Shown: positions 1 to 64,000 of the stretch, one piece after another
Layout: every line of letters begins with the position of its first letter
Position numbering within the stretch: position 1 is the first letter of the stretch
Assembly: GCF_000315625.1 (NCBI RefSeq)
Contig: NW_005434610.1
Span: 297,698 to 361,697, forward strand
DNA from: Guillardia theta CCMP2712
Lineage: Eukaryota > Protista > Cryptophyta
Length of the DNA stretch: 64,000 nt
Direction: 5' to 3'
Translations under genes and position numbers: made by a program
Notes under the pieces: model-generated
What the model was told of the DNA's origin: nothing
Seen by the model: the letters and a program-made list of their open reading frames with translations, nothing else
The model's database searches: none

Positions 1-289
1 CCGGCCCCCCCTCCTTCAGCCCCACTCTCGTCATGGCTCCCTTGCCTATACTGTCGCTCTCTAAACTTCCCACCCATGGATCCATGCGCCCTTCCTGTCC
101 CAACCTGCTTGCCGCCCTCCTTTCCCCCTCCTCCTCACTTCCTCCCTCCCTCCTCTCTTCCTCCTCGCCTCTTCCCACTCTCCTTGGTTCCCTCCTCATC
201 ATCTGAATCGCTCCCTCAGGGCCCACGTACAACTTCCTCCGACACCTTGGATCCAGCAGTCTGTTGATCATAAGGGAGAAAGCTTTCTC

Positions 290-1094
290 ATGCTGCTGGC
301 AGGTGCCACACAATCCCAACGGCATCAAGAGCGGAGGTCCCAGCCTTACCTCCTCCACCTCCTCTCCTCCTCCTTGTCCTCCTCCTCCTTCTCCTCCTCC
401 TCTTGCTTGCCATGCCCCATTCTCCTCTTTATCTCATCCTGTTCTCCTGCTCACCCTTCACGACTGGAACGAGCAGTCGACGAGGACGCGTCCTCGGGCT
501 CGAACGTGCAGGAAACAGGTGGAGGAGAAAGCGGGAAGGGACCTCTGTGCATCTTGAACTTCCTAGCAGGGAATCCTGTCCTGTCCCCTCGGCCGACAAG
601 GACTCCCATCGTCTCCTGGGGCCGCCCCGTCACGGAGAAGGAGGAGAGCGGAGCAGCAGACTTCTTCTGCTGGCTGCAGGAGACAGGTGTGCAGGAGCAG
701 GAGAGGTATCCCAGCTCCTTGACCCCAGCTGCAGCTCTGCTGGAAGAGAGCTCCCAGCTCACGGAGCATCGGAAGCGTCCACTCTTTCCGGGTGATGACG
801 TGTCGGAGGGATGGGGCAGGGCTGAGCGAAAGAGGGCAGGGATGCAGGAAGTCGTCGTGGTGGAAGCCGCCACCTCCTCTATGGCCTCCGACTTCTCCCC
901 CGACAAATTTTCAAACCCCATGCGAAAGCCGCACGATGGGCAGGTACGATCGGTCTCCCCCGCACTGCTAGGCCTCTCTTCTACAGTCCTCGATTGCCTG
1001 ACTCTCTTTCTTCCTCCTCCCTCCCCTCCTCCCTCCCCTCCTTTCACACAGTGACGCCTCGTCCCTTCAGGCTATTCTACTCAAGCACAGCTGA
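290..1094 (+). CDS. Hypothetical protein, 3' exons of a gene entering from the left edge (boundaries approximate)
   Basis: ORF 290-1054 has a coding-like central part (E/S-rich). A GT donor near 943 and an AG acceptor near 1070 would give a last exon AILLKHS* ending at 1094. No recognisable domain. Confidence 0.35.
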
Positions 1095-1148
1095 GGAGTT
1101 TTTCTTCGCCTCGTCCTGTAACATAGAGTGCTGTCCTCCTCCCTTGCT

Positions 1149-1327
1149 TCACTTTCCGTCCAGCACCTCGCAGATGTCTCTGATTGAAAGTTCCATGCTG
1201 TCCACAAACGCCTGACCGTCTCTGCAAAGTCGTCAGTTGGCAAAACAAAATGTCAAAGTCCACGTCAGTCCTTCTCGCATGTAGTCGTGGCCGTTTCACC
1301 ACCACCACCACCATCATCATCATCACC

Positions 1328-1361
<34 letters not shown>

Positions 1362-4276
1362 TACTCATACTCATACTCATACTCATATCTCGAGACGTAC
1401 CTCTCATTCTTGTACGTCATCACAGAGGAAGCAAACCCGTCCACGCTCGCATTCTTTCCCCCACCGAAGGGATTGGCCCCGTCGATTCCTCTGAGCTTCC
1501 CAGTGGTGTACCTTTACCCACAGTGAGCCGCACGCCATCCCACGCTCCTCTCACCCAATCCCGTAGCACTTGGGCCCGACGGGTCCGAACCCTCCTCCTT
1601 GGATGTTGGGAGACGTCAAGGTGGAGGTGGAGAGGATGATCTCCGACAGGCGGGTGTATGCCTCATCTTGGAAGATGGCGGGAGTTTTCAAACCGCTCTT
1701 GAGGGCCTCGTGCTTCAGGGCGAACATGTGTCTGTCCCACCCTTTTCCTGATGGCCTGCAAGTCAGCGACGTGGCAGCCCGGGGGCAACGGACCCATAAG
1801 AGCGTTGCGGGTGATGACGCCATGCTGCTTGACAGCCTTGCGGAGAGCTGCCGCGCGGCTGTCAGAGGCGAGAGAGAGAGAGGAGACATGGGACCTTCTT
1901 CCTTCTCTGGCCTCGTCGAAGACTTGGAGAAAAAGGTCTTGCACATCGCATCAGACTCGGGAGTGGCCGAGCGGATAGTTTCCGTCCTCCTGCTCGAGAG
2001 TCAGCTGGAGTTTTCCCATCTCCCAGCAAGAACCTACCCGTGCTTGAACGCAGATTGGTTTGCGCTCTCGTACGTTGAGGCGGAATGTCCGAAGAGCTTG
2101 TCAAAAAGTGAGTGACTTCTCGGAGGACGAGACAGGAGCTCACCCTGAAGTAGGCGAGCTGAAACGACATCTGTAGAGTCCCGTCTAGCCCCAGACCTTT
2201 CTGCGAGATGTACGATGAGGTGAAACCTGCATTCAGATGCTCAGAGTACGCAGATGGCGCTGGAGGGTCCTCGACAGACCTGGGACTTCCAGCAGGTGAG
2301 TAGCGACTGAGGAGCGAGTGTTATCGAAGTCCTTCTCCGCCTGAATGTTTATCTCATCGGACCCATCGTGCTCGGAGCGTGCTCATTCAAACCTTGTCAA
2401 TGATCGCTCTGACTTCATTGGAAATCTTAAACTCCAGCTTTCTCGGGGCCTTCCATGTGATAAGCAGACGACATTGACAAGGTGTCATATGAAATGAAAC
2501 CTTTGGGTGGGTTTGGGGCTGCGGGCACGGGGCCTTTGAGCTATCGTCATAGATCTGTGAACCCAATCAACCGACCACATCAGCCGAAGGTTTTTATCGT
2601 CACCTCATTGAAATATCGTAGGACTGCAACACCGTCACCCCAGGAGTGCTCGAAATTGATTCCAGCCCTTCCACTGCCATGTGATGGTCAAAAGCCGAGG
2701 AAACGAAACTATTCCGAGCTCACTTGGGCTGAACGATCATCTGAAAGCTCTTGTCGAACCATCTTAAGAGCAATCAGCACAGGGTCAAAAGTATGGTGAT
2801 ACAGGAGACCTGTTCTTCGCAGAACCGTGCAGGAAAGAGTTCTGCTGATCGACGTAATCGACTGGTACGTGGTCCTCCAAGCAGATCACAAACATGGCGC
2901 TGTCAATCGCCTGGGCTCTCAACTTTAGCTCAGGAGATTCGAAGCTCGGCAAATAGACCTCGAGACTCTCTGCATTAGCGCTGGACTCTATTATCTTGCT
3001 TCTGGCCTGCGATGGTACTTCAACGAGCTCCTTCTTCATTCACAGCTTACCGCAGCCCATTCATTCCTGTCCATCGTGGTCAAGATCCCAACACTGGGGT
3101 TCTCATACTTGACGGGCGTAGAGAGGATGTGCTGTATTCCACTGAGAATTTGATCTGCTGATATCACATTGCCATTCTCGTCCAAAACATCCAGAGACCA
3201 AAACTCAGTCCCTCGCTGGATCACGACATGCCTGGACTTATCATACTTGATCAGCTTGTCTTTTCCTGGCATTGGAACGCGAGTGGACTGAAACAAGTTC
3301 TGATACTGCGACATGTCCAACGGGTAAGTCCCATAGATGTAGGCAGCGTAGAATGCTAGATTTCTCGGAGTCATCGCACAGACTGTTTCAAATTGGGGAC
3401 TACCACCCTTGCCGTTCAAGAACTGGAAGAAACCCGTGCCGGTTCCCCCCATACACTTCTGCGTGTGGAACATGTCAGGCATCAGGTGCCCATCCATGAG
3501 AGTGCGGAAGAATCGAGCAGACGACCACGTGAGGATCGCAGCTCTGCACGCCTGATCGTTCTTGTCGGGCAAGGGATCGTCCAAGAGAGTGAGCTGAGGG
3601 TTGATGTTGAGGGGGAGGGGAGATCTGTTCTCAAGGTACATGTCGAACCATGGCTGCGTGATGAAGCTCGAGTATCGCTTCTTCTCTCTCTCCACTATGG
3701 CATCTTGCAGCTGCTTCCCTGCCCCGCCAACAAACTCATTCAGCACTTTCTGAGTGACGTTCAGCTCGCTGGGACTGACGAGCGGCCGCGCGGACTCGAG
3801 GAACCGATGTGACGTGTCCTTCAACTCGGGAATGGGCAGCCGAGGGAGCGAATCCTGAAAGTGATAGGTAGGGATCTTGGTGGTCTGCAGGTACTCCTTG
3901 CTCGCCACTGGGCACAAGCAGGTCTGGTCAGAGATACAAAACTCATCCCTTCTGCTCATTCGCTCGAGGGAGCCACTTTTCGCGCAGCTCTGCTCCCTCA
4001 CTCGTCCTTCATCCCGTCTCTCATCGTCTCCTACACTGGACCCTCCCTTTCTTGCCCTGGTTTGTGTAACCGAGCCTACCTCCCTGATTCCCCCCTCGCT
4101 CCTGTACAGGGCCTTTCCCTAGCTATCAACCTGCCTCTCTCTCTCTGGAGAGAACCAAGAGTGCGTAGGAGAGGCTGGGATACTTTCTCCTCTCTCTTGT
4201 CTCTTGTTTGCTGCTCGTCTTCTCTCCTCTTCTCCTCTTCCATCTCCTCACCTGCTGCTCGTCGCAGGGCAGCCAT
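1149..4276 (-). CDS. CPT2: Carnitine O-palmitoyltransferase 2-like carnitine acyltransferase, multi-exon
   Basis: Motifs: [105 protein letters not shown]. The last exon [20 protein letters not shown] (stop at 1149-1151) matches the CPT2-type C-terminus. The start (MAALRRAA at 4276) is tentative. Confidence 0.9.
1297..1386. repeat. Compound microsatellite (CAC)n(CAT)n(CATACT)n inside the last CPT2 intron
   Basis: Directly visible. It lies between the GTACGT donor (about 1401) and the TGCAG acceptor (about 1222) on the minus strand. Confidence 0.85.
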
Positions 4277-4374
4277 TGCGCCTCTTGATGCACCTGATGT
4301 ACTACCCCTGCTTAGCTCTTATAAAAAGGGGGTGCAACGGGACCCGTGGGGTACTCCCGAGACTGCCCAGTAAA

Positions 4375-7016
4375 ATGGGTCAGGTTGATTCAAGCAGGTC
4401 GGGGGAGTGGGAGGACGAAGACGAGGAGGCTTCGGTGTAGGAGGAGGAGGATCAGAGAGAGAAGGTTATGGAGAGGAGGGAGGGGGGAGTGAGTAGTGGG
4501 CCCGGACGAGAGGACGAGAGCCACGAGAGCTTCTTCAGAGGGATCGGGTGGAGCACTCGCAAGGAAGCAACGGCCTACATCAAGGGAGTCAACTTTCAGC
4601 ATGGAGGAAAGAGGGTGCATTGCGATCGGCAAGGGGTAGCCATGTCAGGGAGTCATGGGTATGTGATGCGATGTGGATCGGAGCGTTGCAGGCAAGCTAG
4701 CAGGAGCATCTTGTCTTGCTCGCCCCTCACCTGCATCACCAGGTACAGGATCGTTGTCAGGAGGAGCGCTGCCACCATGTACAGGACCAGAGCGCCCGCG
4801 TCCTTCTGGGTGGACATCCGGTCGAGCTGCCTCGTCCACGAGCGAGGATGTGAAGCTCAAGGTGCCGCTTCCTCCCAGTTCTTGTCCACCAGCTGCCCGG
4901 TTTTCCGCCAGGCTGTCCTTCCAGCTGAAGGCAGTCCGACGGTGAAGCAGCTCAAGGAAGTGCTGAGGGAGACAGCTGGGATATCTGCCACCACGAATGC
5001 TGTCTACATGGCGAGGAAGAAGGTGGAGAGAAGCTGTAGGAGCAGGTACGAGGCTTCTTTCAGGGCCCTGAGCCCGTGGATCCGCGACTTCTGCATCAGC
5101 AACGCTGGGAGCGGGGGAGATGTGGAGGAGGAGGTGGAGGGGACGTGGAAGGGGACGTTCAAGCGCGCATGTCTTGTCAGCGGAGCAATGGCCCACATGG
5201 TCCGACACTGCGGGCTGAGGGTCCTGGGGCAGGTGAGACTGCTGCGAGTTTTGCTGCTGCTCAGGTTGCTGACCAAGCTCGTCGCTCGCAGAGTTTCTTC
5301 CGGGTCTCGAACAGGTCAGGAACCCCTCATGAGCCTCTAGGGAACCTGACGCTGGGATTGTCGAGGTGGTTCCAAGGGCAGGTGATGGTTGTGGAGAGCT
5401 GGCTCAGTGATGGGTCAAACATCCCCATCGCAGCAGGTGACACCCTTTGTGCCCTTCATGCTCCCATGACGTGGCGCCATGAAGGGGTTTTTGCGGAACT
5501 CCCGGAGGGCGGAGGAGCGGAGACGGAGGAGAACGCGAGGTACCTGTGGGGCCATGTGAAGGGCTCGGAGCTGGGCGACTGGATGAGCGAGAGTCGAGGG
5601 AAACTCACGGTACTGACGGACCGTCGTTCGGCAACCCTCCCAGCTGTAGAAGAGAGTCTATCGCACGCAGACATCCTCTTTTGCTGCTCTCGGTTGCTAG
5701 AGCGCGTCAACGCTCATTGCAGGAGTACGACCTTATCCCTGCCACCAGCTTCTTTGTGCCCGTTGTGACCGATGGGAGCAGGTAGGGGAGCGCCAGAGCT
5801 GTTCCGAAGTTGTGAGCCTGGACGCGATGGGACGGAAGACTTGTTCTGGAAGGCGCAGGTGATTTGGAAATATTCCTTAATCTGTTTCACATTCTTTCGC
5901 GCGATTTTCATCTCCCTTCCTTCCCCTGTTTGTCTCCCTTTCCTTTCCTCTGCCACCTTCCACTTCATGTTTTCCTTCCCTCTCCAATTTCCCTATCCCT
6001 GTCCACTTGCTCCCCCCCTGCTCCATCAGGCGGCAACCTCATGGAAGGAGTGGGACAGCTGCATGACAGAGCTTGCGGGCAAGAATGGTGTAGCCCACGA
6101 GTTCTTGGAGGAGGTCGACCCAGCGCACTGGGCAAGTGACATAACCTGTTGTCAATGGTTTGTTCTCAACTGTTCTCAGGCATCTCACGCTCACCAACGG
6201 CCCTCCCGCCATGCAGGAGACGTTGACTTCGTTCGAAGCTATGGGATTAGGTGAGAGTCTGAACCCTCTCAGTGAGTTCCGACCGTTAGTCACTCTCGCT
6301 ATCCCAGCAAGTTGGCTGGCAAGAGTCTGTTCGACCTCGACGTTTCTCCCCTCGACCTCTTCCAACAGCTCACTAGGAGCTGGTCCAAGATAGTTAGGGA
6401 GGAGCTGAAGAGGAAGGATCAGCTGCTCAGCCCTGATTCACCTGCCACCGGGATCAGCCGACTCTTCATAACTCAAGAGGTCAGCGAGAGGTACGCCAAG
6501 AATGTCCGCAGGAGCGCCATGTGCAGGATACGAGCAGGGAGCACGAGCGAGTACGCCATGACGGTGATGGAGGAAGTCAAAGACGATCCTGAGGCCAGCG
6601 CGAAGCCCCTCCTCCACTCCGTCTCGCTCGTTCACAAGACCTGCAGCCCCTGCGGCTTCTGGCACCAGATGCAACAGCCGTGCGAGCATGCAATCTGTGC
6701 AGCGAGAGCGATGGGATGGGCGGATGGAGGGGAAGCGCAACTCATCCGCAGGCTCTTTGCTCCTCAATGGCTCGCAGACGATTTCATCCTCGCCGCCTCC
6801 TCCTCCAGGTTCAGGGTCGTCATCCCTCGCACTGCGAGCGTCGAGCAGGCAGCGCATGGGCCTCGCCCTCCTCCGTCCCCTTCCAACGCGTCGAAGCTCG
6901 AGACACGACCGACACGAAAGAAACGAAGAGAAGCAGCGAGCGAGCCGAGAGAGCTGCTTGCTTGCCAACCTGGTCAGAGGAAGAGGCCACGCGTTGCGTC
7001 TACCAATGACGAGTGA
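4375..7016 (+). CDS. MULE/Mutator transposase-derived protein with C-terminal SWIM zinc finger (intron-containing, probably domesticated)
   Basis: N-terminal MuDR-like region (KEATAYIK...C...FWVDI...H.RGC). MULE core ETEENARYLWGHVK...LTVLTDRRSATLPAVEESLSHADILFC. SWIM-like VSLVHKTCSPCGFWHQMQQPCEHAICA at about 6620-6700. Basic NLS-like tail (RKKRR, RKRPR). Spread over ORFs 4468-5340, 5076-5768 and 6312-7016. Confidence 0.75.
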
Positions 7017-7245
7017 GTCTACGTCTCCGACAATGGACTGGGATAGATGTATATGTAGATGCTGAGAGGTTTGTAAGTGAGGTCAACTTGTCTAATAGTG
7101 AACGTCAAGCCAGTGAGCTTGCCTTCTATTCCTGTACGAAGTACCACGCTAGGTAGACACGATGGGAAGGAATCGTAAGGGTAAGTACAAACAATTTCTA
7201 TTCAACAGCGCTACACTACATCTACTTTACAATAAAAAATGCTTC

Positions 7246-9780
7246 TCACACAGCACAGGTGCAACCTAAACAGACGCACTGCTGGCCAAACCCTGCACAT
7301 CTCGCCGCATGTCCCGATTGGAGGTCACAGTTTGAAGTAAAATATCCAGTGTTCCCTCCCCAAACGGAGCCCAACGACTCTGTCGCTTCCCCCGAGCCTT
7401 CAGTGCCCTCGTCCCACAACCGTTGAATGGATCGCGGAGAGAGGGGCGACTGAAACATGTTTGATGACTCACTTTCTCCCGCCCCCACCATGTCCTTGGT
7501 AGCTGGTTCGTTCGATTCGGACTCATCTGGAAGCCCTCGGTGTACCCAAGTCAGTGCATCGCCAGTCAAGCATGACTCCGCAACCATCGGTGCTAGCTTT
7601 CCGTACAGCTTGTCGTTCGCTTGCCCCTCAGCAATCGCTTTGCACTTGATGAGCAGGTCATAGCAGATCTCCTCAGACACAACGCTGTCGAACTTGTACG
7701 CTTCATGGGAGAGCACTTCCTGCCTCAGCCATTCGGCCGTGGTTGGGATCTTGCCGCTGGCCCTGAGGGAGATGAAGTCCAAGTACAGTTCGATACGTGA
7801 GAGAGTTTCCTTGGTTCCAGGCCTTTCGTTCACGTAGTCACGAACGAGGCCGACAAGGCCCTTCATCCCCAGAGTCGAATCGCCGTTAACAATTTGATCC
7901 ATGGTGAATTCCTTCACGCAAGGGCGCGAGTCAAGCTTCTCGTCCCTATAAGCAAGATTAGTGGCTGGTAGGATCCAGACTAAGAATACACGTACCTAAG
8001 GTGACAATCCACACACTGTCTGAAATAAAACTTCTGGTTCTCAACCGCATTCCTCTTATGAGCACGATCCATGTTCTCATCGACTTTAGAGATTGGCATG
8101 TACAGATCCAGCTTCTTTGCAGCTGTAACAAGATGATAAGTTTCCCATCTGCTTCAGCCTAGAATATCTCACCGATTGTTTGCGCAAGGAGGATCATAAA
8201 GCTCGAGAAAGCGGCATTCTCAAAATCCGTTAAGCCCAGCTCCATGGTTCGGAATTCCACACGCCATTGGATCCTGCTTTGGGGTAAGCAAACTCAACCA
8301 CAGACTGCGGTAATCTCACCCATGCGGGTTTGTCAAAGGAGGAGGCTTGAATCGCACGGAATTCCAGTTGGTGCTCCAGAGATTCTCCATGTGGTCTGTT
8401 TGAGTCTCGTTGTTGACGGAGAGTTTGTCTTCAAAGATGACCAACGGGTCCCTTACGAACAGGTGAGCAACGTGCCTAGCCATCTGGAGCAAACTTTCAG
8501 CATCGAGAAGAGGATTCAGAGCAGGAACACATACCCGGGAATCAATTCCTTGCGAGAGGAGATCTTCATAAGAGGTTTCGTCCATGGGAATCGCAACGTC
8601 GTTGAAGTGCTCCCGGTTCATGTCCGACTCAGAGATGTAGCAATCAATCGTGGAGTAACGTGACTTGGGAAGCACTTTGTTCTCCGAGGATTCTTTTGGT
8701 CCTCTTTCTTCGCGGGGACGATCATCTACAGATGCCGAGATGATATTCCACCTATCATGACACATCAGACAACAACAAAGAGCGTCATGCCATTCACTTC
8801 ACCTTGCATCAATGTCGGCCAAAATTCCTTTCCAGATGGGACTTGCTGCGGTCATAGCCAACATGATAGGTCCAAGAACCGCTAGCTGGTCGTAAAGCAA
8901 TCGGGCCTGAGAGACATCCGCGGATTGGAAAGTAACCTGCAGGCATCCTGCCCCCATACCGAACGCCATGGCATCCATGTAAATAGAGTTGTCCCCAAGC
9001 TGTGCAAGGATCTCATTGCCTCCCTCGTTATCAAGAATCTTCTTGGCTTGTGTTTCCATCGTTGACGCAGTATTCTTGTCCTGGAACGCAGGGACTGATA
9101 TCAGGACCTTCTCTCCTCTGCGCTCCCTAATGTTCCTCGTGAGAGTTGGAAACCTCGGATGAGGCTGAATGGAAGCATCAGGAATGTACATCGACTTGGA
9201 AACTTCTCCATTGGGATCTGGTTTCACGTCCTCCACTGTGAACGATTCGCATCCCAACCTCGGGAAGACGGGGAGGGTAAACACTTCTTGACCGTCGGTG
9301 AGCACGCTCAACAAAAGCTTCCTCCTGTTGGCCATGTTGTCCTGTACCCGCACGATCCCATCCAACGTTCCGTCATATGGAGCAGCTGGAGTTGCTTCAA
9401 TCATCCAGTTTGCATACTCGGGATGCCAGATAGCCAGCTTTTCCTTGGCCATTACCTCTCCCTCGGAGTCATCCAGCGCCTCCTCGGAGATCGATTCCAG
9501 CTTCGCAATGACTTCTGGAGCAGAGAATGGCAATCTCGCACGCTTCTCGGTCTCTTCCATCTGGCAAACAAAAAATTCGACCTAAAAGAAGCATCGTTAG
9601 CGGAAACCTGGACGAACAACAAATCCACACCTCATCACCCCAAAGGAAGGGTGCATTGCTGTTATCCTTATACTTGTTGTAAGAGTTCACGAATTGGATT
9701 ATTCCGTGTTGACGGATGTACTCAGCTTTCGATTTAGTGCTGCTCCAGGATAAGGGTTGTCCGACTGTCAAGAGACCCAT
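7246..9780 (-). CDS. GCLC: Glutamate-cysteine ligase catalytic subunit (gamma-glutamylcysteine synthetase), multi-exon
   Basis: Motifs: MGLLTVGQPLSW...HGIIQF...LWGDEV, WHPEYANWMIEATP, HPRFPTLTRNIRERRGEKV, IYMDAMAFGMG..CLQVTFQ, KSRYSTIDCY, ARHVAHLFVRDPLVIF, STNWNSVRFKPPP, RASGKIPTTAEWLR. Confidence 0.95.
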
Positions 9781-10049
9781 GATGGGATACGTGAAAACTC
9801 AAGTAGTCCGAGCGAAAGAGATGAGCGAGAAAGCGAGGAAAGCGAGGAGGAGAGGAAATGAAGAGTGAGCTATTGAATAGAAAATAGATTTAAGGAGGGA
9901 AAGAACAGAGAGGAGAGGAGAGGAGGACGAGGAGAGGTGTCCGCAACGAAAGGAGGGAGGGAGGGAGCAGGAGCCTGGTTTGGCAGGCGAAAGACTTATA
10001 CCCGCGTACAGTCGGGGGATGATGTGAAGGGGGTGGGGGGTGGAGGCTT

Positions 10050-11000
10050 GCATGAAAGTACACGGTGGGGTAAATGATTGCAGTTATTTGTAGGGTAGGG
10101 TGGTCTCTTAATGGATACTCCGGTACTTTTACGTTGAAATGCTGGTCTTAAAGAGGGTGGGGTGAAAGGTCAATCGGATACAAAATCAGAACTTGTGTGG
10201 GTAGGGGTACGGATGATAGGGGTGCTGGAGGGTAAGGGTTGTAAAATGATCGGGACAGGTAGGTAGTGTATTACTTGGGTAGGGTAGTAGAAGGTCTTCA
10301 TTTCGTGATCCAAAAGCAACCAAAGTAGCAGCATGCCTGAGGGTAGGGTACAAACGAAGGGTGAACATACAAAAGAAGGGGTAGTTTCCGGAGCCAATAG
10401 GCTGTCGAGGAGGGGTAGCAATTGCGATGGGCTGGGTACAATTTGACCAGGGAGTCTGTAAAGGGGGTAGTGGTGGCTAAGGATTTTGAGTTTCATCAGC
10501 ACCGAAGATTGCGATGAGCAAATGAAGGGGTGGGGTGTTGGATGTTTGTTGGGACCGGGTATACTTGAAGGCTTCAAGGGGGGTTCTAAAAGTAAAACTT
10601 CAGACCCATGGGATGCTTGCTGGGGAAAGAAGGGGTAGACCGTTCTGTACCTTTTAACACGTGTGGGGGGAGCAGTTTAATAATATGTGGGGTAGGGGGT
10701 GGCAATTATTTGAGTTAAGTCTTGAAAATATTGGGAATATTTTCATAATCTATGATCAAATTCACCTGATTTTCAAGTTGGATGTTTCCAGGTTCCAACG
10801 GGGGTGGAGGGTCATCTGAAAGGATAGGATTCGCGGGGGTCCCACACGTGACCTTCAACTAGCCCTATCTGTAAAGTACCTCGGGTAGGGTACTTCAAAC
10901 GAGGTATCCGGGGGTAGGGGTGTAAATATAAAACATTGTTCTAGAGTCCCGTGCTGATGTAAAGAGGTCGCATTGGGGGGTCCTGACTGCTCTGTGACTC
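10050..11000. repeat. Intergenic G-rich degenerate repeat tract (GGGTAGGG/GGGGTAC motifs)
   Basis: Many GGGTAGGG(G)TAC-like motifs with strong G skew on +. Similar tracts occur at about 47900-48060, 60120-60590 and 62160-62420. Confidence 0.55.
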
Positions 11001-11766
11001 TAAATTTAGATACTTTTTTGGCTCTCGAGAGGGAGCTGACAAACCGTGATGTGGGGAATCACACAAATTTTAAAACTTTAAAAGTTCACTTTACCACACT
11101 CTCCCACGATCACGGACCGCAACAATCATCGCCCATCACTACCCCTTGATTCCTCTCAGTCAACGATCATCCTGAATGGTTCCATATTATAACGGTTTGT
11201 GCAAATTTGAGATACTTTCCCGAATTGTCACGGTGAATTGTTGAAATGATAAGTGAATAATTCCAACAGTTCATGAAATTAGGGTAACGGATTTCACAAT
11301 CTAAGCATGGCAGGTACGACAGAAAGGGATGGTTGAGGATGCGAAGGGTGGGGTAGCTCTCTCATGCAGAGAACCTGGAAGATATGTTGTTTATTGGCAT
11401 GCAAATGTGTTCTTTCTATGTGAACTCCCTTCAGTCCATCTTCCTCTTTGTAATACTGAGCCTTACCATCAGATCAGAGTCCAAGTAATGCACCATCGAA
11501 CGATCTTCATCCTCCTACAAATGAGGTGGTTGATATTTTACTTACAACGCTTCTACACTAAAAGTTTGTCACGACCAGGAAACGAAGCCGCCTTCCAAGA
11601 AGAAGAGTGGGAGGGAAATATGGGAGGAATCCCAGAGACTAGAGGCGCAAGCAGCGCCTGTGCTGACCATGGGCAAGAAACCCATGTGCTCTGTGGGAGG
11701 ATGCGGCTACTTTTCAGACGACGACAAATGACGCCGTCTGCTGGAAGCTTCGGGCCATGCTATGGT

Positions 11767-14580
11767 TCATTCTGGGGCACGAGTAGATGCAGCGGATAGC
11801 GCCTTGACATGTGCAGCAACGCTGGGAGAGGGATTATCATGCAGCCTCCTCCTCGCTCTCGTTCACACACCTGGTGGCCAGGGCCCCTGGCAGAGGGCTA
11901 ACTGCAGATGCCATCACAGCGGAAGCTCGCCTCCGACTGTTACGTGGTGGGAGGGGAGCGGGCCTCTCCTGTAAACGAGTTCACAGGATGGAGCAGGAGA
12001 GCACTGGGACGGTATCACCACGTGGTAACCTCCTTCAAGAACCGAGACAAGCCGCCCGCTAGCACATCGCGCTGCCACTTTGCAGAGCTCTTCAGTGATC
12101 CAGGTGTAGTCTGCACGACGAGGACCCGTCAGACACCTCTGGCATGATTCAGTCTCTGCATAATGGTGCTCACCTTCTTCAGTCAGATGGGACATCCCAG
12201 AGTTTCCCTGTGCAAGGGTAAGCGTGCTCACCTTCTTCAGTCAGATGGGACATCCCAGAGTTTCCCTGTGCAAGGGTAAGCGTGTCAAGTCCCGTCAGGA
12301 GATCAGGAGAGGGATGCCTTGACGTCCTCCCAGTGACCATCGAAACCGGCCGAGACCATGACCAACTCCGGCGCGAACTGAGATAAAAGTTTCACAGCCG
12401 ACAAGGCAGCGGAGGGGGGGGGCACCTGGACTAGCTGGGGGATCAGCTTCTCTGTGATGAGGGTGCGGAACTGGTGAGAGCTCTCCTCCTGCTGAGCTTT
12501 AGGGCCCTCGAAGCCGCAGGGTCAGCAGACCTTGCTCGAGGTCTTCTTGAGCGGAATGTTGACGATGTTGGGATAGCTATCGTCCTGTATGCAAACTCGT
12601 CACGCTGCTTGTATCCTTCCTCGCTGAGATTTTCACCTGACAGCCTCCGCTAGTATACAGCTCAAAGCTCGGGTTCGAGCCCATGAAGTAGTCATGGCTA
12701 GCAGAAGATTAAAGTCAGCACACTCCACACGATTCCTAGTCGTGTACTCACCTTGCCATACGAGGATAAAAATTTTCCGCGCAGAGATGTATGGAACAGA
12801 AGAACTGAGGGTCATTCAGTTGTCAGTAGTCAAACGTGAAGCAAGGAGCAATCATCGGATGCTTACCACGTTATCTGAGTCGCTATCGTCCAGCCATGGC
12901 TGAATACAAAGGTTAGGGAAGATGCTGCAAGCAGAAAGCAGTTGTGACGTCACCTTGTAGGATGGAAGGTCAATCTTCGACATAGGTCCGATCCTCTGGG
13001 CTGAAAGCAGGCGCAGGGATCACCAGGCAAGCGATCAAGGCAGAGAGACGATACAAAGGACTTGTGGCTTCAGCGATCTGATGATGGCGGCTGTGCCATC
13101 TCCGTTATGAATGTCAAAGTCGATGATCGCGATCTTCTTGATCTGATCCCTGTGTATTCCTCTCACTTCGACCCCTCCAAGATACTGTTGCAGCCCCACC
13201 TGTAGTTGTATTTGGCGTACGCTGCACCGATTGCGATTGAGTTCATAAGGCAGAAGCCCTGAGAAAGAGAAGGTCTGCCGTCCGGCGTGTATACCAGACC
13301 GCGTGGACCCGCGTGATGCCCAGGGGGTCGTGCTGCTCGTGGCAGGAAAGGGCCCAACCATAGTGTAAAGGAAGAGGAGGAGGAGGAGAGGTGGGTGGCG
13401 GGGGGGGAAGAGGAAGAAGAGGAGGAGAGGAGGAGAGGAGGAGGGGTGGAAGGGAGGAGGAGGAGGAGGAGGAGTGAGAAGGTCTCAACATGAAACAGGA
13501 ATCATTCACCTGCAACGAATGCATTCTTGCAATGTCCCTGCATCACCCTGTCGATGGCCTTGCAAACAGCCCCGGCTGAACATCGCATCACAAGGAGTGT
13601 ATACGACTACACGTGAGTCATACACACCTGCCATGGCTGCAACCTGATACGACTGCTGAGAGAAGGAGGTGTCCGAAGGATGTCCCGGGGGCTCAAGGGT
13701 CCTGCTGAGAAGGTCTCGGTCCTTGTGGGCGTTCGCTTCGCCTTTCAAAGCGCAAAGTTTGCGGAGTTGGCAGATGTATTCCCATTCATGTACTCGCAGA
13801 ATGTCGGAGATGGAAGCTTCCTGTACGTGCTCCTCAAAGTGAATCTCGTCCGCGTCTTCACTGCCAGTCCGAAGAACTCCCTTCTGTCCCATGAGACTCT
13901 CCACCCGCTCGGGACACTCTTGGCACCCCTTAGCAGTTTGATGCTTGTAGAAAACTTGATCGAAAACAATCAGAGTGGCTTTTCCACCAGAATCATTGAC
14001 ATTCTGCTCAGTCTTGACCTTGATGTCATCATCAACCTTAAGCCTCTGATGGCTCGACTCTTCCTCACACAGTTGTGCTGTTGCCTGCTCAGTTGGTCTG
14101 CACAACGATCCTTGATGAAAATCGTTGTCGAGCTCTTTGCTGATGCACAATGTGTTTTCTTCACTAATTGCATTGAGAAATTGTTTTGTGACATCTCTTC
14201 CTCTGTAGAAATCTTCGTCCTCTCGTGCCAACTGACCTTGATGGTTGACTTCAATTTCATCTTGCACGTTTGTCGCGGGAACAATTGCCGGCTCGTCGGG
14301 AGGAAACAAACAGTTGACATTAATCTTGTTCTGACTATCTTGAACAGGACTTTGATAGTTCTCATCCAAGAATACAAGGCTGTCAGAGCTCACATCTTGC
14401 GGGGACTTAGAGTTGGCGAGCTTTGGTATGACTATCCCATTCATCACTCTGAGGGGTTCTCTTTCATCTGACGACCCTGTACATGTTCATCATAAAAGAA
14501 ATCATGGTAGTTTGATGAGTCAATGATGCGACGCACCTTTCTCATGCTTCGTCCCCTCATCGTCGTTCTCGACTCGCATG
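11767..14580 (-). CDS. Class II (HDA1-like) histone deacetylase with acidic N-terminal extension, multi-exon (start uncertain)
   Basis: Motifs: HQTAKGCQECPERV, ILRVHEWEYI, RPPGHHAG, GFCLMNSIAIGAAY, IAIIDFDIHNGDGT, NIVNIPL, PELVMVSAGFDGH, GRLVSVLEGGY. The last exon is SVAAHVKALSAASTRAPE* (stop at 11767-11769). Confidence 0.9.
12166..12284. repeat. Perfect 58-bp tandem duplication covering an HDAC exon end and its splice donor
   Basis: gtgctcaccttcttcagtcagatgggacatcccagagtttccctgtgcaagggtaagc occurs at 12166-12223 and again at 12224-12281. Confidence 0.95.
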
Positions 14581-14821
14581 CTTCCAAAGAACTCACTGAT
14601 CGAATCTATGCTCCAACCTTTCGGCATTCTGTTGAGAGCGATCAAGCTAGAGAGATATCAGATTGTCCTGTCAAACAAATCTCGTTAGAAGTCACTTCCA
14701 CTCCTCCCCTTCACCTCCTACACCCTCCTTGAACGCACCTCGCACCCGCGGCACCGTTCCCTTGCGCTGTGCGAGGAAAGGCGTGTAGGAATCAAATTCA
14801 AAACGGTTCACAGCTTTTACT

Positions 14822-14900
14822 GAATTGCTCGGGCCCGGCGCACCGAATTGCTCGGGCCCGGCGCCGCACCGGCCCGGCGGGCCCCGGCGCCGCGGGCCTC
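14822..14900. repeat. GC-rich intergenic island with a 20-bp direct repeat and several GGGCCC/GGCGCC palindromes
   Basis: gaattgctcgggcccggcgc occurs at 14822-14841 and 14845-14864. A similar GC island lies at about 48093-48130. Confidence 0.6.
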
Positions 14901-15220
14901 GGACGGTGACGAGAGTTTCACTCAGGCCAACTTCCAGACTCAGACCAGCGACGGTTTCCTCCATCTGGGACAGGCCAACTCTTTCAGTGAAATAGTAGAA
15001 TTTGAAGTTGAAACAGAAGTGTATGAGGGGAAAGAGTCACATCAAGATTTTCTCAGGTCCTCATTAGACTTCGAGCAGTCCAAACCACAAATAAGTTCCG
15101 AGGCAGTAGAAGTTCACGATCGGACTATCGCATGTTAGCTTGCCTTTATCAAGTAGAATTGACGGTTTCAATAAACTCTCAGTAAACTTGAAGCACCCTA
15201 AAGATCCCGCTTCAACTGGG

Positions 15221-18200
15221 TTAGATCAGCGATGTACTTTCTGACATGGGACCCCCTATCTCTCCCAAGTACTTCAGCGCCTCTACATGCTCCCCTTGGC
15301 TCGCCAAGAGCGCGCATGTCCTCCCGTCCTTGTCCGTCCGAGCAAATAGCTCCGAGCCCCCTACCTCCCTCAGATATCGAAGAGCCTCGACATGCCCTCC
15401 TTGGCTCGCCTCATGTGCGCATGTCGTCCCGTTGTTGTCCGACTTCGTCAGCAGCTCCCGGCCCCCTACCTCCTTCAAGTACCTCAGCACCTCTACATGC
15501 CCTCCCGCACTCGCCCAGTGCGCGCATGTTCTACCCTCGTTATCCGTTTGAGCAAGCAGCTCCGGGCCCCCTACCTCTCCCAAGTACCGTAGAGCCTCTA
15601 CATGCCCTGCCATGGTGATAAAGTGCGCGCATGTCCTCCCGTCCTTGTCCGTCTGCGCCAGCAGCTCCCGGCCCCCTACCTCCCCCAAGTAACGTAGAGC
15701 CGCTACATCCCACACTCCGCTCGCCATGTGCGCGCATGTCGTCCCGTCCTTGTCCGTCTGCGCCAGCAGCTCCCTGCCCCCTGCCTCCCCCAAGTACCGT
15801 AGAGCCGCTACATGCCCTCCCACGCTCGCCATGTGCGCGCATGTCGTCCCGTCCTTGTCTGTCTGCGCCAGCAGCTCCCGGCCCCCTACCTCCCCCAAGT
15901 ACCGTAGAGCCTCTACATGCCCTCCCACGCTCGCCCAGTGCGCGCATGTCGTCCCGTTGTTATCTGTCTGTATCAGAAGCTCCCGGCCCCCTGCCTCCTT
16001 CAGATACCGTAGAGCCTCTACATGCCCTCCTCCACTTGCCATGTGCGCGCATGTCATGCCGTTGTTGTCCGTTTGCGCAAGCAGCTCCGGGCCCCCTACC
16101 TCCCCCAAGTACCTCAGCGCCTCGACATGGCCCCCTTGGCTCGCCAAGAGCGAGCATGTCCAGCTGTCGTTGTCTGTTTGCGACAGTAGCTCCCGGCCCC
16201 CTACTTCCCCCAAGTACCTCAGCGCTTCTACATGCCCCCCTTGGCTTGCCGCATGCGCGCATGTCGTCCCGTTGCTGTCGGGCTGAGCCAGCAGCTCCGG
16301 CCCCCCTACCTCTTCCAAGTACCTCAGCGCCTCTACATCTCCTGCTGCGCTTGCCGCATGCGCGCAGGTCCTCCCGTCGTTGTCTGTCTGCGCCAGCAGC
16401 TCCCGGCCCCCTACCTCCCCCAAGTACCTCAGCGCTTCTACATGCCCTCCTTGGCTCGCCTCATGTGCGCATGTTCTCCCCTCGTTGTCGGGCTGCGCCA
16501 GCAGCTCCCTGCCCCCTGCCTCCCCTAGATACCGTAGAGCCTCTACATGCCCTCCCTCGCCCGCCGCATGCGCGCAGGTCCTCCCGTCGTTGTCTGTCTG
16601 TGCAAGCAGCTCCGGGCCCCCTACCTCCCCCAAGTACCTCAGCGCCTCTACATGCCCCCCTTGGCTTGCCTCGTGTGCACATGTTATGCCCTCGTTGTCA
16701 GGCTGCGCCAATAGCTCTGAGCCCCCTACCTCCCCCAAGTACCGTAGAGCCTCTACATGGCCCCCTTGGCTCGCCGAGTGCGCGCATGTCGTCCCGTTGT
16801 TGTCAGGCTGAGCGAGTAGCTCCGGGCCCCCTACCTCCTTCAGATACCTCAGCGCCTCTACATGCCCTCCTCCACTCGCCGAGTGCGCGCATGTCCTCCC
16901 GTTGTTGTCTGGTTGTGCAAGCAGCTCCCTCCCGCCTACCTCTCCCAGATACCGTAGCGCCGCGACATGCCCTCCTCTACTCGCCGCATGCGCGCTTGTG
17001 TTTCCATTACAGTTTCCGGCCGACAAATTGGCGTCAAGTCTGATCAGAACTTCCATGCAATGTATGTATCCTTGTCGAGCTGCCACGTGTAATGGCGTGT
17101 CTCCGTTGCTCAAGGTCTCCGTCACTTTCCCTCCTGCCCGGCAGATCATCGGGATCATGTCTGCCTGCCCTTTCCTCACGGCAGTGAAGATCGGAGACTC
17201 CACCTCCGAGTCTTGTTGACCTCGCCAGATCCCTTGCATCTTGCAGAACTGCTCCGCAAGCCTCCGCCCGTCTTGTTCACTTGGATCGCTCTGAGCTCTG
17301 CAATGCAAATCTGATATCTTCCTCATGTACAGATCTTTCATCTTCTCTGCTGCTAGAGCATCACACATGAAGTCTCCGGTACCATCAAGCCAGTAGTTTA
17401 TCTTGTTCATCGCCATCTCCTTCAGTCTTGTCGCTTCTCCCATGGCTTGTACGTAGTTGTCGTCGTCATTGTACCAAGCCTCGGCTCGCTCCTTGTATCC
17501 CCTTACGACTTCTTCACACTCTCGTTCGATAGACTCGTGCAGTCCATGATGACGATTCAACATTACATCTAATGGCGCGTTTGCCATCCTGTCTTTCACT
17601 CGCTGCGACTGCATCATATCCTCCAGGTCTCGCCCGATCTCTTCCTCCACGTTCTCCAGCAGCGCCATGAACAGCTGCTTCCGCTTCCCCAGAGTCTCCT
17701 CTATCGTCGAGCACGTCAAGTTCGCGTTGATCTTCAGCGGCACCACTTGCACCAGCATCCCGTCTATCTCTTCCACCCGCGGCTGCTTCATCACCTCCAG
17801 GTACGACAGCGGCGGATACAAGATCTCCTTCTCCTCGGGGTACTGCGACAGCAGCTCCACATCCGCTCCCCGGTCGATGGCCCCGCAGCTGATCTCGAAA
17901 AGCGTCGGCAGCGAGCCCTCCTTGGCGTACTGCAGCGCCACCTGCCTGTCTGTCGACGTGCTGAGCATCCCGTACTCCACCCCCCCTGACACCCCTCGCG
18001 CGTCCTCTTCCACGAACCTCGCCGGCATCCGCACGCCCTTGAGCCCCCGGTACACAACCCTCGACGAGGGCAGCCTCGTGGTCTTGGACAGCTTGATCAC
18101 CCCGCTCACAACGCAGTGGAGGGTCGTGACGTACTTGTTGACCTTGTGCGACTGCGGAAGTCGAAGAACCGCATTGTACTTGTAGTACATGGGGCCTGTC

Positions 18201-21200
18201 AATGTGTCTGTCAGCTCACGTCGCACGTTCAAAGCTCTAAAAGCGTCCCATGCTGTACCTGTGTAGAGCAGCAGCGCGACGACTTCCTCCTTCCTTAGCC
18301 CTGCTTCCTTGACTCGCTCCTCTGCCATCACGCACTCCACGTCGCGGATGCGTCTGTTTTCCTTCGAGAGCTGCTGCCGCATGCTCGGGTTTGTCACGGC
18401 CTCCCACTCACGTTTAGGGTTCGTGACCTCGTTGTGGTTGGGCGGAGTGAACGGCTCCTCCGAGTCCTTCCTATGGCAGTGCTCGTCCTCTAGCCCCTTC
18501 CATAGGTCTGTGCTGGGCAGCCCGATACGCTCGATGAGGCCCCCGTGAAACTCCTCCAGCCTCCCGAAGATAGCTTCCTCCCCTTCCTCCATTGAGAACT
18601 TCGCGTTCCCTCCCTCTGACCTCCTCCATGACCTGCTCGCCACTGCTACTCCTCCTCCTCTTGCTCCTCTCGCTCCTGTTGCTGTCGGTACCTGGACGCC
18701 TTCTAGCACGTCTGCTATGCGTCTACCGCACGCCTCTTTCGTCTCCCTCTCTAGCAGCCCTGACAAGGGAGAGCTCTGGCTGCCCCCACTGATCTGCTCT
18801 GCGATCCTCCGCAGCACTTTAGGACGAGCGAGCATGTCCTGCTTGCACGCGAGCTCCCACTCTCTCGCGATCTTTCTCTCGTACTCGTCGACACTACTGC
18901 ACGTCTCAGCAAGACGCATAAGGAGTTCGGCCGGCAGGTTAAGACCCCGGCAGAGCTCGCTCGCTTCCGCGTGACCTGCCGTCATGTCCGAGTCTTGGGA
19001 GTGATTGTGGTAGAAGACTTGAAGCGTGTCGCGCATGTCAGGAGGAAGCGTCCACCGACATAAGTCCAACGATGGCAAGTCCTCGCCTTCCTTCGCGTTG
19101 CCTGACTCCGGGATTGAAACTTTTTCAAGTTCATGCAGCAGCTGTAAATCGATCTCAACGTCTGTTTCAGCCTTTTCCGTTTGACTGCTCCCAGCTTCTT
19201 TCCCTTGTTTTCCTTCACTTTCAGTTCTCTCCTTCAGCTCGTCGATCTCATCCGACTGTTGTAGTGGTTGCTTTGCTTCTTGTCGCACCTCCCCTCCCTC
19301 GAGCCTTCCCACTACCATCCTCTTCTCGTGATGTAGCGTAGCTGCCTCTTCTTCCTCTGGCTTTCGCTTCTCCTGATTTTCTCTGTTGGCGGTCAGCAGG
19401 CTGTCTGGGGTAAGAGTCTCCTGCAGCGTTTTGTGATCATCCCCTTCATGTGCATGTCCATGCTCTATCTGATGCTCTATCGTTTCTTGTGCTGACGTCA
19501 TCATTTCTTCTTCACTGGCCTTCTTGTGCCGACGCTTCCTCCTTTCATCTAGAATATCCAATCCCACCTGCCCTGATAGGTCACACACTCATAGCTCACA
19601 GCAACACAATACATCCAGCCCTAGACTAGAAGAAGCCGAAGCTACAGACGAGTCACCGGTCGTCAGTCTTCTTCGCTTCTTGCTCTCACCTGCGCATGGC
19701 TTAAAGGATAGTCTGTTTCTCTAGTGTACCTCTACCTTCCTGCAAAAACGCCTCGAAGCTTCGAAAACCTCCAGGTCTCTCATACTCCTGCACCCGTCGG
19801 AAGCCGTTTCTCAGCTCTTCGCTCCAGTGCTCCTCGCACTCCATCCAGTCTGTCCTGTACCCGTCGCTCCTCACGACCCAGCCAGTGCTGCTGATCCATG
19901 TCCTCCAGCCCTCAAGCTCGTGTCTGTGTTTCCCTTGCTTGCTGTGATAGTACTCGAGTAGACAACAGTGCAAGAATACGCTGCTCAGCTTGGTCATCTT
20001 CAGCATCATGACATAGCTTCCGACCTCCACGGCTTTTTCCAGCACATAGAAGTAGAACGAAGGATACTGACCCTCTCCAGGCATTATCTCTTCTCGAAGA
20101 TGCTCCTCTATTTTATCCATCGCATCCTCCCATGATACCATCGAGTCAAAGCATCTATCGACCACCTTGCTCCAGATCTCCAATGCTTCATCTAGCTCAT
20201 CTGGGTCCGTTATCACTTTGCGTATTTCCTTGCTAATCGTGTATTCCAGAATTGCAATGAGCAGTTTGTCGTCAGATATGCTGCGACCTGTCTGATTTGC
20301 CTTCCATGCATCGAAGGACGGCGACGAGATCTTGTTTCGACCAATGTACTCCAGCACAAGCTCAACAAGCTCGGGCCCTACTAGGTTTTTGTTCACCTTT
20401 GTCAGAAAATTCCCCAGCAGCCTCCGGGTAGAGAACCTCGTGTCTTCATATCGCAGGAAGTACATCAGAACGATTGAGCACACCCTCCACCGCGGACTAT
20501 CCGCTCGCTGCTCTCTAAGGAAATACTTCACCGCCTTGATGGTCCTTTCTCTGAAAGACTTGGCGTCTTCAGGGCTGTAAGCCAACACATAAGTATCCGC
20601 CTTTGACGTGTCTGTATGGGTAGGAGTGCTTGATGCCAAGTCCTTCGCAGCTTGAAGCAGCCCAGCTGTACTGCTCTTGATGTCTCTCAAGGGCTCGCCA
20701 TCTCTCACCAGGTAGAAACCATCCGGGATGGCTTGGATTTGCATAAAAACACAAGGTTGTTTCCCTTCACAACTTCTTGCACAAGATAGCAAAACATTGT
20801 CAAGAGGCCTATTGCAAGCAAACATCCCCAAGTCAGGATCGAGGAGCGACTGAAACAAGATTGAGTCATCGCTTGCTGTCTTGCCCTTGCCGCATGTCAG
20901 CAAGAGAGTCCAATGCTCAGGAAGCGCTTTCACTTCCGGATCCTGCGGCACACCCTCTTTCACTCCCTCGATCTTGTCTCGACACGCGTCAATCACAACG
21001 AGCACCCTCGGATGAAACGTAGATATATCTCGTTCAAAGTCCCTGAAGACCTTGAAAACCTCCTTCAAGGACAGCATCTCATCATGTATCTGGCGATAAG
21101 ATAACCCTCTCACTTCCTCAACCTCCGTTGGTACCAACATCTGGTCATGGCTCACCGGCTCATAGAGCCCATGTCCCGCATAGAAGAAGATCAACAGCTC

Positions 21201-21464
21201 CGGACACGCTTGCTCGAGCTGTTTGAGACTCCTCCTCAAGTACTTCTTCATGTCAGACGGATTCCTGGGGTTTGAGCTCAACACAGAGTGTGACTGCGGG
21301 AGTGAGCAGAGCTTGTCATGCAGCTCCTTCGCATCCTGCACGGCCTTCGCAAGCGGCTTGAGCTCACCCTGGTAGTCGTTGAGCCCCATGCACAGCCCGT
21401 ACACCCGAGGATGCTCCAGGAAGATCAAGTCTGCCTCGAATCTCCGCTCCGTCCGACTATCCAC
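15221..21464 (-). CDS. Multidomain protein: caspase-family peptidase C14 domain + R-S-E mono-ADP-ribosyltransferase + ankyrin repeat array
   Basis: ORF 19701-21464 has GLCMGLNDY...L..AVQDA...FFYAGHG (His 21171-21173)...VIDACRD (Cys 20982-20984). ORF 15221-19588 has LYTG/PMY..YN.VLR, YRG (18044-18052), STS (17954-17962), SQYPEEKEIL (E-K-E at 17825-17833), then about 19 ankyrin repeats. GT-AG introns 19735-19690 (46 nt) and 19612-19568 (45 nt) join the two ORFs in frame. A 63-nt intron at 18258-18196 restores LYTGPMY. Confidence 0.8.
15250..17000 (-). repeat. Coding tandem repeat, 17 units of 105 nt (35-aa ankyrin repeats)
   Basis: Consensus TCAHxASxGGHVEALRYLGEVGGxELLAQxDxxGx, with high nucleotide identity between units. 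Confidence 0.95.
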
Positions 21465-21566
21465 GAAGCTCTGGGAGCGATACCTCGACTGACCTGACAG
21501 AGCGCTAGCAACATCTCAAGTCACTTCCATGCTCTCCTCTCAAACCCTCTTCATCAGTCTATGCCT

Positions 21567-22166
21567 CTACCTGTTTCGCTTGGAGAAGCTTTCGTCGGCT
21601 CTCCCTCCCTCAAGAGCAAGCTCCATGACGCACTTGACTTGCTCCCGTGCGTGCTCGTCTTCATCGCCTCCTCCCTCACCAAACAAGACGGCATCATCGG
21701 ACTTTCGTATCTCTTGTCTCATGTTGCTGTGAGGGCTTGTCATTCGTCTCCTCTCCACCGCTTTCATCCTAGCACAAGTCAAGCTCCGGCCTTTCGCCCG
21801 GCCTGAGGCAGCCTCGTCCTCGCTACGATCTCCCCACCTCTCTGAGGTCATGACGTGTAGGCAGAGCTCGTCTTCCGGCCGCTCCTCCTCTCTGAAGCAG
21901 AAGAGCCGCTGCAGGAATGAGTCTTGGCCCTCCAGGTCGATGATGCTGATGAGGCGGATGCTCTTTCGTTCCATGCCCGTAGAGAGCTTGTCTAGTAAGC
22001 GCTCGCTCGGAGAGACGGAACTGCTGCTCCATGCTTGGATGTCTGAGAAGTTGTTGACAAGAGAATCAAACCTCTTCTGCACGTACTCCTGCATTCGACT
22101 TTTCTTTCTTCCCCTCTGTACAGTTGTTATCCTACTTTCCTTCTTCTTCTTCTGCCTTCTTCCCAC
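21567..22166 (-). CDS. Hypothetical exon(s), probably the 5' part of the caspase-ART-ankyrin gene
   Basis: Same strand and about 100 bp upstream, with a GTAGAG donor near 21570 and a TGTCAG acceptor near 21494. I could not resolve the exon phase. Confidence 0.4.
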   Translation of the reverse strand: MGRRQKKKKESRITTVQRGRKKSRMQEYVQKRFDSLVNNFSDIQAWSSSSVSPSERLLDKLSTGMERKSIRLISIIDLEGQDSFLQRLFCFREEERPEDELCLHVMTSERWGDRSEDEAASGRAKGRSLTCARMKAVERRRMTSPHSNMRQEIRKSDDAVLFGEGGGDEDEHAREQVKCVMELALEGGRADESFSKRNR

Positions 22167-22469
22167 CTGAGAGGGGAGAGAGGAGCATCCTCCCTATCAT
22201 CCTTCACCTGTTGCTTTCCTCTCCTCTCTCTCCGCTCTCTCGCCTCCCTCCTCTCCCTATCCTCTCGCCTCCCCTCCCCTCCCCTCTCCTTCGCTCCCAG
22301 CTACTCTGCGCTTTGCTGTCCTGCAGGCACTAGCCAGGCCATCCTGGTGTCCAAGTTGCTGTCTTCAGATATTTATTATTCATTTCCCGAGGCGAGCTCA
22401 GTACACTATCACTCGAGTGTACTGACCGGCCATGATAACTGATTTCTTGCTACTACTTCATTCATTCAT

Positions 22470-22495
22470 TGATCTTTAACTTAACTTTGAGTAAA
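22470..22495 (+). repeat. Dispersed intergenic motif, copy 1 (TGATCTTTAACTTAACTTTGAGTAAA)
   Basis: Matches the copies at 24965, 58429 and 62774. Confidence 0.85.
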
Positions 22496-22831
22496 AGATT
22501 ATGGTGTAAGGTATCCGTGCGAATTTGACCTTGCAACTACAACTTGACTGACAGCGGCAGAGCTTGAACGCAGCAGATGATTGCAAGTTTGAACTCTGAC
22601 TATTACCGATGTCACTGACTTGCAGCAGCATAAAGTTTTCCAGTGTTGATGAGCAGGTGCGTTTCGTGATGGTTGTAGTGTACGACATCGTTCAGCAACT
22701 GCATTATACATAGCACATACCATAAAATGATAAGGATAAGTTTCAAGGTTCTGTCGTAGGATGTTTTCAACAAGTTTGACGCCTCAAAAACACAAACATC
22801 TTCACCCTTTGAAAGGAGAGTTGCTGGTTCC

Positions 22832-24370
22832 TCAATCGTATCGCTCCTCTGAACAAGTTTCCTGCTCAGGAGTTTCTCCACAGCAGCACATGTTTCTTGG
22901 AGCATCAGACCAAACTATCAACGTGAAGAACAGGTACTCGTCTTCCTTCCTGATGGCAGGACGGCCTGAGGCGTCTGACCTTGCCCAATCGAGTACCAAG
23001 TTATCTAAGAGAAATTTCGTGAACTTGCAGCATCCCATGCCTACCAAGAGGAAGTAGACGGGTGCGAGCAGCATGCTGTAGATATATGATGATAAATTTC
23101 CAATGAAGTAATTGATGATGTACTGGATCAGCAACGTCTCGACCAGAGTTTTCGTCTCTGTTGTGCAGCGGCAATTGTCAAGTTCAGCTGCAAAGCTAGG
23201 GGCCCGATCCACAAGACATCCGAACTGTAGCAATGTCGAGCAATTTTGATTGTTGATGAGCGTAGGCTTTGTCGTGGCACTGTTCCATGTCGCAGTCATG
23301 CAAGTTAAGCGTCCAGCTCCTGGCTGACCCCCAGCTGCCCAGGCGTTTAGCCCAAAGGTCGCGATGCCAAAGCGGGGAAGATGCTGATTCATGATCTTGG
23401 TAGCCATCTGGTACTCAGAGCTTTGGTTGTAGAGGGGCAGGCGACCTCCCAGCTTCGCGCAGAAGTTCGCAGCTTCCATCTGAGTTTTTGATTCACACAC
23501 GAAGATGATGGTGCCTTTGGAAGACCCAGCTGGAGCGAGCATCTGACTCGACATGGCCTGCGCAACTAGTTGGGGCTGAGAGAACACATATTGTTTGCAA
23601 TAAAATGCATCTGCGATAAAGGTCACTCCAAAGAAGCATGAGATCGCCCACAGAGCAACCGCCAGCAAGTTTCCGCTCTTCCTCAGACATCGCATACAGC
23701 ATCCCCCTTCGTCTGCCTTCGCTTTGAAGATCCTCTTCAAGAGCTCGGTCAGCATGAGAGCCTTGAGAATTGGGTTCAACAACGCGCCCATCATTTTCTT
23801 GGCGTACCACTCGGTTGGCAATTGGACCGTCATCAGAAACGCGGAATTGGTCAGAGAAACCAGGACTACATTGACCAGAACCATTAATCGTTCCCTCCTA
23901 GAGTACGCGTCGCACACCTCAGGGCGAGCAAAGAAAGGAGAGTACTCGTCGCTATCCTGTAAGTGACGGTGAATTCCCCTTAAGATGTTGATCGGGCTGT
24001 AAAACTGCCCTAGGAAGGTGCACAGTCCTATTGGACGCTCGTCGTCAGCATTGCTGTAGCTGGACATCCCTCCTGCCTCCTTCTGGAACTTTGAATTTTG
24101 TGAGATGCTGTTCGCCCGTTGTGACTTGAACGAGTTCATCTCTTGCTCCTGGGGTAGGTCCTGGGGAAAGTCCTGGGGCAGGTCCTCAGGAAAGTCCGTG
24201 GGCTGCCGTTGAATCCATGAATTATCAACATGATGGTTCGCAGAGTAGCCCATCACGAGCTCAGAACCACCATCCTGACAATACAACGACATCTCTTGCT
24301 CGATATCTGCTGAGTATTGTGGTACAACCCTTGAGGATCTCTTATTCTGTGACGTGTGATGTGGAAACAT
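22832..24370 (-). CDS. Multi-pass membrane protein with an extracellular C-type-lectin-like domain
   Basis: Hydrophobic segments (LMVLVNVVLVSL, LLAVALWAISCFFGVTFIA, YIYSMLLAPVYFLLVG). CTLD-like pattern CESKTQMEAANFCAKLGGRLP...WAAG...C...W...C...F.C. Confidence 0.55.
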   Translation of the reverse strand: MFPHHTSQNKRSSRVVPQYSADIEQEMSLYCQDGGSELVMGYSANHHVDNSWIQRQPTDFPEDLPQDFPQDLPQEQEMNSFKSQRANSISQNSKFQKEAGGMSSYSNADDERPIGLCTFLGQFYSPINILRGIHRHLQDSDEYSPFFARPEVCDAYSRRERLMVLVNVVLVSLTNSAFLMTVQLPTEWYAKKMMGALLNPILKALMLTELLKRIFKAKADEGGCCMRCLRKSGNLLAVALWAISCFFGVTFIADAFYCKQYVFSQPQLVAQAMSSQMLAPAGSSKGTIIFVCESKTQMEAANFCAKLGGRLPLYNQSSEYQMATKIMNQHLPRFGIATFGLNAWAAGGQPGAGRLTCMTATWNSATTKPTLINNQNCSTLLQFGCLVDRAPSFAAELDNCRCTTETKTLVETLLIQYIINYFIGNLSSYIYSMLLAPVYFLLVGMGCCKFTKFLLDNLVLDWARSDASGRPAIRKEDEYLFFTLIVWSDAPRNMCCCGETPEQETCSEERYD

Positions 24371-24894
24371 CGCAAGATTCAGTAGAAAGATGGTGATGTG
24401 CCGATATTCCTCCTGCTCGATAGATTTGTGCACTGCAAGGTTCAGCTGGCGGGGTACTACCCTACAACTTAACTCTTGCGAGAAGGCCAAGCAGGGGGCC
24501 CAATGATCACCCAGTCCGTGGTTAAAATGACCCTACCCTCTCATGATGTCTTTTTTACGAGTCTGTACCGGTCAAGTTACCTCAGTGGGGTCGCCTACTA
24601 CTACCCTACCGGAGGCTGGCTGCACTGCTGAATGTCGCTGCTAGGCTACCGTACCGATCTGCCCGGCTCACCCCCGGGAGCCTCGGAGTCCCCACCTGGA
24701 TTAGACCAGGGGGGGGCACGGTGGGTGGGTACGGTAGTATCTTTATTTGTGCAGGGGCCTGGGGGCCGCGACGTGTAGTAACGAGCGCCGTGAGGAGTCA
24801 CGGCGACCGTCCGACAACTTTTACAGAACAAGAATAAGGTATCAGTTAAGTTTGGGGGACTCCGGGACAGCAGTTGGCAGGATTAGGTTTGGTT

Positions 24895-25002
24895 CTCGCT
24901 GTCTTTTCTCTCAGTCTCGCCGTATGGCCTGTGCGACAGTAGGGTCAACTCATGATTGTCCTGGTACTGATTTTTGAGTTAACTTTGAGTAAAGGGGTCA
25001 AG
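24895..25002 (+). repeat. Composite dispersed repeat: CTCGCTGTCTTTTCTC...GGGTCAA module plus motif copy 2
   Basis: 24895-24948 resembles 48275-48328, and 24949-25002 resembles 58413-58465. Confidence 0.8.
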
Positions 25003-25155
25003 AACAAGGCCCGTTAAAAGCCTCCGACCGCGACGGTTCCGAGTTCCTAGCTCACAGAGCCGCTGAATACCTTGAAAAGAATTTGATATTTTCAAGTTAA
25101 ATTGCAAACAGTAAGAGTATTTTTGGAGGAAGATACCGAATCTTCATTTCAAATC

Positions 25156-28100
25156 ATGGCAGGGCATGCGCTGGGGATGGGATCGTCAGACTCTGACGCA
25201 CTTTTAAAGCGGCGCGAACCCGAATGTGTAGGCAACATCTAAGCATCGAGAAACATCTCTCAATCTCGCGGAGTATAACCGCCACTCTGCTTGCGTGAGT
25301 GCTTTGTTGGAGAGTTGTGTAGCAGTTGGGGGCGTTCAGATGTTATTTAATGATGACGGAAAATACTCTGAAAACCCAATCAACAATCAACTAAGATGGA
25401 TAGAAAATACGGATGGAAAAAATTACGTTGATATGTTGCGTATGGTGCATGCTGAGTTGAAAGGCATGCAAGTATGCGAGATGTTGTCTTTCTTGAAGAC
25501 CTACAAATCAAGAATGTCAACATTTGGCACATACATTCAGCTATCGGAGCCAACCTTCACCGATCAACTACGGGAATTTAGACGCAAAATAAAAATGTCG
25601 AAAGGGATCTTGGACAATTTCAATTCGCGAAGTTCAGAAGCAGTCATTATCGAAGAATATGGGACAATGGTGATTACAGCTGGCAAAAGCCAGTTGAAAG
25701 ACGGTCTGCAACCAGGAGACCGTGTTCAGTTTGAAATAGAAGAGATTGATGGAAGGTTAACGGCTCTCAAGGTCACGAAGGCTCATGAAAGCGACCATTC
25801 GTCCGATGAAGTTTTGCTATGCACCCGGGGTCACTATCGCCCTCGTTATGGCCTTCATAAGCCTGAGATTGTCCCTCCTGAATTGCTCATGATGAGTAAA
25901 GATGAAGCTGAGAAAGTTATCGAGCTCACAAATCAAATCAAGCAGTCGACACATCAACCATATCAAAATCAACAAGATTTTGAGATTCCGTTTATGGACA
26001 AGTCCTATGCAGTCAAGAGAGTAAAAGACAAGCTTCCTCCACCTGATTCTTTCTTCAAAACCTCAAGATTTCATTCATCAAATGTGCTTGAAGCTTCAGG
26101 AGAGCTCCAACAGATGAGGTTTTCCCTCCATATAACAACCCAGCATCAAAGACCGTCTGATTTCTGTGCAGGCAGCAGATGGCAGAAAAGGCTGTCAAGG
26201 TAAGTCAGTTGACGGACTTCGCATGATCGTCGTCACGTTTGCTATGCGCAGGGTTGGAGAGCTCACACAGCAAAGACTGCCCTGACCTCAACAGTCATCC
26301 CCGCCCTCCGAGATAAGGTCAAGCCAGAGATGTGCTCAGTAGAATTCGCCAAGATGTACGAGATGCTTTCCGCTTACCAACTCATTCGTAGCCCAGCAGA
26401 CCATGGAAAGTTTGTCTCGTTGCATCTTTGTGAAGCTCCAGGAGCATTTGTCTCAGCAACACATCATTATATTCAAAGCAAACTCACAGGGACCCGATGG
26501 GATTGGGTCGCTTCTTCTCTTAATCCTCACTTCGAAGGGAACGGCACGAAAGACATGGTATCCAACAAGCCTTATTGGCGATCATTGCTGACATGTGTTA
26601 CATTCTAGATCACCGAGGACATCTTGATCAACGAGACGGGACATCACTGGTACTTCGGCCCTGACAACAGCGGCGACGTGCGGCTTCGTGAGAATATTGA
26701 AGGGATATGGGAGATGCTGAGTCGCAGAGGCACGGTAATGCTGGTGACTGCTGATGGCTGCAGTGGCGACACGTTAGAACTCGAGGAGCATCAGGACATT
26801 GACCACCAGCTGCAGTTCTGTGAAGCTGTGACAGCGATGGGATCGTTAAGCGAGGGAGGACACTTTGTCCTCAAGATGTCAAACCTCTGCGATCACGCGA
26901 GCGTCTGTCTGGTTTATCTTCTCTCCTCCTTCTTCAAGCAGACGTCTATCTGCAAGCCAACCATGAGCGACTCGAGCGGCTGCGAGACTTACCTGGTGTG
27001 CCAGGGGTTTGAGGGCATACCAGCAGAATACTTGTATGCTCTGCTAGCTCGTACCGGCGAGTCCTGGCCGTGCGGTGAAGATGGGTCAGAGCTTGCAATG
27101 ATGGCGAAGGATGACATGGATGCCTCGTGGATCGATCACTTCATGCTCGGTGCGAAATATTTCACTGAGCTTCAAGCGGCTGATATCAGAAGAAACCTGA
27201 GACTGTTTGAATACTTCCCTGACAGCGAGTCTTGCCGTATTGATCTAGCAAGGAAACTGATCGCACATGAGTGGATGCGAAGGTTCGGCATATCTGCCAT
27301 CGATGAAAGGGAGCGACTCATGAGGATGGGAAACGTCAATCTCCTGGTAGACTTTATTATGAACGTCCAGCTTCCAAAATATCGGACCCCTCCTCACAGC
27401 GTCACATTGTTGGGCACCAACGTGCCGGTTGAAAGATGCCACCTGAAAATTTTCATCAAAGCAAGGGTTCAGGGTTCGGACAGTTTTGCTCCTGTCATCG
27501 TTGTCGATGGGTCGAATCTCAAGTCCCTTCACTCACAAGTGGATCATGAAAGAGCCTATCAAGACTGTTATCGCCTTTTCCTGAGGCTCTGGAAGGACCT
27601 TCTAGTTGGATGCGGCCATGATCAACAAGCGAAGATCATCTTTGTCTTTGATGGTGTTCCAGATGCAGAAGATGCCGGTCAAGAAAAACATTTCTGTAAG
27701 TTCAAATACATCCAAGAGCTGTCTCAGAATGTCAAAGTTACTTCGACGGCACAAAAAAACAGGGAAAGCCTGTTGGAATCATTGAGTATCGGTGACACAA
27801 AAGCTGATGTGATGATGAAGAAACGAGTGATGGTAGGAGCCATTGAAAGTCTCAGAAGGAAGACTGGAGCTCGATTGGAAATGTATCACTCAGGCTCTAG
27901 AGAACTTCAGAATGCCGACAACGTAGTTTTGTTGTTCGCCCACAAGCACAATGCTGCACTCATATGGTCTGGAGATAAAGACTTCTTGTTCATGGACGTC
28001 GCTGTTATGACCGACTTTGACTGTTCAGGAGCTGCTGCCATCGTCTTACCTAGTACCGTCAAGACCACATTCAACGTTCAGCACAGGAATCATCTCTATG

Positions 28101-29768
28101 CTCTAGGAAATATCCAAGGGAACGACAGTTACATGTTGAAGCATACAAGGAAAAAGAAGCAAGAAGAAGCTACATATTGGAACACACGTAGCCTCGATCT
28201 TTTTGAAGATGCGTTCAAAACTTCAGTACCTTGGTCGCAAGTGCAGAGCAAATATGATGAAATACTGAACTCCCTTCGAGAAAAGGTGAAGTCTCTGGCA
28301 AAAATTTGGCAAGGAATCGGAGAAAAACTTCATCTTGATCGTTGCCTGTCAGAGGAAAAAGACAGCCCCACCTCTCACAACAGGTTTCTTGCCGACATCA
28401 TTCAGCGCCATGCTTCAAGGAACGATGATCAACACGATGATTATCGACAGTTGGAGCTCGCAGTCGCTGAGCTGAGCCTACTGGTGAATGAAGTCGCGCT
28501 GGCTCGAACAGCGCGAGGGCTCTTGCCCGATGACTCAAGCGACATGCCACTGACTCCTCACGTGCTTACGAGCAAGTGTAGTGGAGATGTATTTGAGATC
28601 TTGAAAGAGAACATGAAACAGTCTTATTGTCTTAAGCTTCAGAAAGTCTTTGTTATCAGTTCTTCAAGTGATACGAACCTTGCAAGCGAGCGAGCAATCA
28701 CGAACTTCATAGAGGCTTTTCTTAGGTATGGTATTGAGAATCGTCTTTTCAGCTTGGCATCGGCTCGTCACTTCTGGTGGCCCACCAACAGCTTTCAGCC
28801 GATTGAAAGAGAAGAGAGTCAAAGTTTCCTAGGCTGGACATTCTCAATCAGGACGAGACTGTACGCTTGGATGTTCAGGCACGCTGAAGACGACCTTTAC
28901 ATCGAGGAGGAGCGTTTCTGTGGTAAGAAGAAGTTCAACATACAAGGCATACGGGAAGATAGTCGCAAGTTTCTTGATCTCGTCGACAGTCATCGTCTTC
29001 CTTCAGTCACCGACGTATGGAGCAGCGACGATTGGACGCTGAAAGAAAGACTGACAGTCGCACATCTGATCCTTACAGGCGAATACCCGCAGAAAGACCT
29101 GAATGTTTACATTGCCGCCGCCGATGATCTATGGCTCTACTGGCATGACGTGGCGAAGGAGCTCACGACAAGTATGCTGGAAGATCATCCAAAGGTGACT
29201 CACACTGCTAGTTGTTTTGATCTGCCTGTGATGTTGTCACGCTCTGCTGCTAGTGATCCTTTCGATGACTAATTGTTCTCTTTACACGCAGAAGGAATCC
29301 ATCATCAGGGAGATCGATTGTTTCATTTCATCAACATCCTCCTTGTCCAAGGCTTACAGCACTGAGGCACTAGTCGACACATATTCCTGGCTGCAAGTCA
29401 TACTTTACCATGTCTTCTTTTTCGTGTCGGGGATGTGCAGAATTGAAATGCCTGAGCAGATCAGGTTGCACATCCCAACCTTCAATCACAGAAAAGTCAA
29501 ACGTCTGCATGAGAGGTCAAGCTTGGTGAATTTTCCTTACGATGAAGGAAATGATGTCAATTGGGAGTGGTATGAGGTTGATGAACAACCATCAAAGCGA
29601 CACAAGGCTGAAGTTAAGTACAAGATGGAGGACACGAGCATGTCTATTTGCCAGAAAGCATCTAGACATGGTGGCAAGAGAGGAAGGCTTCAAGCCAAAC
29701 CAGTCGAAGCTTTCCCGGGATCATTCAAGCAATCAAAAGCGAATACAGGGAGGTCGCAGAGGGATTAA
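25156..29768 (+). CDS. CMTR2/FTSJD1-like cap 2'-O-methyltransferase fused to a cold-shock-like motif and a PIN/XPG-like nuclease domain, multi-exon
   Basis: FtsJ-type K-D-K-E context: EFAKMYEML, LHLCEAPGAFVSA, WDWVASSLNPHFEGN, WYFGPDNSGD, LVTADG, GGHFVLKM, KP..S...CETYLVC. C-terminal PIN-like motifs: VIVVDGSNL, IIFVFDG, NADNVV, IWSGDKDFL, GNDSY. N-terminal OB/CSD-like LQPGDRVQFEIEE..GRLTALKV. Start and end are tentative. Confidence 0.8.
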
Positions 29769-29961
29769 AAAGGTATGAACAAGGTAGGCGAGCGAGCTTG
29801 GAGAAAAGTTAGCGCCAGGATTTCCTTCTGAACCTTTCAAGTCCAGACCTCGCAAGTGAACCTCGTAGTCCATCGAGTCTGATGGAAGTGTCAAGTATGT
29901 CATTATGGGAGGGTGTGCAAGCAAGACATGGCGAGCGAAAGGACAATTGATTGACTGGGTT

Positions 29962-30140
29962 GTGCTTGTCAAGAACATTTATTAGCTAAACGACACAAAA
30001 CATAAAATTTCAAAATTCTAAATTTTCCGTCGAAATTATGGATCATTGAAGACCCACACGCCAATATTTCCTTGTGTCTGACTCGTACTTCATCCTTTCT
30101 ATGAAGAACAGGTTGAAGTATAACCAGACCCATGTGTGAT
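29962..30140 (-). ncRNA. Putative Fanzor omega-RNA (scaffold plus flanking guide)
   Basis: Immediately 3' of the Fanzor stop. Nested complementary segments: 30055-59/30134-38, 30076-80/30125-29, 30088-93/30101-06, 30111-14/30122-25, and an alternative 30086-92/30114-20. It runs to the element end. Boundaries are inferred. Confidence 0.6.
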
Positions 30141-32068
30141 TCAAGGCCGTTTCAGAAAATCTGGTCGTGCTGGTAGAGACATGTAGCACAATAGAATATT
30201 CATAGCAGCATTGACATCACGAGACTTGATACGGTTTTGAACACAATTGGTGGATCTGCACCATTTCAAACCCCGCACCACTGACACTTCGTCAGCAAGT
30301 ATACCATTCTTGTTGATTTGTTTGCGTCTCAAATCATACAATTCTTGATGACATTGATTGCAACATTTTGTCGTTCTGTATTCATCAACTGCCGTCACCT
30401 CGAAGAAGTTCTGACATCGCCTTTTGATCCATTTTACAGGCACTGACTTCTCTCCACGCCCAGTACAACCGAATGATGCATCACCGTATGCAATTATTGG
30501 ATTTTGATCTGTCCCATTACCTTTCATCTTCTTGAAGAACGTATCAATCGCCTTGTGTTTGTGGATGTAGTTATCCATCTTCAGGCGTGCGAACTTGTTT
30601 TGACAATTGTGTTCGAACAGGATCTCGCTTAGTCTCACCACGGTGTCGATGTATCTTTCAAAGTGATCCAACCGAGACGTTTTTGCTGACACTCTTGCAA
30701 TATCGTTTGATTCTTCTGTTATGCCTTGTCTCCATTTTTCTAACTTGGCGTTATTCCGAGTAATATGAGACTCATGATAGTACTGCCTTCGAGTATATCG
30801 ATACTGCTTTGGTTTTTCTTGACCAGGTATTTGCTCGACACCGCATATCAGTACATTGCGACCAGGATCGATTGCAATAACTCGTCTTGATGACACATCA
30901 CAATCTCTTGTTTTGCTTTTCTTTGTAGTAGTATTGTCTGTCTCATTGTGTATTCTCTTCTTGAACGTCACACAGAGTGCGACTCCGTCAGTCTGTATGC
31001 TATCAACTGTCCCTTTCTTTCTCAAATTTGATTGTAGCTTCAACACCGACAAGAATCGCTTATGTTTTTGTTGTATGAACTTTTTCATGCATTTGCTTTT
31101 CCCACCCTTTGAATATTGCAACAGACCAGATTGATCCATAATGTAGAATAAACCCCAAATGTCTACGCGAATAAATTGTTTGCGTATCTGAAAAATCGGA
31201 GCGATCGTGTATCGATCAGATATATCATGAATCTCCAAAAACCTCAGAACCGAAAAATGGTACTTGACAAGATTTGGCATGTGTAATTGCATCCATTTTT
31301 GCTGTTCAGGGTTTTTCTTGATTTTGTCACGGGCCCATGACAAGTTATAATGATTGTCCCATCCAATGATCTCTTTTTGTTCCCTTATGAAATCAATGAC
31401 ATCCTGTCTTTCGAGAACACGAGTTTTTGGTGGAAAGCTCCATCCGTTTACTGTATTCCGTATATCCTGTATCTCCTTTTCTGAAGAAATCCCATTGAGC
31501 TTTCCCCATTCCTTTATGTATCTAGTCTGTTTTGTCCCATCGTATAGAATATGTAATTTTGGAAATTTGTTGCATATTGATCAGCAGAATAGTACAGTAC
31601 TCGAATATCCCCTTCTTTCCTGCGTTGTATTGGTAGATACTTGTTCCCTTTTTCTTGCCAAAACTCGTCTAAAATATCAAACTGAATTGCATTACCTCTG
31701 CGTTTTTCACCCATCAGAAAACAGGTCCGAAAGAAAACTTTCTCTCCACCATTGGTCTTGACCGTTTCTTCTTGCATCCCTTCTTCTTTTTCTTTGTCTG
31801 TTACTTTTCTAGTACGATTGTATATCTGATCAAACAGCCTTGTAATGTACGTATCATCACCTTGCATTGAATCCTTCTCAAAACACCATAACAATAGATG
31901 ATTGAAGATGATGCTACCTCGATGGCTTATTTTGCTTATGTGTTTCACCCAATCATCAATCACACCGATCATTGTGTGATGTTTGAGATGTTTTTTCAAA
32001 CACATCTTGACAGTCGTCTGTGAATCAGAACAAGACTTTCTTTGTTTTCCTCTTTTCCTTTTCCCCAT
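30141..32068 (-). pseudogene. Fanzor1 RNA-guided RuvC endonuclease (TnpB/Cas12 relative), about 642 aa, with one -1 frameshift
   Basis: RuvC-I VIAIDPG (D 30867-30869), IIAYGDASF, RuvC-II VDEYRTT (E 30381-30383), zinc finger CCNQC...CRSTNC, RuvC-III SRDVNAAMNI (D 30216-30218). ORFs 31514-32068 and 30141-31343 join if one A is added to the A4 run at 31530-31533 (MGQKQTRYIKEW...); the downstream frame is open from 31529. Confidence 0.9.
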
Positions 32069-32210
32069 ATTTGATCAGGGTGAACGCGGGAGCTTCGGAA
32101 GGCGGGAATGAGGGAGGGAGGGAGGGAGGGCGGGAAGAAGGGAGTGATGGAAGGCGGGAGGGAGGATGGGAGGGAGGGAGAGAAGGCGGGAGGGCGGGGA
32201 AATCTTTACA

Positions 32211-32486
32211 GAGCCACAAACCTGGTACCCACCCCTACTCAAGTTCGACAGATAACAAACGGGTAGTTAGACTTCGGATGAAGGCGGGAAGGCGGGAAGG
32301 CCACAAACCTGGTACCCACCCCTACTCAAGTTCGACAGATAAACAAACGGGTAGTTAGACTTCGGATGAAGGCGGGAAGGCGGGAAGGCGGGAAATATTC
32401 GAAGTTTGTTGAGCCACAAACCTGGTACCCACCCCTACTTCTACTTTGATAGATAAACAGACGGGTGTTTAGACTTCGGAAGAATT
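32211..32486. repeat. Three 90-110-bp subterminal tandem repeats upstream of Fanzor
   Basis: ccacaaacctggtacccacccctact...gata(a)aca.acgggt..ttagacttcgga starts at about 32214, 32301 and 32414, interspersed with (GAAGGCGG)n. Confidence 0.9.
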
Positions 32487-32791
32487 GATTTGTACCGGTG
32501 GATTTGCAGGGATGTTCTTTTTTTTTAATCACAACATTCTATATTCTCGTTGCTCCTTTGTTGTTTTACCGTTCGGGGTTTGCACCACACCGCGATTTCG
32601 ACTTTTTTTTTGAGATTCTAATTTTTGGGTCACCATTGGTCATAGTGTGTCACTTAACCATTATATTAAAATCTGAATAAACTCGTGCCAATGCTTTCTG
32701 ATGAGGGCTGCTTTCATACAAGTCCGCCTCAACATTTTTATCTTTTGAATGACGTTTTTTTAGTCCAGAAATAGAGCTTTCATCAAGGCGA

Positions 32792-33131
32792 CATGTTCAG
32801 CCACCTGGCGGAGTGCGCGGACTTCATGGGGCATCACATCTGCAAGAGGGCAGTGAGGGTGGCGAGCGCCAAGCAGGTGAGCTGGGAAGATCAGATGCAG
32901 CGGTAAGCCTTCCTTCCCCTCCTTCCTCTTGAGTTGAGCCTAGGGAGGCGACCGGCTCCTACATCCGCAACGGGAGGCTGAGGGCAGACGAGAGCGCGTA
33001 CTTGAGAGGAGACGATTCAGACTGCGCGGCAAACCCTTCTTACCCCGCGGTAAGGAAGACCTAACGTTGTTTAGAGCATAACCTCTTTCGCAGTGTGCCA
33101 ATCCCTTCAAGGGACTGTTGGGTTCGGAGTG
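32792..33131 (+). CDS. Small hypothetical protein, three short exons
   Basis: MFSHLAECADFMGHHICKRAVRV..., EATGSYIRNGRLRADESAYLRG..., ANPFKGLLGSE*, separated by GT-AG introns. Confidence 0.35.
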
Positions 33132-33749
33132 AACTCTACGTTGGGGCAGGAATTTGTAGATTTGGTATCAAAGAGGGAAGAAAGCTTCTATCAATCAACA
33201 ATGAATAACATACTTACATCTATGTGCATGGATTCGATTCACTTGCTCAATGAGAAACCGAAGAACTCTGATCGACGTGTCAACAAGACAAGGCATTGAC
33301 AACACTTGTGCTCTCGTACCTCCACCTTTGTCATGCCCGGGAATGAGAGATTCGAGAGGGTTGAAAGGAGCCTTCTTCACAGAGCCAAGAGGGTCAAATT
33401 GAAACCAGCTGAAAAGAACGTCAAGGAATGAACATTCCATCCATATCATGAGTGTCGCACCTGTTCGACGTGACGGTGCCCTTGGTTTCTTCAAATCGAT
33501 GGTTTCAAACAACGAGAACAGATGGTCTCAGATTCACCTGAATCCTGTACAACAGTCGTCAGAGTTTGGAGCACTCAAGACTCAACAAGAGCAACCCACC
33601 AAGGGCAGCGGAGGTCTGCCTTCGACCTTGGGAGTGAAGAGATCTGCGTTGTTGGCGCTCAGCCCGATATCTCAACCCTGCTGATAGACCTGTCGACGGT
33701 GACGGCAGTCTCTTGGCCAGTTGCGGGTTCATGTTAGATCTGAAGGGGA

Positions 33750-35420
33750 TGTTCAATGATCGGAGGATTGCGGCGTCTTGTTACCTTGTTGACGAAGGCG
33801 CATTTGACATGGCTCGTTGACTTGCCGCTGTGAAAGATCAGCCAAGGAGTGAAGGAAGCAACTGCATTCTAACCCGCTTCTTCCACCTGTGCATTCTTTT
33901 CCCTTGAGGTCATCGTCACAACCAAAGATTCGATGTGTCACAGTTGAGACCTTATTGCCTGTTGCAGGCGGGCAACTTTTTCCTACGAGAAGAACTTCAG
34001 CTTTGTCTCGTTGCTTGAGACTCTACCTGTAGGTGGGAGATCGTTCTTCCATCGTTGACGGCTTCCTGATTCCTCTTACGGAGTTGATACTTCGTAACCG
34101 TCACTAAGGAAAGGAAGTCGAAAGTCAAAACCACCTCTGCATCTTTGAAGAGCTGCCTGGCTATCGCCAATTCTTTCAAGAGGACATCCTTTTCCTTTGG
34201 GAACACCATAATCCACGTAAGATCTTGAGCGTTATGCTACCAAATATGATTAGACCTTTTTCAGCCTCACGTTTTGATCTGCGATCGACTCCTAAAAGAA
34301 GGTTTCAAACTTGGGGACCTGACAAGCCTAGACTCACCGTTTTTCCTTCATCAAATTTCTCAACTGAATCGGGCATCTCAACATTCAGAGCTGCGTGCAT
34401 CATTCTGTCCAGCTCTTCCTTGAAACGCTTCGCATTTCGTTCAGCCTGCGAGTTGTACTCAGCTCACCACGTCGTCAGGGGCGAAATCCAACCTCATCAC
34501 GAGCCTTAGATTCGTCGTGGAGTTGTCGTTTCAAGGCTGCTACTTGAACCTATTGCGGCAACGTGAACTTCATGATCGTCCCTTTCAAACTCGCGTCAAG
34601 TGAAGCAACCTGTAACTCTATCCGCGAAGCTCCTCCATATCGCATCATCTGACTCAGCTCCTTGTCCTCCTCGTGCGCGTTTGCGTCTTCCTCCTTCGCT
34701 TCCTTCTCATGCTCTACTGCTCCATCCACATTCTTGGCCAACTTTGGCTGAGGCGACTTCTTTGCGCGGGAAGGACTGCCTGCCCCTATGGCCGTTTTGT
34801 CTCCCCTAACTCTCCTCCTGGCAAACGCCACCTCCTCGTCCGACGCAGTCCTCCAGAACTCAATCTCCTTGAGATCATCCCTGACCCTCATGTCAACTTG
34901 GAAGAGGAAGGCAGGAGACAGACCTGACTCTGTCGATGATCGTCACCAGATCATACTCTATCCACCTCAGAGTCTCCACTTTCATGTCGCATTCCCGCAC
35001 CGCCCATCTCAGCTTCTGGTCTGCTGCATGAGGGATGGGCGATTCTCGGGGCAATTCCAAGTCATCTTGTGCGAGCTTGTCATGGGATAGGTCATTGAGG
35101 AAGCGATCTATCATGGTCAGATGTTCTTGTTCGCTGACTGCATGCTGATTTCAAACCAACGACATCGCCAGAGTCACATACCTTGCGCGCTGCTGATCTG
35201 CTTCGAGCCAGCCGACTCTAAGAGAGAAGAGCCCGAGACCTGAGGTCTTTGCGAAGACGGATCACTGCGCCAAGCACGTGAGTTCATGGGATGTGAAGCC
35301 TTGCATTACTTGTTCGCCATGAAGCTTACTGGACCTGAGTTTTCACTCTCTTCCGTTCTCCGCGCTTCTTTCATTGATGTCTGAACACCTCCTCATCCAT
35401 CTTCGTGGTGATCCATCCTG
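33750..35420 (-). CDS. Hypothetical coiled-coil protein, multi-exon (boundaries approximate)
   Basis: Chain of minus-strand ORF pieces (34893-35114, 34550-34891, 33997-34209) with E/K/R-rich heptad character. Confidence 0.4.
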
Positions 35421-35574
35421 GCATGACCAGTCACTGATGCACTTCCCTGCAAATCCCTCCACACTTCACCCTCCGACTCTGAGGCTCCACCATTCCTGCG
35501 GCTGTCACCTATGAGATAGTCCTCCTCCGTTTCTCTCCTTATCTCCCCCCGACCCCTGCTCCTGATCCTACTAC

Positions 35575-35690
35575 CTCTGCTGCTCCTGCTTCTCCTGCTG
35601 CTCCTGCTTCTCCTGCTGCTCCTGCTGCTCCTGCTCCTGCTGCTCCTGCTGCTCCTGCTCCTGCTGCTCCTGCTTCTGCTCCTGCTCCTC
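35575..35690. repeat. Low-complexity (GCT/CCT)n repeat
   Basis: Directly visible. A complementary (GGAGCA)n tract lies at about 35908-35947. Confidence 0.8.
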
Positions 35691-35908
35691 CCACATTGTC
35701 CCTGTTCCCGCTACACGCCATTCCTTGTTTAAGTTACTGCCCCCTGACCCCTACCTAGCCAACATCTTCACCCCACCCCTACTGGGAAAGTCCACCCAAC
35801 CTGGGGCAGGCTTGCAAATGAGTTTTACACTTCACAATGCGCCCAGTGAGAGTCGGTGACGAGTTCAAGAAGCGAGGGGGAGGGGGAGGGGGGGGGGGGG
35901 AGGGAAGA

Positions 35909-35941
<33 letters not shown>

Positions 35942-36199
35942 AGCAGGATAAGGAGATGGAGATGGAGGTGACTGTTGTGATGATGACTGTAATCAAGATG
36001 ATGCATTGACACTCAAGGGATTCTCTTTCATACCAGATTAAAGTATGGATGTTTGTGAAGTTTTGGGAGGCAAAATCGACAATTGATCGGTAAGTTCTTC
36101 GAATGTTCGAATCCAGACATTTTACCAAGATCTGAAGATGTGGAAGCCTTACGATTATCCATGTCATGTGCTTTTCTGCACATTTTGGGGTATGCGATC

Positions 36200-38480
36200 T
36201 TCATTCGTGGAAAATGCTCATCAATCTTTCAGTTTGCATTTTGGGCATGCAGATACAATGTACAGAAGTAGAGACAAATGTTGTAATGATGTTCACTTGT
36301 TGCTCTAATCTGAGAGTCCTCTGATTAGTTCAAGATTCTACACAAATGCAGGGAGGAGCTGGTGAAGGTGAGAAGGAGCAAGTCTCTGCGATTGCTCTGA
36401 TCGGTCATCAGGGAGGCGATGCCTTTCGTTTCGTCCTTGGCATCGGGAGGGAGGGCTGTAAGTGCGATGCTCAACTGCCGCTTGCCTGAGTCTTGGAGAA
36501 GATTCAAATCAGTTGCCGGTATTGAATCCGACGCTTCTTGACTCTGAGGAGGTGGAAGAGGATGCGTTGGGTAGACAGATGCGGTATGGGGGATGTCGGG
36601 GAGGGTTGAAGTCTCTGAACCTTGCATGTAGGGCGTACGAAAGGTTCAGACAAGGAGAGCTGGGATGTTTTGAGGACACCAGCAGGTTTGATTGTGTGAT
36701 GTCTCCGATAGGCATGAAACTTTCGCTGTGGTCAGCAACACCCTGGGGTCACACGAGGGGAATGAGGATGACATTGCGCGAAAGTACCCGAGCGAAGGTG
36801 ACCAGGTCGATGCGTTAGTTGCTCTCTGGAAGAAGGTGAAGGTTTTCATGGGCAGGACCCGCTAGCAAGCAAGTATGAAGTTGTTCAAGGTCAAAACACA
36901 CTTAGTGCACATTATGATCATTCTGAGGAAGTGCTGAGCAGGCGAAAGATTGTTTAAGTACACGACAAAGGTCGTGATGCGTACCTTATCATCTAGAAGA
37001 AATGATAGAAAATCAGAATCGAAACGATATCTACGACGAAGCAGTCAAAAAAAGAGCGAAGTTGGAGGTTGTTGGGAATTGAAGGCGGCGTGTGCTGATT
37101 TCATTGCGTGGGATTCAGGGAGCAAGCAGCGAGGAGGTAGACAATTCAAACGAAACATCCTTTCGAGGAAAGAGGGATAATGACTGGACTGTAGTACTCA
37201 TCCGGAGGCTCCCAAAGTGCAGTGAGTTCAGACGGAGCTCTTACGCGGGATCGGGACAGAAAGTTAGTGGAGGGGCTAACGAGTCACAAGAGGATCACTG
37301 ACCGATGAGCTTACAGCACAACACAGGGAGAGAAGGATTTGCAGGAGCATGATTCAGAGACAGGCCTCATCAAGAACTTGTACTCAGTACTCCACCGGGG
37401 TATAAGGCAGGCCGAACGCGAAGCCAGGACAAAGTTTCCCGGCAACGACTCGGAGTGGAGAAAGATGGTGGGCCCGACACATTGCATGGATGATGAACTC
37501 GAAAAAAACAGCACGGAATCGGAGGAAGACATGAGCGATGAAATGCAAGGACAACCTAAGCTTCCGAAGTCAGGCAAGTGAAATGAGAGTTTCTTTGATC
37601 GCAATTCAATCAGATCACTGCCTACCTCCTTTTCCTTCCGCCTTGGTCTGACATTCAAACTTCCCCTCCTCTCACTTCTCTCTGCCTCTCCTTGTATCGG
37701 GATCATCCATGATAGCCGATCAAAAATGTCGATGGACGCTCTTCGCTGAATTTACTCGCTCCCTGCAGATGACGACAAATTGGGATTGACTGAGTCGTCG
37801 ATCGACAAGTACTTGCCGCAGGTCAAACTCCAGTCTGTGAGGCCCCGATGACAAGGATTGTAGAACTACATCCCTTGCGCTGATGACGGGCATGGTGCGC
37901 ATGTGCTGTTGAGGTCAGCTCCTCACACTCCTCCGCTCTTACTGACGCGACTGTCAGAGACGCTCCTCGACTGCAAGTCCAACTGTCTTTGAATCATCAG
38001 CTCTGGCGGGCAAGCACGGAAGGTTCGCAGACGCAGAGCAGGAGCGTCTGCCATTGCTGTGACCCTTGTTTGTGTGCTCCTGCTGCAGGCGACATCGATG
38101 AGGCTGAACGACTGCTCAACTTGGGCGCTGAGGTTGTGAAGGCAGAGAGATGGAGGGCATGACGTAGACCAGGTCAACATAGATTTCTGGTTCTCCGAGA
38201 AAGCAGAGACCGATTCCTCCAACGCCGAGCTTGAAATCTACTGGCAGAATACAATGGAGGAGGATTGGGGGAGGTAATGTGGCGGAGCGTTGCCCTGGGT
38301 TTGACTTTGCATGGCAGATCGACACTAGATAGGCTGGCTAAGTGATTTCGTTGCTCGTCAAGAGCAATCATTGACCTGATGCTTCACAAGGTTCGGAGAT
38401 GCGAACCAAGTACGAAAGGTAGCAGAGGTCTTGTGTACCATCAGGAAGTATGGGGTCAGAAGCAGCCCGTCGCAAAATCA
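36200..38480 (+). CDS. Hypothetical exons, possibly the N-terminal part of the bromodomain gene
   Basis: Coding-like plus-strand pieces (37339-37581, about 38140-38272) separated by short GT-AG introns. Confidence 0.3.
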
Positions 38481-38529
38481 GACCCCCAAGAAGAGACTTC
38501 AGTGGATATCATCGGCCCTCCGCATCGTC

Positions 38530-40088
38530 CAGGAGCTGAAGATGCAATCTTGGTTTCTCTACTTGCACCATTAATTCCTTCATCCTGACAACCCGCAGCT
38601 CGACTGGCTTTCTGAGGCCTCAAGTGGACAAGGAAGGACCAGGAATCGTTTCATCCCGCCACGCGCCTTCCTTCCCACCCTCCCTATCATTTTCCTCCCT
38701 TTTCCTTGCTTTCCTTCTCTTTCCTCTTTTTTGCTGCCGATTTTATCCTTCTCATTGCGTGAACAGAGTATCTCCTGAAGATCAAGATGCCTCTCGATTT
38801 AAATCTCGTCCGTTCGAAGCTCGAGAGGGTATCTAACTGACTGAACTGCCTCCCTCGTGAGATCATGCCTGCCAGCGAGCGTATACAACGCCTTCAGATT
38901 GGATCATCGACATGAAAGGAATCGGTTAAAGATCGCTTTACGACGTGATGGTGCATAATGTGCACAACTGCAGTTGCCAACGGCCTCAAGTACTTTCATC
39001 CAGAGAGCAAGATGTATCATTCCGCTATCGAGCTTGGTTCGGCACCCACAAGTCATCTATGATATGAATCATCGTTCCTCTAGGTCAACAGTTCGAGGAG
39101 ATGTTGGAGAACGATGAAATCTTCCAAGAAAACAAGTAACACTTCGTTCCCCTCCTTGCATCCTCTTATGTGTACTCTTCTGTCAGCCTGGATTTCGACG
39201 CTCCTCGTTCGGCTCGTGGCTGGTTTATAATGAAACCCATCAACTATACCCAGGCTAGTACTTTTCTATCCGCAGTCTCATCTCACGTCTGTTTCTCAGA
39301 TGAGACTGGCAAGAACAGTTTTCCCGAGCTCTCCTGGTTCTACATCAATCAGCCGGCCAAGAGGTAGTTTTTTGCGTCAGATTCAAATTCTAGCGCGATG
39401 ATCTGGAATTGATGTTGCTTTTTACAGTTGAAGCGAAAGAGAAGAAACTGATTGAAGTGAAGTCATTGCATGGTACCGCATCCATCTCAAGTGGTGACAG
39501 GTGAAGCAACGAACAAACAAATCCGCTCCAAAGACTGGGAAGAAAGCAAAAGAGGTCAGATGGTTTTTCATTCATTCTCAGCTAGAAAAATAACCACGGG
39601 ATTATAGGATGAGGAGAAATGGAAGAAAGAGTGCGCGCGGACACTCATGCGAATGTGGAAGCACAAGGACTCGTGGCCTTTCCTGGAGCCTGTCAGAGCA
39701 GCTCCTAGCCGCGTCTCACCTCACAATCACTACAGGTTGATCCCATCGCCCTGGACATCCCAACCTACTTCGAGATCATCAAACATCCCATGGACCTGGG
39801 AACTGTTCGCTCGAAGCTCATCAGCGGTCTCTGCCCGCTACTCCACGCCTCTTGATTGAAATGTGTGCAGGATCCTACAAAGACATCAACGCGTTTGCTG
39901 CTGACGTCCGGCTGACTTTTGGTTCTCAAGTGGCATTTATCGTTGTCGCGTTGACTAGTGTTGCAGATAACGCGATGCTGTTCAATCCTGTCGGCCACTG
40001 GGTGCATGAGATGGCGAAGAACCTGAAGAGCTTTTTTGAGAGCAACTTCCAGGAGCACCTCAGTCGCACCGGGAAGAAACAGTCATGA
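38530..40088 (+). CDS. Double-bromodomain protein (BET/Bdf-like), 3' exons
   Basis: BD1 is divergent: [20 protein letters not shown]...[34 protein letters not shown]2 is canonical: [41 protein letters not shown]...[35 protein letters not shown]. Confidence 0.85.
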
Positions 40089-40100
40089 AGCCAACGACGA

Positions 40101-43100
40101 TCATCTGGCCGATGATGACTCCTTCCTGAACGATAAATGCACGGAGGGGCTTGCAGGAGCATACAGCTCTCCTGCTACCGACAGACTGTCGTTCGTCTCA
40201 CAGTCGGAGGAGTACTGCAACCTTGATCGCAGGAGGAAGCCTTCTTCGCCTTCCTCCCTCGCTCCAGCTTCTGCCTCTCGCAATTCCTGTGCCTTGCAAA
40301 TCTTCTCGATGTCTTCGATCAGATCGTCGATCGCGTCCGACGTCCGCATTCTGGCGTAACAGCTCTCTGCTCTGCGGATCAAGAAGCCGGCTGCTCTGCT
40401 GGGACTGTTCGAAACTTGCACGGCAGAAAAGGAGGAAAGTTGCAGTTTCCAAACATCGAAGAATGGACGGAGATCGTCTTTCACGGGGCCAGTATCGTTC
40501 CATACTGTCGGCCTTGCCAGATTCTGTTCCTGAACCCTCGGTAACAGCCAACAGAAAGTTTTCATCTTGGAGAAGTAGGTGAACAGAAGCCCTTTGTAAA
40601 CGTATTCTTCAATGATGGAACGATTCTGGTGTGAAAGCAAAAACGTCAGAAAGCATTGGTAGCAGTGAAGTACAAACCTTTGAAGTCTTGCAGAAGATGC
40701 CCCACGCGTAAAAACACAATCGGATGGATGCAAGAACATGTGCTCGCTCCATTCGATTCAATTTGAAGTTGAAAAATTTGTTTCTCAAGAAGAGTTCTTG
40801 TAAAACTCTTGAATCCTGATTCGAACTTTGTGACAGAACAAGATACCGAGCCTGTGGAGCTATAGTAAGATCAGTGTCATTGCAGGGATAGTCTTGCACA
40901 ACTGTTTCAATGATATTACACATTTCCTTCAACTCCATCACTTCATCCAAAAACCGCACGATGCTTGTTTGCATTCTTAAACTTTCAGAGTTTTTACAAT
41001 CTCTTAAACGTTCGTATTGATCCTGATAGTACTCGAGTTCTGTCTCAGCGGCTTGTTTGAGGATTTGTTCTTGATTCAAACTGTAGCTCAAACGACCATG
41101 ATCCTGTTTCATTCTGTAGAGCTTGGAAGATGCCTTCAACCTTTTGATCATAAAATGTCTCACTTCACCATATAACCTTTTACGGAACAGAACAGAAAAC
41201 ATCCATTTCCATGACAACTGGCTGCGCTTGTGTCTTTCTAATTCGATCCTGGACTTGAGATCATGATTCTGAATTGCCTCTTGATGTTCTTGATGTAGAT
41301 CGGTCAAGATATCTTGGTAGATTCCAAGAATATTGGAACATTCATGCAATATCATATTGCACATTGTTGCAACCTGCAGATTTTTTTGTTTCATCTGTTT
41401 TGAAACAATGCACATTGTATCAGTTGATGAATCCAACAAGCCAAAGCAGCCAAGCAAGATATCTTCATGCAGGCTGTCAGTAATCTTCTGAAATTGTAGG
41501 AGGTCGCTTGTGGTATTAAGGATGAAATCTTTCAAAAGAGAGATTCCCCTCATTTGCAAAACTTTTTGACGCTGCAATTCTGCCTTGCTGCCTTCATAAT
41601 CTTTGCTCAGCCTTTCAACTTCCATTCCCCTGTCACCGAGTTCTCTTATCAAAGTGGCAATCTGAGCTCCTTTCCATAATTCTTTGACCGCAAAATCAGC
41701 CTTAGCCGTAGTCACCGAAGAGCTACAACGTTCTTCTGTCCACCGCAATTTATCAGTCAGAGCAATCACTTGACCCTGCAGGTCGTGGATCATCCTGGTC
41801 TTCTCTTCGTCTTCGAGCAAGATGTATGGGATTTCCATGAGAGTCTCATCCAGAATTGATGCAATGTAAACAACTGGTTCAATGGTGGATAGAACGTAAT
41901 TTTCTTTCTCTTGCTGAAATCCACATCTCGTCTGATAAAACAACAAGCACAAGTCAGACATCGTGAGCTGCATCTTGTCACAATACGACTCAAGTAGAGA
42001 TATAGCGCTTTTGCTCTGACGATCTTGAGTTGCCCACGTTTCACGCTCTGCCATTAGTTCATCATTCAATTTCTTCTGACTGCAGTAGGAGGCTTCCGAA
42101 GTTGAATGAGCTACAGACAGTAGTCTCGAGTTCTGATAGATTTCTTCGATCATGCCGCTTGTTTCCATGGTGCAGTCTGATACCTCTGTCATCAAGGCTG
42201 ACAGATCGTTTATCAGACGCGTTGACAAGACCGATGCCATAGCTAAGTTCTGCTCAAACAAGTGGATTGTTTCCTCCTGGACCTCACTCTTTGTAAACGA
42301 ACCGTTCAAATCGGCTTCAAGTTTGATAACATCAAAACTCAAATGAGCCACCTTCTGCTTGAGATGCTCTGCATACTCCTCCAGGTCCACCTGAGTAGCA
42401 GCACAATGAGATATTTGACTGAGACAGTTCTCCACGTGTACAGCTGCTATCGCGCACTGCGATGTATGCCTCTCCATCAGCCTCTCGTACTCCACCAGCT
42501 GTTGCCGACCAGCCTCAAGATCGGCAATGCATGACTCCGTCGCGTCCACAGTCCGTCCTAGCCTCCCGAGCTCCTCCTCCACCCTCCGCATCTCCTCTCC
42601 TGCCGCGTCGAGATCCCCTCGCACCTCCTCGCTCGCCCTCGCTACCGCAGCCAGCTCGGCTAGCAGCTGCTGAGCCCCTGCCGCTGCCGCCGCCGCCATG
42701 TGGGTCACCTGCTGGTCGGCTTGGCTTGCTTGCGACGAGACCCTGCGGACCTCAAGCTCGAGCTCGCGTACCCGGTCTCGCTCAGCCTCTAGCTCAGCCC
42801 GCTGGCAAGCCTGGCTCTGCTCAGCCGAGGCAAGTAACGCCTCTACCTCCTGCCGCCGGGCCCTCTCGCGTTCCAAAGATTTTGTCATCTCCTTCATTGT
42901 TTCCTCAGAGGATTGGATGCTTTTGCTCAATTTCATTGTTATTCCCTCACTATTCTCAATGCTTTTTGAGCATTGTTTTGTGTATGCCATCATCGTATTG
43001 AATTCAAACAATATTGCCCTGTAGTCCTTTGTTTTTTGTTTGCAGTCTTCCTGTAAGAAATTAATTTTGAAATTGTTTGTGATCAGAATTTCATTCAAGC

Positions 43101-46100
43101 TCCTTAATTCCTTCATCACTGTTGTTACCTCATGCAAGAGCAATTCGATTTCATCTCGTACGATCTGTTGTTTAATCCCGAGCTCTTCAGTTTTCTTCTC
43201 GCCTTTCTCAATCAAAAGAAGACAATTGAAAATTTCCGTCTCTTGCGAAAGGCATTTTCTAGAGATCATTTCTAATTGCTGATTCAAGGTATCTTTGCTT
43301 GTTTTCAATGACAAAATGTACCCTTCGTAAATTTTGACCCATTTCAAAATATCTTTATACAAACCTGGAAAGGATTTGGAATACGGGAAAGCCTCTTGGT
43401 CCAAGACTTGATGTTCAATTTCTTCTGGGCAAAACAAGTGAATTTGGCCAATAGATCCTGTGAAAACTTGTTCGACAGAAAACAGAAAATTCAGCATATC
43501 ATTTTGTTTTGATCCTTCTTCTTGTTCTAGGTTTTCTAGCACAGAATGTATTTCTCTCTTGAGATACATTACCTCTGTCACAATCTGCCTTGTGAAGAAT
43601 CTGTATTGATCCACGTCCATGGATAATGTGATGGAATGATGTTCTGAATGTTTCAAAGTGAATTCCAAACTCTGAATTCGGGTTTCAAAAAAAGTGCATT
43701 TGTTGGCCAAAGATACATATTCATGACAAAATTCAGGGGAAATTCTGGGATACCGACGCCATTCTCGTTTGCGTAACAAAAAACGTAGGACTAAGTTGAC
43801 CCATTGTATTCTCCTGAACTGAGAACGCTTTTCTTCTAGAGCTGCGAGAAAGCCTTGATGATTGACAAGAGCTGATTGAGATGAAGTGTATGCATTTCGA
43901 TAAATCTGACATTCCTTGAACAAAGCATCAAGCTCTGACGAAACATCATGAGTTACACTGTGGTACACGTCATCCGTCGTGAGTAATTCTTCGGTCAACC
44001 TTTGAATCAACTCCATTACATTCATTCGCTCATTCTGATTCATCAAAAAGACTTCTTGAAATCGGCTATTTTCCTTTGCAAGCTCCTCAGCAAGAGTACG
44101 AGAAGACAAAGCCTTAGACCTCTCGTCTTCAACCGCTTGCTTGAGATACTCCGCATACTCCTCCAGGTCCACCTGAGTAGCAGCACAATGAGATATTTGA
44201 CTGAGACAGTTCTCCACGTGTACAGCTGCTATCGCGCACTGCGATGTATGCCTCTCCATCAGCCTCTCGTACTCCACCAGCTGTTGCCGACCAGCCTCAA
44301 GATCGGCAATGCATGACTCCGTCGCGTCCACAGTCCGTCCTAGCCTCCCGAGCTCCTCCTCCACCCTCCGCATCTCCTCTCCTGCCGCGTCGAGATCCCC
44401 TCGCACCTCCTCGCTCGCCCTCGCTACCGCAGCCAGCTCGGCTAGCAGCTGCTGAGCCCCTGACGCCGCCGCCGCCGCCATGTCGGTCACCTGCTGGTCG
44501 GCTTGGCTTGCTTGCGACGAGACCCTGCGGACCTCAAGCTCGAGCTCGCGTACCCGGTCTCGCTCAGCCTCTAGCTCAGCCCGCTGGCAAGCCTGGCTCT
44601 GCTCAGCCGAGGCAAGTAACGCCTCTACCTCCTGCCGCCGGGCCTTCTCCCTCTCGACCGTGAGCAAGATCCCCTCCGTACCCTGCGCCAGGGATGACTC
44701 CGTCGCGTCCACAGTCCGTCCTAGCCTCCCGAGCTCCTCCTCCACCCTCCGCATCTCCTCTCCTGCCGCGTCGAGATCCCCTCGCACCTCCTCGCTCGCC
44801 CTCGCTACCGCAGCCAGCTCGGCTAGCAGCTGCTGAGCCCCTGACGCCGCCGCCGCCGCCATGTGGGTCACCTGCTGGTCGGCTTGGCATGCTTGCGACG
44901 AGACCCTGCGGACCTCAAGCTCGAGCTCGCGTACCCGGTCTCGCTCAGCCTCTAGCTCAGCCCGCTGGCAAGCCTGGCTCTGCTCAGCCGAGGCAAGTAA
45001 CGCCTCTACCTCCTGCCGCCGGGCCTTCTCACTTGTAAAGGAATTTTTTTCATGTTGGATTTGAATCTGCGCTGCGTTCAAGCAGAGAAGGATCCTATTT
45101 GTGTCAGCAATTCCAATAATAAATGAAGCATTGAGGTTTACAAGCAATTTGTCCAGGTCTGAAACAATCTGATTTATCGTCCCTTCTACAGATTCGATCT
45201 GAATATCCCAGTTGCCTAACAATGATAGAAACTCCACCTCCCGAACAGAAAACAAATGAACTTGATCCTGGTTGTCAAACAGTTCTTTCAAGCAACATTC
45301 AAGATCCATTGACTGGGAGGAAAAATTCTCAACATAATGACAAAGAACAAACTCAACATCACGCCGCCGGGCCTTCTCCCTCTCGACCGTGAGCAAGATC
45401 CCCTCCGTACCCTGCGCCAGGGATGACTCCGTCGCGTCCACAGTCCGTCCTAGCCTCCCGAGCTCCTCCTCCACCCTCCGCATCTCCTCTCCTGCCGCGT
45501 CGAGACCCCCTCGCACCTCCTCGCTCGCCCTCGCTACCGCAGCCAGCTCGGCTAGCAGCTGCTGAGCCCCTGACGCTGCCGCCGCCGCCATGTGGGTCAC
45601 CTGCTGGTCGGCTTGGCTTGCTTGCGACGAGACCCTGCGGACCTCAAGCTCGAGCTCGCGTACCCGGTCTCGCTCAGCCTCTAGCTCAGCCCGCTGGCAA
45701 GCCTGGCTCTGCTCAGCCGAGGCAAGTAACGCCTCTACCTCCTGCCGCCGGGCCTTCTCCCTCTCGACCGTGAGCAAGATCCCCTCCGTACCCTGCGCCA
45801 GGGATGACTCCGTCGCGTCCACAGTCCGTCCTAGCCTCCCGAGCTCCTCCTCCACCCTCCGCATCTCCTCTCCTGCCGCGTCGAGATCCCCTCGCACCTC
45901 CTCGCTCGCCCTCGCTACCGCAGCCAGCTCGGCTAGCAGCTGCTGAGCCCCTGCCGCCGCCGCCGCCGCCATGTGGGTCACCTGCTGGTCGGCTTGGCTT
46001 GCTTGCGACGAGACCCTGCGGACCTCAAGCTCGAGCTCGCGTACCCGGTCTCGCTCAGCCTCTAGCTCAGCCCGCTGGCAAGCCTGGCTCTGCTCAGCCG

Positions 46101-47697
46101 ATGCAAGTAACGCCTCTACCTCCTGCCGCCGGGCCTTCTCCCTCTCGACCGTGAGCAAGATCCCCTCCGTACCCTGCGCCAGGGATGACTCCGTCGCGTC
46201 CACAGTCCGTCCTAGCCTCCCGAGCTCCTCCTCCACCCTCCGCATCTCCTCTCCTGCCGCGTCGAGATCCCCTCGCACCTCCTCGCTCGCCCTCGCTACC
46301 GCAGCCAGCTCGGCTAGCAGCTGCTGAGCCCCAGCCGCCGCCGCCGCCATGTGGGTCACCTGCTGGTCGGCTTGGCTTGCTTGCGACGAGACCCTGCGGA
46401 CCTCAAGCTCGAGCTCGCGTACCCGGTCTCGCTCAGCCTCTAGCTCAGCCCGCTGGCAAGCCTGGCTTTGTTCAATGTAACAGATTGTTTCTGCCAGTGT
46501 CCTTTGGCTTGGAGCAATGTTCAACAACTTTGAAATGTTTCCTTCAAGATTTCTCAATCCATCAATCAGAAGGCGATTTGTGGTTTCTGCGACCATTTGT
46601 ATTGCAATCAATGCATTGGTCGCTTGTTCCTCGTGTTCGGTTCTTTTTTGTAACTCAAATTCGTTCTTCCTCATACACATTTGGAGTTCTTCAATTTGAA
46701 TGCTTTGATTTTGGCAGTCAAAGATGCTTTTTTCATAATATACGGCCATTTGTTTTGTTTCAGAGTGTATGATCTGTAGGTCATGAATCATCAATGCAAT
46801 ATCTGAGCGGCTCATGGCTAACAGATAATTTGCTTCAGCATCGACTTTCAACATGTTTTGGTTTGAATTTCTGTTCAGATTCAATTTCATGGCATGTTTT
46901 CTGATGGCTTTTATCCGCAAATCATACATATTATTTCTGGGTCTCGCTGGATTTGTGTTGCTCAGCTGTGCGTTTGCATTGAGGGTTATTGGATCTTCGG
47001 GTAGAGTTTCGATTGATTCAGTCTGAATGGCACTGTGCCATGCAAAATAAACTCTTTTCGTTGAGTTCCAAAGAGCTCGTCGACGATAAGATTCTGAACG
47101 TAAGATTGTCAACCAAATGCTGTAATATCGCTTCTTGTGAATAGTGTCTCTGTCTTTTATACGCCCCTCCAGTAACTTAACGATTTGTCTTGAGTACCGC
47201 ATATGGCAAAGCAATCGAACAAAAAATATTTTGATAATTCCTTGATATACAAGTCGAGTTACAACTTGATTTGTCTTTCGAATCGATGTGGCGGCCTTGT
47301 GCCAAGCTCGTAGGCGAGAGCTGACTAAGATTTTATCTTTTGTTGACAAAACTCTGTCCTGTCTCGAAGAGAAATTACGAGAACTATGCCTTTGTTGAAA
47401 AAACTCATTTTGTATCGATGAAGAAACGTTGCTTTCAAAAATTGTCCTCATGTTTTCATAAAGTAATCGTTTGGTATGAATCGCCTTCTCCAAAATTTCG
47501 CGAGTCTGTTTGAGACATTTTTGATCATTAGACTTCTGTTCTTTGTGCAGAGCAGCTTCAAGAATAGATTTCCCATCTGTGACTAGCGACTTGAAATCTC
47601 TGCTCCTCCATAAATCACTCTGCGAGAATCTTTTCGGACTTTCTGTGCCCTTCGGACTTTCCATCTTGTTTCGCGACCCCGAAGCGCTCTGCAGCAT
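40101..47697 (-). CDS. Giant coiled-coil protein (more than 2400 aa) with internal near-identical 127-aa repeats
   Basis: 2362-aa ORF 40609-47697 plus 3' exons in ORF 40101-40739. Heptad-rich throughout. Confidence 0.75.
42356..46468 (-). repeat. Six copies of a GC-rich coding module of about 381 bp (3 tandem at 45362-46468, 2 tandem at 44137-45030, 1 at 42356-42866)
   Basis: EQSQACQRAELEAERDRVRELELEVRRVSS...VDATES is repeated almost base-for-base, with period 381 nt in the tandem blocks. Confidence 0.95.
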
Positions 47698-48274
47698 GTT
47701 TAAACCAGCACGGCTGTCTGATTGACGACCAGCCTGAGACCACCGACAAAGCTTATCTCATCGGCAAGGCATCAACTGCTTCATCTTTCCAGTGAACATC
47801 TCTGCGCTGAAAGAGCACTCAAGCCGACCCCATCACGATATCCCATAGAGCGTCCTCCCGATCTAGTAGTATTTATTGAAGAGGGCCCAGCGGCTAGGTG
47901 GGGTCTTGAGGTATTGGGGGGTGAAAGGAAACTGGGGTAGTACTGAGAGTAAAACCAAGGAAAAATGAGGGGTGGTGAAATGGAAGGGGATGGAACAGGG
48001 GGTGGGTTGCGGAGTAGATGAACATACCTGGGGGGTGAGGGGGCACTCCCTACCGTTACGACTCTAGTCTCTGAGGCGGGTTCGTTGATGACTCCGGGGC
48101 CCGGCCCGGTCCGGGCCCGCCGCGCGCGAACTGTGGAAGTCCACCCGGTGACCGGCAGTGCAGGATGACTCACCGTCCGGCGTTGCGCTTCCCGGTCCTG
48201 TGGACGGTGTCAGACGGTGGCCGGCCCGGATCGCTCGGCGAACCGTCACTGTGAAGGAAACGGCAATGGTTGGG

Positions 48275-48328
48275 CTCGCTGTCTTTTCTCTTCTCGCCGT
48301 TTAGCCTGTGCGACAGTGTCAGGGTCAA
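48275..48328 (+). repeat. Dispersed intergenic module, second copy
   Basis: ctcgctgtcttttctc.tctcgccgt.t.gcctgtgcgacagt..agggtcaa is shared with 24895-24948. Confidence 0.8.
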
Positions 48329-48874
48329 GCCTCCTCGACTCTCCTGAGTCTCAGGTGATCCAAACTCCGTTTGGTCATCATGCCGCCGGGCCATTCCGGC
48401 TCAGCGGCCACCCGGCGTCCTTGACCGCTGATACTGAGAGGTTAGGCCTCTGGCAGGCTGTCTATCTCGGCCGGTCCTTGCCCGCAGGCCCTACTACTGA
48501 AGACGCAAGCGGCGCAGGAACTGAGAGGTGGATAATTGAAAACTCCAACTTGGTACTGCTTCAAATAAATGACTGATTATTTTGTACGTGGTAGGAGAGC
48601 ATGATAGTTGAAGAATGCGAGGATTATGGTGGAAAACAACCCCCCGGCGAGATATGACTGTTCGACATCAAGCGATCCCGACCGCTGGGCATTTTATGGA
48701 GGATTGGCGCCAATAAGTAGATGGCGCTACATGGCAACAGAGGGACGGAGCAAGTTGAAATCATCAAGGCAGAGGTTGATCCTTACATGCTCTCTGTGAA
48801 AACAGCGAAATCACAAAAGGTCTGATACTCTAATATGAGTCGCGTGCTGCAAGACATGACCCCAAGAAAATGAC

Positions 48875-51800
48875 ATGCACCACTCTGTGAGAATAAGCTT
48901 GAGACATTTCATGCACGTCCGACTCAGATATTGGATATCGCTCTGGTTTTTCCTGTCAATTTGTGCAACTTCGTCATCCGAGATCACATCAACAGTGACA
49001 TGGAGTGCTCAAAATTTGAATACGTGCGCTGAATACCAGGTAAACCGCCTGGTCAATGCATCACCATGTTGATCGTTGAATTTGACAGGCGTCATCAACT
49101 GCATGCAAATGTTATTCGTTTGATGCATACTCAAATGCGTGTATAAGCTCTCCTCCAAGTCCTGCTCTAGTATCAAGTAGCACTGCTCAAACGCCAGTCG
49201 CCTGTACATCCAAGCCTTTCCAGTATCGCATTAACGACAAGCATGTATAACTCTTACTGTTACCGCAGGCAATTCGCATGCACAAGTGGCACCCTAAATG
49301 ATCCAAACTGCAATTGTCAGAGCACATGCCAACAGATCGATACAGGGTAACAAATAAACTTATGCCTACCCATTTCCCAGTTTTGAGAATGTTAACAGAT
49401 GGGGTGCTTCAGCTCAAAACAACGATGCACGCTGCATGTTTTCAATGTTGGCTTTAGAAGATACTTGGGTCTCACTCAACTTCAACTTTGAACTGAAAGA
49501 TGGGTAAATTTAACATTTTCATTTTGTTTGAGATTCTTACTCATGCATACCTTTTAGATCTGGCAACCCGATAGCAACATCTACCTCAGCTCAAAATGCA
49601 TTGTTGAAATGCCCAGACGGTTTGCAGCAGACGTTCAAAGTAACAATAAGGTCGTATTACGGAATGTTTGAACTTTACGGATTACGAGCTCTCTGCAAAT
49701 TTTCGACTCAGACTTGCACATATCAAGCTTCAGAGATTCAGAAATTGGTGTCATCTCTGCAAAGTGGTTCCATCCCTCAGATTTTGAACTTTAGCAAATA
49801 TTCTAACTATGAAGACATTGAGGTGCTTGGAACATATGAGGAAGTTTACAATTCAATCTCGAACATATTATATCGGTCAAATCTCAATCAAAATTCGTTG
49901 AGGCTGAAAAACAAATATTACAATCCCTTAGCGTCTCAGCAACGACCATATGAAGAACTTGAATATAAAATTTTGTCAACCAACTGTTCGAGCAATAACC
50001 TTGTATTGATTAACATATCGGTACTTGTAGGAATCGTGGACATTGATGATGCTCCAGCCATTGTGAATCCCAGTTCGACCTATACCACACCAAAAACATG
50101 TACATCAAATGATCTAACATACGAATGTAATTTTGGACAATTTTACGCATTTGAAGATTCATCTCAGATAACAAGAGTCGGTGGCTTTACGATCGCAGAT
50201 GTTGATTTGTTTGAAAGCTGCACTTCTGTCGACCAATTTTGTAATGCTTTGGATGTAAATGTGGAGACATACATTGGATTTATTTCGCTAAACTCTGTTT
50301 CGGGTCTGACGATATACCAGGATACTTCAACAAAGCAAGGATTTATAGGATCCATAACAGCTAGTCAGTTGGCGATAAATCCGATCCAATATCAAACAAG
50401 GTTGCAAGGACTTGGCCCAGGGGTCCAGATGACATATTACAATACACAGAACGGTCAGAATTCACAATTTGTAACTCTAAAAGTTTCTGACCAAGGATCC
50501 ACTGGGTTTACGGGAAATCCACAGACAACCTCCTCTTCGGTCAATGTAACGATAGTAGCGGTAAACAATGCACCAACGATCACGATAAATTTGTACAAAA
50601 ACCTTTTCAATGCCGTCGAAAACGTTCCAATACTGTTTACAGGAATCTTAATTCAAGATGTTGACGTCAGTGAAAAGTTAAATTCATCGTTGGCACACAA
50701 AACGTGGATGAAATCTCGCCAGGCTCAAACTACACTGAATCAACTCAAGCTGACTCTTCAATTCATTCATGGGACTGCGAAATTCCTTTATTCCAGAAAT
50801 CTAAGAATTATTCAAGCTCAAGGGATGGAGCTTCTCACTATCAAGCCCAATTTCTATGGTGACGATGTTTGTAGAACCTTGCCGATCTTATACAGCTTGC
50901 ATGATTTGACATCAAGTGGAGTGAAAACAATGGTGACATACGATAAAGTCTGTGCTTATTCGAATGCAGGGACTTCGCAGTGCTTGACAGGGCAAGAATT
51001 GACTTGCTCCTGTCTCATAGACAATTTCTGCAATTCAGAATCTTACATAACATTGTACTTGAATACGTCAAAGCAGCTGATGTTCACAGATTCATCTGGA
51101 TCGTTTCACAAATGGGGTGATGTACTTGCAGACATATTAGAGAACTCGAACAAGACGTGTGGGGGTCTTCCTTTCTTTGCTCATCCAAACGATTTCAGTT
51201 ATGGTATACCTTGCAAAGCGGATTCCGATTGCTATGCGGTTGAGGCATGCGTTCCTGGGCAAACTTGTCGATGCTGTGCCGATCTAGCAACAGTGTGCAC
51301 TTCGAACGCTGATTGTAATACTTTGAGCCCTGGATCTTTGTGCGGTTGCATGCGAGACAATCAAGGAACAGGTCTCTGTGGACAGTATTGCTTAGATGCT
51401 GGTCTGACAATGGGCTGTACCAGTAACATTGTACAAATTGGATCCGTGTTGCCACGATATTATGGGTCAAAGTGTAGCTATCGCGCACCGTTCCCGAACT
51501 CACTTCTGTATGGTTCCAACACACCAGAACTACGAAGCTGTCTGTCACCCTCATTTGTGGTCAATGGTTCTGTGCATGCCAACGCTCTGAATCTTGTCTC
51601 AGCTGAGGTTGCAACAGAAGGAAGCACCAAGGTATCGATCACAGCTGATCTTGTTGATATGCAAAGGGTTTTATCAAACATTCAATATACAACAATTCAA
51701 CACTTCAATCGTTTATGGCGACCTCCTGCTTCAAGTCAAGGACTGGACTTTGACCCTGCAGCAAACATATTTGACAGGATGACTGTGGAGGTTGAAGATT

Positions 51801-54800
51801 TGGGCAATTCTGGAGGGACTGAATTAGTCAACAATCGTGTAAGTTCCACGGTGGATATTCTTGTTGCTGCAGTGAACAACAAACCCAGCGCAAACGGCCC
51901 CGCAAAAATTTTTGCAACAGAAGATAATCCATATCATTTCAATGGAACCTTGAACATTTCAGATCCCGATTATCTGGATTATGGATTTTCAAGCAGAATA
52001 CTGTACGTCAATTTATCTTGCAGTCACTGCCGTCTGTATTTGAACGAGACGTTTTTACGTTCTGCTCTTGTACAGAAAAAAATTCAAATGAAGTTTTGGA
52101 ATGGAGTTGAACAGAGAGGGTACTATTGGATGTTTTCAAATGGTGGACCTCCGAAATTTGGGGATGGTTGTCAATTCATTCCCCAGTGCTCAGACAATTC
52201 AACTTTTCGAAGTCCTGATAGTCCATGGGGATTTTTTAAGTCAGCCAAGTATGGCGTTGTCTATTCTCCTCTTACTTCAGGAGGTCCCTCAGTTGGGTGC
52301 GGAGTTTGCCCAGCAGATACAGGGAATAGATTCATATCGATTGAAGGAACATTTGAAAACATAAATCGTGCCCTGTCGCTTGTGACATATCTTCCAGATC
52401 CAAACTTCAACACCGAAACCGGTATTCAAGAGAGGTTGATATTACAAGTGGACGATAATGGCGCTATTGGAGACAATGTGAATGCTCCAGCTTTGACGGA
52501 TGAATTGCAGATTGTAGTTGACATCAAAGCTGTTAACGATCGGCCAATCATTGGAAGGAAGGTATCTTCTCCAAGACAAATTTTTCCATACGATGGTGGA
52601 AGAACTCTTCCAACCTCTGTGTTTCAGGACAAGATACTACCGATCAACCAATCTATGTATAGTTTGTGCATGAATCTGCCTCCAGCAAGTCAACAATATT
52701 ATAGCCTTTGTGGGCCAACACAAAGAGAATACATTGATGTCGACGAGGACACTCCGTTCATAATCCTTTCAGATGTGCTTTACATCGATGATGTAGATTC
52801 TGGAGATGCACTGTTGGTTTCATCACCGAGACAATTCTGTTGTGCAGCTGATGGGCCAAATGGCTGTGTATGTGGTGAACCTTGTACCTGTAACCAACCT
52901 CCGGTTTGTCTCAAAGGGTCGATCGCAGGGACTTTGCTGATTCAATTGAAGGTGATCAATGGCATGCTTACCTTCCTTCCTCCACCTGGACGGCAATTCA
53001 TTCCTGGGATAGAGATCTTAACTAATTCTACCGCAACATCGATGCCAAAAGGCGGTTCGATGGTGCCATGCTCCAACATCGTGGCATGCACAGTAAATGT
53101 TTCAGAGATCAATTTTCGCACGACGGTCGCAAATTTTCAGCAAGCGATGGACTGGAATTTTTTGTCTTACCAAGGAAAGCCAAATTTCTTCGGCCGTGAT
53201 TTTCTCAGTATTTGGGTGTCTGATGAGGGTTTTACAGATAATTGCTACACTCCCCCGCTTGCACAAGAGCTAGTGTTGGACATTCGTGTCGTTGGAATCA
53301 ATGACCCACCAGTTATATCTGCGACAAACCAAGTCTTGGTCTATGACAAGGGCCGTAGATGCTATTCTGACTTCATGCTCTTTCCTGTCAATCCGGATGG
53401 AATGTCCACTAATTGCGTCAATGCCAGTTCAAGCTTGGTTCCTCCCCGAATCTTTGGGAGCAGTGTGTACATCACTGATGTGGATATGAACTACTTGTCA
53501 TACGCTAATATGACGCTAACGCTGAAGATCGGAGACAATCCTGCACTGCACCAGAACGCTGGCCAATTTTTCTTCCCTGAAGTTACAATCACGGCAAACA
53601 ATTGGTATGAAATGTACAGGGACTCGACAGGCATTCTGACCATGGTCATACAAGGCAAGATGGAGAGCATAAATCAACTCCTTGCGGAAATGAGATATGA
53701 TGCCAGTCCTTCTTTTCAAGGATATGTTCCATTCCAAATCATCGCAGACGATATGAAAAACTATGGAGAATGTAGTGGTAACCATATTTGCGGTGCAGAT
53801 TTTCCATGTATCAATCACAACTTGGCTGGGAGCCACGTTCCAGTCTTGGTTGGTTTGACAACGACAGTACTTGATGCAACTGTGGTGACACCGGGGAGTT
53901 GTGTATCTACCACCTGTCGTGCTTGTAATCAAGAGCCCGGTTGTGGTTGGTGTCCAAGCATCTGTTCGTTCCAGGGAGGAAAGTGCATTGCCCGATCGAA
54001 TTCCGGTCCTAAGTTCGAATCTTGCCCTGTAGATCCTGTCACAGGACGCAAATTTATGGAGTGTCAGGTCCCTGGATCCAATTGGTTGGTACCCACTGTT
54101 GCTGTCCTAGTTTCTGTCTTCTTGCTGGCATTTGGGTCTTTCTGTTTTATGCAGTGGATTCGAAAGAGACATGGATCCTTCATGCAGTACATTCGTCGGA
54201 AGCAAGCTGATCTACAAAGAGCTGGTAGGAAAGCACACATCTTACCGCCTGAAACTGCAAATTACAACAAATTCTTTTTCCTCATTTTGATCATTGTCAT
54301 TACAATTACAGCATTCATGTTGATCTATGAACCGCAATTACGATGCCAGTTTGACCAGAGCTTCACACTCGACAGAGCTTCATCCTTGTACCTTTCTATG
54401 GATAACTGCATGGTAATTTTTCTTGTTCCTGCGACGATTAACGGTTGGACTGACTTGAAAATTTGCAGGTTCGATTCATCCCTTCATACAATCAACCTTA
54501 CCCTGACAATCAGTTGACGTCGTTGAAGGTCCAAATAGCTCTGACCAAGGATCCGCTGATAAAACTTGCGACCGACAATTGCAACTACAATTCAACGATT
54601 TCGATTTCAAACGAAAGGGAGATTTCCAAGAGATACTCGAACTACATCTGCAATATGCAGATCATTGTGCCGAATAGGTTTGTCCTACCACAGACTACGA
54701 TTTATGCCAATGGACAGAACGTAACAAAGGTGAGAGCAGGTCCCATGGACCAGGACACCCAAAATTTCGGCCTTGATTTTGGACCTAACACGTTCAGTCT

Positions 54801-57330
54801 GGTTGGCAATTACTTAGAAGCGAGGGTGCAGAACTTAAGTTGTAAGTCGCTCGTCTACTCAGTTACTCATGGGTCTCTCCTTGGTGTTGATGTTCGAGCG
54901 ACACAAGGATCTTTCTCAAGCGATGATGCGGATTTAATCCTTACATCACAAGTGATGACTTCGGTGCAATTCTGGCAAAAGTCTTCGAATGCGGTATGTT
55001 TGTCGGCAGCTAATGGATCACTCTACGTTGACAACTCCTGTAAACGAGTTTGCAAATACAGGAATCTTGCAGAGAACATTCAGCCGGTCATCCCGAACAG
55101 ACGGAGGTTACTTGGCTCTTTCTCAAGTTTGCCATGGATATGTTCACCTCTGGCGAATGGAACGCTAAATTGCACGCATTACGATCCTGTTGCAGCAGCA
55201 ATCGCTGACGAATGTCCTGTCGGAGCGATGTACAAATTCAAGTCCCAGGTTCCACAAATTCCAGGCTGCTATGACTTGCAAACATGTACGCTGAATCAAT
55301 CCGCACAATGCCTGTGCAAGCCTGAATGCGATATGAAAAATCTCAACCCACCTGGTCTTTGCGACACATCTGGACGGTGCTGTCAAACTGTGTGTGGTGG
55401 TTACTCAGGTGCTGACATGTTTCCGAATGAAAACATGCCGCGGTGTGGCATCCTTGTGGACAAGGTCAAGTACCCCTACTGCAACGGTACTCTGACTCAA
55501 CAATGGAAATTCACCTCCAACTCTGGTCAAATAGCAGTGACAGTCTCGGCGAACTCTACGGGGAGCAACAACACGGTCTCTTCATATCAGGGCTCGCAGC
55601 CTTCCCCAACGCTGCCGGTGACGATTGACATCCCAACCTCGGACAAGAAGACTCTCAACCAGCTCTTCCACCCTGGTGGGTCTGTCGTTCCCAACTACGA
55701 CCGGTTTCAATTTCAAATGTCTGGTCCAGGTGCGCCAGAACCCTCTGTTGGAATATTCGTGTGGTTGTCAAACGTAAGGTATCTGGCAATTCCAAGTTGG
55801 ATATACAGCCTGCTGTCCCTGAACCTCCTCACTCCTACAACCGGCTCCGTGCTCCTTCATCTCTCCCCAGCATTTTGTCCAGCATTCGTCTCTAGCACCA
55901 GCGAAGCGTTTTATTCTAGATTGGTCCAGATCGAGAAGCTTTTGGTTTCAACGTTACAAACATATCCAGCTTCATCATCATCAAAACCGCTTCCTGTGAG
56001 CAGCCTGATCATGTTCCACCGAGTAGGCGCCCACCCCATTCTATTTGCGACTGATCCAAACACAAACGTTGCAAGTGCAAAAGAAGTCAAGCCACTTGAC
56101 TACAACCTCATCATTTCGATTGTCCTTATCGCTGTCATTTTCCCTGCGGTGGTGTCTTTTATTGCAGCACTGCTAGCTTTTCGATTTGGATCCAAGTATC
56201 TCAAAGATTTTCGGTCGCTCAAGGTCAAGGAAGAGTACATGATCTCAAATGTGAAACAATTGTTCATCGGCATCGAAGAGTATTTTGACGAAGGGTTGAT
56301 TGAATACAAGATGAAATACGAAGAGATGGTGGGAAGGAGCAATTGGTTCTACATGTTTGAGACCTTCGTGTGGGGAGCAGATGCGCAGAGATCTTTGCTG
56401 GCAGAGTTATGGATTGTGTTTGTTGAAATCTTGGCCTTCATGCTGCCAGCCATCCTTATCTACGTTGTCGCTGAAATGACCTCCGCGGAATATCTCGCGT
56501 TCAGGTGCGACCTGAGGGCAGACTACTGTAATTGCATGGGAGAGAAAGACTCCATCCTGTACGCGTTCATCGCTGTAGAGTACATCGCCATCTCCTACGT
56601 TTGCATCGGATTTCTTGAGCTGGTCTTGTATTACCTCAGTCTCCCATTCGATTCATTCCGAAAGTTAATCAGATATGTATTTTACTCTCTACTGTTTTTC
56701 ATGGGCTGGTTTGTTCTCTCAGTGTTTTCTATGGTGGTTCTCTTCATATTTCTAGGAGTTTTGTTCAAACCTGCCTTTGTTATCCCGTATGGCATCGCCA
56801 TTGTTGGCACATTCTCAGCCTCGGCTTCCTTGCATGCCAAGCTCATGAAACTTCGGATCAGAGTGCAAACAGGGATTATCAAGAAGGTCGAGCTGGAACG
56901 AAAGAAGCTCAACAACATTCCTCCTGCTCTTTCGGAGCTTCTCATCAGAAAGAACTTTGAACAGGCGCTTCATGACAATGGTCTCTCGATATCAAGGATA
57001 ACTCTCACAGTATTTGGATTTGTGTGCTTGATTGCAAGCATTTACGCTTTCGTGTTCATCGGCTTTAATGCCTTCACATCTCCAGGAGATGTCATCGCAA
57101 GCTACGTCAACAGCGCGATCTCGATCGGAATCTCATTAGTCACTCAGCAAGTCCTTGCAAGCGAGGGTGAGGAGGAAGACGTCCGGAACAAGGTAGATGA
57201 CGTGCAGGACAAGATCATGAAATCGCTCAAGGGTGTGCTAAGGATGGTGTCGAAACAGATCCACCTCGCCATGAAGCTGTACACGAGATTGAAGGTCTCA
57301 GGGAATCTGGAAGTAGCCAAGGCCGAGTGA
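48875..57330 (+). CDS. Giant cell-surface protein: signal peptide, cadherin-like repeats, Cys-rich inserts, PSI domain, multiple TM segments
   Basis: Cadherin-like linkers: IVDIDDAPAI, IVAVNNAPTI, VAAVNNKPS, IKAVNDRPII, VVGINDPPVI. PSI-like TCRACNQEPGCGWC. ORFs 49601-54517 and 54463-57330 are joined in frame by intron 54413-54468. RRRLL processing motif and about 7 C-terminal TM helices. The gene may extend past 57330. Confidence 0.75.
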
Positions 57331-58412
57331 TCAGCGTTTTATTGAAACCTCTCAGACGAGACGATAGGTTGCTACCTGGTGTCTGGACAGGATCTTCACC
57401 AGGAGTGAACAGTGCCGTCACCTGTGAACTGGTCAAGGGAGGAGACGGAAGGTTGTATTGTTGTCAAAGAAGCGAAGAAGGTCCAAGAGGATGGGACGGG
57501 ACAGGAAGGAGAAAGGATCAAAGACAAGATCCAAGATGGTTAGGGGAATGCTCAGCAGGCTAACTTACAGTCGACGGTGTCAAGCCCGTAGCTGTCAGAA
57601 GACACCCCGAAGCTGGACATACGTCACATGACATGGGACGAGGCAAGGCATAAAGATTCGCTCACCCGCCGTTGGTTGACTGGCAGATCATGGTGCCTCC
57701 AAAGTCGCTCTTGCCGTTTCCGCCGGTCATGGTGGTGTTGGTGGTGTTGCAACCATGGTTGCCATTGGTGGTTCCTGGAAAGAAGAGATCAATGGTCTCA
57801 GATTTTTCATCTGTTCAGCGTTGAGGCTCTGTTGCAACAGGGAATATTGAAAGTTCACATAGCGCATCTTAATAAGACTAGGGTTGTGAAATAGCAAGAA
57901 GCTTTCTTTAAGATGTTGCAAACAAAGACTATTCAACTGACACTTGCTGGCGTCAGTTTCTTCCATGTCTGATGTTTTTTTGCAACACCCTTTCGTCATC
58001 TCTCTTCACTTTCCTTCTCGGATGTCTCAGGATTCTCGTCCTGTATCTCATCATCTTCTCCTTATCATCGTCATGATTGCCTCTCCTCTTCTTCTTCACC
58101 TTATCATCCTCATCATAGTCTCTCCTCGCTCATCATCATCATCATCATCATCATCATCTCCCTCTTACCGCAATTCGCGAAGGTGGCGAGCTCGACAAAC
58201 TGCTGCACGTCGCTGAACATGTTGCTGCTCTCTGCGGTCTTCCTGTTCCTCTGCTCAACCCCCCTACCCCAACCTCCTCTGTTTCTCAATTGCTGCTCTA
58301 ATGCCAAACGCCCCCCGTTCCCTCTCTTGCCCTCCAACCAGAAATAGCCTCCGTACTTGAGTACCAAACCTGACTGCCAAACTTGAAGCACCGCAGTCTT
58401 GTCAAAAGTACC

Positions 58413-58465
58413 CTCCTGATTGTCATCGTACTGATTTTTAACTTAACTTTGAGTAAAGAGTCAAG
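58413..58465 (+). repeat. Dispersed intergenic motif, copy 3
   Basis: ctcctgattgtcatcgtactgatttttaacttaactttgagtaaagagtcaag. Confidence 0.85.
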
Positions 58466-58772
58466 TTGTATTCGCCCATGCCGCGCTCTGTAGTCTGACG
58501 AGTCTCTTAAAAACTCACACTCATCAGTCAGTCAGATCATCGGATCGAGCCGCACTGATCCTACTATCATCCGGCGGCGACAAGCTGGCGGCACTGGACC
58601 AGCCGGCGACCCGCGTGTCAGTGACCGGGCCTGAGCAAAAAGAAGTGAAGCGGTGGGAAACATGAGCCTAAAAGAGATTCGAACTTAATAATTTACAATC
58701 ACAAGTAAGGTGACAAGTACTAGCAACAAACGGCGGCCGGGGCCATTCTACAGATTACGAAACTGCCGGTGG

Positions 58773-59666
58773 CTAGTCCGACTTTACCATGATCAGTGTC
58801 CTTGCCCGACCCAACCATAGGTTCGCCTCTTTTGATAGGGCGAAACAATACTTGTCCTGCCAAGTGACTGCATCAATGCACTGATGCTTCATTGTGTTCC
58901 TCCCTTTGAAAACCTCCAGGTCAAACCATTTCCATGATGAAATACGATTGCGATCCGAGCAACTCTCGATTCCCGACATATCAAAGTTGTACTGCACCAG
59001 AGGCACAACGAGGAAGCTTACAAAAAGAATCAGCAAAGAAAGGAGCAACAGCTTCCAAACAGCAGTAAACCATCTCCAAGGGACCCTTGTAGGCACCTCA
59101 GGCATTTGGGCCTGTAACAAGATCGGCTTTCTCGCTGGGACCTCACGTTGTTTCATACCATCCACATTGCCCGCAAGTTCCACCTGAGATGCGCTCATGA
59201 TCTTGAACCGCGAGGAGGAAGGAGAGGGTAAGTCGTAGACTTGGTGCGAATTCCCAAGGTCCATGAGCGGCGACGGGAGCGAGCTGAGGTGGTACACTGG
59301 AGTTAGACTCGTCGGTGTGGACATGGCGGACGCGATCGAGTCTTGATCCGCTTCTCTTGTCAGCACCGCCAACTCATGGAGAAACCTTAGTTCGCTCGAA
59401 GAGCGAGGCGTGGGAGACATCGTCTCATGAAGAGTGCACTTGTACGAGCCATAATCGTAGGGTTCCGGAGCGCAGATGGCACCGTCTTGTGTTGTTGATG
59501 TTTCCGTTGATGCTGACGTCTTGAGGATTGCATTCTCTTTCCTCGGTGTCATATTCTCGGATTGTTTCGTCATGTGTTCTCTGATCTTGTCGCCAGCATT
59601 GAGAAAAATCATTCGCGTCGTAATGTCGGCGTACACGTCGCATTCTTGTGCCTCCGAACAAGGCAT
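58773..59666 (-). CDS. Hypothetical single-pass membrane protein
   Basis: 297-aa ORF with an S/T/P-rich N-terminus and one TM segment (LLLLSLLILFVSFLVVPLV). Confidence 0.55.
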   Translation of the reverse strand: MPCSEAQECDVYADITTRMIFLNAGDKIREHMTKQSENMTPRKENAILKTSASTETSTTQDGAICAPEPYDYGSYKCTLHETMSPTPRSSSELRFLHELAVLTREADQDSIASAMSTPTSLTPVYHLSSLPSPLMDLGNSHQVYDLPSPSSSRFKIMSASQVELAGNVDGMKQREVPARKPILLQAQMPEVPTRVPWRWFTAVWKLLLLSLLILFVSFLVVPLVQYNFDMSGIESCSDRNRISSWKWFDLEVFKGRNTMKHQCIDAVTWQDKYCFALSKEANLWLGRARTLIMVKSD

Positions 59667-60119
59667 GCTTGCGTCGTTCGATGGAGATCAGCGAGAACAG
59701 TCGAGGTGTAAAGGGAATGCTGAAAAATCAGGTGAAAAATGAAGAAGAGATTGAAAGAGGTTGAAGTAGCAGAGATAGCCGAGGTGTTGAAGAAGTGGAT
59801 GATAACAGAAAACCAGAGAGGATAACGTTGATATGATGAATACAGAGCAGCTTGCAGGTGGAGAGAGACTGGAATAGCCCACGAAAGGCAGACTAGAGAC
59901 TGAAAGAGGTTGAAGTGGAAGGAATAGCTATACGAGACAGGAAGAGATGACTTTCTGTGCAGCGAGGAGAGGAGGGAAAGGAGGAGAGAGAAGAGGGTAG
60001 GGCAGAGCAGAGGCGATAAGAGGAGAGGAGGACGGGGGATGGGAGGGGGAGATGTAGAGACAGGGGAGAGCGAGCCAGCAATGAGACTTGATTTTCCAAG
60101 TGGCGATCAAAAAAAGCAT

Positions 60120-60590
60120 TCTTTGGGTAGGGGTACTCAATGTAGGGGTACACTAAGTCGAAATGTTGATAGCTAAGGTCAGGGTATACATATTTTCGTT
60201 ATTGTAGGGTAGGGTAGTATATATATCTACAATGACCCGGTTTATTTTATGGTAATTGTGGGGTGTAACTTTACCTTTCGGTAACAAGTACCCGTTATTG
60301 GAATTTTCGGGGGTACCTTGCAGATCAAAGAACAATCACAACGGGGTACTTCAAAATGTGGGGGTAGGGGTACTTTTCCAGTGTAACGAAAGTGGATGAC
60401 AATAGTTTGGGGTGGGGGTTTCAAACACTACGGGTCAGCGATGAGCTAGTACCCCCTATTTCACTATAAAATCATGGGTCATATTCCACACGGGTACTTA
60501 ATGAGAGGGGTAGGGTCATCAAAATCTTTATCGGAGTGTCCACCCCTCTTCCTATGGTAAAAATGGGGTGGGGTGGGTAGGGCTCGGGCT
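60120..60590. repeat. Intergenic G-rich degenerate repeat tract (GGGTAGGGGTAC)
   Basis: gggtaggggtac at about 60125 and 60362, plus many variants. Confidence 0.6.
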
Positions 60591-60949
60591 TGTGATGAGG
60601 ACCGGAATGCAGGGAAGCCAAGGATGGCGATGCTCGGGAATGGTAGAGGCGCTCGGCAGTATTGCGAGCAGACAGACAACAACATTGAAGTGAGAATTTC
60701 TTGTTTTGTGAATGGAAACACAAAGAATGCTGTGACAACCAAGATTCCGAATGCGATGAACTATAATTTTATTTCTAAGAATTTGAAATCTCTTTTGCAT
60801 GCCGCAGTGTAAATGATCGTATCTCCACCTTCATCAATGATGCATACAACATAGCACTATACAAAACAGGTGACATGTAGCAAAACTTCACCTCGTTTCA
60901 ACGCCAAAACTCATGGAGACTTTCCAAGATGCTCATTGCAACTCGTCAA

Positions 60950-61780
60950 TTTCACTATCAGCGCCTTCCACCAGACACATTGAGATCTGGCAGTCCTTTC
61001 CAATCTCCATTCATGCCATAACGATTCCCTCCGTGACAGATTTAATTGCGTCGGCTAGATGCCTTGAGGGCTGCCTCGTACCATTCCAGTGCTTTTTCCT
61101 CATCATCGGCGACAAACTTGTAAGTGGCACGTGGAACCGATCCACCCATGAGCTCAGCAGTCTGTAAGCAAGATAGAAGAAGTAAAATGTTATTCGGATG
61201 ACATTCAGTTGAAGATGCAAGCCTTACCTGGATTTCAAGCTCCTTTCCCTTGAGATTTACCAGGCATCCATCGAAGCCTACAGGATGCAACTCAGTGCTG
61301 TACAAAACATCTAACGGAATCTTACAGAAGAACTTGCGAGGTTCCGTGTCATCTTGGTTGTCCATGAAGTAAAACTGCGTCACTAGTAAGTTGAGGCAAG
61401 AAGGAAATTTAGCAACTCGCACGCACGTTGTTTTCGTGAATCATGCACCAGATTTTTTGCTTCTTTGGCAACGTTTTGAGGTATCCCTTCATAAAGCACT
61501 TTTGAAAGAAGTCGGGAGGAACTTCTTGTTTACGGTTTACAACGGGCTGGACGAAAAACAAAAAGAAGAGAGAGAGAAAATCAGCTTCAACCATCTCGAA
61601 TCATATTCGGAGTAATCACCACAGGATTTTGCTTGTAGGAGCCAGGAACATTGGCCTGAACTATGACGTCAATGCTGACATTAAACTAGCATGAAAAAAA
61701 ATCTTGCCTGCCATTCGTGTTGGCCAGGAGCGCGGGATGAGCAGCAACCCATAATTCAGAATCCTGTTGAGACCGATCAT
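60950..61780 (-). CDS. PH-domain protein, multi-exon (boundaries approximate)
   Basis: FMKGYLKTLPKKQKIWCMIHEN / FYFMDNQDD...CKIPL / TYKFVADDEEKALEWYEAALKA, including the PH C-terminal helix with its conserved Trp. Confidence 0.65.
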
Positions 61781-62773
61781 GTTGTGTATACACGCAGATG
61801 GAAATTTCGGAAGTACATGGAAAGCATGGATTCAGGCATCATGTAATAATGAAACAATGTTACGAGAAAATGACCCACAAACCAAACAAGGGACCGAGTG
61901 ATATGTGTTGATAACGTTCAGTGTGTCATATGCGATCCACGAGGAAAGAGTAAGAAAGCACTACTCTATCACCTTCTTCATGCAACAAAATGGGATGCGG
62001 AGGATGCTACACAACAACAAAAAAACAACTTGCTTTGTCCATGACGACATGTGTAATCTCTCATCGCCAACCACACGGAGCAGCTACGCGGCGACAGTGC
62101 ATACCGAGAGGAGGGAGATGACGATGCACGGCGTGGGGGTACAACGGTACCTGCAGTCATTTCATGGGGTGGGTGGGTTACAGGGCTTCACTTTTTCCTT
62201 TTGGGGTAGGGTGCTTTCATGACAGCCAAGTGAGGATACTTCGATTTCATAGCACTTGGAGTTATAAAATGAAGAAGCAAAAGATAGCCATTCCGAACAA
62301 GTCCTGGGGGCTGATCCCTCCAAGGGGTAGATGAATTCATTTTGGAGCTCTGTCATGGGGTGGGTAGGGTTGTGTAGGAATGACCGGTAAAAGGGGTAGG
62401 GTTCACCCCTCGGACCCCCAAGTGTTGTTAAACTGGCATCTTGTATTTTCAAATTCAGAGAGAAAAGTCGAAATTTGGTCAGATTTCGAAGTGTGATCGG
62501 GAGCATTTGGTCCTGCTGTACCAGAAACCATATTTGGTAATTCCTCTGATTCGGAAATTGAATATTAAAAATATTTAAACATTGAAGATATTTTTACTTA
62601 CTACAGAAATCGTACCAATGATAGCCATTTTTAGTACCACTTATCAATGGTTTTAAAAGGTTATAAACTAGTCCCTTCAAAGTTCTATTTCCGTACCAAA
62701 ATTATAAGGACCACATCCCCTGACAGACAACAGGTGGTGGGACTGTGGGGGGATGCGGTATCGCCCACCCTGA

Positions 62774-62802
62774 TACTGATTTTTAACTTAACTTTGAGTA
62801 AA
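62774..62802 (+). repeat. Dispersed intergenic motif, copy 4
   Basis: tactgatttttaacttaactttgagtaaa. Confidence 0.85.
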
Positions 62803-64000
62803 GTCTGGGTCGGATAAAAGCTGTGCATTCCTCTGCCCTGGCGTTTGTCCCTTGCTCTTTCTTGTTCTTGTCCGCGTCCTCGTGGAACAACCTTTCTTCA
62901 TCTTGTCTCTCAGTTAACTTGCCTCAGCCAGTGAGCACCTGTCATAGGCCTTCTAGATCTCTTCGAGGAATTGGAAGCATGGAAGAATTTCATCAGGACT
63001 CTTCTACTCGGACAGCAAAATTTCAAGCACCGAACCACGTGCCATGGAACTGTAGTGATGAAATGAAGAATGATGCAGGCGAGGCGTTGCACAAGCAGTC
63101 AAGTTTGTATATGTTAAGCTTGATGTATGGCTTGTCCATTGCCAGGACCAGAAACATGTGCTTAAAGGTAATAGCAGGAACCGAGTTCGTACCAGACAAG
63201 GCATCAAGTAACGACCGTGAAAGAACACAAGCCAGCGGATCCGTTGGATAGCACAGACTGCTTTTGTGCGGTCGTTTAATTATGTTCTTTGAAGCTTGGC
63301 TTAGCTGACAATTCCGGAGCCCATCTGGAAATACAAAGGCATGCAGCACAAGCACAAGCAGTGCGCATCGGAGGTCGTTGATTCGATTCTTGCTTTGCTT
63401 CTTGAATGCCTGGCATTGTGGTAATTCAGAAGTTATATGAATGTGGCATCAACCTGACCTTCAGATGAAACAACCCATCTGCCTTCACCTTGATCGTACT
63501 TGGCCAGAGAGTAATATCCTCCGAGCTGAAACATTTGTGCTCCGGTTTCCTTTCTTGCCGGTCAGTTGAGCTTTTGCAATGAAGCAGAACATCCGACAAA
63601 TGCAATGACATACGGGTTCTCGGCTCAATTCATAATCTGTGTCAAAGAGAGGACCAGGAACTGAATGAAATTCAGTTCCACACCCGGTTGGTGATGTTAG
63701 ATCCAACCTGCACGGAAATCCAGGGTTATCCTTGTGTGCTCGGTGTCGTTCGGTATGGTGTAATGCTGAGTTGTGTATCAGTCAAGGAACAATGTTTTAA
63801 GCAATAAACTTTCAATGGTGGGGCCTCACCATGCATCGATTCCCATAAAATCTTGCAACTTGTCCTTCCAACACCTGACAATCCATGTCATCAATGAAAA
63901 TCTTGAAAGTTTTGAAAAAAAACCGCTAAAGGCAAAAAATCATTTTTGTTGGGGGAGCTCTCGATCCACAAAGAATTGGATCCTGTACACCATCTATTTT

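Follow-up and report, generated by a model that had tools for sequence, protein, structure and literature searches.

A transcribed gene of Guillardia theta joins a caspase-like protease domain, a toxin-type ADP-ribosyltransferase and an ankyrin array in a family with exchangeable C-termini

Introduction

Do two neighbouring open reading frames of the cryptophyte Guillardia theta encode a single protein and, if so, what might a chain that carries a caspase-like protease, an ADP-ribosyltransferase (ART) and an ankyrin array be doing in an alga? The question arises from a 64,000-nt stretch of the genome (hereafter the window, in whose coordinates all positions are given), where ORF1 (19701..21464, 587 aa) and ORF2 (15221..19588, 1455 aa) lie side by side on the minus strand. 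An earlier reading of the letters (hereafter the original prediction) joined the two frames and proposed the product as a candidate immune sensor-executioner. Viruses control algal blooms, but for algae outside plants very little is known, to our knowledge, of either regulated death or cell-autonomous immunity. A transcribed family in a model cryptophyte that couples a caspase-type protease to interchangeable modules offers a concrete, testable entry point.

Results

One spliced gene

ORF1 and ORF2 are parts of one spliced, transcribed gene that encodes one polypeptide. The original prediction had proposed an in-frame join through introns of 46 and 45 nt around a 77-nt exon, and transcript contigs from two studies (run X1 of study P1 and run X2 of study P2) are spliced exactly in this way: they omit precisely these 45 and 46 nt and run through 19030-19565, the 77 nt and 19734-19873 with 0 mismatches to the genome. 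A DNA contig covering 19030-19873 (X4, study P3) retains both introns and represents the genomic form. The gene extends further upstream than the proposed 15221-21464, which missed an exon at 22094..21571. The full model occupies 22094..15221 on the minus strand, with four exons and a coding sequence of 6,717 nt (2,238 codons) that is in frame throughout, has no internal stop and gives a predicted product of about 2,238 aa:

21571..22094, minus strand: exon 1, start codon ATG at 22094..22092, 174 aa plus 2 nt, N-terminal domain
21505..21570, minus strand: intron 1, 66 nt, GTAGAG..TGCTAG, predicted and frame-keeping
19736..21504, minus strand: exon 2, open frame, caspase-fold C14 domain and orphan MID domain
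19690..19735, minus strand: intron 2, 46 nt, GTAGAG..GCGCAG (GT..AG), supported by contigs
19613..19689, minus strand: exon 3, 77-nt micro-exon encoding (G)ESKKRRRLTTGDSSVASASSSLGLD, with a basic cluster
19568..19612, minus strand: intron 3, 45 nt, GTATTG..GGGCAG (GT..AG), supported by contigs
15221..19567, minus strand: exon 4, linker, ART and ankyrin array in an uninterrupted frame, stop codon at 15223..15221

Translation over introns 2 and 3 stays in frame (..FLQE-G-ESKKRRRLTTGDSSVASASSSLGLD-VGLDILDER..), and the domains follow in the order N-terminal domain, C14, MID, basic micro-exon and acidic linker, R-S-ExE ART, and 19 ankyrin repeats. Bridging by RNA covers only 19030-19873 of the four-exon model. 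Intron 1 is predicted from homology to annotated paralog models rather than from reads, none of which spanned the junction of exons 1 and 2 in the runs searched; this junction matches the paralog models P0178 and P0179, both of which read KRN/S/ALS. A further X2 contig spans 21928-22253, within and upstream of exon 1. Expression is low, with contig depths of 6 and 31 and 5 reads in the raw RNA run X9.

It could be argued that the locus holds two genes, C14-MID and ART-Ank, whose joined RNA is the product of read-through or of a chimeric assembly of paralogs. ORF callers, as well as an environmental gene call (P0086), terminate the first protein inside intron 2, and the cryptophyte Hanusia phi has C14-MID proteins of roughly 600 aa. 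However, the zero-mismatch contigs come from two studies and are spliced in frame at both GT-AG introns, and no transcript end between ORF1 and ORF2 was seen in the contigs examined, including over 19735-19568, where the original prediction had proposed to look. Moreover, the paralogs on another contig, C97, whose micro-exon differs by a 3-nt indel that leaves the frame intact, and an environmental relative, L031, retain the micro-exon together with both splice sites and the frame, and the order of exon 1 domain, C14, MID, linker and ART recurs in four paralogs, at least three of them intact and with an ankyrin array and one without. With contigs from two studies joining ORF1 to ORF2, we reject the two-gene model, to which we give almost no credence.

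A caspase-fold protease domain akin to MALT1

The polypeptide can be divided as follows:

20700..21422, minus strand: C14 (paracaspase-like) domain, ORF1 aa 15-255, from Pfam
19736..20699, minus strand: MID domain, ORF1 aa 256-577, alpha/beta
18599..19567, minus strand: linker, defined by composition, the final part of the constant module
17429..18601, minus strand: ART module, ORF2 aa 330-720, from Pfam (Pfam core 18379..17783)
15224..17191, minus strand: ankyrin array, from Pfam and the unit register

The domain encoded by exon 1 has no family match in Pfam, PADLOC, NCBIfam or Atlas; its frame is kept in paralogs on contigs C97, C6 and C52, ending in ..KRN, with a dN/dS against paralogs of about 0.5. 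The three domain families of the original prediction all score above their Pfam cut-offs: Peptidase_C14 (PF00656) with 34.6 bits against 21.4, ART (PF01129) with 34.2 bits against 22.3, and the ankyrin families Ank_4 and Ank_2 with 252.6 and 247.7 bits. The catalytic motifs that it had named, AGHG and DACR in C14 and R (YRG), STS and E-x-E in the ART, are likewise present at verified coordinates and conserved in relatives.

The protease domain has a caspase fold, keeps its His/Cys dyad and is closest, by family profile, to the paracaspase MALT1. AGHG lies at 21179..21168, with the catalytic His98 at 21173..21171, and DACR at 20990..20979, with the catalytic Cys161 at 20984..20982 (ORF1 numbering). 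Among 37 aligned C14 sequences His is kept in 33 (2 are gapped at this position) and Cys in 32, and the catalytic residues are also kept in the paralogs. A profile of the C14 family searched against PDB found MALT1 first (E 2e-8), followed by metacaspases (MCA2, 1.7e-4), whose matches are weak and confined to the p20 part (E 1.7e-4 to 0.6); MALT1 was reached only by this family profile, as a PDB search with the single C14 sequence gave no match. For the 587-aa ORF1, the AF2 model (pLDDT 84.8) has MALT1 as its top Foldseek matches with a probability of 1.00, and VIA places MALT1 (Z 19.6) nearly level with caspase-9 (Z 19.0), followed by metacaspase-4 (Z 16.3) and SAVED-CHAT (Z 13.2), among 33 chains at Z>=8, which places the domain in the caspase/hemoglobinase fold. 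The predicted fold includes a p10-equivalent half. Models of bacterial defence type match C14 weakly (the PADLOC 'caspase' model, and the NCBIfam EACC1-associated caspase with 33.5 against a cut-off of 140).

The likeness to human MALT1 (PDB 3v4o, 3uo8; rmsd 3.4 over 207 aligned positions) extends from the fold to the catalytic residues. In the profile alignment His98 and Cys161 match MALT1 His415, in YAGHG, and Cys464, in D-x-C-R, and the conserved Asp44 and Asp159 match Asp365 and Asp462 of the S1 pocket, Glu500 being outside the aligned stretch. Both domains are uncleaved single-chain p20 plus p10-like units within large multidomain proteins. On the aligned aspartates, the S1 pocket looks specific for basic residues, and cleavage after Arg or Lys is predicted. 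However, sequence identity is only ~15-18%, no death or Ig domains of the kind found in type 1 paracaspases were matched by Pfam, nor does MID have an Ig-like match, no CARD/BCL10-type partners are known for the G. theta protein, and its C14 domain is fused instead to the orphan MID, an ART and ankyrin repeats.

Phytoplankton 'metacaspase-like proteases', including some from G. theta, have been described as C14 proteins with p20 motifs that fall outside metacaspase types I-III (Choi & Berges 2013, PMC3734836), and our C14 domain fits this description. It differs in that a p10-equivalent half is predicted here; the G. theta members are not displayed in that study, and ART and ankyrin have 0 occurrences in it.

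MID domain and linker

MID is conserved in ~30 matches in the genome itself and in Hanusia phi. Its model (pLDDT 75.8) reaches a best Z of 5.8 in a VIA comparison with 48,161 PDB chains, which is no match, yet does not prove a new fold; PDB structure comparison gave no P-loop fold match, and Atlas gave no usable match by features and a best TM of 0.31 by shape. The dN/dS of MID is 0.22-0.33.

Within the linker, a low-complexity acidic stretch (pI 4.6) is accompanied by the basic cluster RRKRRHKK and by a small helical region. The dynamin-type paralogs share the linker until aa ~194, and identity to the environmental relative is 80% until ORF2 aa ~270, where homology ends. With a dN/dS of 0.6-0.7, it evolves faster than C14, MID and ART (0.18-0.34). 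Two conserved basic clusters, KKRRR and RRKRRHKK, lie at the micro-exon, between MID and linker, and the predicted preference for Arg/Lys would make them better candidate cleavage sites than the acidic linker, in which the original prediction had placed autoproteolysis.

Transferase and ankyrin array

The ART module comprises a family-specific N-terminal extension and an R-S-ExE catalytic core. In ORF2 numbering, YRG lies at 18052..18044 (Arg514, 18049..18047), STS at 17962..17954 (Ser543, 17962..17960) and E-K-E at 17833..17825 (Glu586, 17833..17831; Glu588, 17827..17825). Across 38 ART homologs there is no variation at R, S or the second E, and at least 90% keep the first E. The Pfam family ADPrib_exo_Tox scores 22.1 bits, slightly under its cut-off of 23.4, and a profile search of PDB found HopU1 first (2.6e-9), then Vis, Tre1, Certhrax, ExoT/S and SpvB. 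The module shares PF01129 with the R-S-E arginine mono-ARTs, among them HopU1, Vis, Tre1, Certhrax, ExoS/T, SpvB and the vertebrate ecto-ARTs, and aligns with HopU1 at Y-R-G, S-T-(S/T) and E-x-E-I-L-x-P. It differs from them in being part of an intracellular protein that is neither secreted nor injected, in a conserved extension of ~75 aa N-terminal to the Pfam core, and in its fusion to repeats and a protease.

Two canonical repeats and 17 regular 35-aa units make up the ankyrin array. Per-position entropy picks out unit positions 1, 2, 4, 9 and 12 as variable, which makes the ankyrin surface hypervariable. Scaffold codons have a dN/dS of 0.12 and the five variable codons one of 1.4, these positions having been chosen post hoc by their variability.

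Purifying selection acts on both enzyme domains, with dN/dS of 0.23-0.34 for C14 and 0.18-0.29 for the ART. This bears on the possibility that the enzymes are dead, or that the gene is a decaying copy in a churning cluster without a function of its own, as its low expression and the truncated and stop-bearing copies in the C97 cluster might suggest. Against this, the frame of 2,238 codons has no stop, every catalytic residue is kept and the enzyme-domain dN/dS is about 0.2-0.3, and we regard decay as very unlikely.

A constant head with exchangeable C-termini

The original prediction made no mention of paralogs, and the gene turns out to be one of several. The G. theta genome contains, besides its ~30 C14-MID matches, more than 60 ART matches. 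The four paralogs that share the order up to the ART form a tandem cluster on C97, where ART-Ank genes alternate with dynamin-type genes and with debris in the form of truncated or stop-bearing copies. Other paralogs are followed on the same strand by dsRBD and kinase-ARM modules, the 93%-identical environmental relative has a kinase after the same linker in place of ART-Ank, and the same head occurs in one giant G. theta protein and in one LRR-GTPase protein. Thus, the first ~1,050 aa (N-terminal domain, C14, MID and linker) are a constant chassis and the C-terminus is exchangeable, the alternatives being ART-Ank, a dynamin-like GTPase, a protein kinase, dsRNA-binding domains and an LRR-GTPase; for the paralogs, these C-terminal modules were assigned to the same transcript by adjacency and the conserved micro-exon rather than by reads. 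The family is specific to Guillardia and Hanusia, together with environmental relatives, and duplicates in tandem.

The ART-Ank cassette also stands alone, with no protease, in dozens of G. theta genes, and PF00656 was found in 0 out of 85 ART relatives with lengths of 800-2,546 aa. The nearest foreign ART-Ank protein is P0002 of Hanusia phi (1,565 aa, ART at 1028-1409), whose N-terminus BLAST does not relate to ORF1 and which has only sub-threshold CHAT and ResIII matches; the exact architecture was therefore not found outside Guillardia. In line with the original prediction, neither a characterised protein nor a public protein model turned up with a C14-ART-Ank architecture, and the literature searched yielded no paper on it or on an ART expansion in cryptophytes. 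Its absence from public models is weak evidence, because the locus itself seems unannotated or fragmented, as no public protein model matches ORF1 or ORF2 at >=95% identity.

Discussion

We suggest that the locus is an expressed C14-ART-Ank gene of a module-swapping family with a role in conflict, immunity or stress-induced death. For this explanation as a whole we see about an even chance. We infer that the design of the family fits conflict, innate immunity or stress death better than housekeeping. The ART-Ank cassette would provide output and targeting: a partner may dock on the hypervariable face of the ankyrin array, which would either deliver it to the ART or lift an inhibition of the ART. 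The ART in turn may mono-ADP-ribosylate arginine, either on the bound partner or on proteins of the host. The C14 chassis, with its predicted Arg/Lys specificity, would serve the family as a common unit of signalling or processing, probably activated by induced proximity as are MALT1 and the initiator caspases, and self-cleavage at the basic clusters conserved between MID and linker would be plausible.

The reading as an immune sensor-executioner is plausible. It gains circumstantial support because the family is lineage-specific, duplicated in tandem and swaps C-terminal modules typical of innate immunity, and because the surface positions of the ankyrin units are hypervariable. It would be tempting to go further and see a new eukaryotic innate-immune family, in which a constant caspase-headed chassis is recombined with sensor and effector cassettes (these may include ART-ankyrin, a dynamin/Mx-like GTPase, a kinase and dsRNA-binding domains) and in which, at this locus, ligand capture by the ankyrin array would trigger arginine ADP-ribosylation and proteolysis against infection; this bolder version is speculative, and we would sooner bet against it than for it. 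Prokaryotic conflict systems pair caspase-like effectors with repeat sensors (Kaur et al. 2020, PMC7159879; 2021, PMC8195603), and they resemble the present family in the N-terminal caspase-like domain, the large proteins, the super-structure-forming repeats and the shuffled modules. Set against these systems, the G. theta gene is eukaryotic, nuclear and intron-containing, and its product lacks a STAND/NTPase core and an EACC1 domain. Pfam, PADLOC and NCBIfam found no NTPase family (NACHT/NB-ARC P-loop) in any part of the protein, so the protein is not an NLR, and an identity as an NLR/STAND receptor is rejected.

The original prediction was more specific: the ankyrin array would sense a ligand, for example of a giant virus, C14 would then cut the acidic linker of its own chain, and the freed, toxic arginine-specific ART would kill the cell, amounting to abortive infection. 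All three parts are present with their catalytic residues intact, the linker between chassis and ART is disordered and fast-evolving, the family looks conflict-like, and the nearest solved relatives of the ART are bacterial toxins and effectors. Several observations argue otherwise. Because its S1 pocket matches, in the alignment, the acidic one of the Arg-specific MALT1, C14 is unlikely to cleave at acidic residues. The linker is common to the dynamin- and kinase-type paralogs and is therefore not a release device specific to the ART, and the genome has dozens of ART-repeat genes without any protease. No link to a virus was found, and one pattern scan of IMG/VR yielded no ART relative. Release of a toxic ART in this manner thus seems to us decidedly improbable.

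Proteins that combine ankyrin repeats with ADP-ribosyl transfer need not serve immunity. In tankyrase, ankyrin clusters recruit substrates for the PARP domain, and the function is regulatory. The G. theta protein might by analogy be a non-immune regulator, recruiting substrates for reversible Arg-ADP-ribosylation and using its paracaspase-like part as a scaffold or for limited proteolysis. Apart from this known design of substrate recruitment on one chain, it is consistent with such a role that the closest structure, MALT1, is a signalling scaffold and not an executioner, that the enzyme domains are under purifying selection, and that ordinary cultures express the gene constitutively at a low level. 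The parallel is incomplete: tankyrase has an H-Y-E PARP fold where the G. theta protein has R-S-E, its domains are in the reverse order, it has no protease, and the G. theta protein has no SAM domain. The confinement of the family to Guillardia, Hanusia and environmental relatives, its tandem duplication with pseudogene debris and C-terminal swapping between 93%-identical heads, and its hypervariable ankyrin surface would be unusual for a housekeeping regulator. They disfavour this alternative, and we consider it unlikely, while still taking it seriously. If the function is regulatory after all, this would be the first signalling pair of a paracaspase-like protease and an Arg-ART. The ankyrin arrays themselves are natural constant scaffolds with variable binding positions, much like DARPins.

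Gene structure and transcript evidence

The gene under study lies on the minus strand of the window, with the C14 and MID domains in its first open frame (ORF1) and the linker, ART domain and ankyrin array in its second (ORF2):

22094..21571, minus strand: upstream frame (exon 1), ending ..FSKRN and followed by GTAGAG
19701..21464, minus strand: ORF1, open frame of 587 aa
ORF1 aa 256-577, minus strand: MID domain, family-conserved
19735..19690, minus strand: intron between ORF1 and the micro-exon, 46 nt, GT..AG
19689..19613, minus strand: micro-exon, 77 nt
19612..19568, minus strand: intron between the micro-exon and ORF2, 45 nt, GT..AG
15221..19588, minus strand: ORF2, open frame of 1455 aa

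The original prediction held that the 46- and 45-nt introns around the 77-nt exon join the two ORFs, and spliced RNA bears this out. When four public runs were compared with window 17200-22400, contigs from two RNA data sets (X1 of study P1 and X2 of study P2) aligned without a single mismatch over 19030-19565, the 77-nt exon and 19734-19873, omitting exactly 45 and 46 nt whose plus-strand ends, CT..AC, read GT..AG on the gene strand; a contig from a DNA run (X4, study P3) carries the same stretch with introns retained, which is the genomic form. The joined frame reads without a stop as ..FLQE-G-ESKKRRRLTTGDSSVASASSSLGLD-VGLDILDER.., by hand and then by script. Transcript ends between the ORFs, set beforehand as refuting the prediction, were not seen, and no cluster of molecule ends occurs there in the four runs over 17200-22400. 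The RNA support is shallow (depth 6 and 31, with 5 reads in the raw RNA run X9), none of the four runs holds a record covering the whole gene, and read evidence for the ART region is obscured by abundant paralog contigs.

While the join stood, the predicted gene start did not, as exon 1 had been missed. No ATG precedes the first beta-strand in ORF1, and an exon-1 frame with an identical ..KRN end stands 5' of every paralog. The models of two annotated G. theta paralogs, P0178 (GUITHDRAFT_101222) and P0179 (GUITHDRAFT_111492), splice KRN-S-ALS.., matching a 66-nt intron at 21570..21505, which is predicted by this homology as the first intron of the gene. The protein would begin MQEYVQKRF, as against MQDYLHKRF in P0179. 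With exon 1 the CDS comprises 6,717 nt, or 2,238 aa, with 0 internal stops, and we regard the gene model as very likely correct. At 21441, 21459 and 21463 all X2 and X4 contigs differ from the window (T>G, A>G and A>T), at a depth 3-100 times that of adjoining single-copy stretches. The variant letters probably represent collapsed paralogs and not the locus under study; one of the changes yields the ..TERSF.. form found in copies on contig C97 and in the environmental gene call P0086.

Domains of the protein

Both enzymes have HMM support, with Pfam scores of 34.6 bits for C14, which exceeds the cut-off, and 34.2 bits for ART (PF01129). The catalytic motifs named at the outset, C14 His/Cys and ART R, S and E-x-E, are likewise conserved in profile relatives. 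The C14 family profile (37 relatives) matches MALT1 with an E-value of 2e-8 and has weaker matches to metacaspases; with MALT1 it aligns YAGHG and D-x-C-R to MALT1 His415 and Cys464, and Asp44 and Asp159 to the MALT1 S1 residues Asp365 and Asp462. MALT1 is also the top Foldseek match of the AF2 model (pLDDT 84.8), and structure comparison by VIA gave Z 19.6 for MALT1, 19.0 for caspase-9 and 16.3 for metacaspase-4, the match extending over the entire p20+p10-equivalent fold. The catalytic His is found in 33 of the 37 aligned sequences (2 gapped) and the Cys in 32. The MID domain had no match in PDB or Atlas.

The ART profile (38 relatives) matches HopU1 (2.6e-9), Vis, Tre1, Certhrax, ExoT/S and SpvB, and in these matches Y-R-G, S-T-S/T and E-x-E-I-L-x-P line up. 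Among the relatives Arg514, Ser543 and Glu588 never vary, while conservation of Glu586 is 90% or higher. A pre-core stretch 5' of the Pfam ART core (window 18599-18380; A3 columns 1-110) is conserved in all relatives, with the consensus F-G-x-L..G-L-E..I-G-x-P..E-H-C..N-Y..T-T-S..E-W, and forms a separate exon in many paralogs. Besides 2 canonical repeats, the ankyrin array holds 17 units, each 35 aa long. Most variation falls at unit positions 1, 2, 4, 9 and 12, the usual ankyrin binding face. Two conserved basic clusters ~30 residues apart, KKRRR (micro-exon, 19613-19689) and RRKRRHKK (start of exon 4, 19520-19567), immediately precede the acidic linker.

A modular family in Guillardia theta

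Searches of the G. theta assembly (87.1 Mb, 669 contigs) returned 34 matches to the C14-MID module and 114 exon-level matches, at more than 60 loci, to the ART module, which is made up of an N-extension exon and a catalytic exon. Examples of the latter are:

G000:C6:848563-849690
C428:4892-6055
C122 (several), C294 and C349

Mapping C97:140-240 kb (140001-240000, L021-L030) module by module revealed a tandem cluster in which four genes, 65-91% identical to the gene under study, are ordered exon1-C14-MID-linker-ART, three of the four then carrying ankyrin arrays. ART genes alternate there with two caspase-headed dynamin-like GTPase genes (Pfam Dynamin_N), the common linker ending at ~aa 194, and the 99.7% mutual identity of the two GTPase tails points to recent segmental duplication. 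Copies that are truncated or carry stops are interspersed, and YAGHG, IDACR, VVYRG, LSTS and YPEEKEILYPP are retained in all ART-bearing copies. Against the C97 copies, dN/dS is 0.23-0.34 in C14, 0.22-0.33 in MID and 0.18-0.29 in the ART core, and 0.6-0.7 in the linker and about 0.5 in exon 1; the low values in C14 and the ART core show that both enzymes are being kept.

Other paralogs have other partners downstream on the same strand, namely two dsRNA-binding motifs on C52 and a kinase with ARM repeats on C51. The caspase head likewise forms the start of a G. theta protein of 2,974 aa and of an LRR/GTPase/SPRY/ankyrin protein of 2,764 aa. The gene under study encodes a single chain with two enzymes that look intact and a binding array that has diversified, and its family is modular and turns over fast.

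Neighbouring ORFs of 2362, 1638 and 552 aa (40609-47697, minus; 49601-54517, plus; 22832-24490, minus) have weak Pfam matches (YchJ_M-like, ThrE, Cadherin_4) or none, and gave no sign by Pfam of forming a system with the gene within the window.

Relatives outside G. theta

Beyond Guillardia, the head has clear full-length relatives only in Hanusia phi and in environmental contigs. In a metagenome contig (L031:1-4867; ENA, ERZ930064) the head is 93% identical to that of the gene under study, with the micro-exon and both intron sequences shared and the linker retaining 80% identity as far as aa ~270. Past that point ART-Ank gives way to a CHAT-like stretch, which scores below threshold, and a Tyr/Ser-Thr-type kinase. 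Here near-identical genes have swapped modules. The protease-free ART-repeat cassette is widespread in cryptophytes and haptophytes, where it is combined with Ank, LRR, TPR, WD40 or EF-hand; SPRY and kinase domains are also among the partners of the ART module in foreign relatives. Among foreign ART-Ank proteins the nearest, P0002 of Hanusia phi (1565 aa), has 59% identity in ART. Its ~1,000 aa upstream of ART show sub-threshold CHAT (caspase-like) and ResIII helicase matches and nothing else, and may represent a different protease-helicase-ART-Ank design.

Possible function

We speculate that ART-Ank is a self-contained cassette whose ankyrin array would pick the partner for arginine ADP-ribosylation, and that the caspase-headed chassis of ~1,050 aa (exon 1 N-domain, C14, MID and linker) would act as a common control or signalling unit. 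The choice of tails (ART, dynamin-like GTPase, kinase, dsRBD), duplication in tandem and a narrow phylogenetic distribution seem to fit a role in conflict or immunity better than housekeeping, although we offer this role tentatively, at somewhat short of even chances. The C14 pocket predicts cleavage after Arg/Lys, for which KKRRR and RRKRRHKK would be the most plausible candidate self-processing sites, but a bipartite nuclear-localisation signal is just as possible a reading of the two clusters. Release of a toxic ART, the mechanism originally proposed, we consider improbable. The original observation is confirmed and extended, and its interpretation is partly supported.

Comparison with known systems

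Apart from MID and the exon-1 domain, each domain belongs to a known family. NTPase, death-fold, TIR and signal peptide families were not detected with Pfam, PADLOC and NCBIfam; identity as an NLR was rejected since the protein lacks an NTPase, and as a type-1 paracaspase since death and Ig domains are missing from it. Unclassifiable 'metacaspase-like proteases' in G. theta were reported by Choi & Berges (PMC3734836), who do not display these members and mention neither ART nor ankyrin. Full-text literature searches turned up no account of a C14-ART-Ank protein, nor one of the expansion of ART in cryptophytes, and no public protein models matching ORF1 or ORF2 were found. We conclude that this is a new architecture made from known parts, within an undescribed family.

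Follow-up and report, generated by a model that had tools for sequence, protein, structure and literature searches.

A 64,000-nt window of the Guillardia theta CCMP2712 genome (scaffold 64) contains a 2,678-bp transposon, at positions 29983–32660, which carries a Fanzor1 gene on the minus strand. We consider it probable that this is a SpuFz1-like Fanzor1 transposon that is mobilised in trans by a piggyBac-like transposase, reads a (Y)ATAN recognition motif (TAM), makes its guide RNA from its 3′ UTR and homes, all of this taken jointly. For the locus itself, what emerges is mainly a correction. A TTAAT stretch in the reconstructed empty site, which a first, sequence-only reading of the window had taken for the TAM, lacks its apparent meaning.

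The element was delimited, as a non-autonomous transposon, from copy boundaries and depth ratios. Both ends are exact, being set by at least eight near-identical genomic copies: homology between copies breaks off precisely at 29983 (TAGCTAAACG...) and at 32660 (...CACTTAACCA). About nine long copies and about 20 copies with a 3′ end were found in the genome. They are 97–99.9% identical, have exact ends in common and form a young multi-copy family, called family A hereafter. Depth of DNA contigs relative to the flank was about 19x for the 3′ end, about 10x for the body and about 5–7x for the 5′ end. In the 5′-truncated copies, flank repeats were not found at the truncation point, bar one copy located inside a local tandem repeat.

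Alignment of the genomic copies confirmed that the Fanzor1-carrying element is flanked by a true duplication, as the sequence-only reading had proposed. TTAT is present at 29979–29982 and at 32661–32664, the family-wide form being NTAT. The 15-bp imperfect terminal inverted repeats are located at 29983–29997 (Fanzor 3′ end, TAGCTAAACGACACA on the plus strand) and at 32646–32660 (Fanzor 5′ end, TGGTTAAGTGACACA on the minus strand). They match at 11 of 15 positions and appear as one pair (I9, 71% complementary) among 251 inverted pairs; by themselves, they are no better than chance. Their validation comes from the copy boundaries and from the perfect repeat TGGCTAAGTGACACA that ends a related 2.5-kb family, to which the family A 5′ end is identical at 14 of 15 positions. 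The inverted subterminal motifs were also recovered: GTCGAAAT at 30029–30036, whose complement makes up the 5′ side of the final hairpin predicted in the RNA, and its partner ATTTCGAC at 32595–32602.

The Fanzor1 ORF, on the minus strand, is in two parts. Codons 1–179 (31532–32068) correspond to the N-terminal REC-like part and stop at a frameshift, whereas codons 180–642 and the stop (30141–31531) encode the WED, RuvC and zinc finger parts. The frameshift, correctly suspected from the sequence, falls in a homopolymer (31530–31533, minus strand) which is T4 in the assembly here, versus T5 in each of the other eight long copies and in read-derived contigs; the latter have the extra T behind 31529 at full depth. 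In the assembly this is the loss of one base, seen in no other copy, and the reading frame breaks at codon 180. An intron at this place was rejected: with its one additional base, each of the other copies has a continuous frame, and no intron is necessary. The locus had been described as a complete element specifying its nuclease. The element is complete, but its nuclease gene is frameshifted, so that a "complete" system is overstated for this locus, and the protein would need to be supplied in trans from intact copies. Six other copies (C26, with two, C1, C30, C14 and C78) retain the 642-aa ORF intact, and one more (C6) has a 644-aa variant.

The proposed RuvC D-E-D triad and zinc finger were both recovered. 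D401 (30867–30869), E563 (30381–30383) and D618 (30216–30218) align to D383, E541 and D606 of SpuFz1, as well as to the D, E and N positions of GtFz1. The CxxC...C zinc finger has its cysteines within 30243–30365, and C570, C573 and C604 are invariant across seven homologues. A PF07282 match covered residues 557–625 with 21.8–22.6 bits, below the curated cut-off of 26.3. Sequence searches of the PDB with the ORF pieces of the window and with the intact ORF gave no match; only a profile of three G. theta paralogue families reached SpuFz1 (8GKH, E = 1.3e-16), in an alignment that pairs the three catalytic residues (D, E and D). The best seven Foldseek matches were SpuFz, GtFz and PpFz structures (E = 4.5e-11 to 2.9e-8, 600–800 columns aligned), in what is a coarse fold search only, the query being a low-confidence predicted structure. 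Its pLDDT of 52 and TM of about 0.2 make it a weak test of similarity in the N-terminal REC and WED parts. By homology, the gene encodes an RNA-guided nuclease of the Fanzor1 class, from a SpuFz1-like lineage and not from that of GtFz1. Family A N-terminal peptides and scaffolds were not found in the portions of the Saito et al. supplements that were searched.

SpuFz1 (Spu-1, Spizellomyces punctatus; Saito et al. 2023) is the closest solved relative, by both profile and fold search. It shares with family A the D-E-D triad, a single-ORF element of about 2–2.7 kb between inverted ends, and conserved bases directly upstream of the 5′ end, and the many family A copies that retain only a 3′ end are comparable to the Spu-1 "ghost" loci. 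However, identity is about 15% and the ends differ. Spu-1 elements have a conserved CA 5′ of the 5′ repeat (CA plus TA), and the SpuFz1 TAM is CATA, whereas the flank is ATAN in family A, whose TAM is a prediction. The residues of SpuFz1 that read CATA (Q129, Q130 and N133) are not conserved in family A, in an alignment that is weak.

Inspection of the junctions revealed a marked pattern. On the Fanzor strand, ATAN was present at 19 of 20 3′ junctions and at all seven intact 5′ junctions, in one orientation throughout. The base preceding the 5′ repeat was a pyrimidine in 7/7 copies, a rule that relies on n=7 junctions only, and it had no purine counterpart beyond the 3′ repeat. The 5′ and 3′ repeats were identical in four of six pairs; the remaining two pairs differed at N alone. 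At the present locus, the 3′ flank repeat (29979–29982) reads TTAT on the plus strand and ATAA on the Fanzor strand, and the 5′ flank repeat (32661–32664) reads ATAA on the Fanzor strand, with the pyrimidine at 32665.

The sequence-only reading had reconstructed the empty site, on the Fanzor strand, as ...TTTTAAT-ATAA-ATGTTCTTGACAAG, which proved right. From it, TTAAT, located 5′ of the repeat, was taken as the TAM, and the guide was set to start at the repeat itself (ATAAATGTTC...), directly at the 3′ end of the element. Its general logic, with a guide from the 3′ flank and a TAM from the 5′ side, agrees with published models; the empty site does read TTAAT-ATAA-ATGTTC, and TTAAN is the TAM measured for GtFz1, a Fanzor1 from the same species. 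Nevertheless, we find this assignment very improbable, for three reasons. The first is the position of the repeats: the solved Fanzor complexes have the 5′ flank repeat within the TAM and the 3′ repeat within the scaffold (review PMC13565253, section 6.2), which places the proposed register about 4 nt off. The second is conservation. At the position of TTAAT, the six other complete copies have ACTGT, GTACT, GACCC, TTTCT, TTTAC and AAGAC, none of which is TTAAN; the motif thus occurs in one of seven copies in that register, and in 0/7 in the register that abuts the post-repeat flank on its 5′ side. In so AT-rich a flank, one TTAA is unsurprising, and the comparison of copies indicates that the TTAAT-TTAAN match is a coincidence of this single copy.

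The third is that GtFz1 (690-aa ORF, scaffold 7, C7, PDB 9CER) is a distant paralogue. It is of the Fanzor1 class and is likewise expected to have a guide RNA at its 3′ end, and its copies similarly stop matching at a TAA-N junction (...CTCTAA/N). However, BLASTP gave 22% identity with family A over 320 residues, in the RuvC half only, and a phmmer search of the family A ORF against 9CER gave no match even at E = 10. The triad is D-E-N in GtFz1 (N658, NRNVAGAFNIL), versus D-E-D in family A (D618, SRDVNAAMNIL). The start of the GtFz1 RNA scaffold occurs nowhere in the genome but at C7 and C345, and the family A 3′ region is unrelated to it; the 139-nt GtFz1 scaffold overlaps coding sequence, whereas the candidate scaffold of family A is a 3′ UTR. 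Inverted ends were not found at GtFz1 loci (Saito et al.). The GtFz1 TAM is not transferable to family A.

When the repeats are assigned as in the solved complexes, the predicted recognition motif of family A is (Y)ATAN, that is, the invariant insertion-site motif made of the pyrimidine and the 5′ flank repeat, with 32661–32664 and the pyrimidine at 32665 as its predicted core. The prediction draws on the analogy with SpuFz1, where CA plus TA gives CATA, and with GtFz1, where TTAAN stands against a ...CTCTAA/N boundary. The 3′ flank repeat probably supplies the final 4 nt of the guide-RNA scaffold, which would end ...GCUAAUAN. The guide would then not begin with ATAA, the repeat belonging to the scaffold; it is predicted to begin ATGTTCTTGAC... 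and to be encoded by the flank that follows the repeat on the Fanzor strand, ATGTTCTTGACAAGCACAAC (29959–29978, minus strand).

The candidate omega RNA scaffold is the 158-nt 3′ UTR (29983–30140, minus strand), for which three hairpins are predicted, up to the element boundary. It would be transcribed together with the adjoining flank to give the guide RNA. Its fold is more stable than expected (z = -4.35, with 0/200 shuffles equally stable), it is 100% identical among young copies, and the counterpart in a paralogue of 42% identity also folds strongly (z = -4.95). Rfam gave no family on the element, with one sub-threshold snoRNA-like match (E = 0.45), and a cross-family RNA consensus showed no trustworthy covariation among three poorly aligned sequences.

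The Fanzor gene and its 3′ region could instead be passive cargo with no homing role, ATA-N reflecting the target choice of the transposase alone; the loci might make no functional guide RNA, or the nuclease might have another function. Unrelated elements that share only the terminal 23–46 nt also adjoin ATA-N, so that this flank goes with the end sequence rather than with the Fanzor gene. In the one RNA run examined, an apparently short-read, 3′-biased library of which about 6% was read, sense RNA was almost absent from the element and was zero over the 3′ flank (29959–29978). Among intact copies dN/dS is about 0.65 on 18 variant codons, hence selection on the gene is not demonstrated, and Saito et al. 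could not assign a clear biological role to the G. theta loci. Against passive cargo, the intact ORFs of the other copies all have complete catalytic residues, and the 3′ region is strongly structured, perfectly conserved and stops at the boundary. Moreover, a pyrimidine before the 5′ repeat, lacking a purine counterpart at the 3′ side, is an asymmetry unexpected of a symmetric transposase. On balance we judge passive cargo unlikely.

As for the mobiliser, a piggyBac-like transposase would act in trans on the element. The genome has piggyBac-like elements whose ends are related and whose flank repeats, of 4 bp, read N-TA-N. One of them, L056, has a PF13843 transposase gene, ends CCTTTAAWCGACAAA and flanks ATAA/ATAA, and a sister Fanzor family (family B), the copies of which are flanked by TTAT/TTAT and TTAA/TTAA (TTAN), has a 5′ end identical to the L056 end. 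The 2.5-kb family with perfect TGGCTAAGTGACACA ends, flanked by CTAG/CTAG, shares subterminal sequence with L056, and one of its ends lies 3.5 kb from a piggyBac-like ORF. The ATAN, TTAN and CTAG flanks are all TA-centred 4-bp variants of the canonical piggyBac TTAA. An end-pattern search of the genome and its PF13843 loci yielded no autonomous partner with the exact ends of family A.

Another superfamily with AT-rich 4-bp duplications, for instance Sola2, might have been responsible, the piggyBac likeness being then coincidental. Bao and Jurka (2013) described Sola2-type Fanzor1 families (DFa and PPa), with 12–21-bp imperfect inverted ends and AWWT or ATAT flanks, and insect-virus families with TTAN flanks and 13-bp ends. 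Like family A, these have a Fanzor1 within a short inverted-repeat element and an AT-rich 4-bp duplication with a variable last base. Furthermore, family A has only the 15-nt end in common with the piggyBac-linked families, and a family-A-type end was found near just one of 11 piggyBac-like loci, the other end of that element not being found within 10 kb. The host here, a cryptophyte, is outside the coverage of that study. However, the ends are linked to PF13843 elements, not to Sola2: the end of family B, whose TTAN flank is exactly that of the insect-virus families, is found with a 4-bp flank repeat on a PF13843-encoding element, with which the perfect-end family shares its subterminal sequence. 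In addition, piggyBac-Fanzor elements are reported to be listed in Repbase. Altogether, a Sola2-like origin appears quite improbable.

In the piggyBac-like scheme, the proposed model resembles the homing of IS200/IS605 TnpB in that the guide derives from the flank adjoining the right end, the TAM is the insertion-site motif, and scarless excision remakes the target. It differs from it by its mobiliser, probably a DDE (piggyBac-like) transposase with a 4-bp duplication. Filled and empty sites must therefore be told apart by a base outside the repeat. The predicted target is the precisely excised site, ...T-ATAA-ATGTTC..., and the product of precise excision would read ...ACATTTAT/ATTAAAA.... 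The filled site has A-ATAA before the same target and would be spared. The empty site would be cut, then repaired off a filled copy, restoring the element (restorative homing). The search for an empty allele suggested by the sequence-only reading detected no element-skipping joint among the DNA contigs and no empty paralogue in the genome. No Fanzor is known to home.

PiggyBac elements are excised without a scar and take their 4-nt flank along as overhangs, so that flank and motif would be inherited together. This leads to a wider proposal, for which our confidence is low: at least two, possibly three, G. theta Fanzor1 lineages may ride piggyBac-like elements, each family having its own 4-bp flank (ATAN or TTAN, and perhaps TAAN in the case of GtFz1), the flank of family A plus Y being its TAM. 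The orientation of the flank is testable in family A alone, which has enough copies. If true, restorative homing of the TnpB type would here be carried by a DDE transposon, and one base outside the repeat (Y versus A) would separate empty from filled sites. Family A provides naturally intact copies of an uncharacterised D-E-D Fanzor1. Its ends are sharp, its candidate scaffold is compact, and (Y)ATAN is a concrete TAM prediction. Since it shares its genome with the well-studied GtFz1, one organism could show how the TAM tracks the insertion-site motif. Should the piggyBac link hold, scarless excision would make family A well suited, as a natural system, to the question of whether excised transposons are restored by Fanzors.

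Finally, an 88-bp tandem repeat is present 5′ of the ORF (32213–32389, minus strand). Its copy number differs among copies of the element, and it may correspond to promoter-region repeats.

The element in the window (family A, 2,678 bp at 29983-32660, with its Fanzor1 gene on the minus strand) is real and sharply delimited. All sequence features listed by the sequence-only reading were present in the window (G000:C64:297698-361697): TTAT flank repeats at 29979-82 and 32661-64, ends TAGCTAAACGACACA and TGTGTCACTTAACCA forming inverted repeats that match at 11/15 positions, inverted subterminal GTCGAAAT motifs at 30029-36 and 32595-602, and, on the minus strand, a pair of ORFs in different frames (184 and 400 aa). 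Taken alone, the inverted ends were no better than many chance pairs within the element (pair I9 of 251), and it is the comparison of genomic copies that proves them. A DNA search of the genome (87 Mb, 669 contigs) revealed 8 further long copies, 93-99% identical overall and >99% in the body, besides many fragments. In every copy homology breaks exactly at 29983 and 32660, the ends that had been proposed.

The two ends were unequally represented genome-wide: the 29 terminal nt at the Fanzor 3' end were found 20 times, the 28-mer of the 5' end 8 times. Read-derived contigs from two G. theta DNA runs gave depths, relative to single-copy flank, of ~19x for the 3' end, ~10x for the body and ~5-7x for the 5' end, ratios that match the genomic counts. 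Eight copies were 5'-truncated at differing points, and the flank repeat was absent at the truncation. A similar skew towards the 3' end has been reported for Chlamydomonas (the CRe Fanzor1 families) and for the "ghost" loci of Spu-1.

Alignment of the nine long copies placed the frameshift of the assembly at the homopolymer 31530-33, which is T4 in the window copy only and T5 in the others; in collapsed read-derived contigs the fifth T is there at full depth. Six further copies retain an uninterrupted 642-aa ORF without introns, and a seventh has a 644-aa variant, so that the protein can be studied without repairing the frameshift. As assembled, the gene of the window locus is broken; its family is young, carries Fanzor1 and is distinct from GtFz1, the Fanzor1 on scaffold 7. 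The region upstream of the ORF (32110-32389) contains a (GAGG)n tract and tandem 88-bp repeats, the latter in numbers that vary from copy to copy. Motifs CTTCCCGCC and GTTTGTGGC of this upstream region recur upstream of the gene of family B, another G. theta Fanzor1 family (L031:1700-1790), and may be promoter elements common to both families.

The Pfam match of the family A protein was limited to a Cas12f1-like TNB domain, below threshold. Two paralogue families were found in the genome: family C, 42% identical (C72 and C201), and family B, with many copies (C23, C61 and others), 47% identical in the C-terminal half and with a 59-nt GT-AG intron ahead of the last exon. A profile of the three families matched SpuFz1 (8GKH, E = 1.3e-16), and IAIDPG, DEYRTT and SRDVNAAMNIL aligned with its catalytic D383, E541 and D606. 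For an AlphaFold model of low confidence (pLDDT 52), the seven best PDB matches were all Fanzor1 structures, in the order SpuFz, GtFz and PpFz, with Cas12f and TnpB behind. A large protein database held four relatives, two metagenome sequences (near-identical or 87%) and two at 37-38%, one of the latter from the cryptophyte Hanusia phi. The protein is a Fanzor1, and its lineage appears to be restricted to cryptophytes.

Inspection of the junctions on the Fanzor strand revealed a conserved layout: a pyrimidine, ATAN, TGGTTAAG at the 5' end, then TTTAGCTA, ATAN and the flank at the 3' end. ATA was present at 19/20 3' junctions and at all seven intact 5' junctions, never in the opposite orientation, with N being A 13 times, T four times, and C and G once each. 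A further copy, on an ENA metagenome contig, had a new flank and again ATAA. The flank repeat held at other copies, the two sides agreeing in 4/6 pairs and differing at N only in the other two (ATAA/ATAC and ATAC/ATAA). These two copies, L003 (G000:C78) and L004 (G000:C14), are reciprocal; they may have arisen through exchange between copies, through an assembly chimera spanning the repeat or, after piggyBac-type integration, through resolution of a heteroduplex. A pyrimidine precedes the 5' repeat in 7/7 copies, and the element's own A precedes the 3' repeat. Family B has the same layout with TTAN (T-TTAT...TTAT and C-TTAA...TTAA). One copy, L007 (G000:C6), is shorter at its right end, where the final 7 nt (TTAACCA) of the 5' end are missing, and its flanks form a direct repeat of 10 bp, CCTCTTATAT, in place of 4 bp. 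It looks like an aberrant insertion, and this end, at window 32653, is also present in contigs of the independent read sets X1, X2 and X6.

The sequence-only reading had taken the TTAAT 5' of the window repeat as the TAM, by likeness to GtFz1, whose TAM was measured as 5'-TTAAN (Saito et al.) and which has a D-E-N triad and reads its TAM by S123, H126, Y130 and Q278 (Xu et al.). We located GtFz1 as a 690-aa ORF on scaffold 7, identical to PDB 9CER, with the published guide-RNA start at C7:896451, matching exactly the Saito et al. table for NW_005434667. This match identifies the genome as that of Guillardia theta CCMP2712, with contig numbers that correspond to scaffold numbers. It shares 22% identity with the intact family A protein across 320 residues of the RuvC half; the N-terminal, TAM-reading half gave no alignment, and phmmer found no connection between the two proteins. 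Immediately 5' of the repeat, the pentamer is TTAAT at the window locus and ACTGT, GTACT, GACCC, TTTCT, TTTAC and AAGAC in the other six complete copies. Since these six read differently in that register, TTAAT is, to judge from the copies, a coincidence of one locus in an AT-rich flank. The proposed link is thus unsupported, GtFz1 being distant and TTAAN missing there from all six; the 22% identity confined to the RuvC half, the differing scaffold and the unconserved junction bases speak against transfer of the GtFz1 TAM.

The GtFz1 guide-RNA scaffold occurs in the genome only on C7 and C345, the latter holding a second copy of the 3' region and scaffold with a 21-nt insertion. Homology between them ends at ...CTCTAA, followed by G in one and A in the other, one base short of the published scaffold end; TTAAN can accordingly be read as a TAA-N junction preceded by a single T. 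According to a 2026 review (PMC13565253, section 6.2), solved Fanzor complexes recognise the 5' target duplication within the TAM and contain the 3' duplication in the guide-RNA scaffold. Spu-1 has a conserved CA upstream of the 5' repeat and the TAM CATA (Saito et al.). If the rule from Spu-1, GtFz1 and the review is applied by analogy, (Y)ATAN is the expected TAM of family A, and the predicted guide of the window locus should start at ATGTTCTTGAC, from 29978 downwards. By the same rule, a guide starting at the repeat itself, as earlier proposed, would be 4 nt too early. The filled site would present A-ATAA before the same target and so be spared from cutting. The SpuFz1 residues that read CATA are not conserved in the family A protein (profile alignment). 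We consider (Y)ATAN a better, testable prediction than TTAAT.

No transposase gene lies inside the family A element. An exact genome search revealed a non-coding 2.5-kb family with perfect 15-bp ends TGGCTAAGTGACACA and subterminal palindromes built on GTCGAATTCGGCCCAC (L043 on C14, L044 on C157, L045 on C199). CTAG/CTAG flanks L043 and L044; the flanks of L045, beside a run of N, are mismatched (TCAA, ATAG). One TGGCTAAGTGACACA-type end lies 3.5 kb from a piggyBac-type ORF (PF13843, E = 5.7e-16). In addition, the element L056 (C8) measures 2.9 kb and contains an ORF of 399 aa (PF13843) between ends CCTTTAAWCGACAAA, with flanks ATAA/ATAA. Family B has an identical sequence at its 5' end, and subterminal sequence of L056 is found again in the 2.5-kb family. 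As piggyBac-Fanzor elements are also reportedly in Repbase, these identities make it likely that the group has a piggyBac-like mobiliser. The evidence for family A itself is limited to a 14/15 end match and the N-TA-N 4-bp duplication; its mobilisation in this way is probable.

Excision of a piggyBac element leaves no scar, and the excised element retains its 4-nt flank in the form of overhangs, which pair with the target. This behaviour could explain the family-specific, orientation-fixed flank, the two copies whose repeats differ at N alone, and why removing the element and one repeat is the right reconstruction of the empty site. Three unrelated elements, L039 (C191), L040 (C15) and L041 (C131), have only their terminal 23-46 nt in common with the Fanzor 3' end, followed by ATA-N, and probably represent additional passengers moved by the same transposase.

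No empty allele was found: in two G. theta data sets the filled state is borne out by junction contigs with the depth of single-copy sequence, none of the contigs links 29982 with 32661, and the genome holds no empty paralogue. The 158-nt 3' UTR (29983-30140), the candidate guide-RNA scaffold, has three predicted hairpins, the last pairing subterminal CGACG with GUGUCG of the terminal repeat, and this 3' region is invariant among young copies. Its 143-nt equivalent in family C gave a fold z of -4.95, and the three-family consensus fold was uninformative. Sense coverage of the element was almost nil in one raw RNA run, a result that is neutral as to a small guide RNA. Reads concentrated on the plus strand at 29978-30022, with non-templated poly(A) after 30022, and their loose ends matched flanks of other copies, mainly a C82 fragment (marker C>T at 30001). 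Host transcripts therefore run into the end of the element and receive their poly(A) 40 nt within it, antisense to Fanzor, the Fanzor 3' end acting as an antisense polyadenylation site for read-in transcripts.

In freshwater, lake and runoff metagenomes (runs X6-X13), 21-52% of the element's words were present. Run X6 contained the element with the flanks of particular G. theta loci (L029, L007) and no coverage of the window's own flanks; the signal reflects either a Guillardia-like organism in the samples or carry-over. The 87%-identical protein variant is encoded on L064 (a contig of JGI 3300016466), which is without ~110 nt of the 3' UTR, corresponding to the two inner hairpins, and has TCAG, not ATAN, after the element end.
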